A DNA stretch of 59,265 bases, the filler included, from Dirinaria sp. TL-2023a (Eukaryota), in assembly GCA_051941275.1 (NCBI GenBank). It is 3 parts of 3 records of this genome, joined end to end, with 100 filler letters (N's around TTAATTAATTAA, not from the genome) between each part and the next. Parts side by side here need not be neighbours in the genome. Positions count along the whole stretch, not along the records: positions 19,808 to 39,489 come from JAVEBF010000318.1; 2 more parts are not named here. One strand, 5' to 3'. Shown in pieces: positions 1 to 59,265 of the stretch. The number at the start of each line of letters is the position of its first letter. Position 1 is the first letter of the stretch. The notes below the pieces were generated by a model. That model worked only from the letters and a program-made list of their open reading frames with translations. It had not been told where the DNA came from and did not search any database. Both the position numbers and the translations under genes were made by a program.

Positions 1-636
1 GAGGAGGGGAGGCCATGGAAGCCACACACACGCCGCATCACATCTTCAGTTTCCCGTTTTTCACGCATCAATAATCTTTCTCTCTTATATTCCTCGCGCT
101 TACCTTCAACGAATTCCATACTTCAACAATGACCACTTCCCCCGAAACAAATCACTCCCATCATCCTTTTGAGTTAATCTTATTTGCATGAACCTCTGCA
201 TCTTCTCAGAGCAGAGCAAAGAGCAGAGCAAAGCAGAGGAATAGCGAACGCCAACCGTTTCTGAAGCATCAAGAGATCGGAAATTGGGGAGCGTGCTTTG
301 GACCTTCGGACCAGATAGATACAGGAGGGAGTTTGTTGTCAACGTATTCGGTACTACTGTAGTTTGAGATTCTGCATCAAACGGTTTCTCAATATGATGA
401 AAAAGTAACAGATTGATGATTGTAGGACATTTAATTGATTGTGAAAAAAGTTTGAAAGGAAGAAGAAGAAACATGATTTTCTTGGTGTGCTTTGCAAGGG
501 GGGTATCTTCGCTAGTTTTGCTCGGTGCATCGAAACAATAACAAAAAAACAAAACACAGATGGCCTGACTCCGACTCTTTTCGGAAAGTCCGCTTTTCAA
601 ATGGAGCATACTTATGCAGACAGCCCATGGCTGTCA

Positions 637-3600
637 TCACTCTTCCACAGGCATCGGCACCTGCAACTCGAGACCGCCGCTCGTACTCCTGCTCCTCCCC
701 CCATCACGCTCATCTGTGTTTCCACCTCCGCCGCCAACTCGCTTTGCTTCCTCGTGCAGTGCCGAGACCCTCAACTCCTCAACCTCTTCCCGCCGCACTT
801 CGCCTTTGAGCGCCTCGCTCGCACGGATCAATCCATCTATGCCAACTTCGTGATCACTAACCCCGCCCAAGCGATCATAGACGCCTCCTGCGCTTTCTTC
901 TTCCAGGAGCCTACCTTCATTGAGCTTGAGTAGCGCGAGCGCGACCTGGAACAGGAACGTCGAGCCATCGTTCAGACAGAGGACGACGTCCCAGACGCGA
1001 AACAGCGCTTCCGCCGACAAGCAAGCTGTGAAGACGCTCAGGAACCATTGGAAGGTCAGCGCTTCCAGATCGATGCCTAAATTATCGAGGTGCGTTGACA
1101 ATCTCGGTAGGAGACGAGCGACGTAATGCCGAAGGACGAGCTGGTCTGCGCGACTCGCTAGCAATGTACTGCTGTAGTAGCCGGGTGGCAGAATGTTTTC
1201 AATGATGGATGTAAGAAGCCAAAAGGCGTCCTCGGCCGTGGGCATGATCAGCAACAAACTCGCTGTAATCAAATTCATCCCCTGGCAGTAGCCTACTTCC
1301 GGGTTGCGTCTTGAGTACGCAAGCAACACCTCGTGCAACTTGCCCACGCCTGGCCCAGAACGAAAATATATGTTGTCCGTCATCGTGCGGTGAATATCCA
1401 TTTGTATCTGCATCTCGATTTCCGGGTCGTCACGACCAGCATGAGAAACTAGCTCGTCGTAGTAGCCGGGGACACGCAGAGCAGAAGCGCCGGAACATTC
1501 TGCCCATATTTTGGCGCGGTAAATTACTGGGATACCGGAGAGCACAAAGGATTTGAATTCCTTCCATTTAGCACGTCCGACTTTGCCTTTGTTGCCCAGC
1601 CCAGCCACGCCGATCATCTCACCGTCAGTTAGGGCCACTTCAGGCATAGTAGCTGCTTGCTTAGTTGTGGAGCTCGCTGACAAGACTTCGCCAGATCTAG
1701 CGCGCTCAGCGCGTACCTTGCGCAGAAATTCATTCCATTTTACCGTGCGCTCGTGCTGAAGGGAATCGTGAATTTCCGTCAGCTGAGCGAGTAGAAGCTT
1801 GACGGGCTCGACGTCAGTGGTTAAGCTGTCCGCTTGGATGCTGGTAGCACTGGTGGATGGAGTAGATATTTCGGCATTCGAGGCCGTAATAGGTGATGTT
1901 GCTGGCTCTGGGTTGAGGCTCGTGGCAGGAAGAGAGCCGCGCACTTCTCCAAACGTAGGTGAGCGCTTCAGAGGAATTGGTGTCTCAGCTGAAATTACGG
2001 TGGTGGTAGGTTTGGCAGATGGCGTGTGTGACAGCAGCTCTGTGGGGAAAGTAGCAACTTTCAGATAGTCCTGCCACCTCTTGGTTGGCTTCTCATCGGC
2101 TCTGTCGTCGGTTGAAGCTGGGGTATCAGGCCGTTGGACTGAATCTGTCCGAGAATGCATGCTTGCTCGGTCGCTTGTCAACGATTCAATTCCACTGCTC
2201 CTTTTGGCTTTAACATTGCTTGTTCTCAACTTCTCGACTTCGCGCTTTCGCCGGCGCTGATCGTAGATGAAGCCAAACCTATCCGTGAGAAACTCGGCCG
2301 AAGTATTGTTATAAGTCTGATCGGTTGGAGGCCTGGCATCAAGAGGCAGAATTGTATCCATTTCAACTGGACCCAGATTTGCAGACGTATCTGTAGACTT
2401 CGGGCTACCTGGGTGCTGAACGGCTGTTGGCTGCTGAGTGGCCTTCGGAGCGGCATTTGTGCGCAGGGGTAGAGGTGGGATGTTCTTCTTGACTATCCGA
2501 TTATCTGAACCCGTAGTGTTGACTTTCATAAGCGCAGCTTTAGCAGAGCTTGCTGTCTGAACCGATGCACTCGAAGTCGCTCTTGAATTTGTCGGAGCCC
2601 CGCTGCCAGTAGTAGCCGATCTACCCCTAGCGGTGTTCGAGCTCGGATTACGACCGGCCTGTGTGTTGCCTGCGAAAAGCTTCATGGTCCACGAGGCAAC
2701 AGAAGATGATGCTTTCCGTGATTTGTCGCCAACATTACTGGTACTCTGTGTAGTCGATGCCCGCTGCAATGGGCTGAAAAGATCTTCATCCAACGCTTTT
2801 CGACGCCCGTTGGCACCTCCCTGGCCTTGTAAATTCAAGGTAGCCTCTGCCTCTTCAGTGTTGTCACCGATGATACTGCTGGTGCGACTAGTCTTGCCTG
2901 ATAAGCCATTACCGTTCCAGAGATAGTCCTTCCAGCCTCGAACAGTGCTTGCCGTGCGACTTTGAGAGTCCAAGCTCGAAGTAGTTGACCTTCTTTCGTT
3001 GCCTTGCTGTACGATGTTGCCGGCCTTGATCGTTGCGTCCTTATCCTTGATATCCAAGGAATCCAAATAGCCTTCGTCCAACTCGAAAGGAGCCCCGACA
3101 TGATCTTGCATAGCTTCCCCCATCATCTGGTCTATGCCATTGGTGTGCCCGGCCTTGGAGTTCTCTTCACTTGCCCAAGGCCATGCCTTGACAGTTGAAT
3201 TTTGCCGGCGTACGGGATTCCCCATCAGATTGCCCACCCGACGCAGTCGACTTTCAATGTCCACATTTGAGACCTCAACCTCTTGCAGCATCATTTTGAG
3301 CTCTTTTTCTCGTTCTTCCGCTCGACGCCTCATGGAAGTGATCTCAGCATCACGCTGCGCTAGGTCTTCCGCAAGCCGGCGAACCAAAGCCACTGCACCA
3401 ATCCTTGCAATATGATGCTGAATATGTTCATCGCTGGCATAATGAAGGGAACCTGGGATCTCGTTCGCCGTAGCTCTGGGCGAATCATCGAACAATGCAG
3501 TCCTCCCACGAGAAGACGCACTCCGCTGAATTAGAGTCTGGACGATAGATGGCGGAGCAGCCGAATCTCTGCGGGGCCCGTGGGGGAATGAGTCAGTCCC

Positions 3601-3816
3601 AGCGACGGGACTGGTGTTGAAGGAGCCGACGACTTTGGGGCCTGGAGACTCCTCGGGTGAAAGAGAAGGAAAAGATACCAAGGATTTGGCAGAATTTGGG
3701 GTGACAAGCGACTGCTTGCGCGACCTCGAGCGAACGGTGCCAGGGCGGTGGGAGACTGAACTGGTCGATACTGTGGATGATTTACGCTCCGGGCGGATGT
3801 CACGTTCGCTTGCCAT
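637..3816 (-). CDS. TBC-domain Rab GTPase-activating protein (1059 aa) with N-terminal coiled coil and long Ser/Thr-rich linker
   Basis: Single long ORF. TBC motifs SGIPVIYRAKIW, arginine finger IQMDIHRT (IxxDxxR), glutamine finger YCQGMN, EDAFW, FQWFLSVF, RVWD; upstream TDRFGFIYD motif typical of fungal TBC proteins. Confidence 0.93.
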   Translation of the reverse strand: MASERDIRPERKSSTVSTSSVSHRPGTVRSRSRKQSLVTPNSAKSLVSFPSLSPEESPGPKVVGSFNTSPVAGTDSFPHGPRRDSAAPPSIVQTLIQRSASSRGRTALFDDSPRATANEIPGSLHYASDEHIQHHIARIGAVALVRRLAEDLAQRDAEITSMRRRAEEREKELKMMLQEVEVSNVDIESRLRRVGNLMGNPVRRQNSTVKAWPWASEENSKAGHTNGIDQMMGEAMQDHVGAPFELDEGYLDSLDIKDKDATIKAGNIVQQGNERRSTTSSLDSQSRTASTVRGWKDYLWNGNGLSGKTSRTSSIIGDNTEEAEATLNLQGQGGANGRRKALDEDLFSPLQRASTTQSTSNVGDKSRKASSSVASWTMKLFAGNTQAGRNPSSNTARGRSATTGSGAPTNSRATSSASVQTASSAKAALMKVNTTGSDNRIVKKNIPPLPLRTNAAPKATQQPTAVQHPGSPKSTDTSANLGPVEMDTILPLDARPPTDQTYNNTSAEFLTDRFGFIYDQRRRKREVEKLRTSNVKAKRSSGIESLTSDRASMHSRTDSVQRPDTPASTDDRADEKPTKRWQDYLKVATFPTELLSHTPSAKPTTTVISAETPIPLKRSPTFGEVRGSLPATSLNPEPATSPITASNAEISTPSTSATSIQADSLTTDVEPVKLLLAQLTEIHDSLQHERTVKWNEFLRKVRAERARSGEVLSASSTTKQAATMPEVALTDGEMIGVAGLGNKGKVGRAKWKEFKSFVLSGIPVIYRAKIWAECSGASALRVPGYYDELVSHAGRDDPEIEMQIQMDIHRTMTDNIYFRSGPGVGKLHEVLLAYSRRNPEVGYCQGMNLITASLLLIMPTAEDAFWLLTSIIENILPPGYYSSTLLASRADQLVLRHYVARLLPRLSTHLDNLGIDLEALTFQWFLSVFTACLSAEALFRVWDVVLCLNDGSTFLFQVALALLKLNEGRLLEEESAGGVYDRLGGVSDHEVGIDGLIRASEALKGEVRREEVEELRVSALHEEAKRVGGGGGNTDERDGGRSRSTSGGLELQVPMPVEE

Positions 3817-4504
3817 AGCAAAGGATCAGTAGCCTATGTCTCTGAAGGCCAGACACATGAGAGGGTGAATTGAGAAAAATCGGGAGGGGAGGATCTGACG
3901 TGGCGCCTGTGCGGAGCTATTACCGTCATCCAGGAAAACATTGATAATAGATACTAATGACATTTCGTCATCGTTCGTTGGCAGGCATCCCCACCGCCTT
4001 TATTCCTTCGCTTCGTCGTTCTTCTTCGTGAGACTGCCGGACTGAAACCGCGAACATGGGATGCGAAAACAAAGGTGTTACTATTGGGCAGAGAGTGTGT
4101 AGGATGAGGCGGTACATAAGGCATCTATGGCCACCTCTCACTCGCGGCGGGTACCTTACGCGTTGTGGCGTCAAGCCGAGGAAGTTGTTTGGTCTGTTTG
4201 CACTCTGCAGTCGACTGTACATTTACCTTGGTAAAAGATACCTTACTTCTACAGCAGCTGCCCATGCCAAAGAAGAAAGAGAGAGGGTGAACAGTATCGC
4301 TTTCGGATTATTTGAACTGCTAATAATAATAAAACCATCGAAGAATACAATCTTAGGCGGATTCAGATTTTAAGTACAAACAGCGAGAATCTGCTGAGGC
4401 AGTAACCGAACATTGCTGTTTCGAATACAGATTAATCCCCTGTATTTCCTCTAGATCCTGCCCACACTCCGAGAAAACGACTTTGTTCTCTTCAGGCACA
4501 ATAT

Positions 4505-7479
4505 TTACTGGCTGGAAGGTGCTATCCTCGCCGTTGCAGGCCGTATGACGGCCGCGCCAGTGTGTTTGGACATGACACCGGAATCGGAATGGCCAGCGTC
4601 CGAGACCCTCTCTAATTCGGTATCGTCACCCATGATTTTGGTAGTCACGTCCCCATGCACGCTGTACTGTTGGCTGATGCGATCTGCGCCAGTGCTCTGG
4701 CTCACGCTGCTCATAGAGGTACTGGATCTGTGATTGACCAGATCTGGGGTGGGCGGAATGCTCGAGTTGCGAGCGCTAGGGCTCAGGTAGCTAGTGTCGT
4801 TTTCAGATGCAGCCTCGCCCATTTCACTGCCTTCGGCGGGTGCCGGAGGTTCATGCTTATTGTCGGTCGCCTCGAACAGTTTCCCTTCTGAGTTCGAATT
4901 GTCAAGGACATCCCCTTCGTCGTCAGCATCATGCGCCAGCTGAAGACCTTCTACAGCGGCGGCACACTGCTCTGAAATATTACGGATGATGTCCGCGATA
5001 GCATCGGTTTTGTCTCGAAGGTGTCTGTCGGCAAGATCGGCAATACTAAGACGATTGGCACGCTTGCTGCCGTCGCCAACAAGAGAGCTGAAGAATGATT
5101 TCTCCATCTCAGGGTTGACTTTCTCGGCGTCAAGGCCATCTACAATACTCGACCGACTGTATGATCGATGGGGCTCAGCTGGAACAGCGAGGCCATCCTG
5201 ATGGACGACTTCATCGACCCCGTCGTCCCTGTCGTTCTCGACGTTGTCGAAGCTTTCGTCGGCTTCACTGCTCAGTTCAGGTGCTTTATTCAGCTGGCGA
5301 ACAATATGCTCCATGTGGTGAGTCTGGCCGTCGATGAGGCTGTGCAGGTGCATGACCACCCGTTGAGACTCCTCTCGCTGGCGCAAGATAGTTTTGTTGG
5401 CCTGCTTGAGAGCATTTAGCTGTTTAAGATTACGCTGTCGCTCGCGTTCCAGTTGTTCAGCGACTCCTTGCTGTAGGACAAGAGCTTCAAGTGCATCGTC
5501 ACGCTGTCTCTCAGTCCCAGAAAGACGCAGTGTGAGGCGGGCAGCATCGTGATTTTGTTGGTCGATGAGAGATGTAAGGCGGCGGTTTTCACGCTTATGA
5601 GATTCAATCTTAACCTTGAGCTCTTGAGTCTCTTTGGTAAGCTGCTCTGCGAACGCTTGAAACTTGAGAAACTAGATGGCTCGTTAACCTGGTAAACACA
5701 GAAATGATGACAACGCTTACCTGTTGCTTCCAGCTCTCTAATTCTTCGACCAGGAAGTTGTTCCGTTTAGTGACCTTCGATAAGTCCATGTCCATCCTAC
5801 CCTTGAGATTGATGAAGTCTTGCCAAGCCTCGGTAGCATCTCTTGAGTATTGATTGCGCTCTCGAACAATCTCATTTAGATGCCTCACTGAAACTTTCGT
5901 CATGAGAGGCTTCTTCACAGCACCTCCAAATACCGCTTTAATACCCGTGTTGCGGCCCTAATGATGATCAATAAGACCTTCGCTTGAAGAATTGGTGGAT
6001 GCTTACCAATTTCTCACACACGTGATCCATGACAGACATCACAGCATCCTGGTTCCACCAGGCTGGATTTTCTACGCTCTCAACTTCACCTCTCATAACG
6101 ATGATTTGGCCAGCAGGAACAAGCTTTCCACCGCCGTAGGCTGATTTCAAATGATTTGGTACACCAGAAGGAGCAACATCACCATTGAGTGCTTGCGTTA
6201 GCCGGCTGATCATCTTGGCTCGTTGGCCAGATGTCAGGACTGTCGGAGGACTTGAGGTAAGAACGAAATTTCGGTCTAGGTCGATGACCAAAGCATCGCT
6301 GGGAGCTGTGAACAGTGACCGACATTCAGACGTGATACCAAGCATGTAAGGACCAGGCTCTTGCACCAACTCCTTGGCATGACGTGCATGCACCACTGGC
6401 ACATAGAGACCACTCCATTCATAGACTCGAACGCAGAAACGAATAGTCTCAGACGCGATAGTGAGCATTGCTGGGTAATGACTGACGAAAACGATTCTTC
6501 TAGTGGAGGAAACGGCAGCTTCGATCACCCCTACGATGTTAGGGATAGACAGACAGGTGAACAACGGCCACATTGCAAAATTCTGGAATTCGGTGGGCGA
6601 AGAAGGAAACTGGTAGCAAAGCGCGTAGTCTTTCATGTCGATACGCACCAGGTCGTTGAGTCTGGGTGCTGGAAAGCTGAGTATGCGTGAGACCTCTTCT
6701 GCGTGGAATAGGTTTGTTGCTTTGTTCCAGTGAATCCACATGCCACGCAGATAATCTCCAAGGAGATCATACAGCGGGTACCTCGAGAGGAAGCTGAGAC
6801 AATAAGGGATCCAGTAAGTATCATCGGGCGAATCATAGTAATCCGACTCAGTCCGCTTCCGTAGATCACGAATGGTATCGGCCCGCTTCTGATCCGCTCG
6901 AGACCACACTCTCAGGGCAATTCCATAAAGCGTGTGCGATGAATCTTGTTGGAGAACGAAGGAGTGGTGCACGCAATGGGGCTGGCTCCGGCCAATGCAC
7001 ACTTCTACGTCATGAGGAAAGCAGGCCTGGTGCTGTCAGTCAAGAGCTCGGAATCGAGGCATCTGCCAACTCACCCTCATCGCAGCATGTAGAGATCTTG
7101 CTATTTCATTATCCTGATCGAGCCTTGGGCTGCTCCCAAGAATTTCCGGAAGCCAGTACTGGCCGATTGCGCCCTTCATATGGGCGATCTTGCCCTGGGT
7201 TGGCGCTGGCGCGCGGACCCACTGGGATGGCTCACGGCCCACGCCGCATACCATGTAGGCATGTGTGAGAGTTTTGGGAGTTCGCTGACTTGGCTTGATA
7301 TTGAGAGTGGACGGGATGGGCTGTGTGATCCTTGAATGGAGGGAAGACGTCCGACTTGGAATGATGAGTGAGTGATCGCCATGATCTTTGTGCGAAGTCG
7401 AAGGACGAGCATCCGTCGACGATGGTCTGTCCCTCGTCGAAGGCCGATTCCAAGCACGCTCACGTAGTGACGGTGCCAT
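4505..7479 (-). CDS. DENN (uDENN/cDENN) domain protein with C-terminal coiled coil; 4 exons
   Basis: Exons 7479-7075, 7026-6007, 5957-5721 and 5671-4505 join in frame across GT-AG introns 7027-7074, 5958-6006 and 5672-5720. DENN-type motifs ACFPHD, HSFVLQ..LYGIAL, YCLSFLSRYP, RRIVFVS, YVPVVH, PGPYMLGI, LVIDLD. Confidence 0.88.
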
Positions 7480-9781
7480 ATTGAATATGGTAACAGCCGG
7501 GAACGATTACCTGAAGGAGTATGAGATCGAAGGAGCAGTTGAAAGAAACGCATGCAGCAGAAACGGCTGGCTTACCTGGATGCACGAGTACGGGAACCCA
7601 CAAATTTTATGCAAGTTTGATATGCAGAGAAAGTTGCAGTAGCCGCACCCGCGAACCTGGATCTGAAAGGGGCGCCAAAGCGCAACAAACAGTTGCAATC
7701 GCAGTGCGAGACGAATTGATAGTATCAATTGACTGAAGAAGAGACGCGAAAAATGAGGGGAAGGCAGCTGTTATGCTTCCCCCTCAAAGAGACGCCGAGA
7801 CCTGCAGAGGCGGCGAGGCAGGCGAGGCAGGCAATTATGATTGAGGCAATAATGTTCAAGTAATGTGAAAACGAAAAATAGGAGCTAAATTGCCCACCAG
7901 GCACCTTCGCACCCCCTCCGGCGTGGGAAATTTGCTAGAGAACCAATGACACGTTAGTGCCAGCTGCGGAGCGACGGGAAGCAAATCGTTCTGTCTGGAC
8001 TGGCTAACCCTTTACAGCCAGGTGATACCGCGCCGGCAGCAGCCAGCAGGGGGCAGTCAAAAGGAGTTGCGTCTCTTGGTAACAGAGTACCAGACTACCA
8101 GGGCCGTTCCACCGATCCAGCCAAATGCATTATCTTAGTGCGAGAAATCTATCGACAAGTGGTGAGGGGGATCATCATGCGGTCTGTGTGTGCCAAAAAA
8201 AAAATGATGATGCTAAGTCGCGTTCTTTGTTCGTTCACCGAGACCTTCACCGAGACTCTTCAAAAAGACTCCTGCCCGCTTACATTTCGCGATTGGAAGG
8301 TCAAACGCGCCTTGAGCATAATTTATGCACGCGAGTTAGATGAACACGATCAGATTCATTATTATTATTGCTTTGATCTCCCAATCCCATGATACTTTGC
8401 ATCAGACTGACATCTCAGCTGCATGTGATATCCAGCGCAGACGTGCGTTAAATTTTCCGAGACCAACTAGGAGAATAAATTCTTTTGACTTTTACATGAG
8501 GTCAGGTCTCCCCTCCAGAAGGTCGGCCGAAAAGGGGTACATCTGGCCGGCAAGGATTGGTCTGGCTTTCCACATATCACATATGCCGAGATGCTCTCTC
8601 CGCCTGGGATCATTCGTTTTCAACTTTTTTTTGGATATGGATATCGGCTGCTGTATTCGGTTCCTGATGCGAGCCATTCCCCCCTTACATACGTTACAAG
8701 CCCTCACCTCGATCAGTGGCCGTCTGCCTCAAGGTACCTTACCTTATCGCCAAGATGAAGTACCCTACTGTACTGTGGAGTAGGACTTCCACGTGGTAAG
8801 GTAGAACAACGCCAAGACGAGCCCCCACCCCTCCCACGCTCTCCGCCATCCTTGCAGGCGCCACATTTCGAAGAACTTTCCCTTAAGGTATAGATGTCTA
8901 CTCGACTGTACACGCTCGGACAGCTGTAATAACAGCACTGCAACTATGTTATATGCCTTAAGAAAGCTCCAATTGCTAATCAGGTGGGGATGTGTCGACT
9001 GGCTTGCCGGCATTGTTGCTACAATTATCAAGATGTTGAACCCTGAGCATCCGTACCCATGTAGACCCACAGAACCCAGGTGCTTCTATCGATAATGCAG
9101 GTTCTAGACCTATCAGAGTGTAGTCCTGATCTTTCAAATTGTTGAACGGCTTTCAAGTCTGGTATGACATCCAGATCCTGTCTCCTATTTTGACAGCGTG
9201 GCAAGTGACTGGTTTTCTTGAAACTTGGTTCAGTCCTTGCCGGAATTATAATACCTTACGATCCAGACGCACTGTGAGTTGAATTTTGAATCTTTGCTCC
9301 TGGCAAAAGCCGAATGAGGTTCAAAACAGTATTGAATCACCGGCAATCCGAGGGTCGCAGGAATGTACGTGTCCATACCCTGATGGACAAATAATGTTCA
9401 TATAAAAACCGACTTTGATTTCTGTAAAACTGCCTGTTCGTTGACCGCATTGACAGCTTGACGTACTGTTTCATTCACGACATAATTTTCTAGTGTGAAG
9501 ATGCTGAAGATGCTGGGATCTCTCCGCGTCTTTCAGTTGAGATCGAATCAACTATTGCTAGTATCATCGATCAGATCATTAAATTGACGATGGCACCCAT
9601 GAACTTTGAAGAGGTACTTGGGGGGTGGTGAGAAAAAATGCTGCTTCAACCCTAAGAACCTAACCCTGAAAAATTGGGATACTTTGAGCCTCGGCATTAA
9701 TAGGCGATGTGTCTTACCATCTTCTCCCTGTCGTCCGTGCCATTTTCGGTCATCGAGAGTCTCAGAAATCCTGTCCCAATA

Positions 9782-11188
9782 ATGCCTGATCTACTGCTGA
9801 GTGAGCTCTGCGCTATCTGGTCTGCTTTGTCTGTTTCTGATGTCTTTGATACTCATGATTTACCAGTCATATACGCCCACACAAATACCGCTGCCCGCGT
9901 TGTTCGGCCCTTACCTGTTCCCTTCCCTGCGTCAAACGTCACAAATTATGGTCACAATGCAATGGCGTCCGCGATCCCGCAGCTTATATGAAGCGAAGCC
10001 AACTAGCAACTCCACGAGGAATCGACCATGACTACAACTACCTTACTAGCATCGAGCGCCAGCTAGATAACGCCCAGCGGGATGCCGATCACAGAGGCGT
10101 GATCATACATGATGCCGTCACTGCCGACGGGAATTGGAAAGCGAAGGGGCTCGATGGGCCGAAGAAAGGAGAAGAGCCGATGAGGAAAGCTGCTGAGAGA
10201 TGTGGTGTTATTATTGCAAGAGCGCCCGACGGGATGTCTCGACGAAGGAATAACGCCACTCATTGGTACAAAAAGTGAGCATATTTGCAAGTAGATGGAT
10301 GCGAACTACGCTGAACAATTCAGGAAGAAGCAGCTGCTGTGGACTATAGAATGGATACATAACGATGGTCGTTCGGAACTCGGTACCTGCTTTGAGAGCA
10401 CACCGATAGCAGATGCGTATGCTGCTCAGTTCCTCCCACAAAGCCCCGAGCAAGATTTTAATGCGCCCCCTAAGAAACGACAAAAACGATTCGATGGCAG
10501 AAGAGCGGCGGTGAGTCCGATTCCTACGCAAGAGAGACCCGATTTCCTTGGGTCGGACAATACATGCCCGCCAAAGCCTGTCGCCGCAGATGCTGGAAAC
10601 GGAGTGCCTTCCCAGTCTGGTCTTCCAATTCAAGAGCCCGTTCCTCAGGCTCCAACGGACGCTCACTCCGAAGACAAGCTTAAATCAATCACTGCAGACC
10701 TTGACAGCCCGCAGCAAGAAGCGCTACCTGCTGCAGTGGCGCCCTCTCCATCCATTTCTGTGCGCCCTCAACCCCCATACTCGGCCAATGTTCTGGACGA
10801 ACCTCCACCAATCAACGATACAACCACAGCAGCTTCCTCACTGCACTACTATCTCCATGCGCCTCGTCTACCTTCCATGCATCCTGTATTAATTCCACTC
10901 CCGCCAAATGCCACGCTTTCCGAATCTCTACAGGGACGTCTCGTTCTCGAATACCCAACCATCTACGTGTTAGCCGAGCAGCCCGAAAAGCTCCCAGATA
11001 AATACATCACCGAAGAAATCTTTTTTAAGAAGTTGCAAGAAAACGGCTACAGAGAACGGCTAGAAGCAAGATTGACAGGACAAGAGGAGGGAGAGTTAGG
11101 CAACGAAGTTCCGCTGGGTAAGAATAGCCTGGATGAGGGGAAACTCGAAGAAGTATTGGATAGGGACCTGATATCATTAAAAGAGTGA
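9782..11188 (+). CDS. BCD1: Box C/D snoRNP assembly factor with zf-HIT domain (Bcd1/ZNHIT6); 3 exons
   Basis: Removing introns 9820-9866 and 10275-10323 gives CAIC..KYRCPRCSALTCSLPCVKRHK..CNGVRDP (zf-HIT), IDHDYNYLTSIER, GMSRRRNN, LLWTIEW and C-terminal LSESLQGRLVLEYPTIYV. Confidence 0.88.
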
Positions 11189-11353
11189 ATGGGTAAGCAT
11201 CCTCCATTCAACTCAGCCATCATGAAGTGCCGTGGCAGTACTGGCAGATTTTTATGATACATCTCCGCCAAAGGAGTTTTAAGAAGCCGTCAGTTCGTAC
11301 ATTACAAAGGGCAAGCCCAATGACTACCATGCCGCCAGCAGCATTCATCCACC

Positions 11354-11887
11354 TTACACTTTCGACGGATCGCTCGGAACTGTCTTCTCTATCAGTTTCG
11401 CGTCAATCTTCTTTCGCCCTTCCATCACTTTCCCGATCCAACCGTCCTCTGCCGCCGTCTTGTTCGTTTCGTGATCCCACTCCTCGTCATGTTTCTCAAT
11501 TTTCCCATGCGCATCGAAATGAAAAGTCACTTTTGAGTTCACCGTTTTCTCCGTCCCTTTACTCTTGAAGGGTATGGGGCTCTTGAATACATAATGCTGC
11601 GTCAGGTTCACCGCCAGCGTATTCGGGACAGTCCCTGCGAGTACATCGCAACGTTGAGTGTTGGACTCGGCGAAGAGTTTCGGCATGCCATTGAACTGCG
11701 AGCGAATGCTATCTAGGCCTTCGGCGATGGAGACCGGGTCATGGAAGACTGCGGTGGGAGAATAATGTGCATATGCCTCCTCCGAAGGATGAAGCTGGTA
11801 GAGCTTGAGGATGTCGGCAATGACACTCTGCTCGCTTTCAGTGGGGTGACGGGTGGGAAGAGTGCCTGCACTGGATTCGGTTGCCAT
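11354..11887 (-). CDS. Small NTF2/SnoaL-like fold protein of unknown function
   Basis: ATG at 11887 (MATESS). Pattern YSPTAVFHDPV..AEGLDSIRSQF...FDAHGKIEKHDEEWD is typical of NTF2-like/SnoaL domains. Confidence 0.7.
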   Translation of the reverse strand: MATESSAGTLPTRHPTESEQSVIADILKLYQLHPSEEAYAHYSPTAVFHDPVSIAEGLDSIRSQFNGMPKLFAESNTQRCDVLAGTVPNTLAVNLTQHYVFKSPIPFKSKGTEKTVNSKVTFHFDAHGKIEKHDEEWDHETNKTAAEDGWIGKVMEGRKKIDAKLIEKTVPSDPSKV

Positions 11888-12305
11888 TTTGCGTTGGGTA
11901 GGGGTTTCTGAAGGTGCAGACTTGTAAACCTGTAGACGAAACAATTGGTTCTACACTGGTCTTAGAAGTAAAGAGTAGCGACTGTTCCATTATTGAGGAA
12001 GAAGGTAATGAAGTAATGTCAATGACGCATTCGCCTACACCCCCTCGACCCCGGATTTTCCCCAGACATTCGGGGATCATAATTAGGTACTCGTAGCTAC
12101 CTTAGTAAGGTCGGACGATTACCTAGGCACCTTTTAGTACGTAACCGGCGCCCCCCACTCGCTCCAAGGTGCACTGGCTCGACTGGTTAGGGGAGCTCGG
12201 CTCAGAATTCAGCCTCGGTATCCTCATGATATTCGTATCATTCTCCCCATTGACATTCTAATCTACGTCCATCCAAGTATGCATTCTGCTCCTTCAGTAC
12301 TCAAA

Positions 12306-13405
12306 ATGACGTCCACCTCCAAGCGTCGTCTTCAAGCTCTCAGCGAACAACTCGTCGTTCCACCCGCCGATGCTGGCACGTTCGAGAACATCCCTAAAAT
12401 CCGGCGGATAGCGCCAGACTCCGCAGGCCCGTTCGTCCTCCCCTCTCTCAGGTTCTACTTTTTCCCTCCCCATCTTCCCCAAATAAACTAGTCGAGCTTT
12501 CAGATTATTGGTTGACGGACATGGCACAGGAAGTTTCAAAACAAAGTCGCCATTCTAACAGGCACGAATTCCCCCCTCGGCATTGGCCGCGCGACGGCCC
12601 ACCTCTTCGCTGCCAATGGCGCAAAATCGATTTACATTTGCGATTTTCGGGATGAATATCTTCCCGTTCATGTGCGAGAACTGAAGTCCTTATATCCTGA
12701 GGTTGAGGTACACGCAAGGCAATTCGATGCACAAGATGAAGAAGCCATGAAGGCTGTAGTGGACGAATGCATGGAGAAGTACGGGAGGCTTGATTTCATG
12801 TTCGCGAATGCCGGGATATCGGGCACGAACAAGCATTTCCGAGATGTAGAGGCTGACGAGGTGAAGAAGGTATTGGGGGTCAATGTCGTGAGGTGAGTGG
12901 GTCTCGGATATGAGTGGGTCAGAGACGGGATGTGTTCATATTCGGCAGTGTCTTTGTCGCCGCCAAATATGCGTCAAAGGCGATGATGAAGACTTCGGAT
13001 GAAAAGCCATTTCCCAGTGGCTCTATCGTTGCGACTGCTTCCGTGGCAGGTTTAAGATCTAATGCTGGCTCTACGGATTATTCTGCCTCGAAAGCGGCGG
13101 TCATTTCGCTCATGCAAACCATGGCTTATCAATTATCGGGCACCGGCATCAGATGTAATGCGATCTGCCCCGGCCTGATCGAGACTGGTATGACAGCCCC
13201 TATGTATGAGGCTGCAAGGGCAAGAGGCAATGAACGGAAGATCGGACAACTGAATCCATTACAACGAGGTGGCTTAGCTGATGAAGTCGCTCGAGTAGCG
13301 CTGTTCTTGGGCAGTGATGAGTCCAGCTATGTGAATGGACAAGCTTGGGCCGTGGATGGTGGCTTGAGTGCTGGGCATCCAGCCGTGCCAGGGAAGATTG
13401 CTTAG
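12306..13405 (+). CDS. Classical short-chain dehydrogenase/reductase with N-terminal PTS2-like signal; 3 exons
   Basis: Introns 12431-12529 and 12893-12948. Cofactor motif [21 protein letters not shown], catalytic S and YSASK (YxxxK), [21 protein letters not shown]. An alternative in-frame ATG lies at 12279. Confidence 0.92.
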
Positions 13406-14458
13406 AGGAAAAGGATGAAATTAGAGACGGGTGAGCAAGTGCCTGTGAGAATCTCTCGCACTTATCGTCGTGGTACTAAAATTGGACATTCAGATATATT
13501 AATTTGCCGGGTTTTTAACTTAGCTATGTGCCCCGATTGCAGCCTGGTGCCCTGGATTTCCCACCAGGACGTGATTTTTTTGCTGCACACAGCTGCGCTT
13601 CTCAAATGCTCTCTGGAGACTGTTAATCAAAGCACGAGGTGCCACTCAAGAACGATGGCATCAAGCCAAACCAAAACTCCGGCCTCGTGGATGGCCTAAT
13701 CGTATGGAGCCTTGATCACCACTGGACCCTAGCTATGTGTCACCAATCATGGGTTGAATGTAGACGTCGACGGTATCGCAGAAGCCTGCTTCCTCTGTGC
13801 TGCTATTGAGAGAAAACACACCATTAAGATCTCATCCGGAATTTTTTCGAATCCTAAAACACATCTAAAAATCCATGCAATGAGGATTCCGCAGGAAGAA
13901 GAATAATCCATCAATTATTTAAACCTTATCTTCGCCGCTACTACTTGTTTCGCCATTTGATATTTCAGCACGACAAAACAACAACCACGTTTCCAAAAAT
14001 TTAAGCTATTATTAGTTTGCGACTCTGGGGTAAAGGATGTTTCAACACCTTACGTCAAAGCCCCTTGCGGCTCTGCGCATATATGCGTCTACCATGGGTT
14101 TGCGACACTCATAATCGGAAGCCTCCGATTGTCCCTGCTCTACGATTCCGATGGCGAAGCAGCCAATTGAAAATGCTATTGGTCATAGCACTGACCACGC
14201 AAAAAGCCACCTTTGAGGCGGGTGCGTAACTTCGTAAGACACATTGGTAAACGGCCTAACACCGTCGCAGCGATATATCCGAGAAATTCGCAGGTATTCG
14301 CGCAGAATCTAATCTTAAAGGACGTATATAGCCTCTTGCTTGCGTCCAAACGGACAATTTAAACTTTCACATGACCATCACCACATGAGCTTCTCGAACC
14401 GCATCTAGTCCTTCTCACTTTGTTCTTGCTGTTATTCTTTGAAGAATTTTGGCCAACC

Positions 14459-15158
14459 ATGTATCTCTCAATTGCCTCGACATCTGCGATGTTCTTAGCA
14501 GCTATGATTTCTACCTCATCAGCTACTCCGTGGAGGATGTTCACTATTCCGAAAGCGCTCATAAAACCTAGCGCGTCTACACCTTTCACCCTCTCAGCGA
14601 ACAACAGCGACGTATTCTTCGACGCGCCATTGAACGCTCAGAACAGCAGTTTTTACATCGGCAACGTCACCGAGTCATCCTGTCCATCCACAGTAAAACT
14701 CTGCCCTCCGGGCAATGTGACCGCGCTGCGCACCTCCGCCAGGGGCGAGGCTCAGATGGTAAGCCGCCCGGAGCTCAACTCTCTCCACCTTATCAGGATC
14801 CCTGTTGACTCCGTTTGTGTAGGATGTGCAGGTTCCCGCAGGCCAGCAAGTCTACGTTGATGTGAACGGAGCGCTCCGCTACACGGTTGCCCACTCCAAC
14901 GTCATACCACCGGGGGGCCTCAATCAGACGTTCTCGCTCTTCCGAGGCAAGCCAACGTATTTCACGTTCTCAGGAGTCGGGAAGGCGAGTGGCTTCCTAG
15001 CGTGTCCGGTCCCCTCCAACTCCACCGTCTGGCAGGTCTACGCCGACCTGCCGAGCCTGACGGATGAGAATATCGTATCGCAGAATATCAGCGCCTGCCT
15101 TGGATTTGATGCGTTGGCGACGAATTATAAGGGGTTTGCTGCTTGGCAGTATGAGTGA
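14459..15158 (+). CDS. Secreted cell-wall protein, PhiA/'IgE-binding protein'-like; 2 exons
   Basis: Signal-peptide-like N-terminus; intron 14759-14822. Motifs LNAQNSSFYIG, CP..CPPGNVT, VPAGQQVYV..GALRYTVAHS, GFLACP, WQVYA and terminal AWQY. Confidence 0.8.
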
Positions 15159-15938
15159 AACATTGTAGTCTCGAATTTGTGTGTGGTTTTGTTTTCCTTC
15201 ATAAAGAAGGAAGAAGATAGAAAGCCCCGGTGGCAAGGTGTTCGGAACACCTAAGTTCACTTTTGAGCGTTTACGGGTATCATAGAACCAGATACAAAGC
15301 AGGCGTCGTGCACGATGGATGCCATGCATACGCTGCAGCAGGCACAGCCGTTCAATCGCTTTTAAAGATAAACGTCTGGTCATCTTGAGATCATGTTCCA
15401 CCTATACTTGCGTAAATGCATCTTATGAAAATTCTAAGCCGTTACCTCGGATATTCTGCTGTGCTACAACACACACGTTCATTGGTCTGACTGGTGGCTC
15501 TAGGCCTTTCCAGGACTTTTCAACAAATACAATGGAGATGAATTCCACTTCATTCGAAAGTAAGAGACTGAGCAAACATAGGCTCATAGGGTACCTCAAT
15601 TCCTAGTCAGATGCCTCCTTACTCTATCCAGCTAGCCCACCTCCCCACCAACGGTTTTCTCGGCCCGAATCGGGACGTGTTGCACTTTACGCGAGGCGAC
15701 TATGCGTCACGGAGGCAACCTGGAGGTCTGTGGCATCCTATTTGTTGAGTATGAGCGACGATGGCCTCAAATTCTCAAAATCTCGAGGTATGCTTTAGGG
15801 TCCTCCAAAGACCTCTTATCCTATCCTTCTTTTCAAGTCCTGATGGAAGCTGATCAGAATTCCAGGTCCTGCAATTTGGAAGGCTGAGGACCGCTCGGAC
15901 TACTAATCAGCATCCACAGTGCTTACAAGTCGTCCAGG

Positions 15939-18062
15939 ATGGTCGCACCGTTCGTCAAACGATCAGTTTCTCCCCTTGAAGCCGAACCAATCTCCCTACT
16001 TCCTGAAGATGAGTTCTTTGCAAGGTCAGATGATGAGAGATCTGAAAATGAGCTGCGCCGGAAAAGACGACGGATAGAAGACCTGGGGAGGAAGTATCTG
16101 GAAGGGAAACCTCTCTTTATTCTCTCGGCGGGCCTGAAAGGACCTTTTAAACCTGGATGGAACAATCCCTGGAGGAAAAACAAGGATGTAAATCATGTTA
16201 TTGAGATACAGAAACAACCAACAAGCAGGCCAAGCTCCACTCGCGGACATCTCGCTAACGTGAGGGGGGTTTCTAATGGCAATACTGGGAATGCCGGTTT
16301 GAAATCGGCTCATCTGCCACCACCGGATGTGAGAACTTCGACGGATTGGCTCAGATCAGATCAAAGCTACCCTGCAATTTCTGTAAACGCAAATCCCGAA
16401 GCTTCAACCCCAGCCCCTTCACCGCAAGCGATACAACAAGTAAACCCTGGCGTTCCAACTGCGCGATCCACTGAGAGGAGTCAGTCCCCCACCGAAAGGC
16501 ATGTATCTCGCTTCACACCTATCAATAAGCAAATAAGAGCGCATTCAGCAGTGCCTCGCAATGCGCCTCCACTTTTTACAGACACTACACACAAACCGAG
16601 CCCCATTGAGCCACCAGATGCGCAAAATGACGCTACATTCCCACAGCAGCCGAGATTGTTTGGTGAGATCGAGTCCAACGATACCAACGATATCGTTAGA
16701 GAGGGTTATATGAATGGGAACGACGTGGGCCAGAAAGCGCTCGATGTGGTTTCGAAAAGCAGAAGCTCCCATGATCGCACAACAGCTCAAACTCCCCTGC
16801 CAGCCCCTCGATCTGGAAATTTCACTAATGGCGAGGATCCGGAAGGAAATTCGGCTGCGGGCGAAGTCACGACCAATAAAGATCGACTCGTAGACGTCCA
16901 GGATGCACTGATGGGCAAGAAGCTAAAGACACCTCCCGAGAAGACTGCCATTGAGCGTGGATCGTTTGCTCAGCAACTGAGAGCGAGTAAAGCCAGAGTC
17001 ACAGCCAAGAGGCTCAGCTTCACTCCATATGGGGGAATTAAATCACTCGATTCTCGGTCGAGTTTTGTGGCGTCATCAGCTTCGTCAGTGGATTTCCGAC
17101 ATGCTAATCACGCCTCTTCTCAATCCTCGCAGAAGCGGTCGAAGAACGCGTCATCGAGTGCGGCAAATGGTTCCTCACCAACAAGTGCTCGCGCGGGTCC
17201 GTCGGATATTTGCCCCCAAGGGCCTGAAGCACAGCTTGTTTCTGCACCACTTGGTCGAGTAGGCATCAGTGCTGCACCATCAGGTCCATCTACAAACATA
17301 ATGGAAACAACCCACGGGACAGACGAAGGGGACTCCTATCTAGACCTATCGACGCAAGCAGCTATCACCAAAGCACAGCGAGCCTTCCAGATTGATCTGA
17401 CACCATCTCTACAAGCCTCTCCTGCGGATGTTAACAATGGAATCTCCCAGCTGAGTCCCACAGCCGTCAAGGCTTCTGGAGCTGGCACGTCGCCTAAACT
17501 CAGGAATGCCCCTTCAAAACCAATCACACCAAAGGGAGAGATGCTCAATACGCAGGCCATGTTAGAGGCTATCTCCCCTTTTGCGGTCACTACTATCAAG
17601 AAGCGCAATCCGCCAGCCAAGTCAGAAGAGGTTCAAAAGCGAGCATCGTTCGTCCCATCACCGGTACCTTCTCCCACTCATACATTTGGGCCCACACGAC
17701 GTTCACTGTCCATGTCTACATCGTCCGATAGCTCCTCTCCAAGCCCGGCACCGCAACCTCGAAAGCCCCTGGTGGAGAGCAAGCCGACGCCCATGCTTTC
17801 CAAGGCATCTACTGCTACTTCCAAACCAGTCTCTACAGCCACTTCGACAGCATTCTCCATCGCGCCAAATGGGACGCTCACAGAAGTATACCAACAAGAT
17901 GGTCAGCAGCCGATCGATGCTGCGATGGGAGTCGGGATGGGTACGGAAGACTGGGACACGGACGAAGCGATTCAAGAGGCCGATAGCTTCCTGGGCACCT
18001 GGAATATCGAATTGGAAGCCCGGAACCAATCCCATGCCGTTCCTAACGGAAGTGGGCGTTGA
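15939..18062 (+). CDS. Conserved fungal hypothetical protein, Ser/Pro-rich and probably nuclear
   Basis: 707-aa ORF. N-terminal block RKRRRIEDLGRKYLEGKPLFILSAGLKGPF..GWNNPW (includes an NLS-like run), LSTQAA and LNTQAM..ISPF motifs, acidic C-terminal ..FLGTW. Function not assignable. Confidence 0.75.
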   Translation: MVAPFVKRSVSPLEAEPISLLPEDEFFARSDDERSENELRRKRRRIEDLGRKYLEGKPLFILSAGLKGPFKPGWNNPWRKNKDVNHVIEIQKQPTSRPSSTRGHLANVRGVSNGNTGNAGLKSAHLPPPDVRTSTDWLRSDQSYPAISVNANPEASTPAPSPQAIQQVNPGVPTARSTERSQSPTERHVSRFTPINKQIRAHSAVPRNAPPLFTDTTHKPSPIEPPDAQNDATFPQQPRLFGEIESNDTNDIVREGYMNGNDVGQKALDVVSKSRSSHDRTTAQTPLPAPRSGNFTNGEDPEGNSAAGEVTTNKDRLVDVQDALMGKKLKTPPEKTAIERGSFAQQLRASKARVTAKRLSFTPYGGIKSLDSRSSFVASSASSVDFRHANHASSQSSQKRSKNASSSAANGSSPTSARAGPSDICPQGPEAQLVSAPLGRVGISAAPSGPSTNIMETTHGTDEGDSYLDLSTQAAITKAQRAFQIDLTPSLQASPADVNNGISQLSPTAVKASGAGTSPKLRNAPSKPITPKGEMLNTQAMLEAISPFAVTTIKKRNPPAKSEEVQKRASFVPSPVPSPTHTFGPTRRSLSMSTSSDSSSPSPAPQPRKPLVESKPTPMLSKASTATSKPVSTATSTAFSIAPNGTLTEVYQQDGQQPIDAAMGVGMGTEDWDTDEAIQEADSFLGTWNIELEARNQSHAVPNGSGR

Positions 18063-19707
18063 TCGGTCAATGCTTGCGCTTTGTGGCCGATTTTGATTCC
18101 CGTGACGGCTATATTGGTTCACATCGTGAAAACTTATGAGTAAGTTAGGAAATATCGTTTTTCGAAATGGTGATGTATGTATTCGACGGCAACCAGCAAC
18201 CAGCGGGGTGGAGTTCTCGGCGGGCAATGGTTTATGCGATCTACCTTGATGTATCTACTGTAATTCTCGCTCCGTCGCGTTATGATACCCTTGTTGCAAG
18301 ATTCCCCAAGTACTTTAAATAATTTCGAATATATATGAAGATAGCCTTAAAAATGGCCATCGACAGAGAAGAAATATTTCGAATCTGGTCGTCTGTGTGT
18401 GGGTTATTTTGGGGTTCGGGCTACTTGGGAAGAGATTCTTCGTTGGTCTCACGACCTATAATTGTTCTTTAATAAATTTTGACCATGGGTGCTGATGAAC
18501 TGATGGGAAGATCGTGGGAAGGAGGGAAGAAGAATCTATGTGCGCATGCTTCTCGTCACTCATCTAGCCATACTGAGATGCGGATCTGATGAGGATCTTT
18601 TGTGCAGTAGCCGTTCACACCCTACCCTTGCAATGCAGATACTGGTATGCAATTACTGTAGTTATGACGACAATTCAGAATTGCGATCGTTGTCACGAGA
18701 TCTAGATGAATATCACGCATGCGTCACTAACGTAGATAGAATAACCCCACCAACGTCGATAAACTTTTGTCCTGATGTGATATTGAAGCATCCCTTTCTA
18801 TCCCCTTTTCGCAAAATTTTGATATTTGGGTTACGTGACCAATCACATTCCAGGAGCCGACTGAACCCAAAAAGGGCCGGTCTGCGGGCGCGGATGTCGA
18901 GGAATGGCCCGGCCATGCACGAATCAAAGCCTATCGCTTCTCCATCCCGCAATTTAATGCTTGCTAATGCTAGAACATATGAAAGACAATCCCAGCCGTG
19001 CGGTTTGCCTCAACGGCATCAACGGCGGCGCCCCCTGTCCCGAAACTCTCAAGCTGGAGCGAGTAATGCTCCGCAAATAATGGCGAGTACGGCGTATTCT
19101 AGGGGATAGGGAAGTTTTTTCTTTTTCTTTTTCTTTTTCAGGGGGTTCCAGCTTAGGAAACCGCCGCCGATGGTCTGGCCTGGGATCCTTCCATACAAAT
19201 GACCGGGGATCGTCATTAGGACGAAACAGTGATCGGCACTTCACGTGGCGATTAACGAAAGAATGGTTCGGAGTGCGAGGATCGCTTCCATCTCATCTTC
19301 TACTGCATTGATCAGCAGCAGCCACGAGTGAATTCCCTTCTATCGTTAGTCCCTTCACTGCGCGGGTATCTTGTTCGCTGAGAGCCTCGATTTGATACAT
19401 TGGTTTGCTCCCGCCGTGCATGGCGCCACTTGATGTCGTCTTGAACAAACTCGATGCAAGCCTTTGTCGTTCTCACGCTCCTCGAGTAAATATTAATAAT
19501 ACCTACTTACTTACACAGAGGGTATCGTTATTCGCCAAGTGCCACCACCTTCTTGTTCAGCTAATACTGATAATTGCGTAAACAAGACTTGTCAAAAAGT
19601 AAAACCGTAGCACAAGAGGTAGTGTCGGTAGTAGTGTGAGGAGACTTTCCTAGTCCGCAACAGTAGTACGTACGGAGTAGAGAATCTTCCCCCCTTCACC
19701 CTTGGCC

Positions 19708-19807
19708 NNNNNNNNNNNNNNNNNNNNNNNNNNNNNNNNNNNNNNNNNNNNTTAATTAATTAANNNNNNNNNNNNNNNNNNNNNNNNNNNNNNNNNNNNN
19801 NNNNNNN
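19708..19807. other. Artificial assembly gap/spacer
   Basis: Exactly 100 bp of N with central TTAATTAATTAA (stop codons in all six frames). Confidence 0.98.
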
Positions 19808-19989
19808 TATTTGAAGTGATGACATTATGTTTTGTACAACGACGCTATATGTATATCCATCCCCACCCAGTGGTTTTTGAAGAAAATATGGAACGCCTTA
19901 TTTCATTTTCCCCCATATGCAGGAAACAAAAAGAGTAGTTTTCCCCGACACCATAGTGTATGCAATGCATGCAAAAAAAAAAAAAAAGC

Positions 19990-20629
19990 TCATTCATAAT
20001 CATCCCGGTTCACCTGCCACGCCATCACCATCATCCACAGCAAAAACACCGTCCCCACGATCAACAGCGAGAACGCCGCCTTCCAATCATTGCACAGCCC
20101 CACCGTCTCCAAGTACGCCAGCGTCGCCTGGCTAGGCCCCGCCGACTTCCGGTACCGGCTGCAGTAGTAATTGACGCTGCCTTGGGGGCCATAGAGCTCT
20201 ATACTCGTCTCGATGAGGCCCGTGAGCCAGAGCACGAAGAGGATGAATGTCCCCAGGACGACGATGCCCGGGAGGAGTTGCCGTTGGTTGATGAGCACCA
20301 TGAGCACGGTGAGGAAGAGGAGCGAGAGGGATCCCACGGCGATCATGTACGGGAAGAGCCTGGGAAGGTTTGCCTCTCGTTAGCTTTCATCGTCATCTTC
20401 TTCTTCTACACTTTCTCTTTTTTTTGCTTTTTTTTTAGGAGAAATAAGAGGTGGAAACTCACCATGGCACACCCTGCCGTGTCGTCGCCTGCACTTCCAT
20501 GAAATACGCAAAAATCCCGAGTTCGGTCGCTGACGCGGCCGCCACCACAATCAGCCAGATGTTCAGCTGCGCTTCCGGCCAGTGGTATTTTCGCCGCCGC
20601 TCGACTACGCGCACGACTTCGGTTGCCAT
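19990..20629 (-). CDS. Conserved fungal multi-pass (about 4 TM, MARVEL-like) membrane protein; 2 exons
   Basis: ATG 20629 MATEVVRVVERRRKYHWPEAQLNIWLIVV..LGIFAYF; intron 20360-20462 joins GVPW/LFPYMI in frame; four hydrophobic segments and a Cys pair in the last loop. Confidence 0.8.
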
Positions 20630-21782
20630 TGTGGAGATCGAGGGCCCCGAAAGCTGTTATGAGGGCCTTCGGATGGGAGGGATAAGGACTTTGGCGGTTG
20701 GAGACTATAGCGCGAGTGTCATACACCGCGCTCGCCCTCTTGCTCCGGCCGCCGATGTGTCCGTCTTGATGAAAGAGTCTTAGAGAGGGCGTTGGTATCT
20801 TGCAATGCGCCCGTGACCGAGATGGCAGCTTTGTAGGTTCTCCAACGATAGTCTCACCAGTCTTTCCCTTTCTTCAAGCCACCGCTACGTGGCTTTTTTA
20901 TCGCGCGGTAGAGGTAGGGTAGGGTATCAATGCAGCGGGCTCCTGTTCGATGAAGTGGATGCGCGCGATTCGAGGAAATTTGGCGAGGTCCAACAAGCTC
21001 CAGCTTTCGGCCAAGACTTTCTTTGAACACTTGTGGAATATGTGCAATGTTGAAGAGGAATGCGGAGAAAACGAGTGACAGGATATGGGTTTGTGAAGAG
21101 AGCAGTCAATGGCTGCGTGACGCAGCGTTTTGCGACTGCTGCTGCCCGAACGATGATGCGGGAGAGGTTGGCTGGATAGTTGGGTGGCGGGGATTGGTCG
21201 ACAGGGTCTGCGGGCCGGAGAAGAACCAGCCATTCCTAATGTGGTAGAATGCCATGTCGAGCTAACTACTTTAGTTGGTCAACCTGAGTCCCTCCAATAT
21301 GGTTGGTTGTGATTGAAGGTACCTGATATCGTACAACTGCAACAACCCAGCTGTTTAGTTGCGTGGCATCTCGTTCTGGACCGAGCGGCTCATCATGTCG
21401 GTTTATGATAAAGGCCTGATTTTTAGTGGCGGTGGAGGCATCTTTAAGGTAATTTTCATGGAAACCCCGGGAAAACCCCGAACTTAAAGTCATTGGCGCG
21501 TTTGAGAGAGCCCCTAAACGATAGAGGGGCGCCAGTTAAAGTATCTGAAGATTTTCCTTCGACGCGTATCTTCACGTCCTCCGCGTCCTCCCCTCCACAA
21601 TTTATTGAGATGTAAGGAGCTCACTTGGTTGACTTCAAAAAAGTGATTCTTGGCAAAGGAAGGGTAAGTCAATATCATTCGCGATAATGGCATCATTGTT
21701 CAATTCACTCCAGACGAATCTATCAATTTCGTTCAATCTGACGCGTTCTTCAAAAGGGTGCCGATTAGAAGCCTGATCCATC

Positions 21783-23808
21783 ATGCGTCGCAAGAAGACA
21801 GCTAAAGCAAAGGACATCAATACCTCACTGGGCTTCTTGACAAAACTTCCACTAGAGATTCAATGTACGATCGGTAAAAATGTAAGCTCTCATCACCAAC
21901 TTCTTCTCAACCTAGGACCTCGGTATTCTATATCCAAGATGCTGACGATGATCTTCAGCTTTCTGCACGTTCTGATGTCAACAACCTTAATAGGACATGC
22001 AAATCGTTGCACGCCGCCACGCTTCCGAAATTATATGGCCACCTCGTTTTGCATATCCCAACTTCGAAATATCAGCTCGCAGCCATTGAGCAGCTTGTGG
22101 CTTTACCTTGCACTGGCCTCCAGTACACTTGGAAGCTTGATGTCCTTGCCGCTCATTGCCACGTCGACAGTGGCTTTTTCGCTAACGAGGATCACTCGGC
22201 AGAAACATGGTCAAAGCGGTCTGATCGGACGACGTCAGAGTCTGCCATTGCTGATACTTTTAACATACTTCTTCGTTTAATCATCTCGAAGATACCACGC
22301 GAATCATTGCAGCAGTTTTCGTATGTCAATGGTTGACTTCAGCCGTCCTTTTCTTCTACGTGCCGTCCATTCTGTAGTGTTACATGTTGGATCTCAACCT
22401 GACGTTCTTTGTGCAGATGGCGCCATATGTGTGACATTGATTTTTCAACCCTCGACCTCCTGTGGAAAGACCACCGCAGAAATCTCAGGAGCTTCGAAAT
22501 TAGCTCGCACTCGCTGAGTGCAAGTCTCGAAGCATGGTCCCACCTGCCTCCAAGCTCACTCCACAGAATCGGCGTTAACTCCGTTCGACCGGAAGCCATG
22601 CCCATAGCCAAGGATTCGATTTTATGGCCTATTGGAATCTCTTCTGAATCGTTGAAAGAACTCTCAATTGGTGATGAAGAGACTGTAAGAGACGAGTACG
22701 TTTACGGCTGCATTGAAGACTATACTGCTCCTGGCGGACGGCAACAAACGTTTACAAGTATGCTCGCGCGAGCTATGGCAAAAATTTGCGACCAAAGGAC
22801 CCGTGGCATTGTAAAGCCGTTGCAGTTGAACTCCGTGAGGCTTCTTGGTGTTGACCTCTCAGAAATCTACAGTCACGAGCCTAGACCTTTCTTCGATTTT
22901 AACATGCTGAAAAGTCTATCATTGGAATCCTGTTCCGGTCTAGAGAGGGTTTACCGGTACTGACTATGGAGCACCAGGTGAACTCGCTAGATAGGCTGGG
23001 GAACCTTCGGTCATTTACTATTCGAAGCGAGAGTTCGAATTTTAATTTGCCAGGACGCTTGCAAAGTTTCCTGTGCTCTTTCACTGGACTTAGTACACTC
23101 TTCGTCATGCTCGAGGGATCCTACTCGTACAGAATCGACTTGAAGACGGTCCTGGATGCCCATGGACAAACATTGCAAAAATTGATCTGGGATACCAAGT
23201 CGCAGCTCAGGAGTAATCCAGATCAGGATGTTTCATTTCACTCGCCTTGGCAACATCTAGCCCAGATCGGCGCTGCATGCCCAGATTTAGTGGAGCTGGG
23301 TGTAAGCCTTGATTGGGACGACATTGTCCCATTTCGAGACAGCGTATGTGATATTCAACATTATTGGCTCTATGCATGCCAACAAAAACGCGCTAATTCT
23401 ACCTAGATTACTGATTCCTTCGATCTCATGAAGCTCCGAATTTTGAACATCCGTAATATGCCGGTTGCAGACCGTGTAGACTCTTATACCGTTTCAGAGG
23501 CAATGCTGCAAGGCTTAGCCATTACCATCGTGAGACTGTACATGGGTCGTATCCCGCAAAAATCCAGCAGTCGGCCGTTGTTGAGGATAATTGCCCTTGG
23601 CTCTCTTAGCTACCGAGATCGATATCTTGGAGGTCACCCTTCCGACGACCTAGATCGTTTCTTCCAGCGAAGGAACTACCATGTCGACTATGTGGAAAAC
23701 TATCAGAAGAAGCCGGCGCCCTTGCTTACGCTGACCTCCAAGGGATGCGTATGCAACGACGAGTTTTCTGAGCAGACTTCCGTCCTGGATCCATATTGGC
23801 TCGCATAG
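21783..23808 (+). CDS. F-box-like / RNI-LRR-like protein with an internal frame break at about 22950-22965 (possible pseudogene or sequencing error)
   Basis: F-box-like LTKLPLEIQCTIGKN/LSARSDVNNLNRTCKSLHAATLPKLY after intron 21882-21958. Further introns 22321-22416 and 23344-23406. LRR-like segments LKSLSLESC, LRSFTI, LSTLFV, CPDLVELGV, LRILNIRNMP. TGA at 22961 interrupts the frame. Confidence 0.75.
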
Positions 23809-24538
23809 ATTGTTGAAAAATTTTTACTCCTCCTTGTTGGAGCCTGTTTCACAGATTATGCGTTGGGCCATCGTCACCCAGTTCGGCCAATACCCACCCA
23901 TTTCTACCTTGCACGGCCTGATCATATGCCCCGGCAGCGTGATTTTTCAGAGGTGTGCCAAGTCAACTGGGAGGAATGGCTCGATCGCCATAATTGGCAA
24001 TTTGCATCATCGGTTTCAACGAGGGACTGGTCTAGTCATCAAGACCCGTTGCTAATGTGGTAAACCCTTCAAGTATATCAACTTCACCATGAGAAGTTCA
24101 ACAGGGAAAATCAAGAACGACGGGAAAAAGCGATTGTCCCTTCTCAGTACTTGGTGAAGGAGTAAGCTTACACTTCTGACGTGGCATTGCATGGTATGGA
24201 GGGCTTTAAAGATTCAAACCAGCTCATTGCGACCTTGAGTACAAAGACCCGCAACTCAGCAAAGCCATCACGAAAAATACATCTCCCTGTTTCGAAGATT
24301 TCCTACTGTACAGCTCAATAGTCTGCAAACGTTTTGTAGATATTTAACACCACACAAAACGATCTGATAGCAATCTCACATCAAAGCAACCTTCTCCAGT
24401 AGCTCCTTTCTAATCTCGATCTTTTACAGTGGAATATCATTTCTTATCTCTCTCTACACCATACAGTACAGTACTTTATAGGCGGAACCAATTCGTTGGA
24501 AGTGGGCTATCTGAGATTTATCGTTTTGATGAAGGGAA

Positions 24539-24781
24539 TGCGGAAGGGCGACTGACGCCCTTTGTTCCTGGCTACCTTTTTAGCGCGGTCAATGCTGCTA
24601 GATAGTGTGAATTATTAAGTGGAAGTCGCCCGGGAGATCCACCTAAGATGAATACCCGCACGGGGTCAACTTGGCGCCTAGGGCGCAGCTGCGTAGCCCA
24701 AATGGCAACTACACTACTACAGTCACCTAGAACACGCAGTCTTGGTGTACTGGCCCTCAAGGTATGGCGTCGAGCTCCGTA
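24539..24781 (+). mobile_element. MITE family copy D (degenerate)
   Basis: Shares ordered blocks TAGCGCGGTCAATG, GGAAGTCGCC, CCACC(T/C)AAGAT, CAACTTG..CCTAGG, AGTCACCTAGA, CTTGG(T/C)GTAC and terminal ..CTCCGTA with the copies at 34.0-35.0 kb. Confidence 0.7.
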
Positions 24782-25399
24782 CCCTAGGAGAAGGCACTTG
24801 CCTATGATTAGGCCTCAGTACGGTTCAGTGATTGTGGGCAGGGTCGACTACTTCGAAGTGACTACCCGAGATTAGATGGATTTTAGCACTCGTACAGACT
24901 GCGCCTAACCATCATTGGGCCCTCCCACTAATAGTCAAGGGGTTGATTTTAGTACGGACTACGATACGTTTAGGGCGCACATGGCTCATCATAAGCTCAC
25001 CAATGTACCTTCACTTTGATTCGTTTAGGCGGGTGGGCATTATTACTACTTTACTGAAGAATGAGGGACCCTTGGAAGTTCTGGCAAACGTCAGCAACAC
25101 CATTTGGTGGTGATGTCAGCTGGAGGTCGCTTCTCAGCACATACTACTGGCGGCAGTTTCTAGCGCAGCTGCATTATGGTGACACGTTCAAGTACGGAGT
25201 GCAAAGTGCCTTGTGCACAGACCGCGCCACAGTACAGTGAGGAGTGAACTGTCCTGAGATAACCGCATGCATTGTATATGCACGGTGCCCAAAATTGAGG
25301 CATTGATGCCTTGATATGTCTAACCTCTCGCTTTACTTTGCTCTCTTTCAATTCTTGCCATCGAAGTCTCGCGTTTTCGTACGTTCTTACACTCCCTTC

Positions 25400-26230
25400 T
25401 GCCTCTTCATGCTCAGAGCAACAAGTCTCAGAATGCTACAATAGCGCTTTACTCGAGTAGTCCAACTCCTTACGAATATTCAAGGCGTTGACACATCTAT
25501 GAGAGAAGGGCTTTGAGACTGTCCTGTTCGATGAATCAGCTATGTGAAAATCTATGAAGGGTCTAGGTTAAGGTCAAGATTACCTCTCGATCCAGCAGCG
25601 TCACCTAGACGCACTGGACTGAGCATCCTGTAATGGCGCTTCTGGGCATGAAGGCTTCAAATATGGAGGCTCTGTCCAAAGTTTCTAAAGCGATAAACGA
25701 AACGTTCGTCAATCCAAGGTCTACCTATGTCCTGTTCAGTACCTTGCCAACCACAATTTCGACCCATAGCATCGTCGAGCTTAGCTCTTGATTGGCGCTT
25801 CTTTGATGTTGCTATGTGTTACCGTCCGACGATAGACGTTACGAGAGGTAAAGAGACGCAACTCTTATGGCCTCCACAAATTTCAGTCCTCAAATGTCGC
25901 GCCTGCTTTTCCAGGTTGCAGCCGTGACCCACACCGTGACTCTTATTGTCTTGATTCCTACTTCTCTAAACCTTGATATCCTTCTGACGCGTTCGGGTCG
26001 TGCGTGAGATCTCCGCCGACAGCATTAAAAGATTAGTCAAGGAATCGACATCTTGGGATCGATTTTGAGCGATTGCCAGCCTCGCAAGCTAATTCGGCGT
26101 GTTCGCATTCGAAAGCTTGATGCTCATTGACTCGGGCTCAACGAAGTGGCTTGTATCGGGGTGGTATACTGTGCGTGACTTCGATGTTAGCGCGTTTGGT
26201 CTCTGAAAGTCCCGAACAGCATCACAGCCT
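25400..26230 (-). pseudogene. Probable decayed inverted paralogue of the neighbouring F-box/LRR-like gene
   Basis: Minus strand has CCTAGACCCTTCATAGATTTTCACATAGCTG versus CCTAGACCTTTCTTCGATTTTAACATGCTG at 22880, plus weaker colinear patches (GL..T, RL.I, WK..R, IR.E). No intact ORF; boundaries approximate. Confidence 0.4.
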
Positions 26231-26882
26231 AACTCTGGCAGATTCATACTGACCAAGATTTTGCTGCCGACCCTCGATGCCTCCCACGGTTAATTAGACG
26301 ACAGATGTATGTCTCGGGGTCGGATTCTTGCCGCCGACTGAATGTTACTCGATTTACTTGAGAGCCTATCTCAAGCACCAAAGCACTAATGCACCATGCT
26401 GCCTCGTGGCTTAGTATCCAGATAATCGTAGCTCCACTTCAGAGCATGATCATCTAGACGCTGTTCATGGTAACCAGAAGTGGACAAATCGGAGCTTACA
26501 CTTCAATCTATGATTTCAAGCTTCCAACTAGGATACTGGTCGTGGGGTCGGCTGAAGATGGCTGTCCTTGGAGAGGAAGGCCCCGCTTCGGGCCGCTAAG
26601 GTGAAAGCAATTCCCGAAATACAGCGGCTTTTATCTAATCGTACCTTATGACGCCTTACCTACTCATGCGCAAGCTTCAGCCTTGTCGTGTAAGTATATC
26701 TCACTTTGGGTGAAGGCGAAGAGCCTCTACGTACTTCTTTTGCTGCCTGACACATGATGGACGAAGGTGCTTGTGTCTAAAGTTTCAACCCACCTGTTAT
26801 CTGGAACTTTTTCAGCTGCCTTCAACCCTGCGTAATCAACGGATGGTGGCATTCATGTTTCCCGGAGCACACTTTGCTCTCC

Positions 26883-28593
26883 ATGTCTACTAGTGGCTCG
26901 GGCACTACGTGGCTCACCCTGCACGACGAGAAAAAGCATCAGACAGAAGAGGCCTTCGGCCAAGGCTATAGGGTACCTGGAGATGTCAAGAGCGAAGAGA
27001 CCCTTCGTTCTGCGCTCGAGGCCCTCAGCAGGGAGAGGAGAGATCACAGATCTTCCCGATTGGATGCTAAGATACTACCGTCACTCGAGGCAATCGCAGA
27101 ATTAGCCAGAGCTGTCGATCAATCCATCATCGACCGGCAGCATTTGGCACCAGACGATACATTAGAGGGCCTCGTCTGGTGGATATCATTTGCATTGATA
27201 AAGGTGAGTGGCGCCGTCTCAAATATGCTGCATCGCTTACTGCGTTGTAGAGCGGATGCAGAGCTGGCGCTCAGCTCGTTCCTCTTGTGACATTGGTGAC
27301 TGAGCTCAACAAAAGTGTACCAAAATTCTCCACTGAGAGGGGTCATTTCCGTTTGCGGTTTCCGAGCGAGAAACGAGTTCAGAAGCCTCTACAAGATGTT
27401 TACAACTTGTTCATCGATTCGCATTTGTTCATATTGTCCTACCTGAGGAAGCAAGGCCTCAGTAAGTCGACCTTGGGCAACAGGCCGGAGATGATTGCAC
27501 ACGCTGACCTATTGCAGGCTCTCGGGGAGACCCTACAAAGGAGGAAGCTCTGAGAACGCACATCACTGATACAGCTAAACGGCTCCAGGAGGCAAGAGGT
27601 AGATACGATCTTATGGTAAATCAAGCCGCCGAAGACGAAGAGCGAGCGAAGGCCCACGTAGAGCAGCCGAGTCTGGATGCAGAGCGCAGCTTGCCAGATC
27701 ACCTACATCAAAACTCTACATCGAACCGGGAGGTTCAAGTGGGGTTCGTTTCAAAAAGATTCCTTGGACGTGGATCTTACGGTGAGGTCGACGAGGTTCG
27801 GGAATTGTCGACTGGTGCCTCATACGCCCGGAAGCACATCCATCTGGACGGCGATAGGTCTTCGGACGTAATCGAGAACGAAGTCAAGAATGAGGTCGCT
27901 ATCATGCAGAAACTCCGACATCTGCATATAGCAACAGTTTTGTTTTACGTGAAGGAAGAAAAAGCATACAGCATTTTTATGCTACCAGTTGCCGACTGTG
28001 ATCTTCAACGCTTCCTGACGCGTTGCACCGAGCAAGATTATGCTGATGCTCTAATCAAACAGATTTACCCTTGGTTCGGATGCTTGCTTGATGCGCTAGC
28101 ATATGCACACAAGCTGAGGATTAAACACCAAGACATCAAGCTTTCGAACATTCTTATCAAAAACAATCAGCCGTACCTTTGCGACTTCGGCCTTGCGAAG
28201 GATTTTGCAGAAACGAATACGAGCACTTCCCAGGGTCCCAAGCCAAAAGGCACAATGATCTACCGTGCGCCAGAAGTAGTACCTGGTAGTATTCGTGGCC
28301 GGAAGGCAGACGTATTTGCTTTAGGGTGCGTCTATTCAGAGATGTTAACTGTTACTCAAGGGAAGTCTTTGGAAGACTACCGCGATGCTCGTAAAGAAGC
28401 AGGCTCGACCGCATTCCGTGATTGCCTGCCGAGGGTGAAGATATGGTTACAATCGTTCGAAAGGAATAAGCTGAGCGATCTAATGGTGGACCAGATATTG
28501 AGCATGATCAGGAAAAATTCCGAGGAAAGGCATACCGCTGAGCAGGCTGTTAATTTTTTGAAGCGCGAACCTGCATTTTTTTGCGTCGAGTGA
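26883..28593 (+). CDS. Ser/Thr protein kinase fused to an N-terminal helical domain resembling fungal NACHT/NLR N-terminal domains; 3 exons
   Basis: Introns 27204-27250 and 27462-27517 join three ORF fragments in frame. Kinase motifs LGRGSYGEV, ARK, alphaC Glu (NE), HQDIKLSN, DFG, YRAPE, DVFALG. Confidence 0.88.
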
Positions 28594-28716
28594 GTACGGA
28601 TATCAGAGCATGAATATTGGACTAGCGGGAGGTCGTTCTTGGGGTCTGAGTCTGAGATTCAGGAGTTCGAAGGTGTCGCCATTGCGCTTGACGTTCAGGA
28701 GTTCTTGACCATTTCA

Positions 28717-29838
28717 CTACACAAGCTGCTGTGTTTCCTCGATGTCTTTAGCATACCGGGGAGCGTCTACTTCGTCAGCCCAGGGTATTTTGTGGAGGCA
28801 ACCCAGGTGCTCAATGACACGTGCTGCTGCTTTACATCCGTATCGGACCGCAGCTTCAATGTCCCATTCGCCTTTTTGTTTCTGCTCTATATAGCTCGCT
28901 GCGTAGGCGCCCACGAAGCTATCCCTATAATGATACCTGTATCAGTATTCACTAGTACACATACCTGGATGGCTGAGGGAGTGAATAAAATATTATGGAT
29001 AAGGGGTCACAGACCCTGCACCAGAAGTATCGAGTACCGTGCAATTCTTCTCAGCCTCCACATAGCTAGCCCCCCCTTCGTTGGAATAGTAGGCACCCTT
29101 TTCTCCCAGCGTGATTACAACATTGTTTACGCCTAGGTTGTGAAAGTACTCAGCGATTTGCGACCATCCATTCTCGTTTTCGCTGTCTACTGGCGAGCAG
29201 TCCGACAACAGCGATGCCTCGCTCTCGTTCATGATCAGATGTGATATCATCCGATACAAAGGAGTTAAGAGGAAGAATGCCGGGGAAGGTTTCATCATCA
29301 CCTCGATCTCTGCCCGATTTGCTGTCCGAAGGGCTTGCTCGACTGTGTCCCGTCGGATCTCAAGTTGCGAGATGAGTAAATCGGGCGCTACACCTCCTCC
29401 CAAGCTCTCCGGAGTCACGAATTCCGTCGACTCTAGAGCGTAGGCAGCTCCGGGATATTGCATGATTCGATTGGCTCCAGAGTCTTTCTCCAGGATGATG
29501 TTATTCACGGCAGTTGCTTGGCCCTCTATAACGCGGACGCCATCTACATTCACCCCACAGGATAGCAGGTTATCTTTCATTGGGCCCCCAAATTCATCTG
29601 CGCCGACCGCCCCGACGATGCGCACTCGGACGCCATTTTCATCATCGGCCTGCGGGAGGCCTTTGGGATTCGGGCGTGTAAGGCGGTAGCAGGCAACGGC
29701 CGCACTGGCACCTTTACCGCCAGGCTGCTCGGTGAAGCCAGACGCAACGACAGTCTCACCATCGTCCGGCAGCCGGTCTGTGATGGTAGCCAGGTCTCGC
29801 GTTATACCACCCATCACAGCAATAGTACATGGAGGCAT
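28717..29838 (-). CDS. PfkB-family ribokinase-like sugar kinase; 2 exons
   Basis: GGKGA, VGAVGADEFG, QLE, NESEA and ITLGEKGA motifs. Intron 28925-29014 restores the catalytic DTSGAG/DSFVGA. Confidence 0.9.
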
Positions 29839-31423
29839 TTCCAAGGAGCAGCGACAATTGCAGGACGATGCTGTCTGAGTGGATGGACCACAAGTGACGG
29901 TAAGCTCGAAAGATCAATTCCGAGGCAGCATTCAACGGAATTACAGAGCTTCGCTTTGAGTGAGGGGCAGCCGGCTACGGCCATGATTGGCTTTACAAAG
30001 CAACATCGAAAATGGTGCGCCTACGCTCGACCAATACAAGGAAGGCTGTAAGTGGGCCGCCCGGGCCTGAGATAAGTATCAATCGACATAGCAAGGATCC
30101 TCGGGCTGAAACATGGTTAAGGCACTACGGCACGTCTCGAGCGGTCCCTAATACTTTAGGGGGGTTTATCTGCTAGTAGATATTCCCGTCTTTCGGCATT
30201 CGGGTCGTTAGACTGCAGTCTAGCATGATCTCACCGAAAGCTTCATGACACCCAGCATGCCAAACGGGGCGTAATGATGCAGCAGCTACACAAAGTTTAT
30301 ATTCCTATCGTCCTACTCAACTTCAATTACCGTTGGAGCTTCACAAGAACATCAAAGCGAATGGTCAATCTTCTTCAACTATTGGGAACAAATTACAATT
30401 ATGCACGCTCTTCAGTAGCCACTCAAGAGCCCATGGTGTCTCCACACAGGCATTGATTTATCGTCAAGCTTGTACGGGCCGCTTCCTCATATCGCATCCG
30501 GCAATTCTGCAAGTCTGCAGTGTAGCCTCGTCTCGAACCTGATACCAGAGCATTTGACAGTCAGCCTTGCTCTGAATCATGAATCACTGAGCTGCTAAGG
30601 TATTCTAACCAAATACCGGGGGCTCTCATTGCTGCTGCCTTCCTGCTCTCTCACCTCTCCCTTCCTCCATGCGCCTGCACTCATTGCGTCGCGTTAGTGA
30701 TTCGTCAGGCCGAAAGTGGCCGCAATTTCTCCTACCGTATAAGAGGAAATATATTTTGTCATTGATTGCATAATCTGTTGCTTCAATGCTATCCATGGGA
30801 GGGGCTGGTGGTGGCTGTGCAGTTGGCATGGCTTCGATTTGGTCCGTAACTTGATTTGCGCGACGAAGCCTTTGGGCAGCGCTGGGTGCTAATTACTTGA
30901 TTGAAGTGGGACAATTACCTTAAGCACTGGGAGGTCCAAGGACTTATACCTCGCTTCACTGCAGCCTTGCAGTGGGCTGTACCAGGGCCACGAATGGCGT
31001 GAGATACGGCAGCCGGCATTTACGTGCTTTACAGCACATGCAGACCAGCCTTTCGAGGCCGCATTGAATTAGAAGCTAGAAACAGAAGCTACTTGATGTG
31101 TGGGGCGGGGCGCGATGAAGTCTAGGCTATTTCACAGACTTAGACCGCCAAAGATCCCATACGCATCATGGTGGGACATCTTGGCGATTGCTTTCAGATT
31201 GGTCACATTTGATCCTGCTTTTGATGCCACATGCACAATGATTTACAACACTAATATTATATAACGCTTAAGTGATTCAAGCCTTCCACGCCTATACGGG
31301 GAAGGTGAACAATCATACGTGAAGCGAATTTGCTCTACGTGCTCGGACTCAGTGAGATCTGAGCGATCGAAAGAGCCGCCGAACGCAACCATCTGCAGAA
31401 TAAGGGACACACTCATACTCAAA

Positions 31424-33662
31424 ATGGGCGATCCTCTTTCCATAGTCACGGGGGTCCTTGCAGTAGCCGGAGCAGCAGCTACAACTTGCGAAGGTCTTTA
31501 CAAAATATTGAGACGATCACTTGTAGCGCCGAAGGACCTCGAGCATCATCTTTCTGCAGTACAGGCTTTGCAGTCAACTTTGACTGCTATTGCGGCCCTT
31601 GAAGGAAACGATGCTCCAACCACAACGATCATCACACCACAGTTTAAGACCTGTATGCAGTCATGCATGCTGGATCTACAAGCGATGGAGAGGCTCTTAA
31701 AGTCGTTTCAGATCCAGATTGACGAGGGAAGAGCACGCAGAACTTGGGCCAAGATGCGGTGGTCTTCTGTGGACTATCAACAGAAACTGAAGAGTTACCT
31801 GAATAGGATCGAGTCTTACCACAGGACTTTTTCCTTGGATCTGTTGTTGTTCAATATGTGAGTCTGGAATTGGGATTCGAAAACCAGACCTCGAACGCAT
31901 TGAATAACCGATGAGCTATTAGTCATCTAGGTCTTCATTCCAAAGCTGAAGGTCGAACGCATCAGAACAATTGTCCTTGTGCGTCGGATCTCATTCCAGC
32001 CCCAGCTTGCAGACCTCTAGTTCATGCATACTCTTCAAGTAGCCGTCACGGAGATGATTCTGGGCATGTTTCAGTTCAGAGCAGGTTTCTGACGTACTTT
32101 GAAAGTGACGGTTTGCACCTTCTCCTGTGTCTTGGACCCATCACCGCAGCGAGGGTGCAGGACAACCACACTCTCACCTCCATCACCCCGAAGACTAGCC
32201 ATGGATATGGTGTTTGTTTGGTAACATCATCACCCCTTCACAGACTATTTAGGCTGGAGCTAGCGATGTTCATAAAGACGAATCGGAAAGCACCGAGCAT
32301 AAGGTTTTCCATTCACTGGAATCTGTTCTGGCCGCGCACAGTATCTTGGGAAGCGGAGATTATCAATCTCGTCCTGTGCGGGGACGTCGACGCTGTAAAG
32401 AAAGGATTTTCTACGAGACGTTCAACGCCCTTTGATCAGCTTCCAGACGGCGTAACAATTTTACATGTGTGTTTAGTAGTGTTACTTGGGACTAGCACCA
32501 ACTGACAATGCATTAGCTTGCTGCTTCTAACGGTCACTTTGAATTGGTCAAATTTCTTCTTCGAGAAGGCTCCAGGCCGAATGCTGTGGCCAATTTCGGA
32601 GAGTGAGCGTGCCCTTTCCCAAACTGCGTTTGCTTGTCTCTATTGAACGAGATGAGCAGAACCCCGCTTCATTCAGCCATCGCACTGTCCAAGAATTACG
32701 ATGTTGCCAGACTCCTCCTGGAAAATGGGGCAGATCTGCAGAACCGTAATGTCGAGGGGAAGACACCTTTGCACACGTTCTCGAGCCGTGTCTCGGTGCA
32801 GGTGTTGCGCTGTCATGGATTCCTATTCGACTTTTCGACCTTCGATCGCCGCGGCATGAGTGTACTCCATTATATGGCCTGGTCCAGCAAGACTTCCACG
32901 GATACGTTCAGAGATTATCACAAGCTCAGTAATTTGGATCTGAGGACGGTTGATGCGGAGGGCAGGTCGATGCTCCATTTCGCTGCTCAGAGAGGCAACG
33001 TGCCCGTTATTGAATACATCATCAGTGCCGCTAAGCATTTCAACATAGATCATACCGATTGCAAAGGCAGGACGGCAGTACACTACAGCATTGAAAACAA
33101 GCGCGCCTGTGATACCCTGAAAATACTAGTCTCACACGGAGCTAACATTTGGGTTAAAGACTACAGTGGGCGATCCGTACTGCATCATGCGGCCAGGTTT
33201 GGGAATCTGCCTGCCGTAAAGGCATTATTGACGCACGGGATGACAAACGAATTACGCGCAACAGATAGCTCGGGGATGACCCCTTTGATGATCTCATCTT
33301 ACCATAATGCTTATGCTGTGGTGATGTTCCTTCTGGAGATAGAGGGTTGCCCAAATTTTGAAAAGGAGCAGATAGGGCCAGGTGCGGTTGAGTGTGGCAG
33401 TATGGCTGCCCCATACTCAGATTTCGCGTCTGGAACCTCCACGCTAGTCCCTCAAGGAGTGAAAAATCGTATTCCGATGACATATCGACAATCTCAGGAT
33501 TCGGACTATTGGGAGTGGAAGAATCTATCGCCGATGTCTCGACGTTGCCGGAACCGGCTGAGCAACCACAGTACCTGTTGGAGCGCTATCAAGTTTCTTG
33601 CCATAGCGGGCACTGTGTCGGTCGTGGTTGTGCTATGGTTCAGATCTTTGATCGCGTTCTAG
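31424..33662 (+). CDS. HeLo-like (STAND N-terminal) domain + ankyrin repeats + C-terminal hydrophobic anchor; 4 exons
   Basis: MGDPLSIVTGVLAVAG..APKDL..RTWAKMRW N-terminus. Introns 31858-31922, 32467-32516 and 32603-32659 are all in frame. About 8-9 ankyrin repeats (GVTILH, GETPLH, GKTPLH, GMSVLH, GRSMLH, GRTAVH, GRSVLH, GMTPL); terminal FLAIAGTVSVVVVLWF. Confidence 0.85.
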
Positions 33663-34013
33663 TTCCACTCGCAGATTGCGCAGTTCTTAAATAAGGACGT
33701 GCAGATTAGTTCAAAATTAAGGTAGTATATCAAGTTACTGACTTATTCTGTGGTTTACGGTCCACACTTACCTTCGTGTGTGATTCCTCTGTGATCAGGA
33801 GCAGAGTACGTCAAATCTTGACAGTTGCAAACCTGAGTCACTGATGCTTGCTATATCATGTAGGGAATCGTCATCACGATTAGATGGGAGCACACAGCCA
33901 AGTTCGTCGCCTATGCGATCAGTGCCAAAACGGTACAATATGATACTTGTAGGCAGGACCAACTGCTTCGAAATGATCGCTCGACATTATCGTTTGAATG
34001 ACTGGGCTTGTAA

Positions 34014-34240
34014 TACGGAGAACGAGGAACAACGCCTTTATGTAAGTCCTAGGCTAGCGCGGTCAATGCCCACTAGTGTGATCAATTGAAAGTTGGCGCC
34101 CCCCCGGGGCGGGAGATGACCCAAGCTACCTTAACTTGCCTCCTAGGCTCGACGTGCATTGGGGTAGCGAGGACTTTAAATTTAAGCGTCAAACTCACTT
34201 CACTTAAAGCGCACCTGGCTTATGCTTCGTCGGTGGGCAT
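34014..34240 (+). mobile_element. MITE family copy A (degenerate, right end uncertain)
   Basis: Starts TACGGAG; contains AAGTCCTAGGCTAGCGCGGTCAATGCCCACTAGTGTGATCAATTGAAAGT and AACTTGCCTCCTAGG matching copies B and C. Confidence 0.6.
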
Positions 34241-34460
34241 TATCGGAGACCGACGACATAAGTCCTGGCTAGCGCCATGTACGCCAAGGATGTGTCGTCT
34301 AGGTGACTACCTATTTGCCCTTTAATGAGCACAAATGCCTCCTAGGTAGCAAGTTGGTATGTCCGGGCGATAATCTTGGGTGGTCTCTCAGGCGACTTCC
34401 AGTTGACCATACTAGTGACATTGATCACGTTAGCCAGAACTTATGGTCTCGTCCTCCGTA
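34241..34460 (-). mobile_element. MITE family copy B (220 bp, about 36-bp TIRs, TA ends)
   Basis: Left end TATCGGAGACCGACGACATAAGTCCTGGCTAGCG; reverse complement of the right end TACGGAGGACGAGACCATAAGTTCTGGCTAACG. The body is an inverted copy of 34801-35016. Confidence 0.8.
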
Positions 34461-34800
34461 CGTACTCACTGGAGGTCGTCACACCGCTCGGTAGCAATGG
34501 CAGATGGAGGTCGCTAACGCCTATCCCGAGAATGTGGGCCACCTGGATGCCTCGACGCTTGATTGCGCAGGATGAATATGAGTACCGCGTTTCTGACTCA
34601 GAGCGGATGTGTAGACTGAGCAAACTCTAGGCAATCTGGACCTTGACATAGGTGATCGATAAGTGGCACTATGCTTACTGTTTATTAAGAGTCGTCCATA
34701 CTCACGCAGTCAAATTACAGCACTTCGAAACAATTCCATTACAGACTCAACAACAGACATCCTCTCATCACGATCGAGGAGCGACCTGTTAATTTACATG

Positions 34801-35016
34801 TATGGAGGACGACGTCATTAGTCGTGGCTAGCGCGATCAATGCCACTAATATGTTCAACTGAAAGTCGCTTGGGGGACAACCTAAACATCATCCTGAACT
34901 CGCCAACTTGCTACCAAGGGAACAGCTGCTCTCCGCAAAAGGCTGACTGCATTCAGCTGGACGAATACTCTTGGCGTACATGACGCTAGCCAGGACTTTT
35001 GGCGTCGTCCTGCGTA
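34801..35016 (+). mobile_element. MITE family copy C (216 bp, about 37-bp TIRs, TA ends)
   Basis: Left end TATGGAGGACGACGTCATTAGTCGTGGCTAGCGCGAT; reverse complement of the right end TACGCAGGACGACGCCAAAAGTCCTGGCTAGCGTCAT. No credible coding capacity. Confidence 0.8.
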
Positions 35017-35274
35017 CGGTGAACCGATCGAGCATGAGGCTCCAAATCTCCACCTGTTATGCGATCCAACCAGACCTAATCGTTCTAGCGTGCACAAGAG
35101 CCAGCTGAAGAATTTGTCAGCGAAAACCACAAATGATCTGGGCGCTGTCGGAGATGAAACCAGGCCCCAAGGCTACGGGTATGGAAGCTGAGATGGTAAT
35201 CATTTGCGGAGAAATAGAACTCTCTTTCCAAAAATTTCTCTCTCGCTCCCTTTTTCTACGATCTGTATGGCATA

Positions 35275-36801
35275 ATGGCAATTGCCAGAGACCAAGCGTA
35301 CAGCTCATTGGAAGTTATTCCGCAACAATTCACGCCTTACACGAGTCAAAAAGAAAAATTCGTAACTGCGGATTTAGAAAAGGAGGCTGTTCCGGATGAT
35401 GGCAAGCAGGTTTCTTCCAAGCAGGGCGAAGAGGTCACTCCGGAGAACGGCAAACAGTGTGCACTGAACAGTGATGGGACTGAAAAGATCATAAAGGGAG
35501 ACCTCGATACGCACGAAAACAGCAGCAACCATTTCCCAAGACACCGATCGTGGAAAACCAAGCGGCTACTATTGATTGGAGCTGTGTTTCTGATAGTCAT
35601 TTTGGCAGCAGTGCTCGGCGGAGTGTTGGGAACGCGACATGGAACACGGCATAAGAGTTCTTCGACAGCATCACCAGAGGTCCCATCGAATACGTCAAAC
35701 ACTTCTTCCGCGGTGCCATCCCAGCGTAACATCGCCGCCTTGTCCTTCGCATTGAACTCCGTGAACAACACGCGCCTTTACTTCCAGGACGATGTCGGCC
35801 AGATAATGGAGGCCGGGAATTCTGATACAAACACCACATGGAGCGTGAGGGGAACTGGCATCAATGGCAAGAATGGATCTACCATTGCTGCAGCAGTTTC
35901 ACGCCCAGGTTTTCCTCTGGTAACCTACATGTAGTCGGCATCTATCCATCCGTGCTGATATGTCTCAAGGCTATCAGTGTATTTTACCTGAACGGTAGTG
36001 ACGTCATCCACGACGTCAGCTACACACCCTCGACGGGCTGGACTCCGGGCAGGCTCGCAGATCAGGGGTACACTGCAATGCCTAATGCGAGCTTGTCGGC
36101 CATGTATAACCAATGCAGGCTGTGTGCTAACACCACGATCATTGCTTTTCAAGACAAGAACGGGTTCGTTCAGATCGGCAATCTCACCTCACTTGGCTGG
36201 AATTTGGTGCAATTAGGTCCAGGCCTTGCCCCGCAAATAGGAACCGCACTTGCACTGCAGCCATTTTATCGCAGCGGATTGGAGGATCAGATCAACCTCT
36301 ACTATCAGAAGTCTAACCTTAATATGAGCTTGGCAACCTGGCAACTAGCCGTACCGGGTATTTGTGGTTTGCCGTCATGACGCTTGTTCACAGTTTGCTG
36401 ACTCTCGAACCGTAGTTGACGGCTGGAGACTTTCCGCGCAAATCTATCATGCTATTCCATCCGGGTCACCCATAGCCGCCGCTTCCTCCTATTCCAATGT
36501 CTCCACCGGCTTCGAGACCTGGATTGAGGTCTTGTCACTCTCAGACAGAGGCATCGAAGTCAACACATGGTCGGGAGCCATAAACGCCTGGGCGCAACAA
36601 TATGTACATCCCTCAGTGATGGTGAACTCGACGAACATCAAGGGGGCCTTTGAAGATGTGGCAGTTACTGCCACGGGAAACGCATTCGGTGTACTCAAGC
36701 AACAAGGCCATGCGGATACTATCCAACATTGGCTAGTCGAGGATGACACAGTCAATTGGAACTTGCTCGGAACGGTCGATCTAGGTGGTGTGTGGGGATG
36801 A
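35275..36801 (+). CDS. Type II membrane-anchored fungal fucose-specific-lectin-like beta-propeller protein; 3 exons
   Basis: Cytosolic N-tail, basic patch, then TM LLLIGAVFLIVILAAVLGGVLG and a Ser/Thr stalk. Repeated blades TRLYFQD..G.I..W, GSTIAA, ISVFYLN, IAFQDKNG, GTALAL, INLYYQ, GSPIAA. Introns 35920-35969 and 36358-36415. Confidence 0.8.
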
Positions 36802-37298
36802 GCTGCACCTGAAGGTGCTGAGAGCTCTGACGCTGGGTAAACTCTAATTTCATCAGGCACAGGTATACGACGCGAGAGTCACGCTTTATTAAGCCTCGGG
36901 AATTTCCACAAAGCGAAAGCACGATGCTTGGATATAGCTCGACATGAAGAAAAAGCCGTATATACGTTGATGCCGAAGATCAGCTACTCTTCGCTGATGC
37001 AGGCCACATCTAGACATGACGCACGTGTTCTGAGTCTAAAAGTTCACTCCAGAAATGAGCGCCACATAAGCTTGCTAATTGATCGAATTCACCAATCACG
37101 TGGGGATATTTTATCTTCTGGTGGGTACTAACACGTCTCCTGAAGGCTATAGCCAAGATAACTCCGTTCTGAGTAAGTTACAGCAGGCCCCGATTGCAAT
37201 GCCTCCGCGCAGAGCATACATGAAAGAAACTTGAGCACCCCTTCGTAAGTGAGCTTTCATACTGCTCAACTTGTAACATCTATAGCAAGTATCTGCTT

Positions 37299-38546
37299 TC
37301 ACTCCAACTGCTTCATGACAAATGGTACGTAAGCACCCGTAATACTCACATCTCTCTCCGGGTTGTATTTCTCGAGGCTGTCTAGGGGTCCATATTTTTC
37401 ACAAAGATAAAGCATATCATTATACGCACTGCAGAGCCTCGTTTAGCAGTTTGTCTTACTTTTGACAGGGGATCCTCACATTTGTCTCGAAGCACTTCCT
37501 GGATGTCCCGCAGAGTCATTCAAATACGGATGGATGCTGTAAAGCCGATTGCGGTCGTCCCATTCTTCCACAGGCTCCGATGGCTCGATATGGCGCTGAT
37601 AAAGTCGCATATAAATGGGTGAATTGAAGTAGAACGCCCAGGAGCACCTCCAAGTTCCGAATTCCATTTCATTATGGGCATATGTGGACCCAGGATCGAA
37701 GACGACAGTGTCACCCGTTTCCATGTCGATCCCAACATTTCGTTCCCACAAATCGCCATGTATCAGTGCCGGGGTTATATCCCGGCCATCAGACTGCAGA
37801 GCGCCCAAGAGCCTCGGTATGACCACATCGATAAGTTGCTTGCAAGCGGCGTCGAATTCTACCCAAGGTCCATTGGTCTCATTGTCATATTTGATTACAT
37901 CTTTAAGTTGGTGGGTGAAGGATTCCGCCCAACTCTTCTCCCAGGTTACTGTACGTTCCATTATGCCACATGTGGTCGGAACAGGGAATCCAAACATCCC
38001 ATTTGGCGAGGTTCCGCTGCGATGAAGCTCTGCTATCTGAGATACAAAGTGCAGTGGTTCTGGAGCTGTGGAGAAATCCATGTCATGGAAGTCTCCTAGG
38101 AAGAAGTATGATTGGGACTCGCCATTATGATACTCTTCCCATGCTGCTGGTTTGGGCACCAATCCTGGTACCAGAGCATCGATAGCAGATGCAGAATAAA
38201 ATTCGCCCTCGGCCAAAGCTCGTGCACCCTGCCCAGTCGCACACTGTGTGGTATCAATATTTTATTAACAAGCATTGACTCAACCGGGCGAATGTCGATT
38301 TACCTTCATAAAATATCTCTTGGGACTTCCGTTTGGTAGTCTGACCAAGACTTTCGCAGTCTTCGTCCAGGTAGACACACCATAAGACTCGGCTGAGATA
38401 ACCTTCGTCCCGCTTGGCATGGCTTGCGAGGTTCGTGTTAGTTTTCCGTGGATTTATTATCTGCGGGGATCCATACCCTCAACAACGACCTTGTGGATAG
38501 GGAAGTCTCCCTCGATCCCCAACTCCCAGTCAGACGAATTTGACAT
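37299..38546 (-). CDS. Fructosamine/ribulosamine 3-kinase family protein; 4 exons
   Basis: Introns 38423-38476, 38244-38303 and 37429-37479. Motifs RYFMK, AEGEF, PNGMFGFPVPTTCG, PALIHGDLWERN, VVFDP..YAHNEMEFG, WDDRNRLY. Confidence 0.9.
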
Positions 38547-39489
38547 GCTTTGGTGTTGGAATGAGTTTCTGCCGCAATAAGCACTGTCACACAAAGAGTA
38601 AGTATGTATATAGAGGCGTATTGGTACACGTGCTTAGAGAAAGTCCCTCTCTGAATCAGGTGGAATCGAGTGTATGAAGAGGATCTGCGGGCCGAGGTTT
38701 GCCCATTCCTTCCTCCCATCATACACTCGAGCTTCATCCTACTCTATCGCTACCTTCATCGAGTTTTGCTCCGTGATGCCAGACTCCTGGTTCTCCTGCG
38801 AAGGAAGAAGTAATAATAGCACTGGTAGGACACAACAAAGGCATTCAATACACTAAAACATAATATTCTGTTATCGGATGAGATGCGCTACACCATTGAA
38901 CTCATCAAATACACGGATGTCTATGAGTAGCTTCCCTTTAGAGTGTAGAGAAATTTGCAAAACCCAGGTCGGTTATAATTCTATTTTTTGTCTGGTTTAG
39001 ATACATTTAATCTACTCGTACTGTGTAAAGCGAATTACGCACACTATTACGGAAATATGTATCCTGAGCGAGACGTTCCTGGAGGATCCTCAAAGTGTAT
39101 AAATGTAAGAGGAGGAGGATAACCTAGGTTTCGCAGGAAGTGACGTCTTTGGGCTCAGTGTCCAGAGTAACAAACGAGAGATGAGTACTATGCCTCTCTC
39201 CTCACCTCTTTCTCTTTCAGATCCCTGATACATAAGAGTTACTAAGCGGACTTTCCTAGGTGGTTTACGATCAAGAAACCTATAGAGGACTGCGTCTGAG
39301 TTTGAAACTGGTGATGGTGATAGCATCGATAAATTAGAAATTTATAATGGCTGTAGTTGACGTACGGAGAATTTCAGCCTGCTTGCCAGTGGAATGAGGC
39401 CGGAGGTTTTAGAATCGGTTTGGTTTTCGAAGTCTTATAATTAGCGTTTTAGGCTGGAATCAAATTGTATGCAAGTATAGATCATGAAG

Positions 39490-39589
39490 NNNNNNNNNNN
39501 NNNNNNNNNNNNNNNNNNNNNNNNNNNNNNNNNTTAATTAATTAANNNNNNNNNNNNNNNNNNNNNNNNNNNNNNNNNNNNNNNNNNNN
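39490..39589. other. Artificial assembly gap/spacer
   Basis: Exactly 100 bp of N with central TTAATTAATTAA. Confidence 0.98.
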
Positions 39590-40086
39590 GGGCTAGAGTT
39601 GGGAAGGTGAGGGATTTTGGTTTTTTCTATTGTAGACTTGCATTCTTGCTTTGCATCCCTTTTTCTTATCAGCCATTCCACTTGTCCACTATCATTTACT
39701 AGTCCTTTTCAAATGTCTTGTTTTCGAAGATGTTGTGTCTCTTATCTGTCATAGCATCTAACATCATAGCACACAGTATCGCGAAGCTCTGGAACTCGGC
39801 TGCTGGTGGAATATTGCTAAACCCTTCTCACTTTCTCCAAGCCACTATAGAGTCTCTCGAATTAATCTTGAGCCGATGGCTCGTTCACAAGCCTTTCTAA
39901 CAACAAGTAATGCAGTACTGCAAGATTGCGCCCCTATGCTCTGTCGGCAACAACGAAGTGCTGCCGGACTACACCATCGTCTACGGCGAGAACCAAAGAA
40001 GGACTGGGGGCGCCGAAGAGGAGACCTTGCGAGCGAAAATGGTCGAGCAACATTATCAGACGCTGAAGAAGTTAGGGACGAAATGA
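39590..40086 (+). CDS. 3' end of a dynactin p27 (DCTN6)-like left-handed beta-helix protein, truncated by the gap
   Basis: Exon ARVGK (to 39606), intron 39607-39915 (GTGAGG..TTCTAAC..CAG), exon 39916-40086 YCKIAPLCSVGNNEVLPDYTIVYGENQRR..LRAKMVEQHYQTLKKLGTK*. Resembles the C-terminus of fungal dynactin p27 proteins. Confidence 0.7.
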
Positions 40087-40596
40087 AACGGTCTAAGAGA
40101 TGAACCAGTGTTAGGATTGGCATTACACTCCGAAGTTTCTGACGACGATGATGTGCAGCAGCTGCATTGGAAGGTGCAAATGGCACTTCGGTTCGCTGTC
40201 TAACCGACGATGAGACAACATTCAAATGCAGGCTCATGCAGAGGCTCCGAGGGCGATACTGGGACAGCAAAGAGATTCCCAGTGGTCGGTAAGAAACGTC
40301 TTTGACATGATAGCAGGCAGTCATTCGATAAGAGCGGGCTTGGAGAGGCAAAATTGGCTACAATAGCGGCCATCTTTGAGAAGACGGTTGGAACCACATA
40401 GCACAGATTTGGTATTACAATATCACATTCGTTGATCGTGGTTTCTGAGACCGATGCTCGGTCGCACAATTGCAAATTTTCCCAAGCAAGCGCCTTGCTG
40501 CTCGACTTTGAAAACAAAACCTGGAGATAACGCATTATCCCCAGAAACCCTCCCAAATCAAGACAATCCCGTTTCCATCTGGGCATTCCACATATA

Positions 40597-43500
40597 TCAA
40601 GGTCCTCCGCGACCACCTCTGATCCTTTTCCCGTTCCCTCCTCCATCTCCGTGCTGTCCCTCCTGTGCTTCGTCTCGAGGCCGCTTGTTTCCTGGCACAA
40701 ATTGTCTCGCGGATGCGTTCAAGCTGGCGCTCGTTGGACTAGCGCGTCCTTGTGGCTGCCCTTGTGGCTGCCCTTGTGTTTGCTCTTGTGTCCGGGTAGT
40801 ATCGATGGACTGACCACCACCCCAACCTTGACCCCTGCCTCTGGCATTCCCTCTACCACGGATCGAGCCGCCTCTGGCAATTGGCAAACCCGATTGCTGC
40901 AAACTTCGTGCCGCTGCTGGGCCTGCGCCTTGACTGAAAGGGTTATTCTGACCTGATGCTGCTGGCTTTGGAGGTAGGCCGCCCGCAGGCTGCGAAGAAG
41001 GCTGTCGCTGCGGCTGGCTGGTCCCATTTATGGGATTTGTGTTTTGCTGCCCATCAGCAACCGGCTGAGGTAATGCGACCGACGCTTGAGGATTATTAGA
41101 GGCTGGTCGCTGCGGTTGGCTTTGCGGAAGTGTGGCATTCGCTTGAGGCGGAAGAGGTGCTGGTTGTTGATCGCTAGATGTACTATTGTGGGATTGGGTT
41201 TGGATATTCCGAGGGACGCTGGGTTGCCCAAAAGAACCTGCTGCTGCTGCGTTGGGCGATTGGGTTTGACCGCTCTGGGCAAAATTGCTTGGGAGACTGA
41301 AACCGCTGGGCTGACCAAAGGTGCTCGGTCTTCCAAAGCTACTCGGCTGCCCAAACGACGAGACAGGGGCCTTCGGAACTTGGCTTTGCGAATCAGCTAC
41401 AGGAGCTGATACCTGCTCAGAGGTAGAAGAAGCTGCCGCCGGTTTCTGGACCACAGGACTGGCAACATTTGCTGACGGTGGCGCTACTGCAACCTCGGCC
41501 TTTGCGTTCTTCGCAACATCCCAGACTTCAATTACCGGCCTCTGAGGCGTTTCGTTGGCTGCTGTTTGTATGACTGCTAATTTGGCTTGCGCTGCCTTTG
41601 CTTTGTTCTCCGACATACTGACCTTGAGCTGGTTACGCTTCTGCTCCATCGCTACAGCATGGTCTTTCATGGTGTTAGCTTTGCTTTGAGTCTCCGCAAG
41701 CTTCTCGGCTAAGTCCTTCTCATGTTCCTCTCGAAGCTGGGCAGACAGAATCTCCTTGGCTTTGTCGACTTGCGTTGTAACATTCTTCCTCAAAACAACT
41801 CTGACCACATTGTTTGATCTGATCAAGTCCTGGGCTTCGGCATCTGAAATATCCGTAAGAGCTCTAGGAGCTTGAGTATCTGTACTTGAAGCTAGATTTG
41901 TAGTTTCAGATTGAGATTGTGGATGGTCAGAGGCCCATTTCTCTTTGAATTGGGCGAACCTGGACTCTTCTTGCTTCTTCAATTCGTCGAGTTCATCATG
42001 ATGCCGCGTTCTCAACTTCTCTAGTTCTTGTACGTGATCAGACTTGAGCTTCTCGATCTCCTGCTCATGCTCCACTGCGATGCTCTGCCTATACTTCTCT
42101 TTGGCATCCGCTAGCTTGTTCGTCAATTGGGTTCGCATGGTTTCTGACCTCTTCTTGAAGGTTTCTTCAATCTGCGCAAGCCGATCATTGTGTCTTGCTT
42201 CGAGTTCAGCGCGGATTTCCTCAACTCGTTCTGTAAGCTGTTCTGTGACTGACTTTCCACCTTCTTCGGTCGTCCTTTTATCCAGGGACTCGGACGCAGA
42301 TGCTGTCGCTCGAAGGGCTTCAGCATCTTGTTGAGCCTGCACTAGATCTCGCCTTAATCTTTCTAGGTCGGCTTCATGAGCGGTAGAAGCTAACGTGGAC
42401 TGTTCTTGTTGTTGATTCCGCAAGTCACCAAGTGAGGTATTCAAGCCGTCAATTATCTGCTGGCTGTGGCTCTAGTGAAGACTGTCAGCAAGAATAGAAT
42501 GGCGACTTTCGACGAGACACTCACAGATTGAGCTTCAAGCTCAGCGACCCTTGACTCAGCTGAAACGAGTTGCTCTTGAAAAGCCAGCGATCGGGAAGAT
42601 TCTTCACTAAGCTTGGTTTCAGACGTCAAGAGCTTGTCCTGAAGAGCCTGAACATCGGCGGTGTTATGTTTGGAGCCTGCCTCGTCATCAACCTGCCCTT
42701 CCTCAACCTCGGCCTGCGCGTCATTGTTGGTCGAATTTGCCTCAGCTAGTGCTTTCTCGGCTTTTGCAGCATTGAGTTCCTGTTGTGCATTAGACAGCTG
42801 CTGTTCGATATCCTGTTTCTCCTTCAAAGCAGCTTGCAGCATTGCGTCTTTCTCCTTTACTTGGTCAGAGAGCATTTTCGATCGCGCTTTGAACTGCTCT
42901 GTGAGTTTCGACCTAAGCTCCGCAACACGTTCATCGCCTTGTTTCCGAGCGTTCGCTGAGAGACTATCGTATTCTTCCTGCACGCTGGCTTTGGAGGACA
43001 CCAATTCGTCCCGCTCCGTCTCTAGCATTTGTAGCCTGGTCTTCAAAGCATCCATTTCGGCAGGATCTATCCGATCGTATTTTTGAAGGATATCCTGGGT
43101 CCGTTGTTGCCACCTCTCTCGATCTTCCCTCAATAGATTTGCCTCTCCAGCTTGAGTCTCTAACTGGTTTTTCAATTCCTTGACTTCCGCTTCTAGGGGT
43201 CCGACCTGAGCTTGAAGCTCATCGAATTGTTGAGACTTGAGGGTCAAAGAAGCTTGCGCTTGTCGAGCCTCATGGCGCAGGGTGACATTGCTTTCACGGA
43301 AAGTGCTAAGCTCATTGATAGTCTCCATCAGCTTGTTGTGGTTGAGCGACGTGCGCTCACTATCCTGCTCCAACCGGCGTTGCTGGTTCAGGCGTAATCG
43401 AGTCTCGTCCAGTTGCGACTGAGTGTAATCCAGCTGCTGCTTTAATCGCTTGCCTTCGGTTTCTGATAATGAGTACTGGACTTCAATGATCTCCTTCTCT

Positions 43501-46500
43501 CGGCGGAGATACTTGATAATTTCATGTAGGTTTTCAATACTTTGGGACGTCGATTCGCTCTGGTCCTCCGTCGATATCTCATCGCCACCTTCCGGAGCCT
43601 TGCGTTTCCTGAGGTCAGCAATTTGGCTGCTCACGTCATCCAGTTGTTGGAGCAAGCGGTTATTCTGAGCATTGAGGCCTTCTCGTCCGGTTTTCAGATC
43701 AGATATTTCCCTTTCATAGTGTTTCTTCGATTCCGCCCAACTTTCTTCATTCTGCGAAAGATTCGTACGTGCCGATTCATTCTCCGTTTTCAGCTCAACA
43801 AGTTCGAGTTTGAGCTGGTTATAATCATTGCGTACCCTTTGTAACAATTTTGCAGCCTCGGCATGCTTCACTAGCTCGTTCTCGTAATTTTGCTGGGCCT
43901 GTTGAGCAATTTCCGCTTGCTTTTTGAGATCTTCTTGGGAGAAATACGCAGTGCTTGATTGGCGCTCGACTTCGTCTCTTAGCTGCGCTTTTTCACTTTC
44001 GAAGGATGTTTTCTGCTCTTCTAATCGCTTGCCATGTTCCGCTTGAGAGCTGCGTAAAACAGATAATTCCGAATCTCTTGAAGCAAGCTCGGTACTGGTG
44101 TCCGTAATGCGTTGTTCTAGTTCTTTGACCTTATTGTTCTTTTCTTCGATAGTTCTGTCTGTCTCCTGACGATACAACTCCTGTGTTTCGTTCAAACTTT
44201 GCAACTCTTCTTCTGAAGCTTGACTAATTGCCTTGTACTGCTCCACTTGGTCCTTCGCGTTCTCCAGCTCTGCTCGAGCTAGATCAAGGTCCCTTCTAAG
44301 CTCTGACACTTGGACACTGAGTTCCTGCTCCTTACTCAGCGCGGATGACTCCTCCTCTTGCGATACATAATTATGGTTTCCTCCAGTCGTAGCTGTAGAG
44401 CTCTCTGAATGATGTGGCTGTAGGACTTCCACACGCTCTTCTGCACTCCGGAGCTGTATGGTCAGCTCATCGACTCTTGCTTGCAAATGATCGCGGCTTG
44501 TCTTCGCGCCAACGAGTTCTTCCCGAGTCGAGGAAAGGCTGGAGACGAGGTCATCAAGTCGCTTTTGATTTTGCTGCTGCTCGTACTCGTGTCGAGAAAG
44601 AGCTCGCTTGCTCTTCTCTAGCTCCTCCGAGAGCTTACCCTTCGTGGTCTGAAGCTCCCGCTCGAGATTTTCGATCTGCACCTGCAATCGCCGACGAGTC
44701 TCGGTATCCGCATGTTCCCGTTCGTTCATTAAGTTTTGGAAATTCGCATTAAGAGTGTTGAGGCGCTTTTGCTCGTTTAATAGATTGTCGTTGTCTTCCG
44801 AAAGTCGTTTCTCAATGCCTTTCCAGAATTCCTTCTCCGCTTTGAGATTAGCGGTCTCATTCCGCATGCTGTCAGCAAGGCCTTTGATTTCCACTAAGTC
44901 CTCCGTAATTTGCTGGGTCCGAATTTCTTGTTTCGCGGCATTTTCAGAGTAAAATTGAGACCTCTTTTGCAATTCAACGTTTTCGCTCTTGAGCATGGCA
45001 TAATTAGATTGAAGCATCTCGTACCGCTCATGCGCCAGAGTGACTTGGCTTTTGCTCCTCGAAACGTCGCCTCGAAGTTCGCTGTTGCTTCTTGACAAGT
45101 TGTCAACCTGCTGCTTCAGTGTCGAACGATCTGTAGCTGCTTCTTGACGGTAGGCGTCGAAATGTGCCTGCATATCTTTCAGAAGTTTGGCATAGTCAGC
45201 CATGTCTTTAGAGCTTGGTGAGCCTTGGCCTGTATTGAAGATTGATCTACTCGGAGTTGCCGGCAGTTTTCCTTCCATAGATTCACCAGAGATGGAGTTG
45301 ACGTCCTGGCCCCTATTTAACAGCATACGTTTGAAAATATCGCGCTCCCGCACGTAGCTTTCCGACTGGGTAATCAAGGACTTGATCTCGTCCCTACATC
45401 GCTCGTATTTCTGCTTCATGTCTTCGAATCCCTGTGCAGTTGCTGTTGACTCTTTACGAAGTGCTTCTTCGCGTTCCATGCGCTCACCGAGCTCTCTGGT
45501 TACCTTGACCAGCTTGCTATTTTGCTCTTCTAATTCAGTAATATTCTTGAAGGTCACTAGGTTCTGACTGATGAAACGATCCGTGTCGGTGGTATCATCC
45601 ATCTCATCTTCGTTGAGCTGACCTTGTGCTAAGCGTTCTAGCTGCAGATGACGTTCAGGACTTAGCTCGTCAAGGCCCTGACTTCGTAGATGAACTTCCA
45701 TGAGTAGAACTTTGACTTGAGAACTTAAATCCCGGAGCTGTTGTCGCAAAACCTCTCCTTCCTTTAGCTTTGATTCGACCATGCCCTGGCTCTTCCTGGC
45801 TTCTTTCGTAGCTTGATCTCGTTCTTTCCCGATGGCATCTACCAAGGACGACATCTCAGCAACGTCTGATTGCAAGCGAGCGTGTTCTGATTGAAGCTCC
45901 TCGACCTGTGGTTGCTGAGCTTCTACATCTTGCATCATCTCTTCGATAGTTGCACCAAGCTTTTCACTACGGCGCCTCTCTTGCTCAAGCTCCGCCTTGA
46001 GGTTATTATTGTCGCTGTAGAGTTGCGTTAAGCTCATGCCACTTTTGGCTCTCCCAGGGTTGGGGGAACCCAGACGCGATCCGATCCTATTTGGCGTCAT
46101 AGATCCGTTGATGCCTTGTGGTGGAGAGCCCCGCATGGAGACTCGATCTCGCATTAACGCAAGCTCGGCCTCGAGTCGCTCAGTCTTCGCCTCTAATTCG
46201 GCATTTCTCTGCTCTGCAACCTCTTTTTCACGATGTTCCGTGTCACATTCCGCAAAAATTCTTCCAATCTCATCGGCCGCCGCTTCTTTACTAGTCTCCA
46301 GTTGCTGATGAAGGTCTTGCTGTCGCTGTCGCTCAGTATTCGCGGAATTCTGCATGAGCTGGGCTAGACGGTTGGCTGAGTCCAATTCAATGCTGAAAGC
46401 TTCCTCTTTGCTGACCAGTTCTTCCTGCATTTGCTGAATCTTTGAAAAAGCATCATCAGCTTTCTGGCCAACCTCATCGAGCCGTGTCCGTAAGGTCTTC

Positions 46501-47306
46501 TCTGTCCGGGTAAGCCCATCAACATTACTTGACAGGTCATCATTTTGACGTTGTAGCTCGGCAATACGAGCGCCCTTCTCTTTTCTAAACTTAACGTGGT
46601 CGCTGGACCGCGTTTTCAGCTCGTTGTCTAACCAATCATTGTTCCTCTTCAGATGCTCTATCTCTTGCTGCAGGCCCTGTTCGTGCAGCTTTGCATTGTT
46701 GGCTTCAGCCTTTGCGGACTGAACAGTCTGTTCCAATGCAGTGACCTCCCGCCTCAGTTCCACTGTCTTTTGGTGTTGGTCCGTGAGCTCTCCGGCAAGG
46801 TTATCGTAGGCAATTGATTTGGATTCAAGCAGTGATACAGTGTCGCGATTTGAGGATTCGAGTGAATCTATTCTTGCTTGCAGGGCACTTGACTTCTCTG
46901 TCGAAGACGATGTAGACGTTCGTAACGATTGTAGCTCGGCCTCAAATGAAGCTCTTGCTTGTTCTGACTAAGTGAGCTAGATGCTATATTTTCTGACCAT
47001 ATGGAGTCTACCTTCGGTTTGTAACCTTTGCCGTAGTTCCTCAGCTTCCTTGAGACGTTTGTCGACCGAGTTCTTCAGGATCCTAGCTTTGGACTCGCCT
47101 CCACGGACTGCATTCTCCAACTCCACTGATAGTTTGAGATTGGCGGACTTTGTTTCATCATACTCACGGGCTTTTACCGAAATATTATGAAGAAGGTTTC
47201 GAACGGTTTCGACGGTGGGAGCGTCCAGTAAGGCATTGATGGACGTTGCAGGTAACGAGCAGAAAGACGAGAGCTGAGAGATGTCTAGCACCTCCGCGGT
47301 CGCCAT
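40597..47306 (-). CDS. MLP1: Nuclear pore basket protein Mlp1/Tpr (about 2200 aa); 3 exons
   Basis: Introns 46964-47011 and 42472-42524 join in frame. Very long coiled coil with Tpr/Mlp motifs NNDWLDNEL, LVTFKNITELEEQN, AQQNYENELVKHAE, IIKYLRREKEI, FRESNVTLR, RWQQRTQDILQKYDRIDP; disordered tail with NLS. Confidence 0.93.
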
Positions 47307-47833
47307 CTAGCCTACGTACCCCTTTGTTACGTGTAATATCGGGGCATCCGTTAGAAAGAGGTGTCTGCATTTACTTGCTCAGGTGCGACCTAAGGACAAG
47401 GGTGACTGGATTGTGATGTGAGCAAATATCTTCATGAAAGGGCTTGGTGTTGCCCGGTGTTATTACACATGTGTTGCATACGCGCTAGAGTATTTTATCC
47501 GACACATGCGAGGTACAGGGTGCCTTCGGCCTCGCATCGAAAGAATTGTACGGTAGGAAATAGTCAATATTGGATTTGATGTCGCGACTTTCCAGCGTTC
47601 GGCCTAACCCTACCTTACTAGCTCCAAAAACCATAGGTTTCGCGCCGTCTCCGAGTTTGTACTAGCGTGCAACTGGCTGTGCTGCTTAGTCATCCCCAAC
47701 CTGCAGTTGCGACTTGCAAATCTACTCTGTGTATCGGCCTATCAGGCATCCAAAGTTCCCCAATACTCTGCACTCTAATCTCTGTTTCACTACCCGGTGC
47801 GGAGAAGAGGGGACTCTGCGGGTCAATTTCATA

Positions 47834-48706
47834 ATGTCAAGTCTTCAGAATCAGATGAGTGCCTTCAAGGCCAGCCTAGCAGCAGCCTCAGGAAAACCCA
47901 ATAAAACAGCTGCACTCGCAAGTGCTCAAACGCAGCCTTCACCATCTCCCGCTTCTTCTCAGGCCTCAGTATCCAATCCGAACAAAAATGATCTCAAGCG
48001 AAAACGCCCGGAGCCTGCAAATGTCGTCTACTCGCAGCCCGCCGATACAGGTACGGGGAGGAATACGATGGTTCAAATCACTTATGCTATTGAGTTCCTC
48101 AAGACTCAAGGTACTCCGCAAACCCTCAAGGATATCGTAGACTATCTGTCCCTGCATAACCACGACGAGAATTATAAGCGAACGATAACTACAATTCTAA
48201 GGAACCACCCTAAAGTTATCTACGATCATGCGAGCAATACGTATAGCTATCGTCCACTTCACGATATCCGTTCAGAGCAGCAGCTGCTCGGCTACCTGCA
48301 GGGCCAAAACACAGCTCAAGGGTTAAACGTCCGCGAATTAAGAGATGGCTGGGCTGGCGCAGAAGATGCCATTAACAAACTCGAAAGCGAAGGGAGAATT
48401 CTGGCAACGCGAAACAAGAAAGACAACCATGCGAAAATGGTGTGGCCCGATGACCCTTCCCTTAAGTTTACCATCGATCCGGAGTTTCAGGACATATGGC
48501 ACAAGATCAAGATACCAGATTCATCGGCGGTGGCTGATGCGTTGGAGAAGGAGGGCTTGACACCCGCCAATAAGACAAGGCATGTCAAGAAAGCACCAAA
48601 TGTGCAGGAGCAGAAAAAGAAGAAAAAGGCACCACGCAAAGGTGGGAAAACCACGAACAAACATATGGAGGGCATTTTGAGGGACTACACCCATCTGAGG
48701 AAGTGA
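47834..48706 (+). CDS. TFA2: Transcription initiation factor TFIIE beta subunit
   Basis: VYSQPADTGTG, QITYAIEFLK, YRPLHDIRS, GLNVRELRDGW, KMVWPDDP, basic C-terminal KTTNKHMEGILRDY. ATG at 47834. Confidence 0.93.
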   Translation: MSSLQNQMSAFKASLAAASGKPNKTAALASAQTQPSPSPASSQASVSNPNKNDLKRKRPEPANVVYSQPADTGTGRNTMVQITYAIEFLKTQGTPQTLKDIVDYLSLHNHDENYKRTITTILRNHPKVIYDHASNTYSYRPLHDIRSEQQLLGYLQGQNTAQGLNVRELRDGWAGAEDAINKLESEGRILATRNKKDNHAKMVWPDDPSLKFTIDPEFQDIWHKIKIPDSSAVADALEKEGLTPANKTRHVKKAPNVQEQKKKKKAPRKGGKTTNKHMEGILRDYTHLRK

Positions 48707-49034
48707 TTTGGAAGCCATGGGGGGACGGTCGGCACAGACGCTAGACCCGTGATTTATTGACCGTACAGTTCTCTGGTTCCCTTGTTTACAGCGCAGGCGT
48801 TTTAGGCTTGGGGGGAGAGGCAAGCAACAACAGTGGCAAAGGTGTTATCCAATGATACCCAAACGAGCGTAAAAGGATACGCGGAACGGAACTTTATACA
48901 ATTTGAGGATTTTGGGATTTGCCTGTAAATCTAATCAATACTATCAATGGCAGAAATGGACGGAGGGCTGTGCACACCGAATCAGTACCGCCAGAGTGAA
49001 GCCTTCCAAATCCAGCATGTTGCTCCTGCGCCTA

Positions 49035-49877
49035 CTATATTCGGTCTCTTCTGATGCCGAAGAAGTAGTTTCCCCATCGCTCACTTCCTTGAGCCATGTT
49101 CCATCCCAAGCCGGGTACGTACATAACACCCACACTTTTCATACCTCCCTCACTGCCCCACCCACTTTGCTTATTGAACCAAGCGCAGAGCTCTTCCTTG
49201 TTCAGATATTGCGCCCAGTCATGCGTTCCTCTAGGTACCAGTCTTAAGACGTCCTCGGCAATCATCTTAGTAATTACCCAACTCGTCCAACTTCTCGCTA
49301 TTGTGCTTAATATGAGCCAGCCGCCTGGCTTCACATAGGGCAGACAGGAGGCCAGAAAAGGTGCTGGAAGGGAGACATGCTCCAGAACCTCGAAGAGAGT
49401 CAAGACATCGAACTGGTCGCTTGAGCTGCGAGGCTTGGCAAGAGATTCGACTGCAATATTTCGATAATCCAAACGACCGGGTTCAAGTAGTAAAGGGTCC
49501 TGATTTGCATGTGCTCTCGCAATTTCAATGACTTCCTTGCTCGGATCAATCGCTAGTACTCCGTCTGTGTCTGGTAGTCGAGCAGCACTCTCAGCAAAAA
49601 TGCCCCCACCACAGCCGACATCTAAATAACGTAGTTTCCTAGCCGGAAACCCATCTGACTGTGAAGCGTGACAGAAAGAGATAAAATCATGACGCAAAGG
49701 GTTCATTAAGTGTAGAAGACGAGATGAGCCGTGTGGTTCCCACCATGAAGAAGCAAGGGCATTAAAATGTGATACTTCAGTAGGATTGACAGAAGATGAA
49801 GACCGCCGCCTGACAGGGGATATTTTGCCAAATGAGCATCGTGACAGTCGCACTGTAGTAGTAGGACGACAAGCCAT
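49035..49877 (-). CDS. COQ3: Ubiquinone biosynthesis O-methyltransferase
   Basis: EVSHFNALASSWW, LHLMNPLR, SAM motif LDVGCGGGIFAES, FEVLEHV, KPGGWLILSTI, VPRGTHDW, GNYF; Arg/Ser-rich presequence-like N-terminus. Confidence 0.95.
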   Translation of the reverse strand: MACRPTTTVRLSRCSFGKISPVRRRSSSSVNPTEVSHFNALASSWWEPHGSSRLLHLMNPLRHDFISFCHASQSDGFPARKLRYLDVGCGGGIFAESAARLPDTDGVLAIDPSKEVIEIARAHANQDPLLLEPGRLDYRNIAVESLAKPRSSSDQFDVLTLFEVLEHVSLPAPFLASCLPYVKPGGWLILSTIARSWTSWVITKMIAEDVLRLVPRGTHDWAQYLNKEELCAWFNKQSGWGSEGGMKSVGVMYVPGLGWNMAQGSERWGNYFFGIRRDRI

Positions 49878-50104
49878 GAAAGGGCAAGAAGCCGGACCGG
49901 ACCGGCTTTGAGGGCTCTGAAACCAGAGACTAGCAGTGCTTACGTGACGCCCATCGTCTTAGAAGAGTACAACCCCTATGCTAATGTCCTCATAGACAAT
50001 AATAATTCTCTAAAGGAATATAAAATCCGTCGTACTTTGGAATACCGTTGAGAATGGCTCGATGAGCTCAACTCCTCGAGCTCGAGTACCCAGAAAATCT
50101 ACCG

Positions 50105-50132
50105 ACACGCGCGCTACACGCGCGACACGCGT
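50105..50132. promoter_or_regulatory. Three tandem ACACGCG (MCB-like) motifs in the COQ3-MSF1 divergent promoter
   Basis: ACACGCGCG-CT-ACACGCGCG-ACACGCGT, including one exact ACGCGT. Confidence 0.4.
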
Positions 50133-50211
50133 TAAAGCTTGGCTCCTCGCTTTACCTCTAAGAGCATCTCCGCTATTTGCATGTAATTGTTGAACTCGCT
50201 ATGGCGGCGTG

Positions 50212-51723
50212 ATGCGCTTGGCGGCTGCCATTTGGCCCTCCAGGGCTACGCAGCATTGCATATGGTCTGCAAGTAGATCTCACGCAAAGAGGCAGCGTAG
50301 AGTTCTTTTTCTACTGCCCCAACACAGGTTTCAGTCAACGGCGACAGAGCAACCCTCAAATCCCGAATTGTCGCCTCACAGAGCCTTGGGATCTCTTGAA
50401 GATCGCTCTTTGGAGGCAAATGGCGCCCAGTATCCAATCGATTCTTGGACTAATGTGCCCTCATCAATTCTAGCCGCCCTTTCCCGCCGGCTTCACCTAC
50501 AGACCTCGCACCCGGTCTCACTTACTCGTCAGTTAATCGAGTCAAAGTTTCCATCGCCAGAATATACACACTATAATAATCTTTCGCCGATCGTTACAGT
50601 AGCACAGAACTTCGACTCTCTAGGCTTTCCCTTAGACCACGCTGGCAGAAACCGTACAGATACGTACTACGTCAACCAAAGCACAGTCCTGCGAACTCAC
50701 ACAAGTGCTCACCAGGCAGACGCTTTCCGCAAAGATGAAAGTGAGGGCTACACAATTAGTGCAGATGTTTATAGGCGCGATGCGATTGACCGAAGCCACT
50801 ACCCGGTCTTCCATCAGATGGAGGGAGCGAGGATGTGGGACCGCCGGAGAGTGCTGGGGAATGATGTAGCCAAGGCAGTGTGGCAGGATGTCGAAAAACT
50901 TCCAGCGGCTAATTTGAAAGTGGAAGACCCCAATCCTACAGTGCACCCTGAGAGGAATCCCTTGCAGGCTGAGCACCACACTCTTGAAGAGGTGGAAGCA
51001 ATTGCTGCACATCTCAAAAGGTCGCTGGAGGGTGTGGTGTTTGAGCTTTTCTCCAAAGCCAAGGAGGCTGCTATTTCCGCCGGAAACACGAAGGTGGATG
51101 CACAAGAACCGCTCAAGGTTCGGTGGATTGAGGCGTATTTCCCATTCACCAGTCCCTCCTGGGAGCTCGAAGTATTCTGGCAAGGTGACTGGCTCGAAAT
51201 ACTCGGCTGTGGCGTCGTGAAGCAAGATCTTCCGATCAATGCCGGTGTGCCGGACAAAATAGGTTGGGCCTTTGGTGTTGGACTCGAGCGCGTCGCTATG
51301 CTTCTTTTCGACATACCAGACATTCGCCTCTTCTGGTCGACCGACATTCGTTTCCTGTCTCAGTTTTCCTCCGACAAACCGATAAGGCGGTTCGCCCCGT
51401 TTTCCAAATATCCTGCCTGTTACAAAGACGTTGCTTTTTGGCTTCGAAGCTCAAGCAGTAGCGCTGGAGGAGGACTGAAAAGTAATGCACAGGACTTTCA
51501 CGAGAACGATATGATGGAAGTCGTCCGAGATGTTGCAGGTGACGCAGTCGAGGACGTAAAGCTAGTGGATGAGTTCTCTCACCCTGCCACAGGACGAAAA
51601 AGCCTTTGCTACAGGATCAACTATCGAAGTCTGGAGCGGACTCTGCGCAATGAAGAAGCTAACAACCTACATGAACAGGTTCGGACTCAACTTGTCCGCC
51701 GATATGGGGTGGAGCTTCGATAA
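50212..51723 (+). CDS. MSF1: Mitochondrial phenylalanyl-tRNA synthetase
   Basis: NFDSLGFP.DH, LRTHTSAHQ, ADVYRRDAIDRSHYPVFHQMEG, YFPFTSPSWELEV, WLEILGCG, GWAFGVGLER, C-terminal FDX-ACB (KSLCYRINYRSLERTL). Confidence 0.97.
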   Translation: MRLAAAIWPSRATQHCIWSASRSHAKRQRRVLFLLPQHRFQSTATEQPSNPELSPHRALGSLEDRSLEANGAQYPIDSWTNVPSSILAALSRRLHLQTSHPVSLTRQLIESKFPSPEYTHYNNLSPIVTVAQNFDSLGFPLDHAGRNRTDTYYVNQSTVLRTHTSAHQADAFRKDESEGYTISADVYRRDAIDRSHYPVFHQMEGARMWDRRRVLGNDVAKAVWQDVEKLPAANLKVEDPNPTVHPERNPLQAEHHTLEEVEAIAAHLKRSLEGVVFELFSKAKEAAISAGNTKVDAQEPLKVRWIEAYFPFTSPSWELEVFWQGDWLEILGCGVVKQDLPINAGVPDKIGWAFGVGLERVAMLLFDIPDIRLFWSTDIRFLSQFSSDKPIRRFAPFSKYPACYKDVAFWLRSSSSSAGGGLKSNAQDFHENDMMEVVRDVAGDAVEDVKLVDEFSHPATGRKSLCYRINYRSLERTLRNEEANNLHEQVRTQLVRRYGVELR

Positions 51724-51961
51724 AGTCTAGTACTTGAATTCTTAGCTTCGATAAGATGTGTATTATAATCGATGTAAATAGTAGAGCACCATGCAACTCT
51801 ATGTTGGGACCAGCAAATGCCTTTCCCTCTTCGATGCTTTAGATATATACGATCATGAGAGGAGCGGGTATATGTACAAAATGACAAAAGCTCCTTCGCC
51901 GTTCAAGGCCGATCACTAACAGAATTGGCTCTTCAGACCGGAATTATTCCCATGAAATAAT

Positions 51962-52752
51962 TTATGAATTTTTCACAACCCCAACCTTTGCGGCTCTGAC
52001 CACTCTCCCATTCAGCAGGAATCCCTTTTGCTGCGTCATGAAGACCGTTCCATCCTCCTTGTCTTCCATCTTCGTCATGAAGGTCGCCTCGTGCAAGTTT
52101 GGATCAAACCGCTCGGCCTGTGGACTTGGATCGAATCTCTCCAGCCCATGTTTCTTGAGGGTTTGCATCAAAATTGTTTCCGTCATTTTAAGTCCGTCGT
52201 ATAGGTTGGCCAGATCCTTATTACTTTCTTCCTTCCCAAGCTTCTCCTTCGGCACAGTATCCAGTGCTCGGTCTAGATTATCGATGGACTCAAGCAGGTC
52301 CTTGGCAAATCGGGATATGGCAAAATCGCGCGCGGAATTCATTTCCCGTTTCGTGCGGTCTTGTAGATTGCGAAAATCGGCGACTGAGCGAAGGTATTTA
52401 TCCTATACCCCAAGAATTAGAGAGTCAGGGCATGAAGGTAGCTGGAGTCGAAAACCCCCGTAAAACACACTTTCAGCTCGATAATTTCTTGGTTCTTATT
52501 TTCGAGTTCTCTCTTCACTGGATCTTCTTCTTGTGTTCCCTCTGCAGCGGGAGTAGCCTCGCGACTTGAGTCTTCGGTTGCGCTTTCGGGTTTCGAGGAG
52601 TAGCATCGTGCGGTCAATCGGCGTGTTGGAGGAATAGAAAGTGGTCGGGGCGAGGAAGTACGCGAAGATAATGTAGAGGAAAATGTATGTTTCAGTGGCT
52701 GCGATCTCGAACAGTTTGATAGTGATTGCCGCAGCAGCGATCGCGAAATCAT
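51962..52752 (-). CDS. MGE1: Mitochondrial GrpE nucleotide exchange factor; 2 exons
   Basis: Presequence MISRSLLRQS; intron 52403-52470; DKYLRSVADFRNLQ, FAKDLLESIDNL, FDPNLHEATF, GFLLNGRVVRAAKVGV. Confidence 0.96.
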
Positions 52753-53103
52753 GGTAGCTGGGATAGTCTGAACGGTTTTTTCTTTTGAAACTAAAGCTTT
52801 CGAACTGTTCGGGCAAAATCGAGCCAATACGTCAAAGGGTCTGATTAGGTCAGAAATGCCAAGCCACAAATTTTAGGTGGACTGTGCTCTCGTCTGCTCT
52901 GATATTTCATCATTACTCGTCCACTGTTACTGATTACCTCGCACCATTGTATAGCGTTAGGTGCAGTCTCATTCTGATTCCCAGCCTTCAAATTCCCGCA
53001 ATGCTTAGATGGTGCTTGGCAATAAGGGGGCTTCATTGCTGAAGACTTTTGAAGAGACGTCCCAAAACAGGGTCAAGTGGCCACTGCTCAGCGGAAGCTC
53101 ACT

Positions 53104-53637
53104 ATGTCTGATCATATCCATGGTGATGAGGGCGGCGAATACGCGGAGCAGATGCTAGGGGATCATTCGCCTGGTCTGCCGGACTTGTCCTTTAAACAGA
53201 AGCGATCCAAGAGGGCGAATTCTCCATCGTCACACCGGAAAACTTGTGACCTCTGTCATAGTCCTAAAGATGTACTTGTTCGGTGTCGCATCGATGGAAC
53301 GCAGAAGTGGCATTTTGTCTGCACTTCGAAATGCTGGAAAAAGGTGTCTGGCGGTGAGATCGACGGCCCTAGCAAACCCGATTACAAATATGGAGGGATG
53401 TGGAAAAATAAGTATGCTGGCGTGAGTGCGAAGAAACCCAAGCAGAAGGTATACTCGACTCCGAGAGCTTGGAGTGGCTCCAGCACCAAGTATACCAAGA
53501 ACGACAAAGTAGAACACGCAGGAAAGATCTGGGTTTGCCGGCGGAGTCATATCAGTAGTGAGTCAACGGAGCCAGGCTTGGGATATGCCTTCTGGAATGA
53601 AGATGCAAATATCAGTAGCGAAACGGCACAAATCTAA
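53104..53637 (+). CDS. Hypothetical protein: Cys-rich (CxxC..CxxxC..YGGxWK) domain plus C-terminal CBM5/12-like module
   Basis: Intact ORF; CDLC..VLVRCRID..WHFVCTSKCWKKVSGG..YKYGGMWKN followed by AWS..TKYTKNDKVEHAGKIWVCRRSH.S..EPG..FW. Confidence 0.7.
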   Translation: MSDHIHGDEGGEYAEQMLGDHSPGLPDLSFKQKRSKRANSPSSHRKTCDLCHSPKDVLVRCRIDGTQKWHFVCTSKCWKKVSGGEIDGPSKPDYKYGGMWKNKYAGVSAKKPKQKVYSTPRAWSGSSTKYTKNDKVEHAGKIWVCRRSHISSESTEPGLGYAFWNEDANISSETAQI

Positions 53638-53958
53638 GCCAATAACGTATAGCCCGGCGGTTCAGGTGACAACATGGCAGATAGCATCCGACACCACAAT
53701 ACTTCTCGTTGATTCGGCACATTTGCTTACTGGAATATTACCTCGGCCATCCAAACAGGAAAAAAGTGGGGTGAGAAAATCCATTCTCAAGCTTCAGCTA
53801 TTGTAAGCAAGAATTTTTTGGTTATCATGGCCAGCTCTAAATTCTGCGAAGGGCAACGTTGCCGACACGCTACTACAGTCCTCCTGCTCTGCCGGTGGCT
53901 GGCAAGGTTTGAATGTTTCCGATCACAACCAAAAATGCTTGCTGCTTCAATGGCAATC

Positions 53959-55993
53959 TCAGTCTTGCTTCTCCGATTCACTGAGAGAATCTATTTCCTT
54001 CTCGATCTCTGCAAGGAGCGCTGCCACTCCCTTATCAGCATAAACCTTGATCGACTGAACATCACGTCGTTCAGTACGTATGTATTCCTCTTCCTCCGGA
54101 CTCACGGGCGGTGTGGGCTCCTCTGTTTTGGCTGATCCTGGCCTTGTGCTGGTTTGCAATGTTACTGCTGCCGCGATGTGCTCCAACAACCTCTGCCGAA
54201 TCAGGACTCTCCGCTCCTCAGCTGCTTCTAGTTTTGCAACCCATTCATCGATCGAGACATCAAGTTCTGCAAGCGCTTCTTCCTGTTTGATAATACTATC
54301 AAGCGAAGATTTCGAAAGGTGTGCTGATTTGAGGTATGTTATCATACGAACATGGAGATTTCTACGTCCTTGGCGAAGTGATTGATGAGTGCTGTGAAGA
54401 TAAGCGCAGCGCTCATCTAGAAGCTTCAGCTCTTTGGACAACCTTGAGACGTCCTTGCTTTGGAGGACTTCGAACTTCTCAACCTGTTTACCAGCCTGCT
54501 TCTTTAGGGCTTTGACTTCTACTGCAGGGACAGTAGCAGTCGCATCGATTGCTCTGAAGCCCGAAGGGAGGTCGTTGTCCCCAGTATGGTATGCCGGGCT
54601 TCTGACCATCGTTTGAAGTAGTCCGTAGATCGAGGCGGCGTCTGCTCCTTTAACCGTCGGGCGTCGCGCTGGTGTGCTCAGGTGTGCTGGCTCAGACTTT
54701 CCTCTTTGATGTAGTGAGGTTTTCTGGCTTGTTTCTAATAGTGGAGTCGCTGCTCTCGTATTCTTCTTGGTCCTTGGCTGGCTCCATTGTCCATCACAGG
54801 ACAAGCAAATTGTGTCTGGGCTTGTTTTCGCTCCGGGTAGATGTGGCGCTACATTAGAGGCATTATACGCAGCTCGAATTTGGGCAGAAGGGCTTTCATT
54901 TCGATTGTCTGGCCGAGGCCTCGTGGCGCCAAGCCAGTCAACGCTTCGTAGCTGCCTTGAAGGGCTCTCGTTGCGAGTGGGTGATAGCCCCTCTGGTATG
55001 ACATGCTCTGGAACCCTTTGATTTGCCGAAGGGCTTCCATTGCGGATAGGAGCACGAACCAGCCATGGTGAGGGAGTGCCACTGGAGCTGTGGAAGCTAT
55101 GACTTGATGTCGCAGATGTAGCGCTGGTACTTGTGGAAAGGGAGCGATTGGCGGCGGTTGAAGGCCTCCGGGAACTTGCTCGTGGAGAAGCTCTGCTCTC
55201 CGTCCTCGGGGATTTGGGAGGAACTTTTGGGGGTATGTCTTCCACCTCACTATTCTGATCTACTCGCCTTGGTGCAGGCTTTCCGCTAGCATCGGCCGTT
55301 GAAGGAATGACCAGTGGCTTCAACGCCTTGGATTCGAGTAATAGTGACCGTCGCTCAACCTCATTCCTTGGCCTTCCGAGTGGCTCTAGGCGAGTCGCAA
55401 TAGTCCCATTATCGGCCTTGGCAAAAAATGCGTCGCGTGGCAGCCGATCTTCTTTAAGGCGAAGGAACGATTTGTCAGGGAAACTGGAAGATCGGTCAAT
55501 TACTGGACGCATCGTCTGGCCGGGCAAATGCCCTGGGATCGTTGCTAAATCTGATCAGCTCGTGTACGAAGTGGCGCCCAACAGCAGCGCGAATATCCTT
55601 ACGTGAGTCTAGACATATCTCTTGCACGGTTGTCATCGGACCGGAGCGCAACCCCTGTATGCTTGCGTTCCTTCGCTTTGACACTGTCGCTTCATTTTTC
55701 GTCGCAACACCTCTAGGACCGTGGAAGACTTTACTGACTCCTTTCGTTGGAGGAATGTTCTCCGATGAGGATACTGTGAGAGTCTCTACGCTGGTAACCG
55801 CGGAACTCCTTTCCACTCGGTAGACACTGGGCTTCAGAGTCGGCGCTGATGAGACGAGCTTACTATCTCCTTGCCCTTCTATGTATTGATCTCTTTTTTG
55901 TGCCTGACTGCTATCGACCTACAACCGATCGTAAGCATGACTGCTAATATGGTTATTAATACTCACTATATGGAAGGCCAGAGGTGCATGCAT
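53959..55993 (-). CDS. Up-regulated during septation (Uds1)-domain coiled-coil protein; probably 3 exons
   Basis: C-terminal FEVLQSKDV..LSKELK.LDERC.YL..DEWVAKLE..RQRLLEHIAA, then SIKVYAD. Introns 55545-55602 and 55919-55966 extend the ORF in frame to ATG 55993 (start less certain). Confidence 0.8.
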
Positions 55994-57182
55994 GATAAGA
56001 TCCGTTTACCACTCCAAAGTTATGATTGCATTGAGCCGGCTTCTGTTTTCTCGCTTTTGAACTTTTCGCTTCCTTCACTACCCGCACAATCACTTCACTG
56101 CCTATGGCATAGCAGCAAAGGACGATGTTAAAGTCCTGAGAGGGATATAGTAAGTCGAACTGGGTTCGAGGACTCTGATGAGATATAAAAGGAATGGTAG
56201 GAATGGGAACTGCAAAGCTAGCACGTAGGGAAGTGGAGGATCATTAAGGATTTACTCTTATGCGGCCAGGGGTATGTTGCGCTATCAGAGCAGAGTGTGT
56301 CGCAGGTGCTGGTAAGACTCTTATCGAGCGTTTTAGGGCAGCTTCTGGCAAGCAGGGGATCGTCATGGGTCTAACGGCAGAAGGAGGCGAGGCGAAACCG
56401 CGTGCATGCAACCTTGCACAATAACGGCTGCAATCTGCATCCACATTCCATCTGCTTAATGATCATTCTTCAATTAAGCGAACGAGTGCAGTACAATACC
56501 AGGTAAGTCTGGGAAAGTCTACCATGGGACAGAAGGGGGCCTAATTTAGCCTGGCCGCCTATCAATATGGCCTATCGTACAGTACCTACCTACGGTACAT
56601 GTAAGTAAAGTAGGTCCCACACCGCACCTCATGGGCTTTGCCATTCGCTGTAGGAATCTATGACCGAAGGTCACTGCGAGCTTGACCTGTTCCTAGCCCA
56701 TCTGCAAATTTTTTGCGGTTTCATCTACACCAGAATCCTTTCGCGGTCAAGGTCACGTACCTGATTCCTGTCCGTAGATCTAAACCGTCCACTCTCGTAG
56801 CGTGCGTATTTGCCAAGTAAGGAGGTAAGGTAGAACGGAGCTTTGGAAGAGGCGAACGACGAACGTTTGAGTCCAAGGGCCAAGGAGCGGACGAGTTTGA
56901 AGATCCTCAGCTAAAGGAGTTCGGTAAAAAGCGCCTCGGTTCTTTCCCCAGCCGGAGCCGCGATCAGGATGGAAGGTCTTCGACTACATGTTAATGCAAA
57001 GGGGCAAAAAGCGATGGCGCAAACACTGCTGTTGGTGAACATGGCATCCTGAATCATAGGTAACTGTGACTGTACATGAGGATCGAAGAGCGAAACACCA
57101 CGAAATGCTACTTGCAGGCCATCGCCCAGTTTCAGGAGCGCGATCGATCACGCACTATCTGTCTACGCCGATTGAACAGGGT

Positions 57183-57230
57183 GAAAAGAAAAAGAAAAAG
57201 AAAAAGAAAAAGAAAAAGAAAAAGAAAAAG
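57183..57230 (+). repeat. (GAAAAA)n hexanucleotide microsatellite, about 8 units
   Basis: Directly visible tandem repeat; it explains the spurious poly-Lys ORF 57066-57269. Confidence 0.95.
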
Positions 57231-59265
57231 GCAAAAGAGAAAAGTATAGAGAACTGCACACTATGCTAGGCTCTAGATTTTGGTTTACGTGCGCCACGGG
57301 CTACCAAAACCGTCGAAGTCAGCACAATAGCCACCAATTCAGACTGACAGCTGCAGCGATCCAGCACTACTCTGACTTGGTTTGGGATCACCCAAAGGAA
57401 AAGCCTTGAAACGTGGTGCGCAATATTCTCATCCCCCACTCATCAGATCTGAAACGCGTAGTGGTCATCTCTAAATTCCAAAGTAGGCATCCTCACTCCG
57501 CAATTGGTATTCCTCCATATCTTACAGCCATCCTTAAAGATCAAAAGCGGTCAATAACTCCGATTCAATTGATCATTGGAAATATTGCAACGCGTAATTG
57601 TATCTCAACGATGGTCTCGCAGATCCTCCATCCTTTTAAAGCCATACGAATGCTGAATCAGGTGCGACGAGCTAACATACCATCCATCATATCCGCTATG
57701 CAAGCCTTCCTCCTTTCTATCTTTCGTTGCTACTTGTGCTTACTCGCGACTGCCAATGGGCTAGAGGGAGACTGGACATGTCGTCGAGCCCAATGGATGA
57801 GTCCCTCCGAAACGTGGTGGGCTACACCGTGATCCGGAAAACTATGGAAGCCGACGCTGACGATCAGCGCTATGCGTATTCTTCATACTGTACAGTAGAC
57901 GATCTGGGATGTGGTCATGAGGCTTGCAATGCACGGGCATCAGAGACGTCTGCGCTTCCAAAATCTCCGACCCGAGACTGATCTGCACCACATGGCGAAT
58001 CATGTGCGATTTGCGACTTGCGACGGGTTGGCTTCACTAACACCATTGTCTCGGGACAGACCGGTTCTGCAGTCAGTCTGTCACGTTGACGATGAAGCGT
58101 ATAAAACCACATTCGAAGGGTCGTTACCGGCTCGGGACCAATCAGCGCATTGGTCGCCTTGGTTTGCCTTGAGACAGAGCGACTTCTTCTGCAAGTACTC
58201 CTCGTTACCGAATTTCACTATCGATAGTGGTTCCCAAGCCTTTGGGATCTCCGTTGATGACGGATCGATTTATTCGGTGACACTTGGCAACTAGCAATGT
58301 GAAGGGGGAAATGCGCCTTTCCCAACCCCAACATCACGGCATCTCGATCAAGATTATCAACGAGTGCGAGTAAGCATAATTTAGTTAAGATTCCTACGGG
58401 ACAAGACCCGTGGGGTGGTGCGGATAAACCGATGATCGATTAGCTAGCGGCTTGCAGTCACGGGCCCTTTTTGAGTGGCATCGAGTATCTCTAATTGTCA
58501 ATAGTTTATGATGCTCGGTCTGAAACTCGGTAAACCTGCTGAGTATCAAAGTAATACGAGGTTAGAGGTTTCTCACTACTACATCCAGCAACTCTTTAAC
58601 ATAGCCACCTTGGTCAGCGCACCACATGATGTTTTGCATGGTTCTAATCAGGATTACAGTTGCGGAGATCTTCACAGAATTAGGCATCTTGGTCATCCTC
58701 TGTTGCAATCAATTGTCCCAAGTATGCATGTGCCGCACACGCAAGCCCTGTATTCGTCATGCTTCTCGATCCGCTTACGGCGCCACCATGCAAGGAGTTC
58801 TTCTCTGACAGTGGTGCCTGAAAGTTCTTCGCGTTCTGTACGGTGACCGCATTGAGAAATTAATGCTCCAGGAAGGCAAAGGCTATGACAGGTGAAAACT
58901 TTGAATGCTTTGCTACTCATTCCTGTACTTCGCACGACACGGTCTATCATACTGCGTCTCAAGCGGCTGCAGATGAGAAGCAGCCCTCAAAATGATTAAA
59001 TGCCTGGACTACTTGATACTTTTATCGTGGGGTCTAGCCTATTGACCACTTGATGGATTCAGTGAACCCATTTCTCTTCTAGGCTACTTTAATTGAGAAA
59101 AAATGATGGATTTAGACTATCCGTCTGTCGAATGAAACCAACAGAACCTGCTACAATCCTATTTGAAAAAGTCTTTGTTCTTTCGCACGCTCTCGCATAC
59201 AATGCTCTAAGTCTATTCCACACAAATCATCCTATATTCCGTAACCCCACAGGCCTCCACCTCCT

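Follow-up and report, generated by a model that had tools for sequence, protein, structure and literature searches.

The window analyzed here, 59,265 nucleotides of Dirinaria sp. TL-2023a DNA, consists of three contigs joined by N-linkers, and the region of interest is one 19.7-kb contig, C318, bounded by artificial linkers at positions 19708..19807 (left end) and 39490..39589 (right end). Because its flanks are other contigs, contrast with them is meaningless, and an island marked out by its surroundings was ruled out on that ground; nor is C318 a compositional island, given its GC content of 0.49 against 0.50 and 0.49 on the other two contigs and the 48% of its length covered by the gene models made here. 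Gene models and Pfam scans bore out three predicted plus-strand genes, encoding a helical-domain kinase, a HeLo-like–ankyrin–transmembrane (TM) protein and a membrane-anchored lectin-like protein, but the predicted gene content had omitted two intact minus-strand enzyme genes, a ribokinase paralogue and a fructosamine kinase. No long open reading frame was found at 23810-26880 or 29840-31430. The MITEs are present as predicted: three full copies and one fragment of a ~218-bp MITE-like element lie on C318, and copies of the element are scattered through the genome (77 match rows, both strands counted). The copy at 34244..34461, which has imperfect terminal inverted repeats, is inverted relative to that at 34800..35017 (74% alike), while an older, more diverged copy at 24581..24783 matches the others at 66-73%.

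The first of three core genes (26883..28593, plus strand; exons 26883-27203, 27251-27461 and 27518-28593) encodes a 535-aa Ser/Thr kinase (PF00069, E 3.4e-42 in the Pfam scan). Both of its introns agree with joints in RNA contigs of a related lichen (three runs, one sample, 12-14% of sampled words), the source of all RNA evidence used here, which covers all three core genes. The protein is not a pseudokinase, since its catalytic motifs are kept (Gly loop at 261, K283, E303, HQD383 and DFG400); the K, E, D and DFG motifs are invariant or nearly so across 81 relatives, and L386 stands where 77 of the 81 carry Pro. Its head is all-helical and ~225 aa long, with a predicted model at pLDDT 85.5. 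In Atlas, the head reached a feature score of 0.93 against the DUF7708/Goodbye/NACHT_N cluster, with 209 of 256 features in common, and its ten best family-bearing matches all belonged to one clan; exon 1 alone gave scores below 0.8 throughout. Pfam detected a DUF7708/Goodbye match in none of 11 kinase heads, a kinase-head profile searched against 14,001 ORFs recovered family members only and none of the genome's 12 DUF7708 loci, and profile-profile alignment (hhalign) placed the head in register with the core of DUF7708 at an E of only 0.099. The head resembles Goodbye/DUF7708 NLR heads by language-model features only. In a fold search of 48,161 chains, the best match of the isolated head was a designed helical repeat (Z 6.9), Foldseek returned nothing for it at E <= 0.001, and the full-length model matched kinases alone. 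These fold searches neither support nor exclude an MLKL-type bundle in the head.

Tail to tail with the kinase, their stops 123 bases apart, lies core gene 2, a 343-aa PfkB/ribokinase paralogue on the minus strand (28717..29838; exons 29838-29015 and 28924-28717), whose intron agrees with the RNA joint 28923/29014. It matches PF00294 (E 1.3e-32), its best PDB matches are ribokinases, and it has in common with RbsK/RBK1 and DeoK the PfkB fold, equivalents of Asp16, Gly42, Lys43 and Glu143, and the GAGD catalytic motif (spliced models); most pocket residues are retained too. Unlike RbsK/RBK1, the paralogue clade has Val, Thr or Met at the Asn14 position (31, 8 and 2 of 46 paired ribokinases, the commonest three letters; Thr in the window's copy), and it coexists in the genome with a second, canonical-looking ribokinase on contig C104, 41% identical, that retains Asn14. 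The corresponding position in DeoK is hydrophobic. Asn14 binds ribose (PMC9604405), and E. coli grown on 2-deoxyribose acquired changes at Asn14 (PMC6452873); in the Arabidopsis enzyme, replacing this Asn by Ala cost little ribose activity, according to the accessible part of PMC9604405. Judged by its sequences, the linked clade has lost the ribose-binding Asn14 and retained the catalytic motif. Asn46 is retained in 40 of the 46 paired ribokinases and is Ser in the window's copy, which may itself be decaying because ten near-invariant family positions, Asn46 among them, are changed.

Core gene 3 (31424..33662, plus strand; exons 31424-31857, 31923-32466, 32517-32602 and 32660-33662) encodes a 688-aa protein with, in order, a HeLo-like head (PF17111; 35.9 bits against a cut-off of 27.2), an unannotated linker, an ankyrin array (Ank_2, E 5.7e-35) and a C-terminal hydrophobic segment at residues 664-682. 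It aligns over its full length with Endocarpon P0001 and Bacidia P0058, and like the latter has an N-terminal hydrophobic helix (residues 4-22), whose mean hydropathy of 1.63 is barely above the threshold of 1.6. The first search with this protein was flooded by long repeat proteins, and 2 of 120 listed matches were full-length relatives; two paralogues lie on other contigs of the genome without a family kinase or ribokinase. Of the features that characterize fungal NLRs, the gene possesses an N-terminal effector head (PF17111) and ANK repeats and lacks NACHT. None of the genome's 32 NACHT matches falls on C318, and Pfam scans of the region's ORFs gave no P-loop family, in agreement with the predicted absence of a NACHT gene; NACHT could nevertheless act in trans, since 27 of the 32 matches are over the cut-off and sit elsewhere in the genome. 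DUF3435 captains are likewise missing from C318, their eight matches lying on five other contigs. C318 is far shorter than a typical Starship element.

Three further genes accompany this core. The predicted F-box/LRR-like gene (21783..23808, plus strand) has at its N-terminus a stretch that looks motif-like for an F-box by eye, which intron 1 splits, and is single copy in the genome; its exon pieces matched neither F-box nor LRR families of Pfam above the cut-off, and it is broken near 22950-22978 by a frame change over an apparent 29-base intron remnant, making it a probable pseudogene or assembly error. It is almost devoid of cover in the RNA contigs, where absence of cover proves nothing. 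A 472-aa type-II-membrane-like, fucose-lectin-like propeller protein is encoded at 35275..36801 (plus strand) by a gene with both introns in agreement with RNA joints; it matches PF07938 on one exon (33.3 bits against a cut-off of 25.3), carries a hydrophobic segment at 99-117 and 13 N-glycosylation sequons, and aligns only weakly with a solved lectin (E 0.28). Its family has matches at three places in the genome, and a Pfam scan recognized no signalling domain in its cytoplasmic part. The fructosamine-kinase-family gene (PF03881; about 37300..38546, minus strand) has a last intron coinciding with the RNA joint 37428/37480 and belongs to a family with nine matches on seven contigs of the genome. 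Among the four kinase-family loci from metagenomes, only two of which have long flanks, none yielded the lectin or the F-box-like gene, leaving the lectin-receptor and F-box steps of the original prediction unsupported; together with the fructosamine kinase, these genes look like bystanders.

The kinase and the ribokinase paralogue travel together in other fungi. Linkage was gauged by equal longest-contig size of the records rather than by reading DNA, and many contigs are short; by this proxy, 46 of 120 listed kinase matches equal one of 120 listed ribokinase matches, against a mean of 0.38 and a maximum of 3 in a chance control with shifted lengths. The remaining 74 listed kinase matches, among them those of Lasallia, Lobaria, Gyalolechia, Xylographa and Bacidia (KY384_006821), have no length-matched ribokinase among those listed. 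In four lichen fungi with annotated genomes, kinase and ribokinase locus tags are adjacent (Pyrenodesmia sp. 2, 5613/5614; Pyrenodesmia sp. 3, 8111/8112; Loekoesia, 4248/4249) or near-adjacent (Endocarpon, 5966/5964). Examination of 80 metagenome loci yielded four true family loci, two of them near-identical, and all four hold the tail-to-tail pair at 41-52% identity amid unrelated outer flanks. The third gene is linked to the pair as well: 11 of 30 ankyrin clusters looked up are length-matched to a listed kinase or ribokinase match (five to both, and eight to kinase matches), as are 9 of the 14 on contigs of at least 8 kb, compared with a control mean of 0.3 and maximum of 3, and the other 19 clusters are unmatched among the listed kinase and ribokinase matches. 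Endocarpon pusillum has all three genes (tags 5963/5964/5966, with the ankyrin gene GJ744_005963 and the kinase GJ744_005966), and in Bacidia the third gene is linked through tags 4778/4779. In one lineage (loci L025 and L026), the gene beyond the ribokinase encodes a HeLo (PF14479, E 2.7e-23) plus kinase-like protein that shows no sequence relationship to the ankyrin protein and is predicted to supply a second cell-death-type head in the slot of the ankyrin gene. The conserved core is the helical-domain kinase facing the ribokinase paralogue tail to tail, followed by the HeLo-like–ankyrin–TM gene, and the kinase is linked most tightly to the ribokinase paralogue. Co-localization was the touchstone set by the original prediction, and because kinase and HeLo-like–ankyrin homologues do co-localize, a unit built of NLR-type parts without a NOD is plausible, although the circuit as first drawn left out the ribokinase.

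Fungal cell-death pathways are often encoded by two- or three-gene clusters, and HeLo-like domains fused to kinases occur, according to the available parts of PMC12881547 and PMC10197012. The reading that we favor, while placing it somewhat short of an even chance, is that the kinase, the ribokinase paralogue and the HeLo-like–ankyrin–TM protein form a conserved NOD-less microcluster for the response to non-self or damage, probably ending in regulated cell death, and that the ribokinase paralogue acts in it as sensor or guardee, a role we propose just as tentatively. From the observed linkage, domain content, intact catalytic motifs and altered sugar pocket, we infer the following mechanism. 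The ribokinase paralogue would provide the input, either by sensing or phosphorylating a non-ribose pentose, for which 2-deoxyribose is a candidate, or as a bait watched by the kinase. This input would switch on the kinase, whose helical head is predicted to be of the type found on fungal NLRs, and the kinase would act on the membrane-anchored ankyrin protein, so that the HeLo-like N-terminal helix of the latter is released and attacks the membrane. The third gene would be the exchangeable, faster-changing part of the unit, and the lectin, the F-box-like gene, the fructosamine kinase and the MITEs would be local passengers. We consider unlikely a narrower version in which a metabolite is the trigger of cell death: a pentose from damaged or foreign cells would be sensed or turned over by a re-tuned ribokinase, and the product, or the closed enzyme, would activate the Goodbye-headed kinase and thereby an interchangeable HeLo-type executioner, without a NOD. 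ALPK1, the animal ADP-heptose-sensing kinase, has a helical head and is switched on by a sugar metabolite; its likeness to the trio's kinase is an analogy only, as the kinase folds differ and no homology is claimed. Were the narrower version true, fungal immunity would have its first sugar-kinase sensor, and the Goodbye-like domain would gain a testable role in lichen symbiosis.

Somewhat less unlikely than that narrower version is a metabolic or symbiotic regulon without cell death, in which the kinase regulates a specialized pentose kinase handling photobiont-derived or salvage sugars and the ankyrin protein is a membrane scaffold. All eight named kinase relatives among the 120 listed matches are lichen-forming fungi, the ribokinase retains its catalytic motif and most of its pocket, and a fructosamine kinase lies nearby. 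However, the third slot holds a HeLo-type head in two unrelated forms, a non-lichen dothideomycete falls inside the linked clade among the named ribokinase relatives, and no transporter or pathway enzyme stands beside the pair in the loci read. Even if metabolic, the cluster would be an undescribed unit recurring across lichen-forming fungi.

Less probable than either would be a selfish poison-antidote pair, with a toxic helical-head kinase and a ribokinase-like antidote or the reverse, whose linkage is enforced and whose block spreads between lineages. The strict tail-to-tail pairing amid changing surroundings would suit such a pair, as would the captain-type recombinase matches in the genome and the ribokinase tree, in which Endocarpon falls together with the window's clade (97/95) and away from the Teloschistales. 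Yet the kinase tree does not resolve that node and hidden paralogy fits equally, C318 has no captain gene, and several named genomes show only one of the two genes among the matches listed. We find it more doubtful still that the linkage reflects no shared function, an old neighborhood having been preserved by chance or through overlap of the 3′ ends while passengers gathered in a repeat-bearing region. The short distance between the stops and RNA contigs that span both 3′ ends are consistent with this, and the correlation between the kinase and ribokinase distance matrices (Mantel rho 0.70) is expected from shared descent alone; but the pair is still found at identities as low as 41% amid completely changed outer flanks, the third gene is retained across two fungal classes, and the linked ribokinases form a clade of their own with a distinctive pocket. 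The full circuit of the original prediction, a surface lectin receptor with kinase, HeLo-like executor and F-box turnover, is very improbable: its four genes share one strand of one contig, and fucose-type lectins have been proposed as partner-recognition factors in Peltigera (available portion of bioRxiv 10.64898/2026.06.16.732702), but it leaves out the ribokinase, to which the kinase is most tightly linked, it relies on an F-box-like gene that is broken, neither this gene nor the lectin was found in the four family loci (two with long flanks), and the cytoplasmic part of the lectin has no recognized signalling domain.

Within the literature searched, which left most subscription journals outside its coverage, we found no description of a kinase–ribokinase–ankyrin cluster; ribokinase was met in the heterokaryon-incompatibility literature only as a qPCR marker, and none of the works listed joined Starships and ribokinase. 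A literature match linking PfkB to anti-phage defense proved, by the abstracts, to concern a similarly named Ser/Thr kinase module. The signals that activate fungal cell-death sensors and the function of Goodbye-like domains are stated as open questions in the accessible text of PMC12881547 and PMC9815663, respectively, and the cluster offers a handle on both, since its Goodbye-like kinase and its HeLo-type protein come with a sugar kinase that can be assayed.

The favored microcluster reading has parallels in known systems, here compared with the available parts of the cited papers. The trio resembles the het-S/nwd2 and gasdermin-protease microclusters, in which two or three genes link a putative sensor with a HeLo-type protein that targets the membrane (PMC12881547, PMC10197012); in contrast to them, its contig has no NACHT, protease or gasdermin, its tightest partner is a sugar kinase, and ankyrins and a hydrophobic segment make up the C-terminal part of its HeLo-like protein. 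With MLKL/RIPK3 and fungal HeLo-like–kinase fusions it would share, judging by language-model features, a helical head of the HeLo/Goodbye/MLKL superfamily on a kinase (superfamily link, PMC9815663); unlike MLKL, the trio's kinase retains catalytic motifs and its head is putatively of the Goodbye type, for which cell-death activity is itself unproven (PMC9815663). Tripartite fungal NLRs (Goodbye-like or HeLo-like/NACHT/ANK) have the same head and repeat modules (PMC4986451), whereas the trio spreads these over several genes and has no NOD on its contig. The best-known protein combining PF17111 and ankyrin repeats, Monascus PigL, for which the accessible part of PMC8241920 gives no known function, is encoded in a pigment cluster and resembles the ankyrin gene product in its domains.

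Six genes were modelled between positions 21783 and 38546, four on the plus strand and two on the minus strand. Pfam matches support five of them: a 535-aa kinase (26883..28593, +), a 343-aa ribokinase paralogue lying tail-to-tail with it (28717..29838, -), a 688-aa HeLo-like-ankyrin protein with a C-terminal hydrophobic segment (31424..33662, +), a 472-aa membrane-anchored lectin-like protein (35275..36801, +), and a fructosamine kinase (37300..38546, -). The kinase, HeLo-like-ankyrin and lectin-like parts of the original prediction were thereby recovered; its F-box/LRR-like gene (21783..23808, +) is broken near 22950-22978 and has no Pfam match over cut-off. RNA evidence came from contigs of one sample of a related lichen, whose joints fit both introns of the kinase gene and both of the lectin gene, the single intron of the ribokinase gene and the final one of the fructosamine-kinase gene; these contigs also cover the ankyrin gene in part. 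Across 28593-28717, RNA contigs pass from the last kinase exon into the spliced 3′ end of the ribokinase, which suggests overlapping convergent 3′ ends that such contigs cannot prove. Spliced minus-strand RNA contigs also lie over 25265-25820 and 30454-30919, where no open reading frame exceeds ~90 codons; the latter may represent a non-coding RNA or an extended 5′ leader belonging to the ribokinase gene.

The kinase and ribokinase genes are linked in other genomes as well. Searches identified 194 kinase relatives at E <= 0.001 and 161 ribokinase relatives, the best 120 of each being analyzed, with equal longest-contig size as a proxy for linkage. Among the matches listed, 46 of 120 kinase relatives have a longest contig equal in length to that of a ribokinase relative, against a mean of 0.38 coincidences (maximum 3) in a control with shifted lengths; among the named records in these matches, five for the kinase and five for the ribokinase clade lacked a matched partner. 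Locus tags back the linkage in four named genomes (Pyrenodesmia sp. 2, Pyrenodesmia sp. 3, Loekoesia and Endocarpon). True kinase-family members occurred in 4 of 80 metagenome loci, and in all four, two of which are near-identical, the DNA places a ribokinase tail-to-tail behind the kinase (41-52% kinase identity). Outer neighbors differ between loci: anthranilate synthase and cellulase in L026, FAN1 nuclease and cyclic phosphodiesterase in L027. Two kinase relatives, P0229 and P0237, carry a subtilase (Peptidase_S8) piece ahead of the kinase domain; fungal gasdermins are activated by proteases of the subtilase class.

The HeLo-like-ankyrin gene joins this pair in several genomes. Homologs that never co-localize had been named as evidence against an immunity island; the closest ankyrin-protein relative, Endocarpon GJ744_005963, lies beside ribokinase 005964 and kinase 005966, all three on a single contig of 18,142 bases. 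Similarly, ankyrin gene 004778 of Bacidia adjoins ribokinase 004779. A search with exon 2 of the ankyrin gene yielded 86 relatives, and among the 30 looked up for linkage, 11 have a contig size matching that of a kinase or ribokinase relative (control mean, 0.3) and 5 match both. On these five three-way contigs, identity to the window is 32-47% for the ankyrin stretch, 55-83% for the kinase and 50-74% for the ribokinase, a gap overstated by setting one variable ankyrin-gene exon against whole catalytic domains; full-length values for Endocarpon are 50%, 62% and 60%, respectively. In metagenome loci L025 and L026, the place past the ribokinase is taken by a HeLo + kinase-like gene that does not resemble the ankyrin protein in sequence, and L027 has neither gene. 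The L026 copy (L026:13832-15517), of the kinase-like/DUF7580 type, adjoins the kinase-ribokinase pair. Two ankyrin-gene paralogs on other contigs of this genome (L002 on G000:C1823 and L003 on C618) show the same HeLo-like/linker/ankyrin layout, with 34-38% identity across the ankyrin part. The linker ahead of the ankyrins (31990-32300, +) has no Pfam match, is conserved in a fungal family that comprises at least 86 clusters when grouped at 50% identity, and is probably an unnamed domain. By eye, L004 (G000:C269:18056-19975) shows a HeLo-like/SesA-type head and, after it, a G-alpha-like domain.

Alongside the established linkage, domains, motifs and expression in the related lichen, we predict, with slightly less than even confidence, a NOD-less cell-death or non-self response in which the ribokinase paralogue would provide the input, as metabolite sensor or bait, the helical-head kinase would act as the switch, and an exchangeable HeLo-type protein would deliver the output. 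For fungi, passages of PMC12881547 and PMC10197012 already describe cell-death clusters of two or three genes as well as HeLo-kinase fusions; in open-access papers, we found no description of a ribokinase partner in such clusters.

The linked ribokinases form a supported clade in the tree (99/97) that excludes this genome's canonical-looking copy on contig C104. They retain Asp16, Gly42, Lys43, Glu143 and the GAGD motif, and at the site equivalent to E. coli Asn14 they carry Val, Thr or Met, with Asn kept in the C104 copy. Passages of PMC9604405 and PMC6452873 state that ribose is bound by Asn14 and that E. coli grown on 2-deoxyribose acquired changes at this site, yet substituting Ala there in the Arabidopsis enzyme had little effect; a shifted substrate is therefore likely but not certain. 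The trio could alternatively constitute a metabolic regulon, a reading we consider unlikely. The window ribokinase departs from 10 near-invariant positions, Asn46 among them, which may reflect relaxed selection, and Endocarpon groups with the window's clade (97/95), away from Teloschistales, a placement that would fit transfer or hidden paralogy.

As for the candidate switch of the predicted cell-death or non-self response, the kinase head is all-helical over ~225 residues in the predicted structure (pLDDT 85.5). In the ESM Atlas, the head of the Lasallia orthologue adjoins DUF7708, Goodbye and NACHT_N clusters (0.93, 209/256 features). Neither Pfam nor our own head profile detected a DUF7708/Goodbye relationship, and profile-profile comparison with the DUF7708 segments of this genome aligned in register but weakly (E 0.099, without a shuffle control); membership of the Goodbye/DUF7708 group is thus probable but unproven. 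Passages of PMC9815663 describe Goodbye-like domains as having a four-helix core common to HeLo and MLKL and leave their killing activity open. That the linkage reflects a poison-antidote element seems improbable. Catalytic motifs of the kinase domain are retained across the family; the window copy has a single change, Leu in place of Pro at 386. Identity matrices of kinase and ribokinase, computed for the 46 pairs together with the window, are correlated at rho 0.70, which shows co-inheritance and not co-evolution. Linkage without function is a quite improbable account.

The original prediction also envisaged a surface lectin receptor and F-box turnover around the kinase and HeLo-like executor, a circuit we regard as very improbable. 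The lectin, F-box-like and fructosamine-kinase genes were not found in any of the four family loci, only two of which have ~10 kb of flank per side; this genome has 3 lectin and 9 fructosamine-kinase family matches.

Protein matches place the organism among lichen-forming ascomycetes, and one record identical to a protein of the window bears the label Dirinaria. The assembly comprises 3,105 contigs and 27.7 Mb, and all six genes lie on a single contig of 19,682 bases, G000:C318. Its GC and RIP indices match those of the other two window contigs (19,707 and 19,676 bases), which are joined to it by linkers N-TTAATTAATTAA-N at 19708-19807 and 39490-39589 and are not its neighbors, because the near-equal sizes look size-sorted. 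As anticipated, no NACHT P-loop gene was found there: all 32 matches of a genome-wide NACHT search, 27 of them above cut-off, fall elsewhere. The expected MITEs correspond to a ~218-bp MITE-like element, dispersed in the genome, with three copies and one fragment on the contig; no Starship captain was found on it. At its left end lies a MARVEL-like membrane protein gene (19990-20640, -; PF01284 E 9.3e-05, below cut-off), whose intron matches an RNA joint in the related lichen. By eye, 1-19707 and 39590-59265 look like ordinary housekeeping regions, with genes that we take to encode TBC and DENN proteins, a short-chain dehydrogenase, a TPR/Mlp1 nucleoporin, TFIIE-beta, COQ3, mitochondrial PheRS and GrpE.

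Follow-up and report, generated by a model that had tools for sequence, protein, structure and literature searches.

A protein kinase reading frame in the genome of Dirinaria sp. TL-2023a (GCA_051941275.1) raises the question whether the kinase is all that its gene encodes, or whether exons lying upstream provide it with a further domain and, if so, what such a combination might be for. The locus was analysed within a stretch of DNA of 59,265 nucleotides, filler included, which as a whole is called the window here and along which all positions are counted. An earlier note, made from the sequence alone, had proposed that splicing adds a helical domain resembling those of NLR receptors, that the resulting architecture is MLKL-like, and that the protein is an immune or cell-death signalling kinase.

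Gene structure and splicing

The window DNA is nuclear and fungal, its introns are short and of the GT..AG kind, and the proteins closest to it are those of lichen-forming ascomycetes. A gene of three exons is found on the plus strand; it starts with the ATG at 26883, which is the first in-frame ATG downstream of a stop codon, and ends with the TGA at 28591-28593, and its spliced coding sequence of 1608 nt corresponds to a protein of 535 amino acids plus the stop codon.

26883..27203, plus strand: exon 1, 107 codons; encodes the helical domain's N-terminal part, with the invariant W10 and the LVWW helix
27204..27250, plus strand: intron 1, 47 nt, GTGAGT..TAG, phase 0; absent from RNA contigs of X2 and X3
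27251..27461, plus strand: exon 2, 70 codons plus 1 nt; encodes the helical domain's second half
27462..27517, plus strand: intron 2, 56 nt, GTAAGT..CAG, phase 1; absent from RNA contigs of X1, X2, and X3
27518..28593, plus strand: exon 3; long connecting helix, low-confidence linker, protein kinase domain, and stop codon

Exon 2 encodes the motifs LNKSVPKF and RFP..RVQKPLQDVY..FID, intron 2 contains a CTGAC branch-like site, and the peptides quoted in the earlier note (LVWWISFALIK/SG.., LVTLVTELNKSVPKF, and VQKPLQDVYNLFID) are present as written.

The gene is transcribed and spliced in a close relative, as demonstrated by RNA contigs of a single lichen sample (one study, 4 runs), which are mostly 95-99% identical to the window; to judge from their sequence, they stem from a different strain than that of the window. 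In X2 and X3, position 27200 is joined to 27253 with 5 replaced letters (52-5 = 47 nt removed), and in X1, X2, and X3, position 27461 is joined to 27520 with 2 replaced letters (58-2 = 56 nt removed); one contig of 1018 nt (X2 record 4) has exons 1, 2, and 3 all joined, and one of 198 nt (X1 record 2) retains intron 1. Both junctions are also crossed gap-free in an alignment with 12 full-length homologues of 518-544 aa, one of them 91% identical to the window protein; those named are from Lasallia, Lobaria, Endocarpon, Bacidia, Xylographa, and Teloschistales MAGs. The reading frame of exon 1 breaks off at the same profile position (~107-110) in most related loci in which hmmsearch detects the N-terminal domain, which is consistent with intron 1 being old. 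Further, third codon positions account for 30 of the best-supported 40 (of 87) differences between the window and the relative's RNA, an excess which indicates purifying selection on the reading frame. The joining of the upstream exons to the kinase at 27203/27251 and 27461/27518, which the earlier note had deduced, is thus borne out by the relative's RNA, and the exons are colinear with the 12 homologues; the estimate of about 210 additional residues was roughly right, as ~178 aa precede the in-frame part of the kinase ORF and ~250 the kinase domain.

The N-terminal helical domain

26883..27525, introns included, plus strand: putative DUF7708/Goodbye-like helical domain, residues 1 to about 180 (AlphaFold2 model, profile matches, and hhalign)

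Pfam is silent on this part of the protein. Exons 1 and 2 of the window match 0 families at E<=1, and at E<=10 no family is matched by residues 1-250 of any of 7 homologues or any of 23 family members; the models tried include those for DUF7708, Goodbye, NACHT_N, HeLo, and Helo_like_N (0/23 each).

Relatives were found with a profile built from 12 N-terminal domains plus the two window exons, which was searched against 1.84 billion representative proteins and yielded 162 matches at E<=1e-3 (97 at E<=1e-10); many of these are only as long as an exon (about 110 or 70-100 aa), the outcome expected if plain ORF calling is applied to genes with introns. When 23 of the longer matches were scanned with Pfam, a Pkinase domain was found downstream of the helical domain in 17, no Pfam family in three, and an NB-ARC plus DUF7779 receptor architecture in two (P0258 and P0235). 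P0258 (1013 aa, from a Chrysothrix MAG; profile E 2.9e-5) combines DUF7708 (5.8e-16; 59.1 bits, curated cut-off 25) with NB-ARC and TPR repeats; in P0235 (710 aa, from a Kuettlingeria MAG; profile E 2.1e-7) NACHT_N and DUF7708 are both sub-threshold. P0208, a protein of 275 aa (profile E 2.7e-12), carries DUF7708 (3e-21; 76.2 bits, curated cut-off 25) together with Goodbye. hhalign aligns the N-domain profile with P0208 at 97.7% over 162 columns and with P0258 at 94.1% over 142 columns, and the aligned columns take in the LVW helix, the turn with ..mPrF.., and the helix with Q..L..iY..D. Of the feature neighbours in the ESM Atlas, those displayed are nearly all DUF7708/Goodbye/NACHT_N clusters; their best score of 0.84 (200/256 features in common) lies under the tool's 0.9 mark and serves as a lead only. 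With residues 1-250 of P0004 as the query, a word-based search returned orthologues and fragments only.

An AlphaFold2 model was computed from an alignment of 14 rows for the 91%-identical homologue, residues 1-244; it is confident and all-helical (pLDDT 85.5, pTM 0.83). Seven helices are predicted, at residues 10-25, 38-51, 57-81, 94-111, 116-128, and 148-175, followed by a long one at ~187-226.

The profile comparisons support the assignment of the head to a divergent, so far unannotated branch of the DUF7708/Goodbye-like superfamily; as none of the 23 members is matched by Pfam, this kinship rests on profile searches via a few bridging sequences. The likeness to DUF7708, which the earlier note had suggested, now has profile matches to DUF7708 proteins and the hhalign results behind it. 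DUF7708/Goodbye-like domains are the commonest kind of N-terminal 'effector' domain in fungal NLR receptors.

The kinase domain and the linker

27745..28563, plus strand: Pkinase domain (Pfam, E 3.3e-42, and catalytic motifs)
28141..28143, plus strand: codon CTT for Leu386 in the catalytic loop; Pro in all 23 aligned members

The second half of the protein scores 145.1 bits with the Pkinase model (PF00069; cut-off 31.7) and has the full set of catalytic motifs with one deviation, Leu386. The motifs are GRGSYG at residues 261-266, K283 (codon 27832-27834), the alphaC E303, HQDIKLSN at 381-388 (HQD encoded by 28126-28134), DFG at 400-402 (28183-28191), and APE at 428-430 (28267-28275), so that the catalytic Lys, the alphaC Glu, HQD, DFG, and APE are all kept, just as the earlier note had read them. 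G261, G263, K283, E303, DFG, and PE are invariant in the 23-member alignment, as are, in the catalytic loop, H, D, K, P, and N. The window kinase reads as non-RD (HQD), and so does the family for the most part, 19 of the 23 members having HQD, HKD, HND, HED, or HYD and four having HRD. A sequence search of solved structures with the kinase domain returned generic kinases only, of the CMGC type, with CDK2 the nearest (4e-20, the match spanning the N-lobe and the catalytic core); no named subfamily can be assigned from it. The kinase is apparently catalytically competent, of the Ser/Thr type, and cytosolic.

Leu386 may be a polymorphism, an error, or the mark of a weakened allele. RNA contigs of the relative read C at 28142, which turns the codon into CCT and residue 386 into Pro; P0201, a Cladosporium protein considered below, also carries Leu at this position.

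A model of the full-length protein (pLDDT 80.3, pTM 0.53) places a linker (residues 226-250) after the long helix and before the kinase; as the pLDDT of this linker is below 50, the relative placement of the helical and kinase domains is undefined in the model. The two domains would thus be joined by a long helix and a flexible linker.

Distribution and conservation of the family

Proteins composed of the helical head and the kinase span at least five classes of Pezizomycotina: named members come from the Lecanoromycetes and Eurotiomycetes (the latter represented by Endocarpon, Fonsecaea, Cladophialophora, Aspergillus terricola, and Pyrenula), the Dothideomycetes (Friedmanniomyces and Cladosporium), the Sordariomycetes (Seiridium), and the Orbiliomycetes (Dactylellina). 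They are already in public databases but uncharacterised, being annotated there as hypothetical proteins or plain kinases, with the head unannotated. Both halves are conserved, the head less than the kinase (orthologue identity 43-62% for the N-domain and 66-76% for the kinase exon). Two members each are encoded in Bacidia gigantensis and Friedmanniomyces simplex; all in all, the gene has the look of a conserved orthologue present mostly in one copy, which sets it apart from the typical, fast-evolving genes associated with NLRs.

According to Pfam, the N-domain is followed by Pkinase-type families only, a NACHT/NB-ARC NTPase and C-terminal repeats being absent, and a search for longer relatives found no close relative exceeding 940 aa, which is weak evidence. 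P0201 (1434 aa) reads as NACHT-Ank followed by N-domain-kinase; as a true fusion it was set aside, since an internal Met is followed by the usual N-terminal motif of the family, and it is probably the product of two adjacent gene models having been merged. In that species, such a merger would mean that an NLR lies directly upstream of the kinase.

A family that links a Goodbye-like/DUF7708 domain to a kinase outside NLRs is not described in the available portions of the open-access papers and preprints found (PMC9815663, PMC12881547, PMC12258605, PMC4986451, PMC10197012), and a search of open-access papers and preprints for DUF7708 itself yielded no paper. Table A of PMC9815663, on double-domain architectures, and the structure files that belong to the same paper lie outside its available portion and may bear on the novelty of the family.

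Neighbouring genes

28717..29913, minus strand: ribokinase-like PfkB gene, convergent with the kinase gene (ORF pieces 28717-28941 and 28993-29913)
31427..33662, plus strand: next gene beyond PfkB, HeLo-like N-terminal domain (PF17111) plus ankyrin repeats; genomic context

The stop codons of the kinase and PfkB genes of the window lie about 124 nt apart, tail-to-tail. Among 80 related metagenome loci fetched with the family alignment, N-domain exons are found upstream of the kinase in 11 (hmmsearch), and wherever such a locus includes downstream flank (9/9), an opposite-strand PfkB homologue comes right after the kinase (tblastn). PfkB also follows the kinase in L007 and L012; L002 and L016, both without PfkB, end at the kinase.

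The region beyond PfkB was scanned in nine loci, for ~5.5 kb each (121 ORFs of 90 aa or more, E<=1e-4). Two of them, L005 (2.7e-23) and L012 (1.3e-27), encode HeLo (PF14479) proteins there, in the position and orientation that the HeLo-like gene has in the window; in the kinase-like part of these proteins HKG or HKA replaces HRD, which characterises them as MLKL-like HeLo-pseudokinases. In L001 only the pseudokinase part has a homologue, and a HeLo-type ORF beyond PfkB is absent from L003, L004, L010, L011, L015, and L021. PF17111, the family found in the window, is now titled PigL_N and appears as Helo_like_N in the available portion of PMC9815663. On the other side of the kinase gene, nothing was recognised by Pfam in the ORFs between 18.5 and 26.8 kb, and no NLR was seen there. 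Both the HeLo-type and the PfkB neighbours are leads, and their adjacency may be due to chance.

Possible function

We tentatively favour, at a probability of roughly 45%, a reading in which the kinase is the output of the protein and the helical domain a docking or regulatory module. The output would be phosphotransfer by the kinase, because this domain is intact and the head is less well conserved; the head would either dock the kinase onto proteins that carry a domain of the same kind, or keep it inactive until release. DUF7708-NB-ARC-TPR receptors exist in lichen fungi, and the presence of a head of the same kind on NB-ARC-TPR receptors, together with the PKINASE-GOODBYE-LIKE-NACHT proteins of published NLR tables, suggests that recruitment might be like-with-like, following the logic of IRAK and RIPK2 and not that of MLKL. 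Kinase activity, a role in docking, and any link to immunity or cell death are all inferences. What weighs against this reading is that the constant neighbour is a ribokinase-like gene and not an NLR, and that the gene is mostly a single-copy orthologue, unlike NLR-associated genes; Leu386, which replaces an invariant Pro and might weaken the activity of the window allele, counts against the favoured reading as well, as do the missing Pfam matches of the head and the poorly defined orientation of the two domains (pTM 0.53).

The same neighbour and the same mode of conservation can be accommodated without any immunity, if the protein is a housekeeping or metabolic regulatory kinase whose head is autoregulatory or binds a substrate, whose partner is the ribokinase-like enzyme (e.g., in ribose or nucleoside sensing), and whose helical domain shares its ancestry with the N-termini of NLRs by happenstance. 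The convergent PfkB gene accompanies the kinase in the window, in every N-domain locus with flank, and in L007 and L012, conservation of the orthologues, mostly in single copy, extends across classes, and the nearest solved kinases are ordinary members of CMGC such as CDK2. However, a tail-to-tail pair has no common promoter and its linkage may be plain retained synteny; moreover, the only non-kinase relatives of the N-domain that were found are NLR-type proteins, and HeLo-type genes recur beside the kinase/PfkB pair. This explanation we regard as unlikely, if by no means far-fetched. It is improbable that the protein is itself an executioner of the MLKL type, with the helical domain killing by membrane permeabilisation after oligomerisation and the kinase acting as a switch; animal and plant MLKL and the fungal HELL-kinase proteins to which a 2025 review refers would be the precedent, but here the kinase is no pseudokinase, as it has the G-loop, K283, E303, the catalytic-loop H, D, K, and N, DFG, and APE, and no membrane-type helix is evident in residues 1-260, where the top 19-residue hydropathy is 1.19 and the N-terminus is polar. 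Further, none of the 23 members matches HeLo, Helo_like_N (PF17111), or SesA at E<=10. Foldseek with the N-domain model gave 0 matches in the PDB at E<=0.001, the libraries being without Goodbye-like models, and a second look at the top 989 chains agrees, no MLKL match rising above noise; these structural comparisons contribute little to the question. The notion of an MLKL-like executioner is left without support above all by the intact kinase, and also by the lack of an evident membrane-type helix.

Killing might instead fall to a neighbour, if the kinase activated the HeLo-type executioner encoded two genes away, in a pair resembling RIPK3 and MLKL. The HeLo-pseudokinase genes just past PfkB in L005 and L012, oriented as in the window, would agree with this, as would the PF17111 HeLo-like plus ankyrin gene at that position in the window and the homologue of the pseudokinase part in L001; yet a HeLo-type gene is present in only two of the nine loci scanned plus the window, seven of the nine having no HeLo-type ORF, and the HeLo-like gene of the window differs in architecture from those of L005 and L012. 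Such a pair is very unlikely. Little credence can likewise be given to the wider scheme, drawn from L005, L012, and the window, in which the kinase would be the signalling kinase of a fungal necroptosis-like pathway, recruited by Goodbye-like receptors and then phosphorylating a HeLo-type executioner; if it were true, the Goodbye-like domain, abundant and functionally uncharted, would gain a homotypic adaptor role.

For fungal cell-death signalling, of which so far mostly executioners and receptors have been described, the protein is an additional candidate for an active kinase. A receptor-type domain is found here without a receptor around it, joined instead to an intact kinase and conserved widely in Pezizomycotina, and the protein is a simple and tractable one for asking whether a Goodbye-like domain docks, regulates, or kills. 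The case also has a practical side: Pfam overlooks ~180 residues at the N-terminus of a conserved kinase family, and ORF-based gene calls on lichen metagenomes break the gene into exon-sized fragments.

Comparison with known systems

The head resembles the DUF7708/Goodbye superfamily in being an all-helical domain of ~150-200 residues, in the motif columns LVW.., ..ECG/ECA.., mPrF, and P...Q..L..iY...D within alignments of 142-162 columns, and in profile E-values to genuine members of 2.7e-12 to 2.9e-5. It departs from it in three respects: no Pfam model is reached by the domain of the window family, a protein kinase comes after it and not a NACHT/NB-ARC NTPase plus repeats, and the family is one of conserved orthologues, not an expanded and variable one.

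IRAK/Pelle and RIPK2 combine a death-fold domain, of the kind found on the receptors and adaptors of their pathways, with an active kinase, and several of them are non-RD. The window protein is like them in that a small receptor-type helical domain is fused to a kinase, homotypic recruitment being hypothetical here; unlike them, it shows no sequence relation, with no Death or CARD match by Pfam in the window family, and in RIPK2 the order of the domains is reversed.

With MLKL and the fungal HeLo/HELL-(pseudo)kinases the protein has in common the order of its parts, namely an N-terminal helical bundle, a connecting helix, and a kinase fold, and to this extent the MLKL-like architecture claimed in the earlier note stands; among the differences, the kinase is intact and no pseudokinase, no significant sequence or structure match to a 4HB or HeLo domain was obtained, no membrane-type helix is seen, and a disordered linker of ~25 residues is predicted after the connecting helix. 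According to the available portion of PMC9815663, the core of Goodbye-like domains is a distant relative of MLKL's four-helix bundle, a four-helix core being shared by Goodbye-like domains with HeLo and MLKL, and Goodbye-like domains have extra N-terminal helices and no proven killing activity. The nearest published statement, in the portion of PMC12881547 that was available, places some fungal HELL domains on kinase or pseudokinase proteins.

A last comparison is with NLRs of PKINASE-GOODBYE-LIKE-NACHT architecture, which occupy at least five rows in the available portion of S1 Table of PMC9815663. Compared by architecture alone, they too unite a kinase and a Goodbye-like domain in one Pezizomycotina polypeptide, with the kinase first and NACHT after, whereas the window protein has the helical domain first and consists of head and kinase without a NOD.

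Gene models of the kinase family

At codon 28141-28143 the kinase gene reads CTT (Leu) at the Pro position of the catalytic loop H-x-D-x-K-P-x-N. This Pro is invariant across the 23 family members aligned; RNA contigs from the close relative carry CCT at the same codon, and P0201, a 1434-aa Cladosporium fusiforme protein matched by the N-domain profile search, likewise has Leu there. One 198-nt RNA-library contig (X1 record 2, window 27069-27264) contains intron 1 unspliced, which could reflect intron retention, pre-mRNA or DNA carry-over.

In the P0201 gene model, NACHT/NPHP3_N and ankyrin repeats are fused to the N-domain and kinase. An internal Met precedes the N-terminal motif of the family, which suggests that two neighbouring genes have been merged; in C. 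fusiforme the kinase gene would therefore have an NLR as its immediate upstream neighbour. ORF-style gene calling also lies behind other matches of the search, such as P0124 (763 aa) and P0142 (710 aa), and behind the many whose length is about 110 aa or 70-100 aa. On lichen or fungal metagenome contigs such calling either cuts the kinase gene at its introns or extends exon 1 into upstream sequence; the database entries of the family are consequently mostly fragments.

Genomic surroundings

Housekeeping genes surround the kinase locus (window 637-7035, 10295-11188, 37476-38261 and 42453-55554), the neighbours being RabGAP-TBC, DENN, BCD1, fructosamine kinase, nucleoprotein TPR/MLP1, TFIIE beta, a methyltransferase, a class II Phe-tRNA synthetase-like protein and Uds1. 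This places the locus in the core genome and not in an obvious accessory island. The roughly 8 kb upstream of the kinase gene (18500-26800) hold only short ORFs, none with a Pfam match, among them a plus-strand series in shifting frames (21777-24055); this stretch may be intergenic, or it may hold a gene that has decayed or one whose several exons escape recognition.

The convergent PfkB gene and its neighbours

Downstream of the kinase gene and in related metagenome loci (L handles) lie:

Window 28717-29913, minus strand: ribokinase-like PfkB gene, next after the kinase gene and convergent
Window 31427-33662, plus strand: HeLo-like (PF17111) with ankyrin repeats and a hydrophobic C-terminal tail, beyond PfkB
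L005:12423-14108, plus strand: HeLo plus pseudokinase gene, beyond PfkB
L012:11205-13154, plus strand: HeLo plus pseudokinase gene, beyond PfkB

A convergent PfkB gene directly follows the kinase gene in the window and in all nine N-domain loci with downstream sequence, as well as in L007 and L012 (loci with this partner: L001, L003, L004, L005, L006, L007, L010, L011, L012, L015, L021), and the pairing is kept among related loci at kinase identities as low as about 32-48%. Across the intergenic 28594-28716, exon 3 RNA contigs (X1 record 3, X3 record 8) extend several hundred bases beyond 28700, into PfkB; probably the 3′ ends of the two genes overlap, or their transcripts were co-assembled.

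The genes beyond PfkB in the window, L005 and L012 encode a cell-death domain of HeLo type; the other seven of the nine loci scanned there showed no HeLo-type ORF of 90 aa or more at E<=1e-4. In the L005 and L012 proteins HRD is replaced by HKG or HKA in the pseudokinase part; their combination of HeLo and pseudokinase is an MLKL-like architecture.
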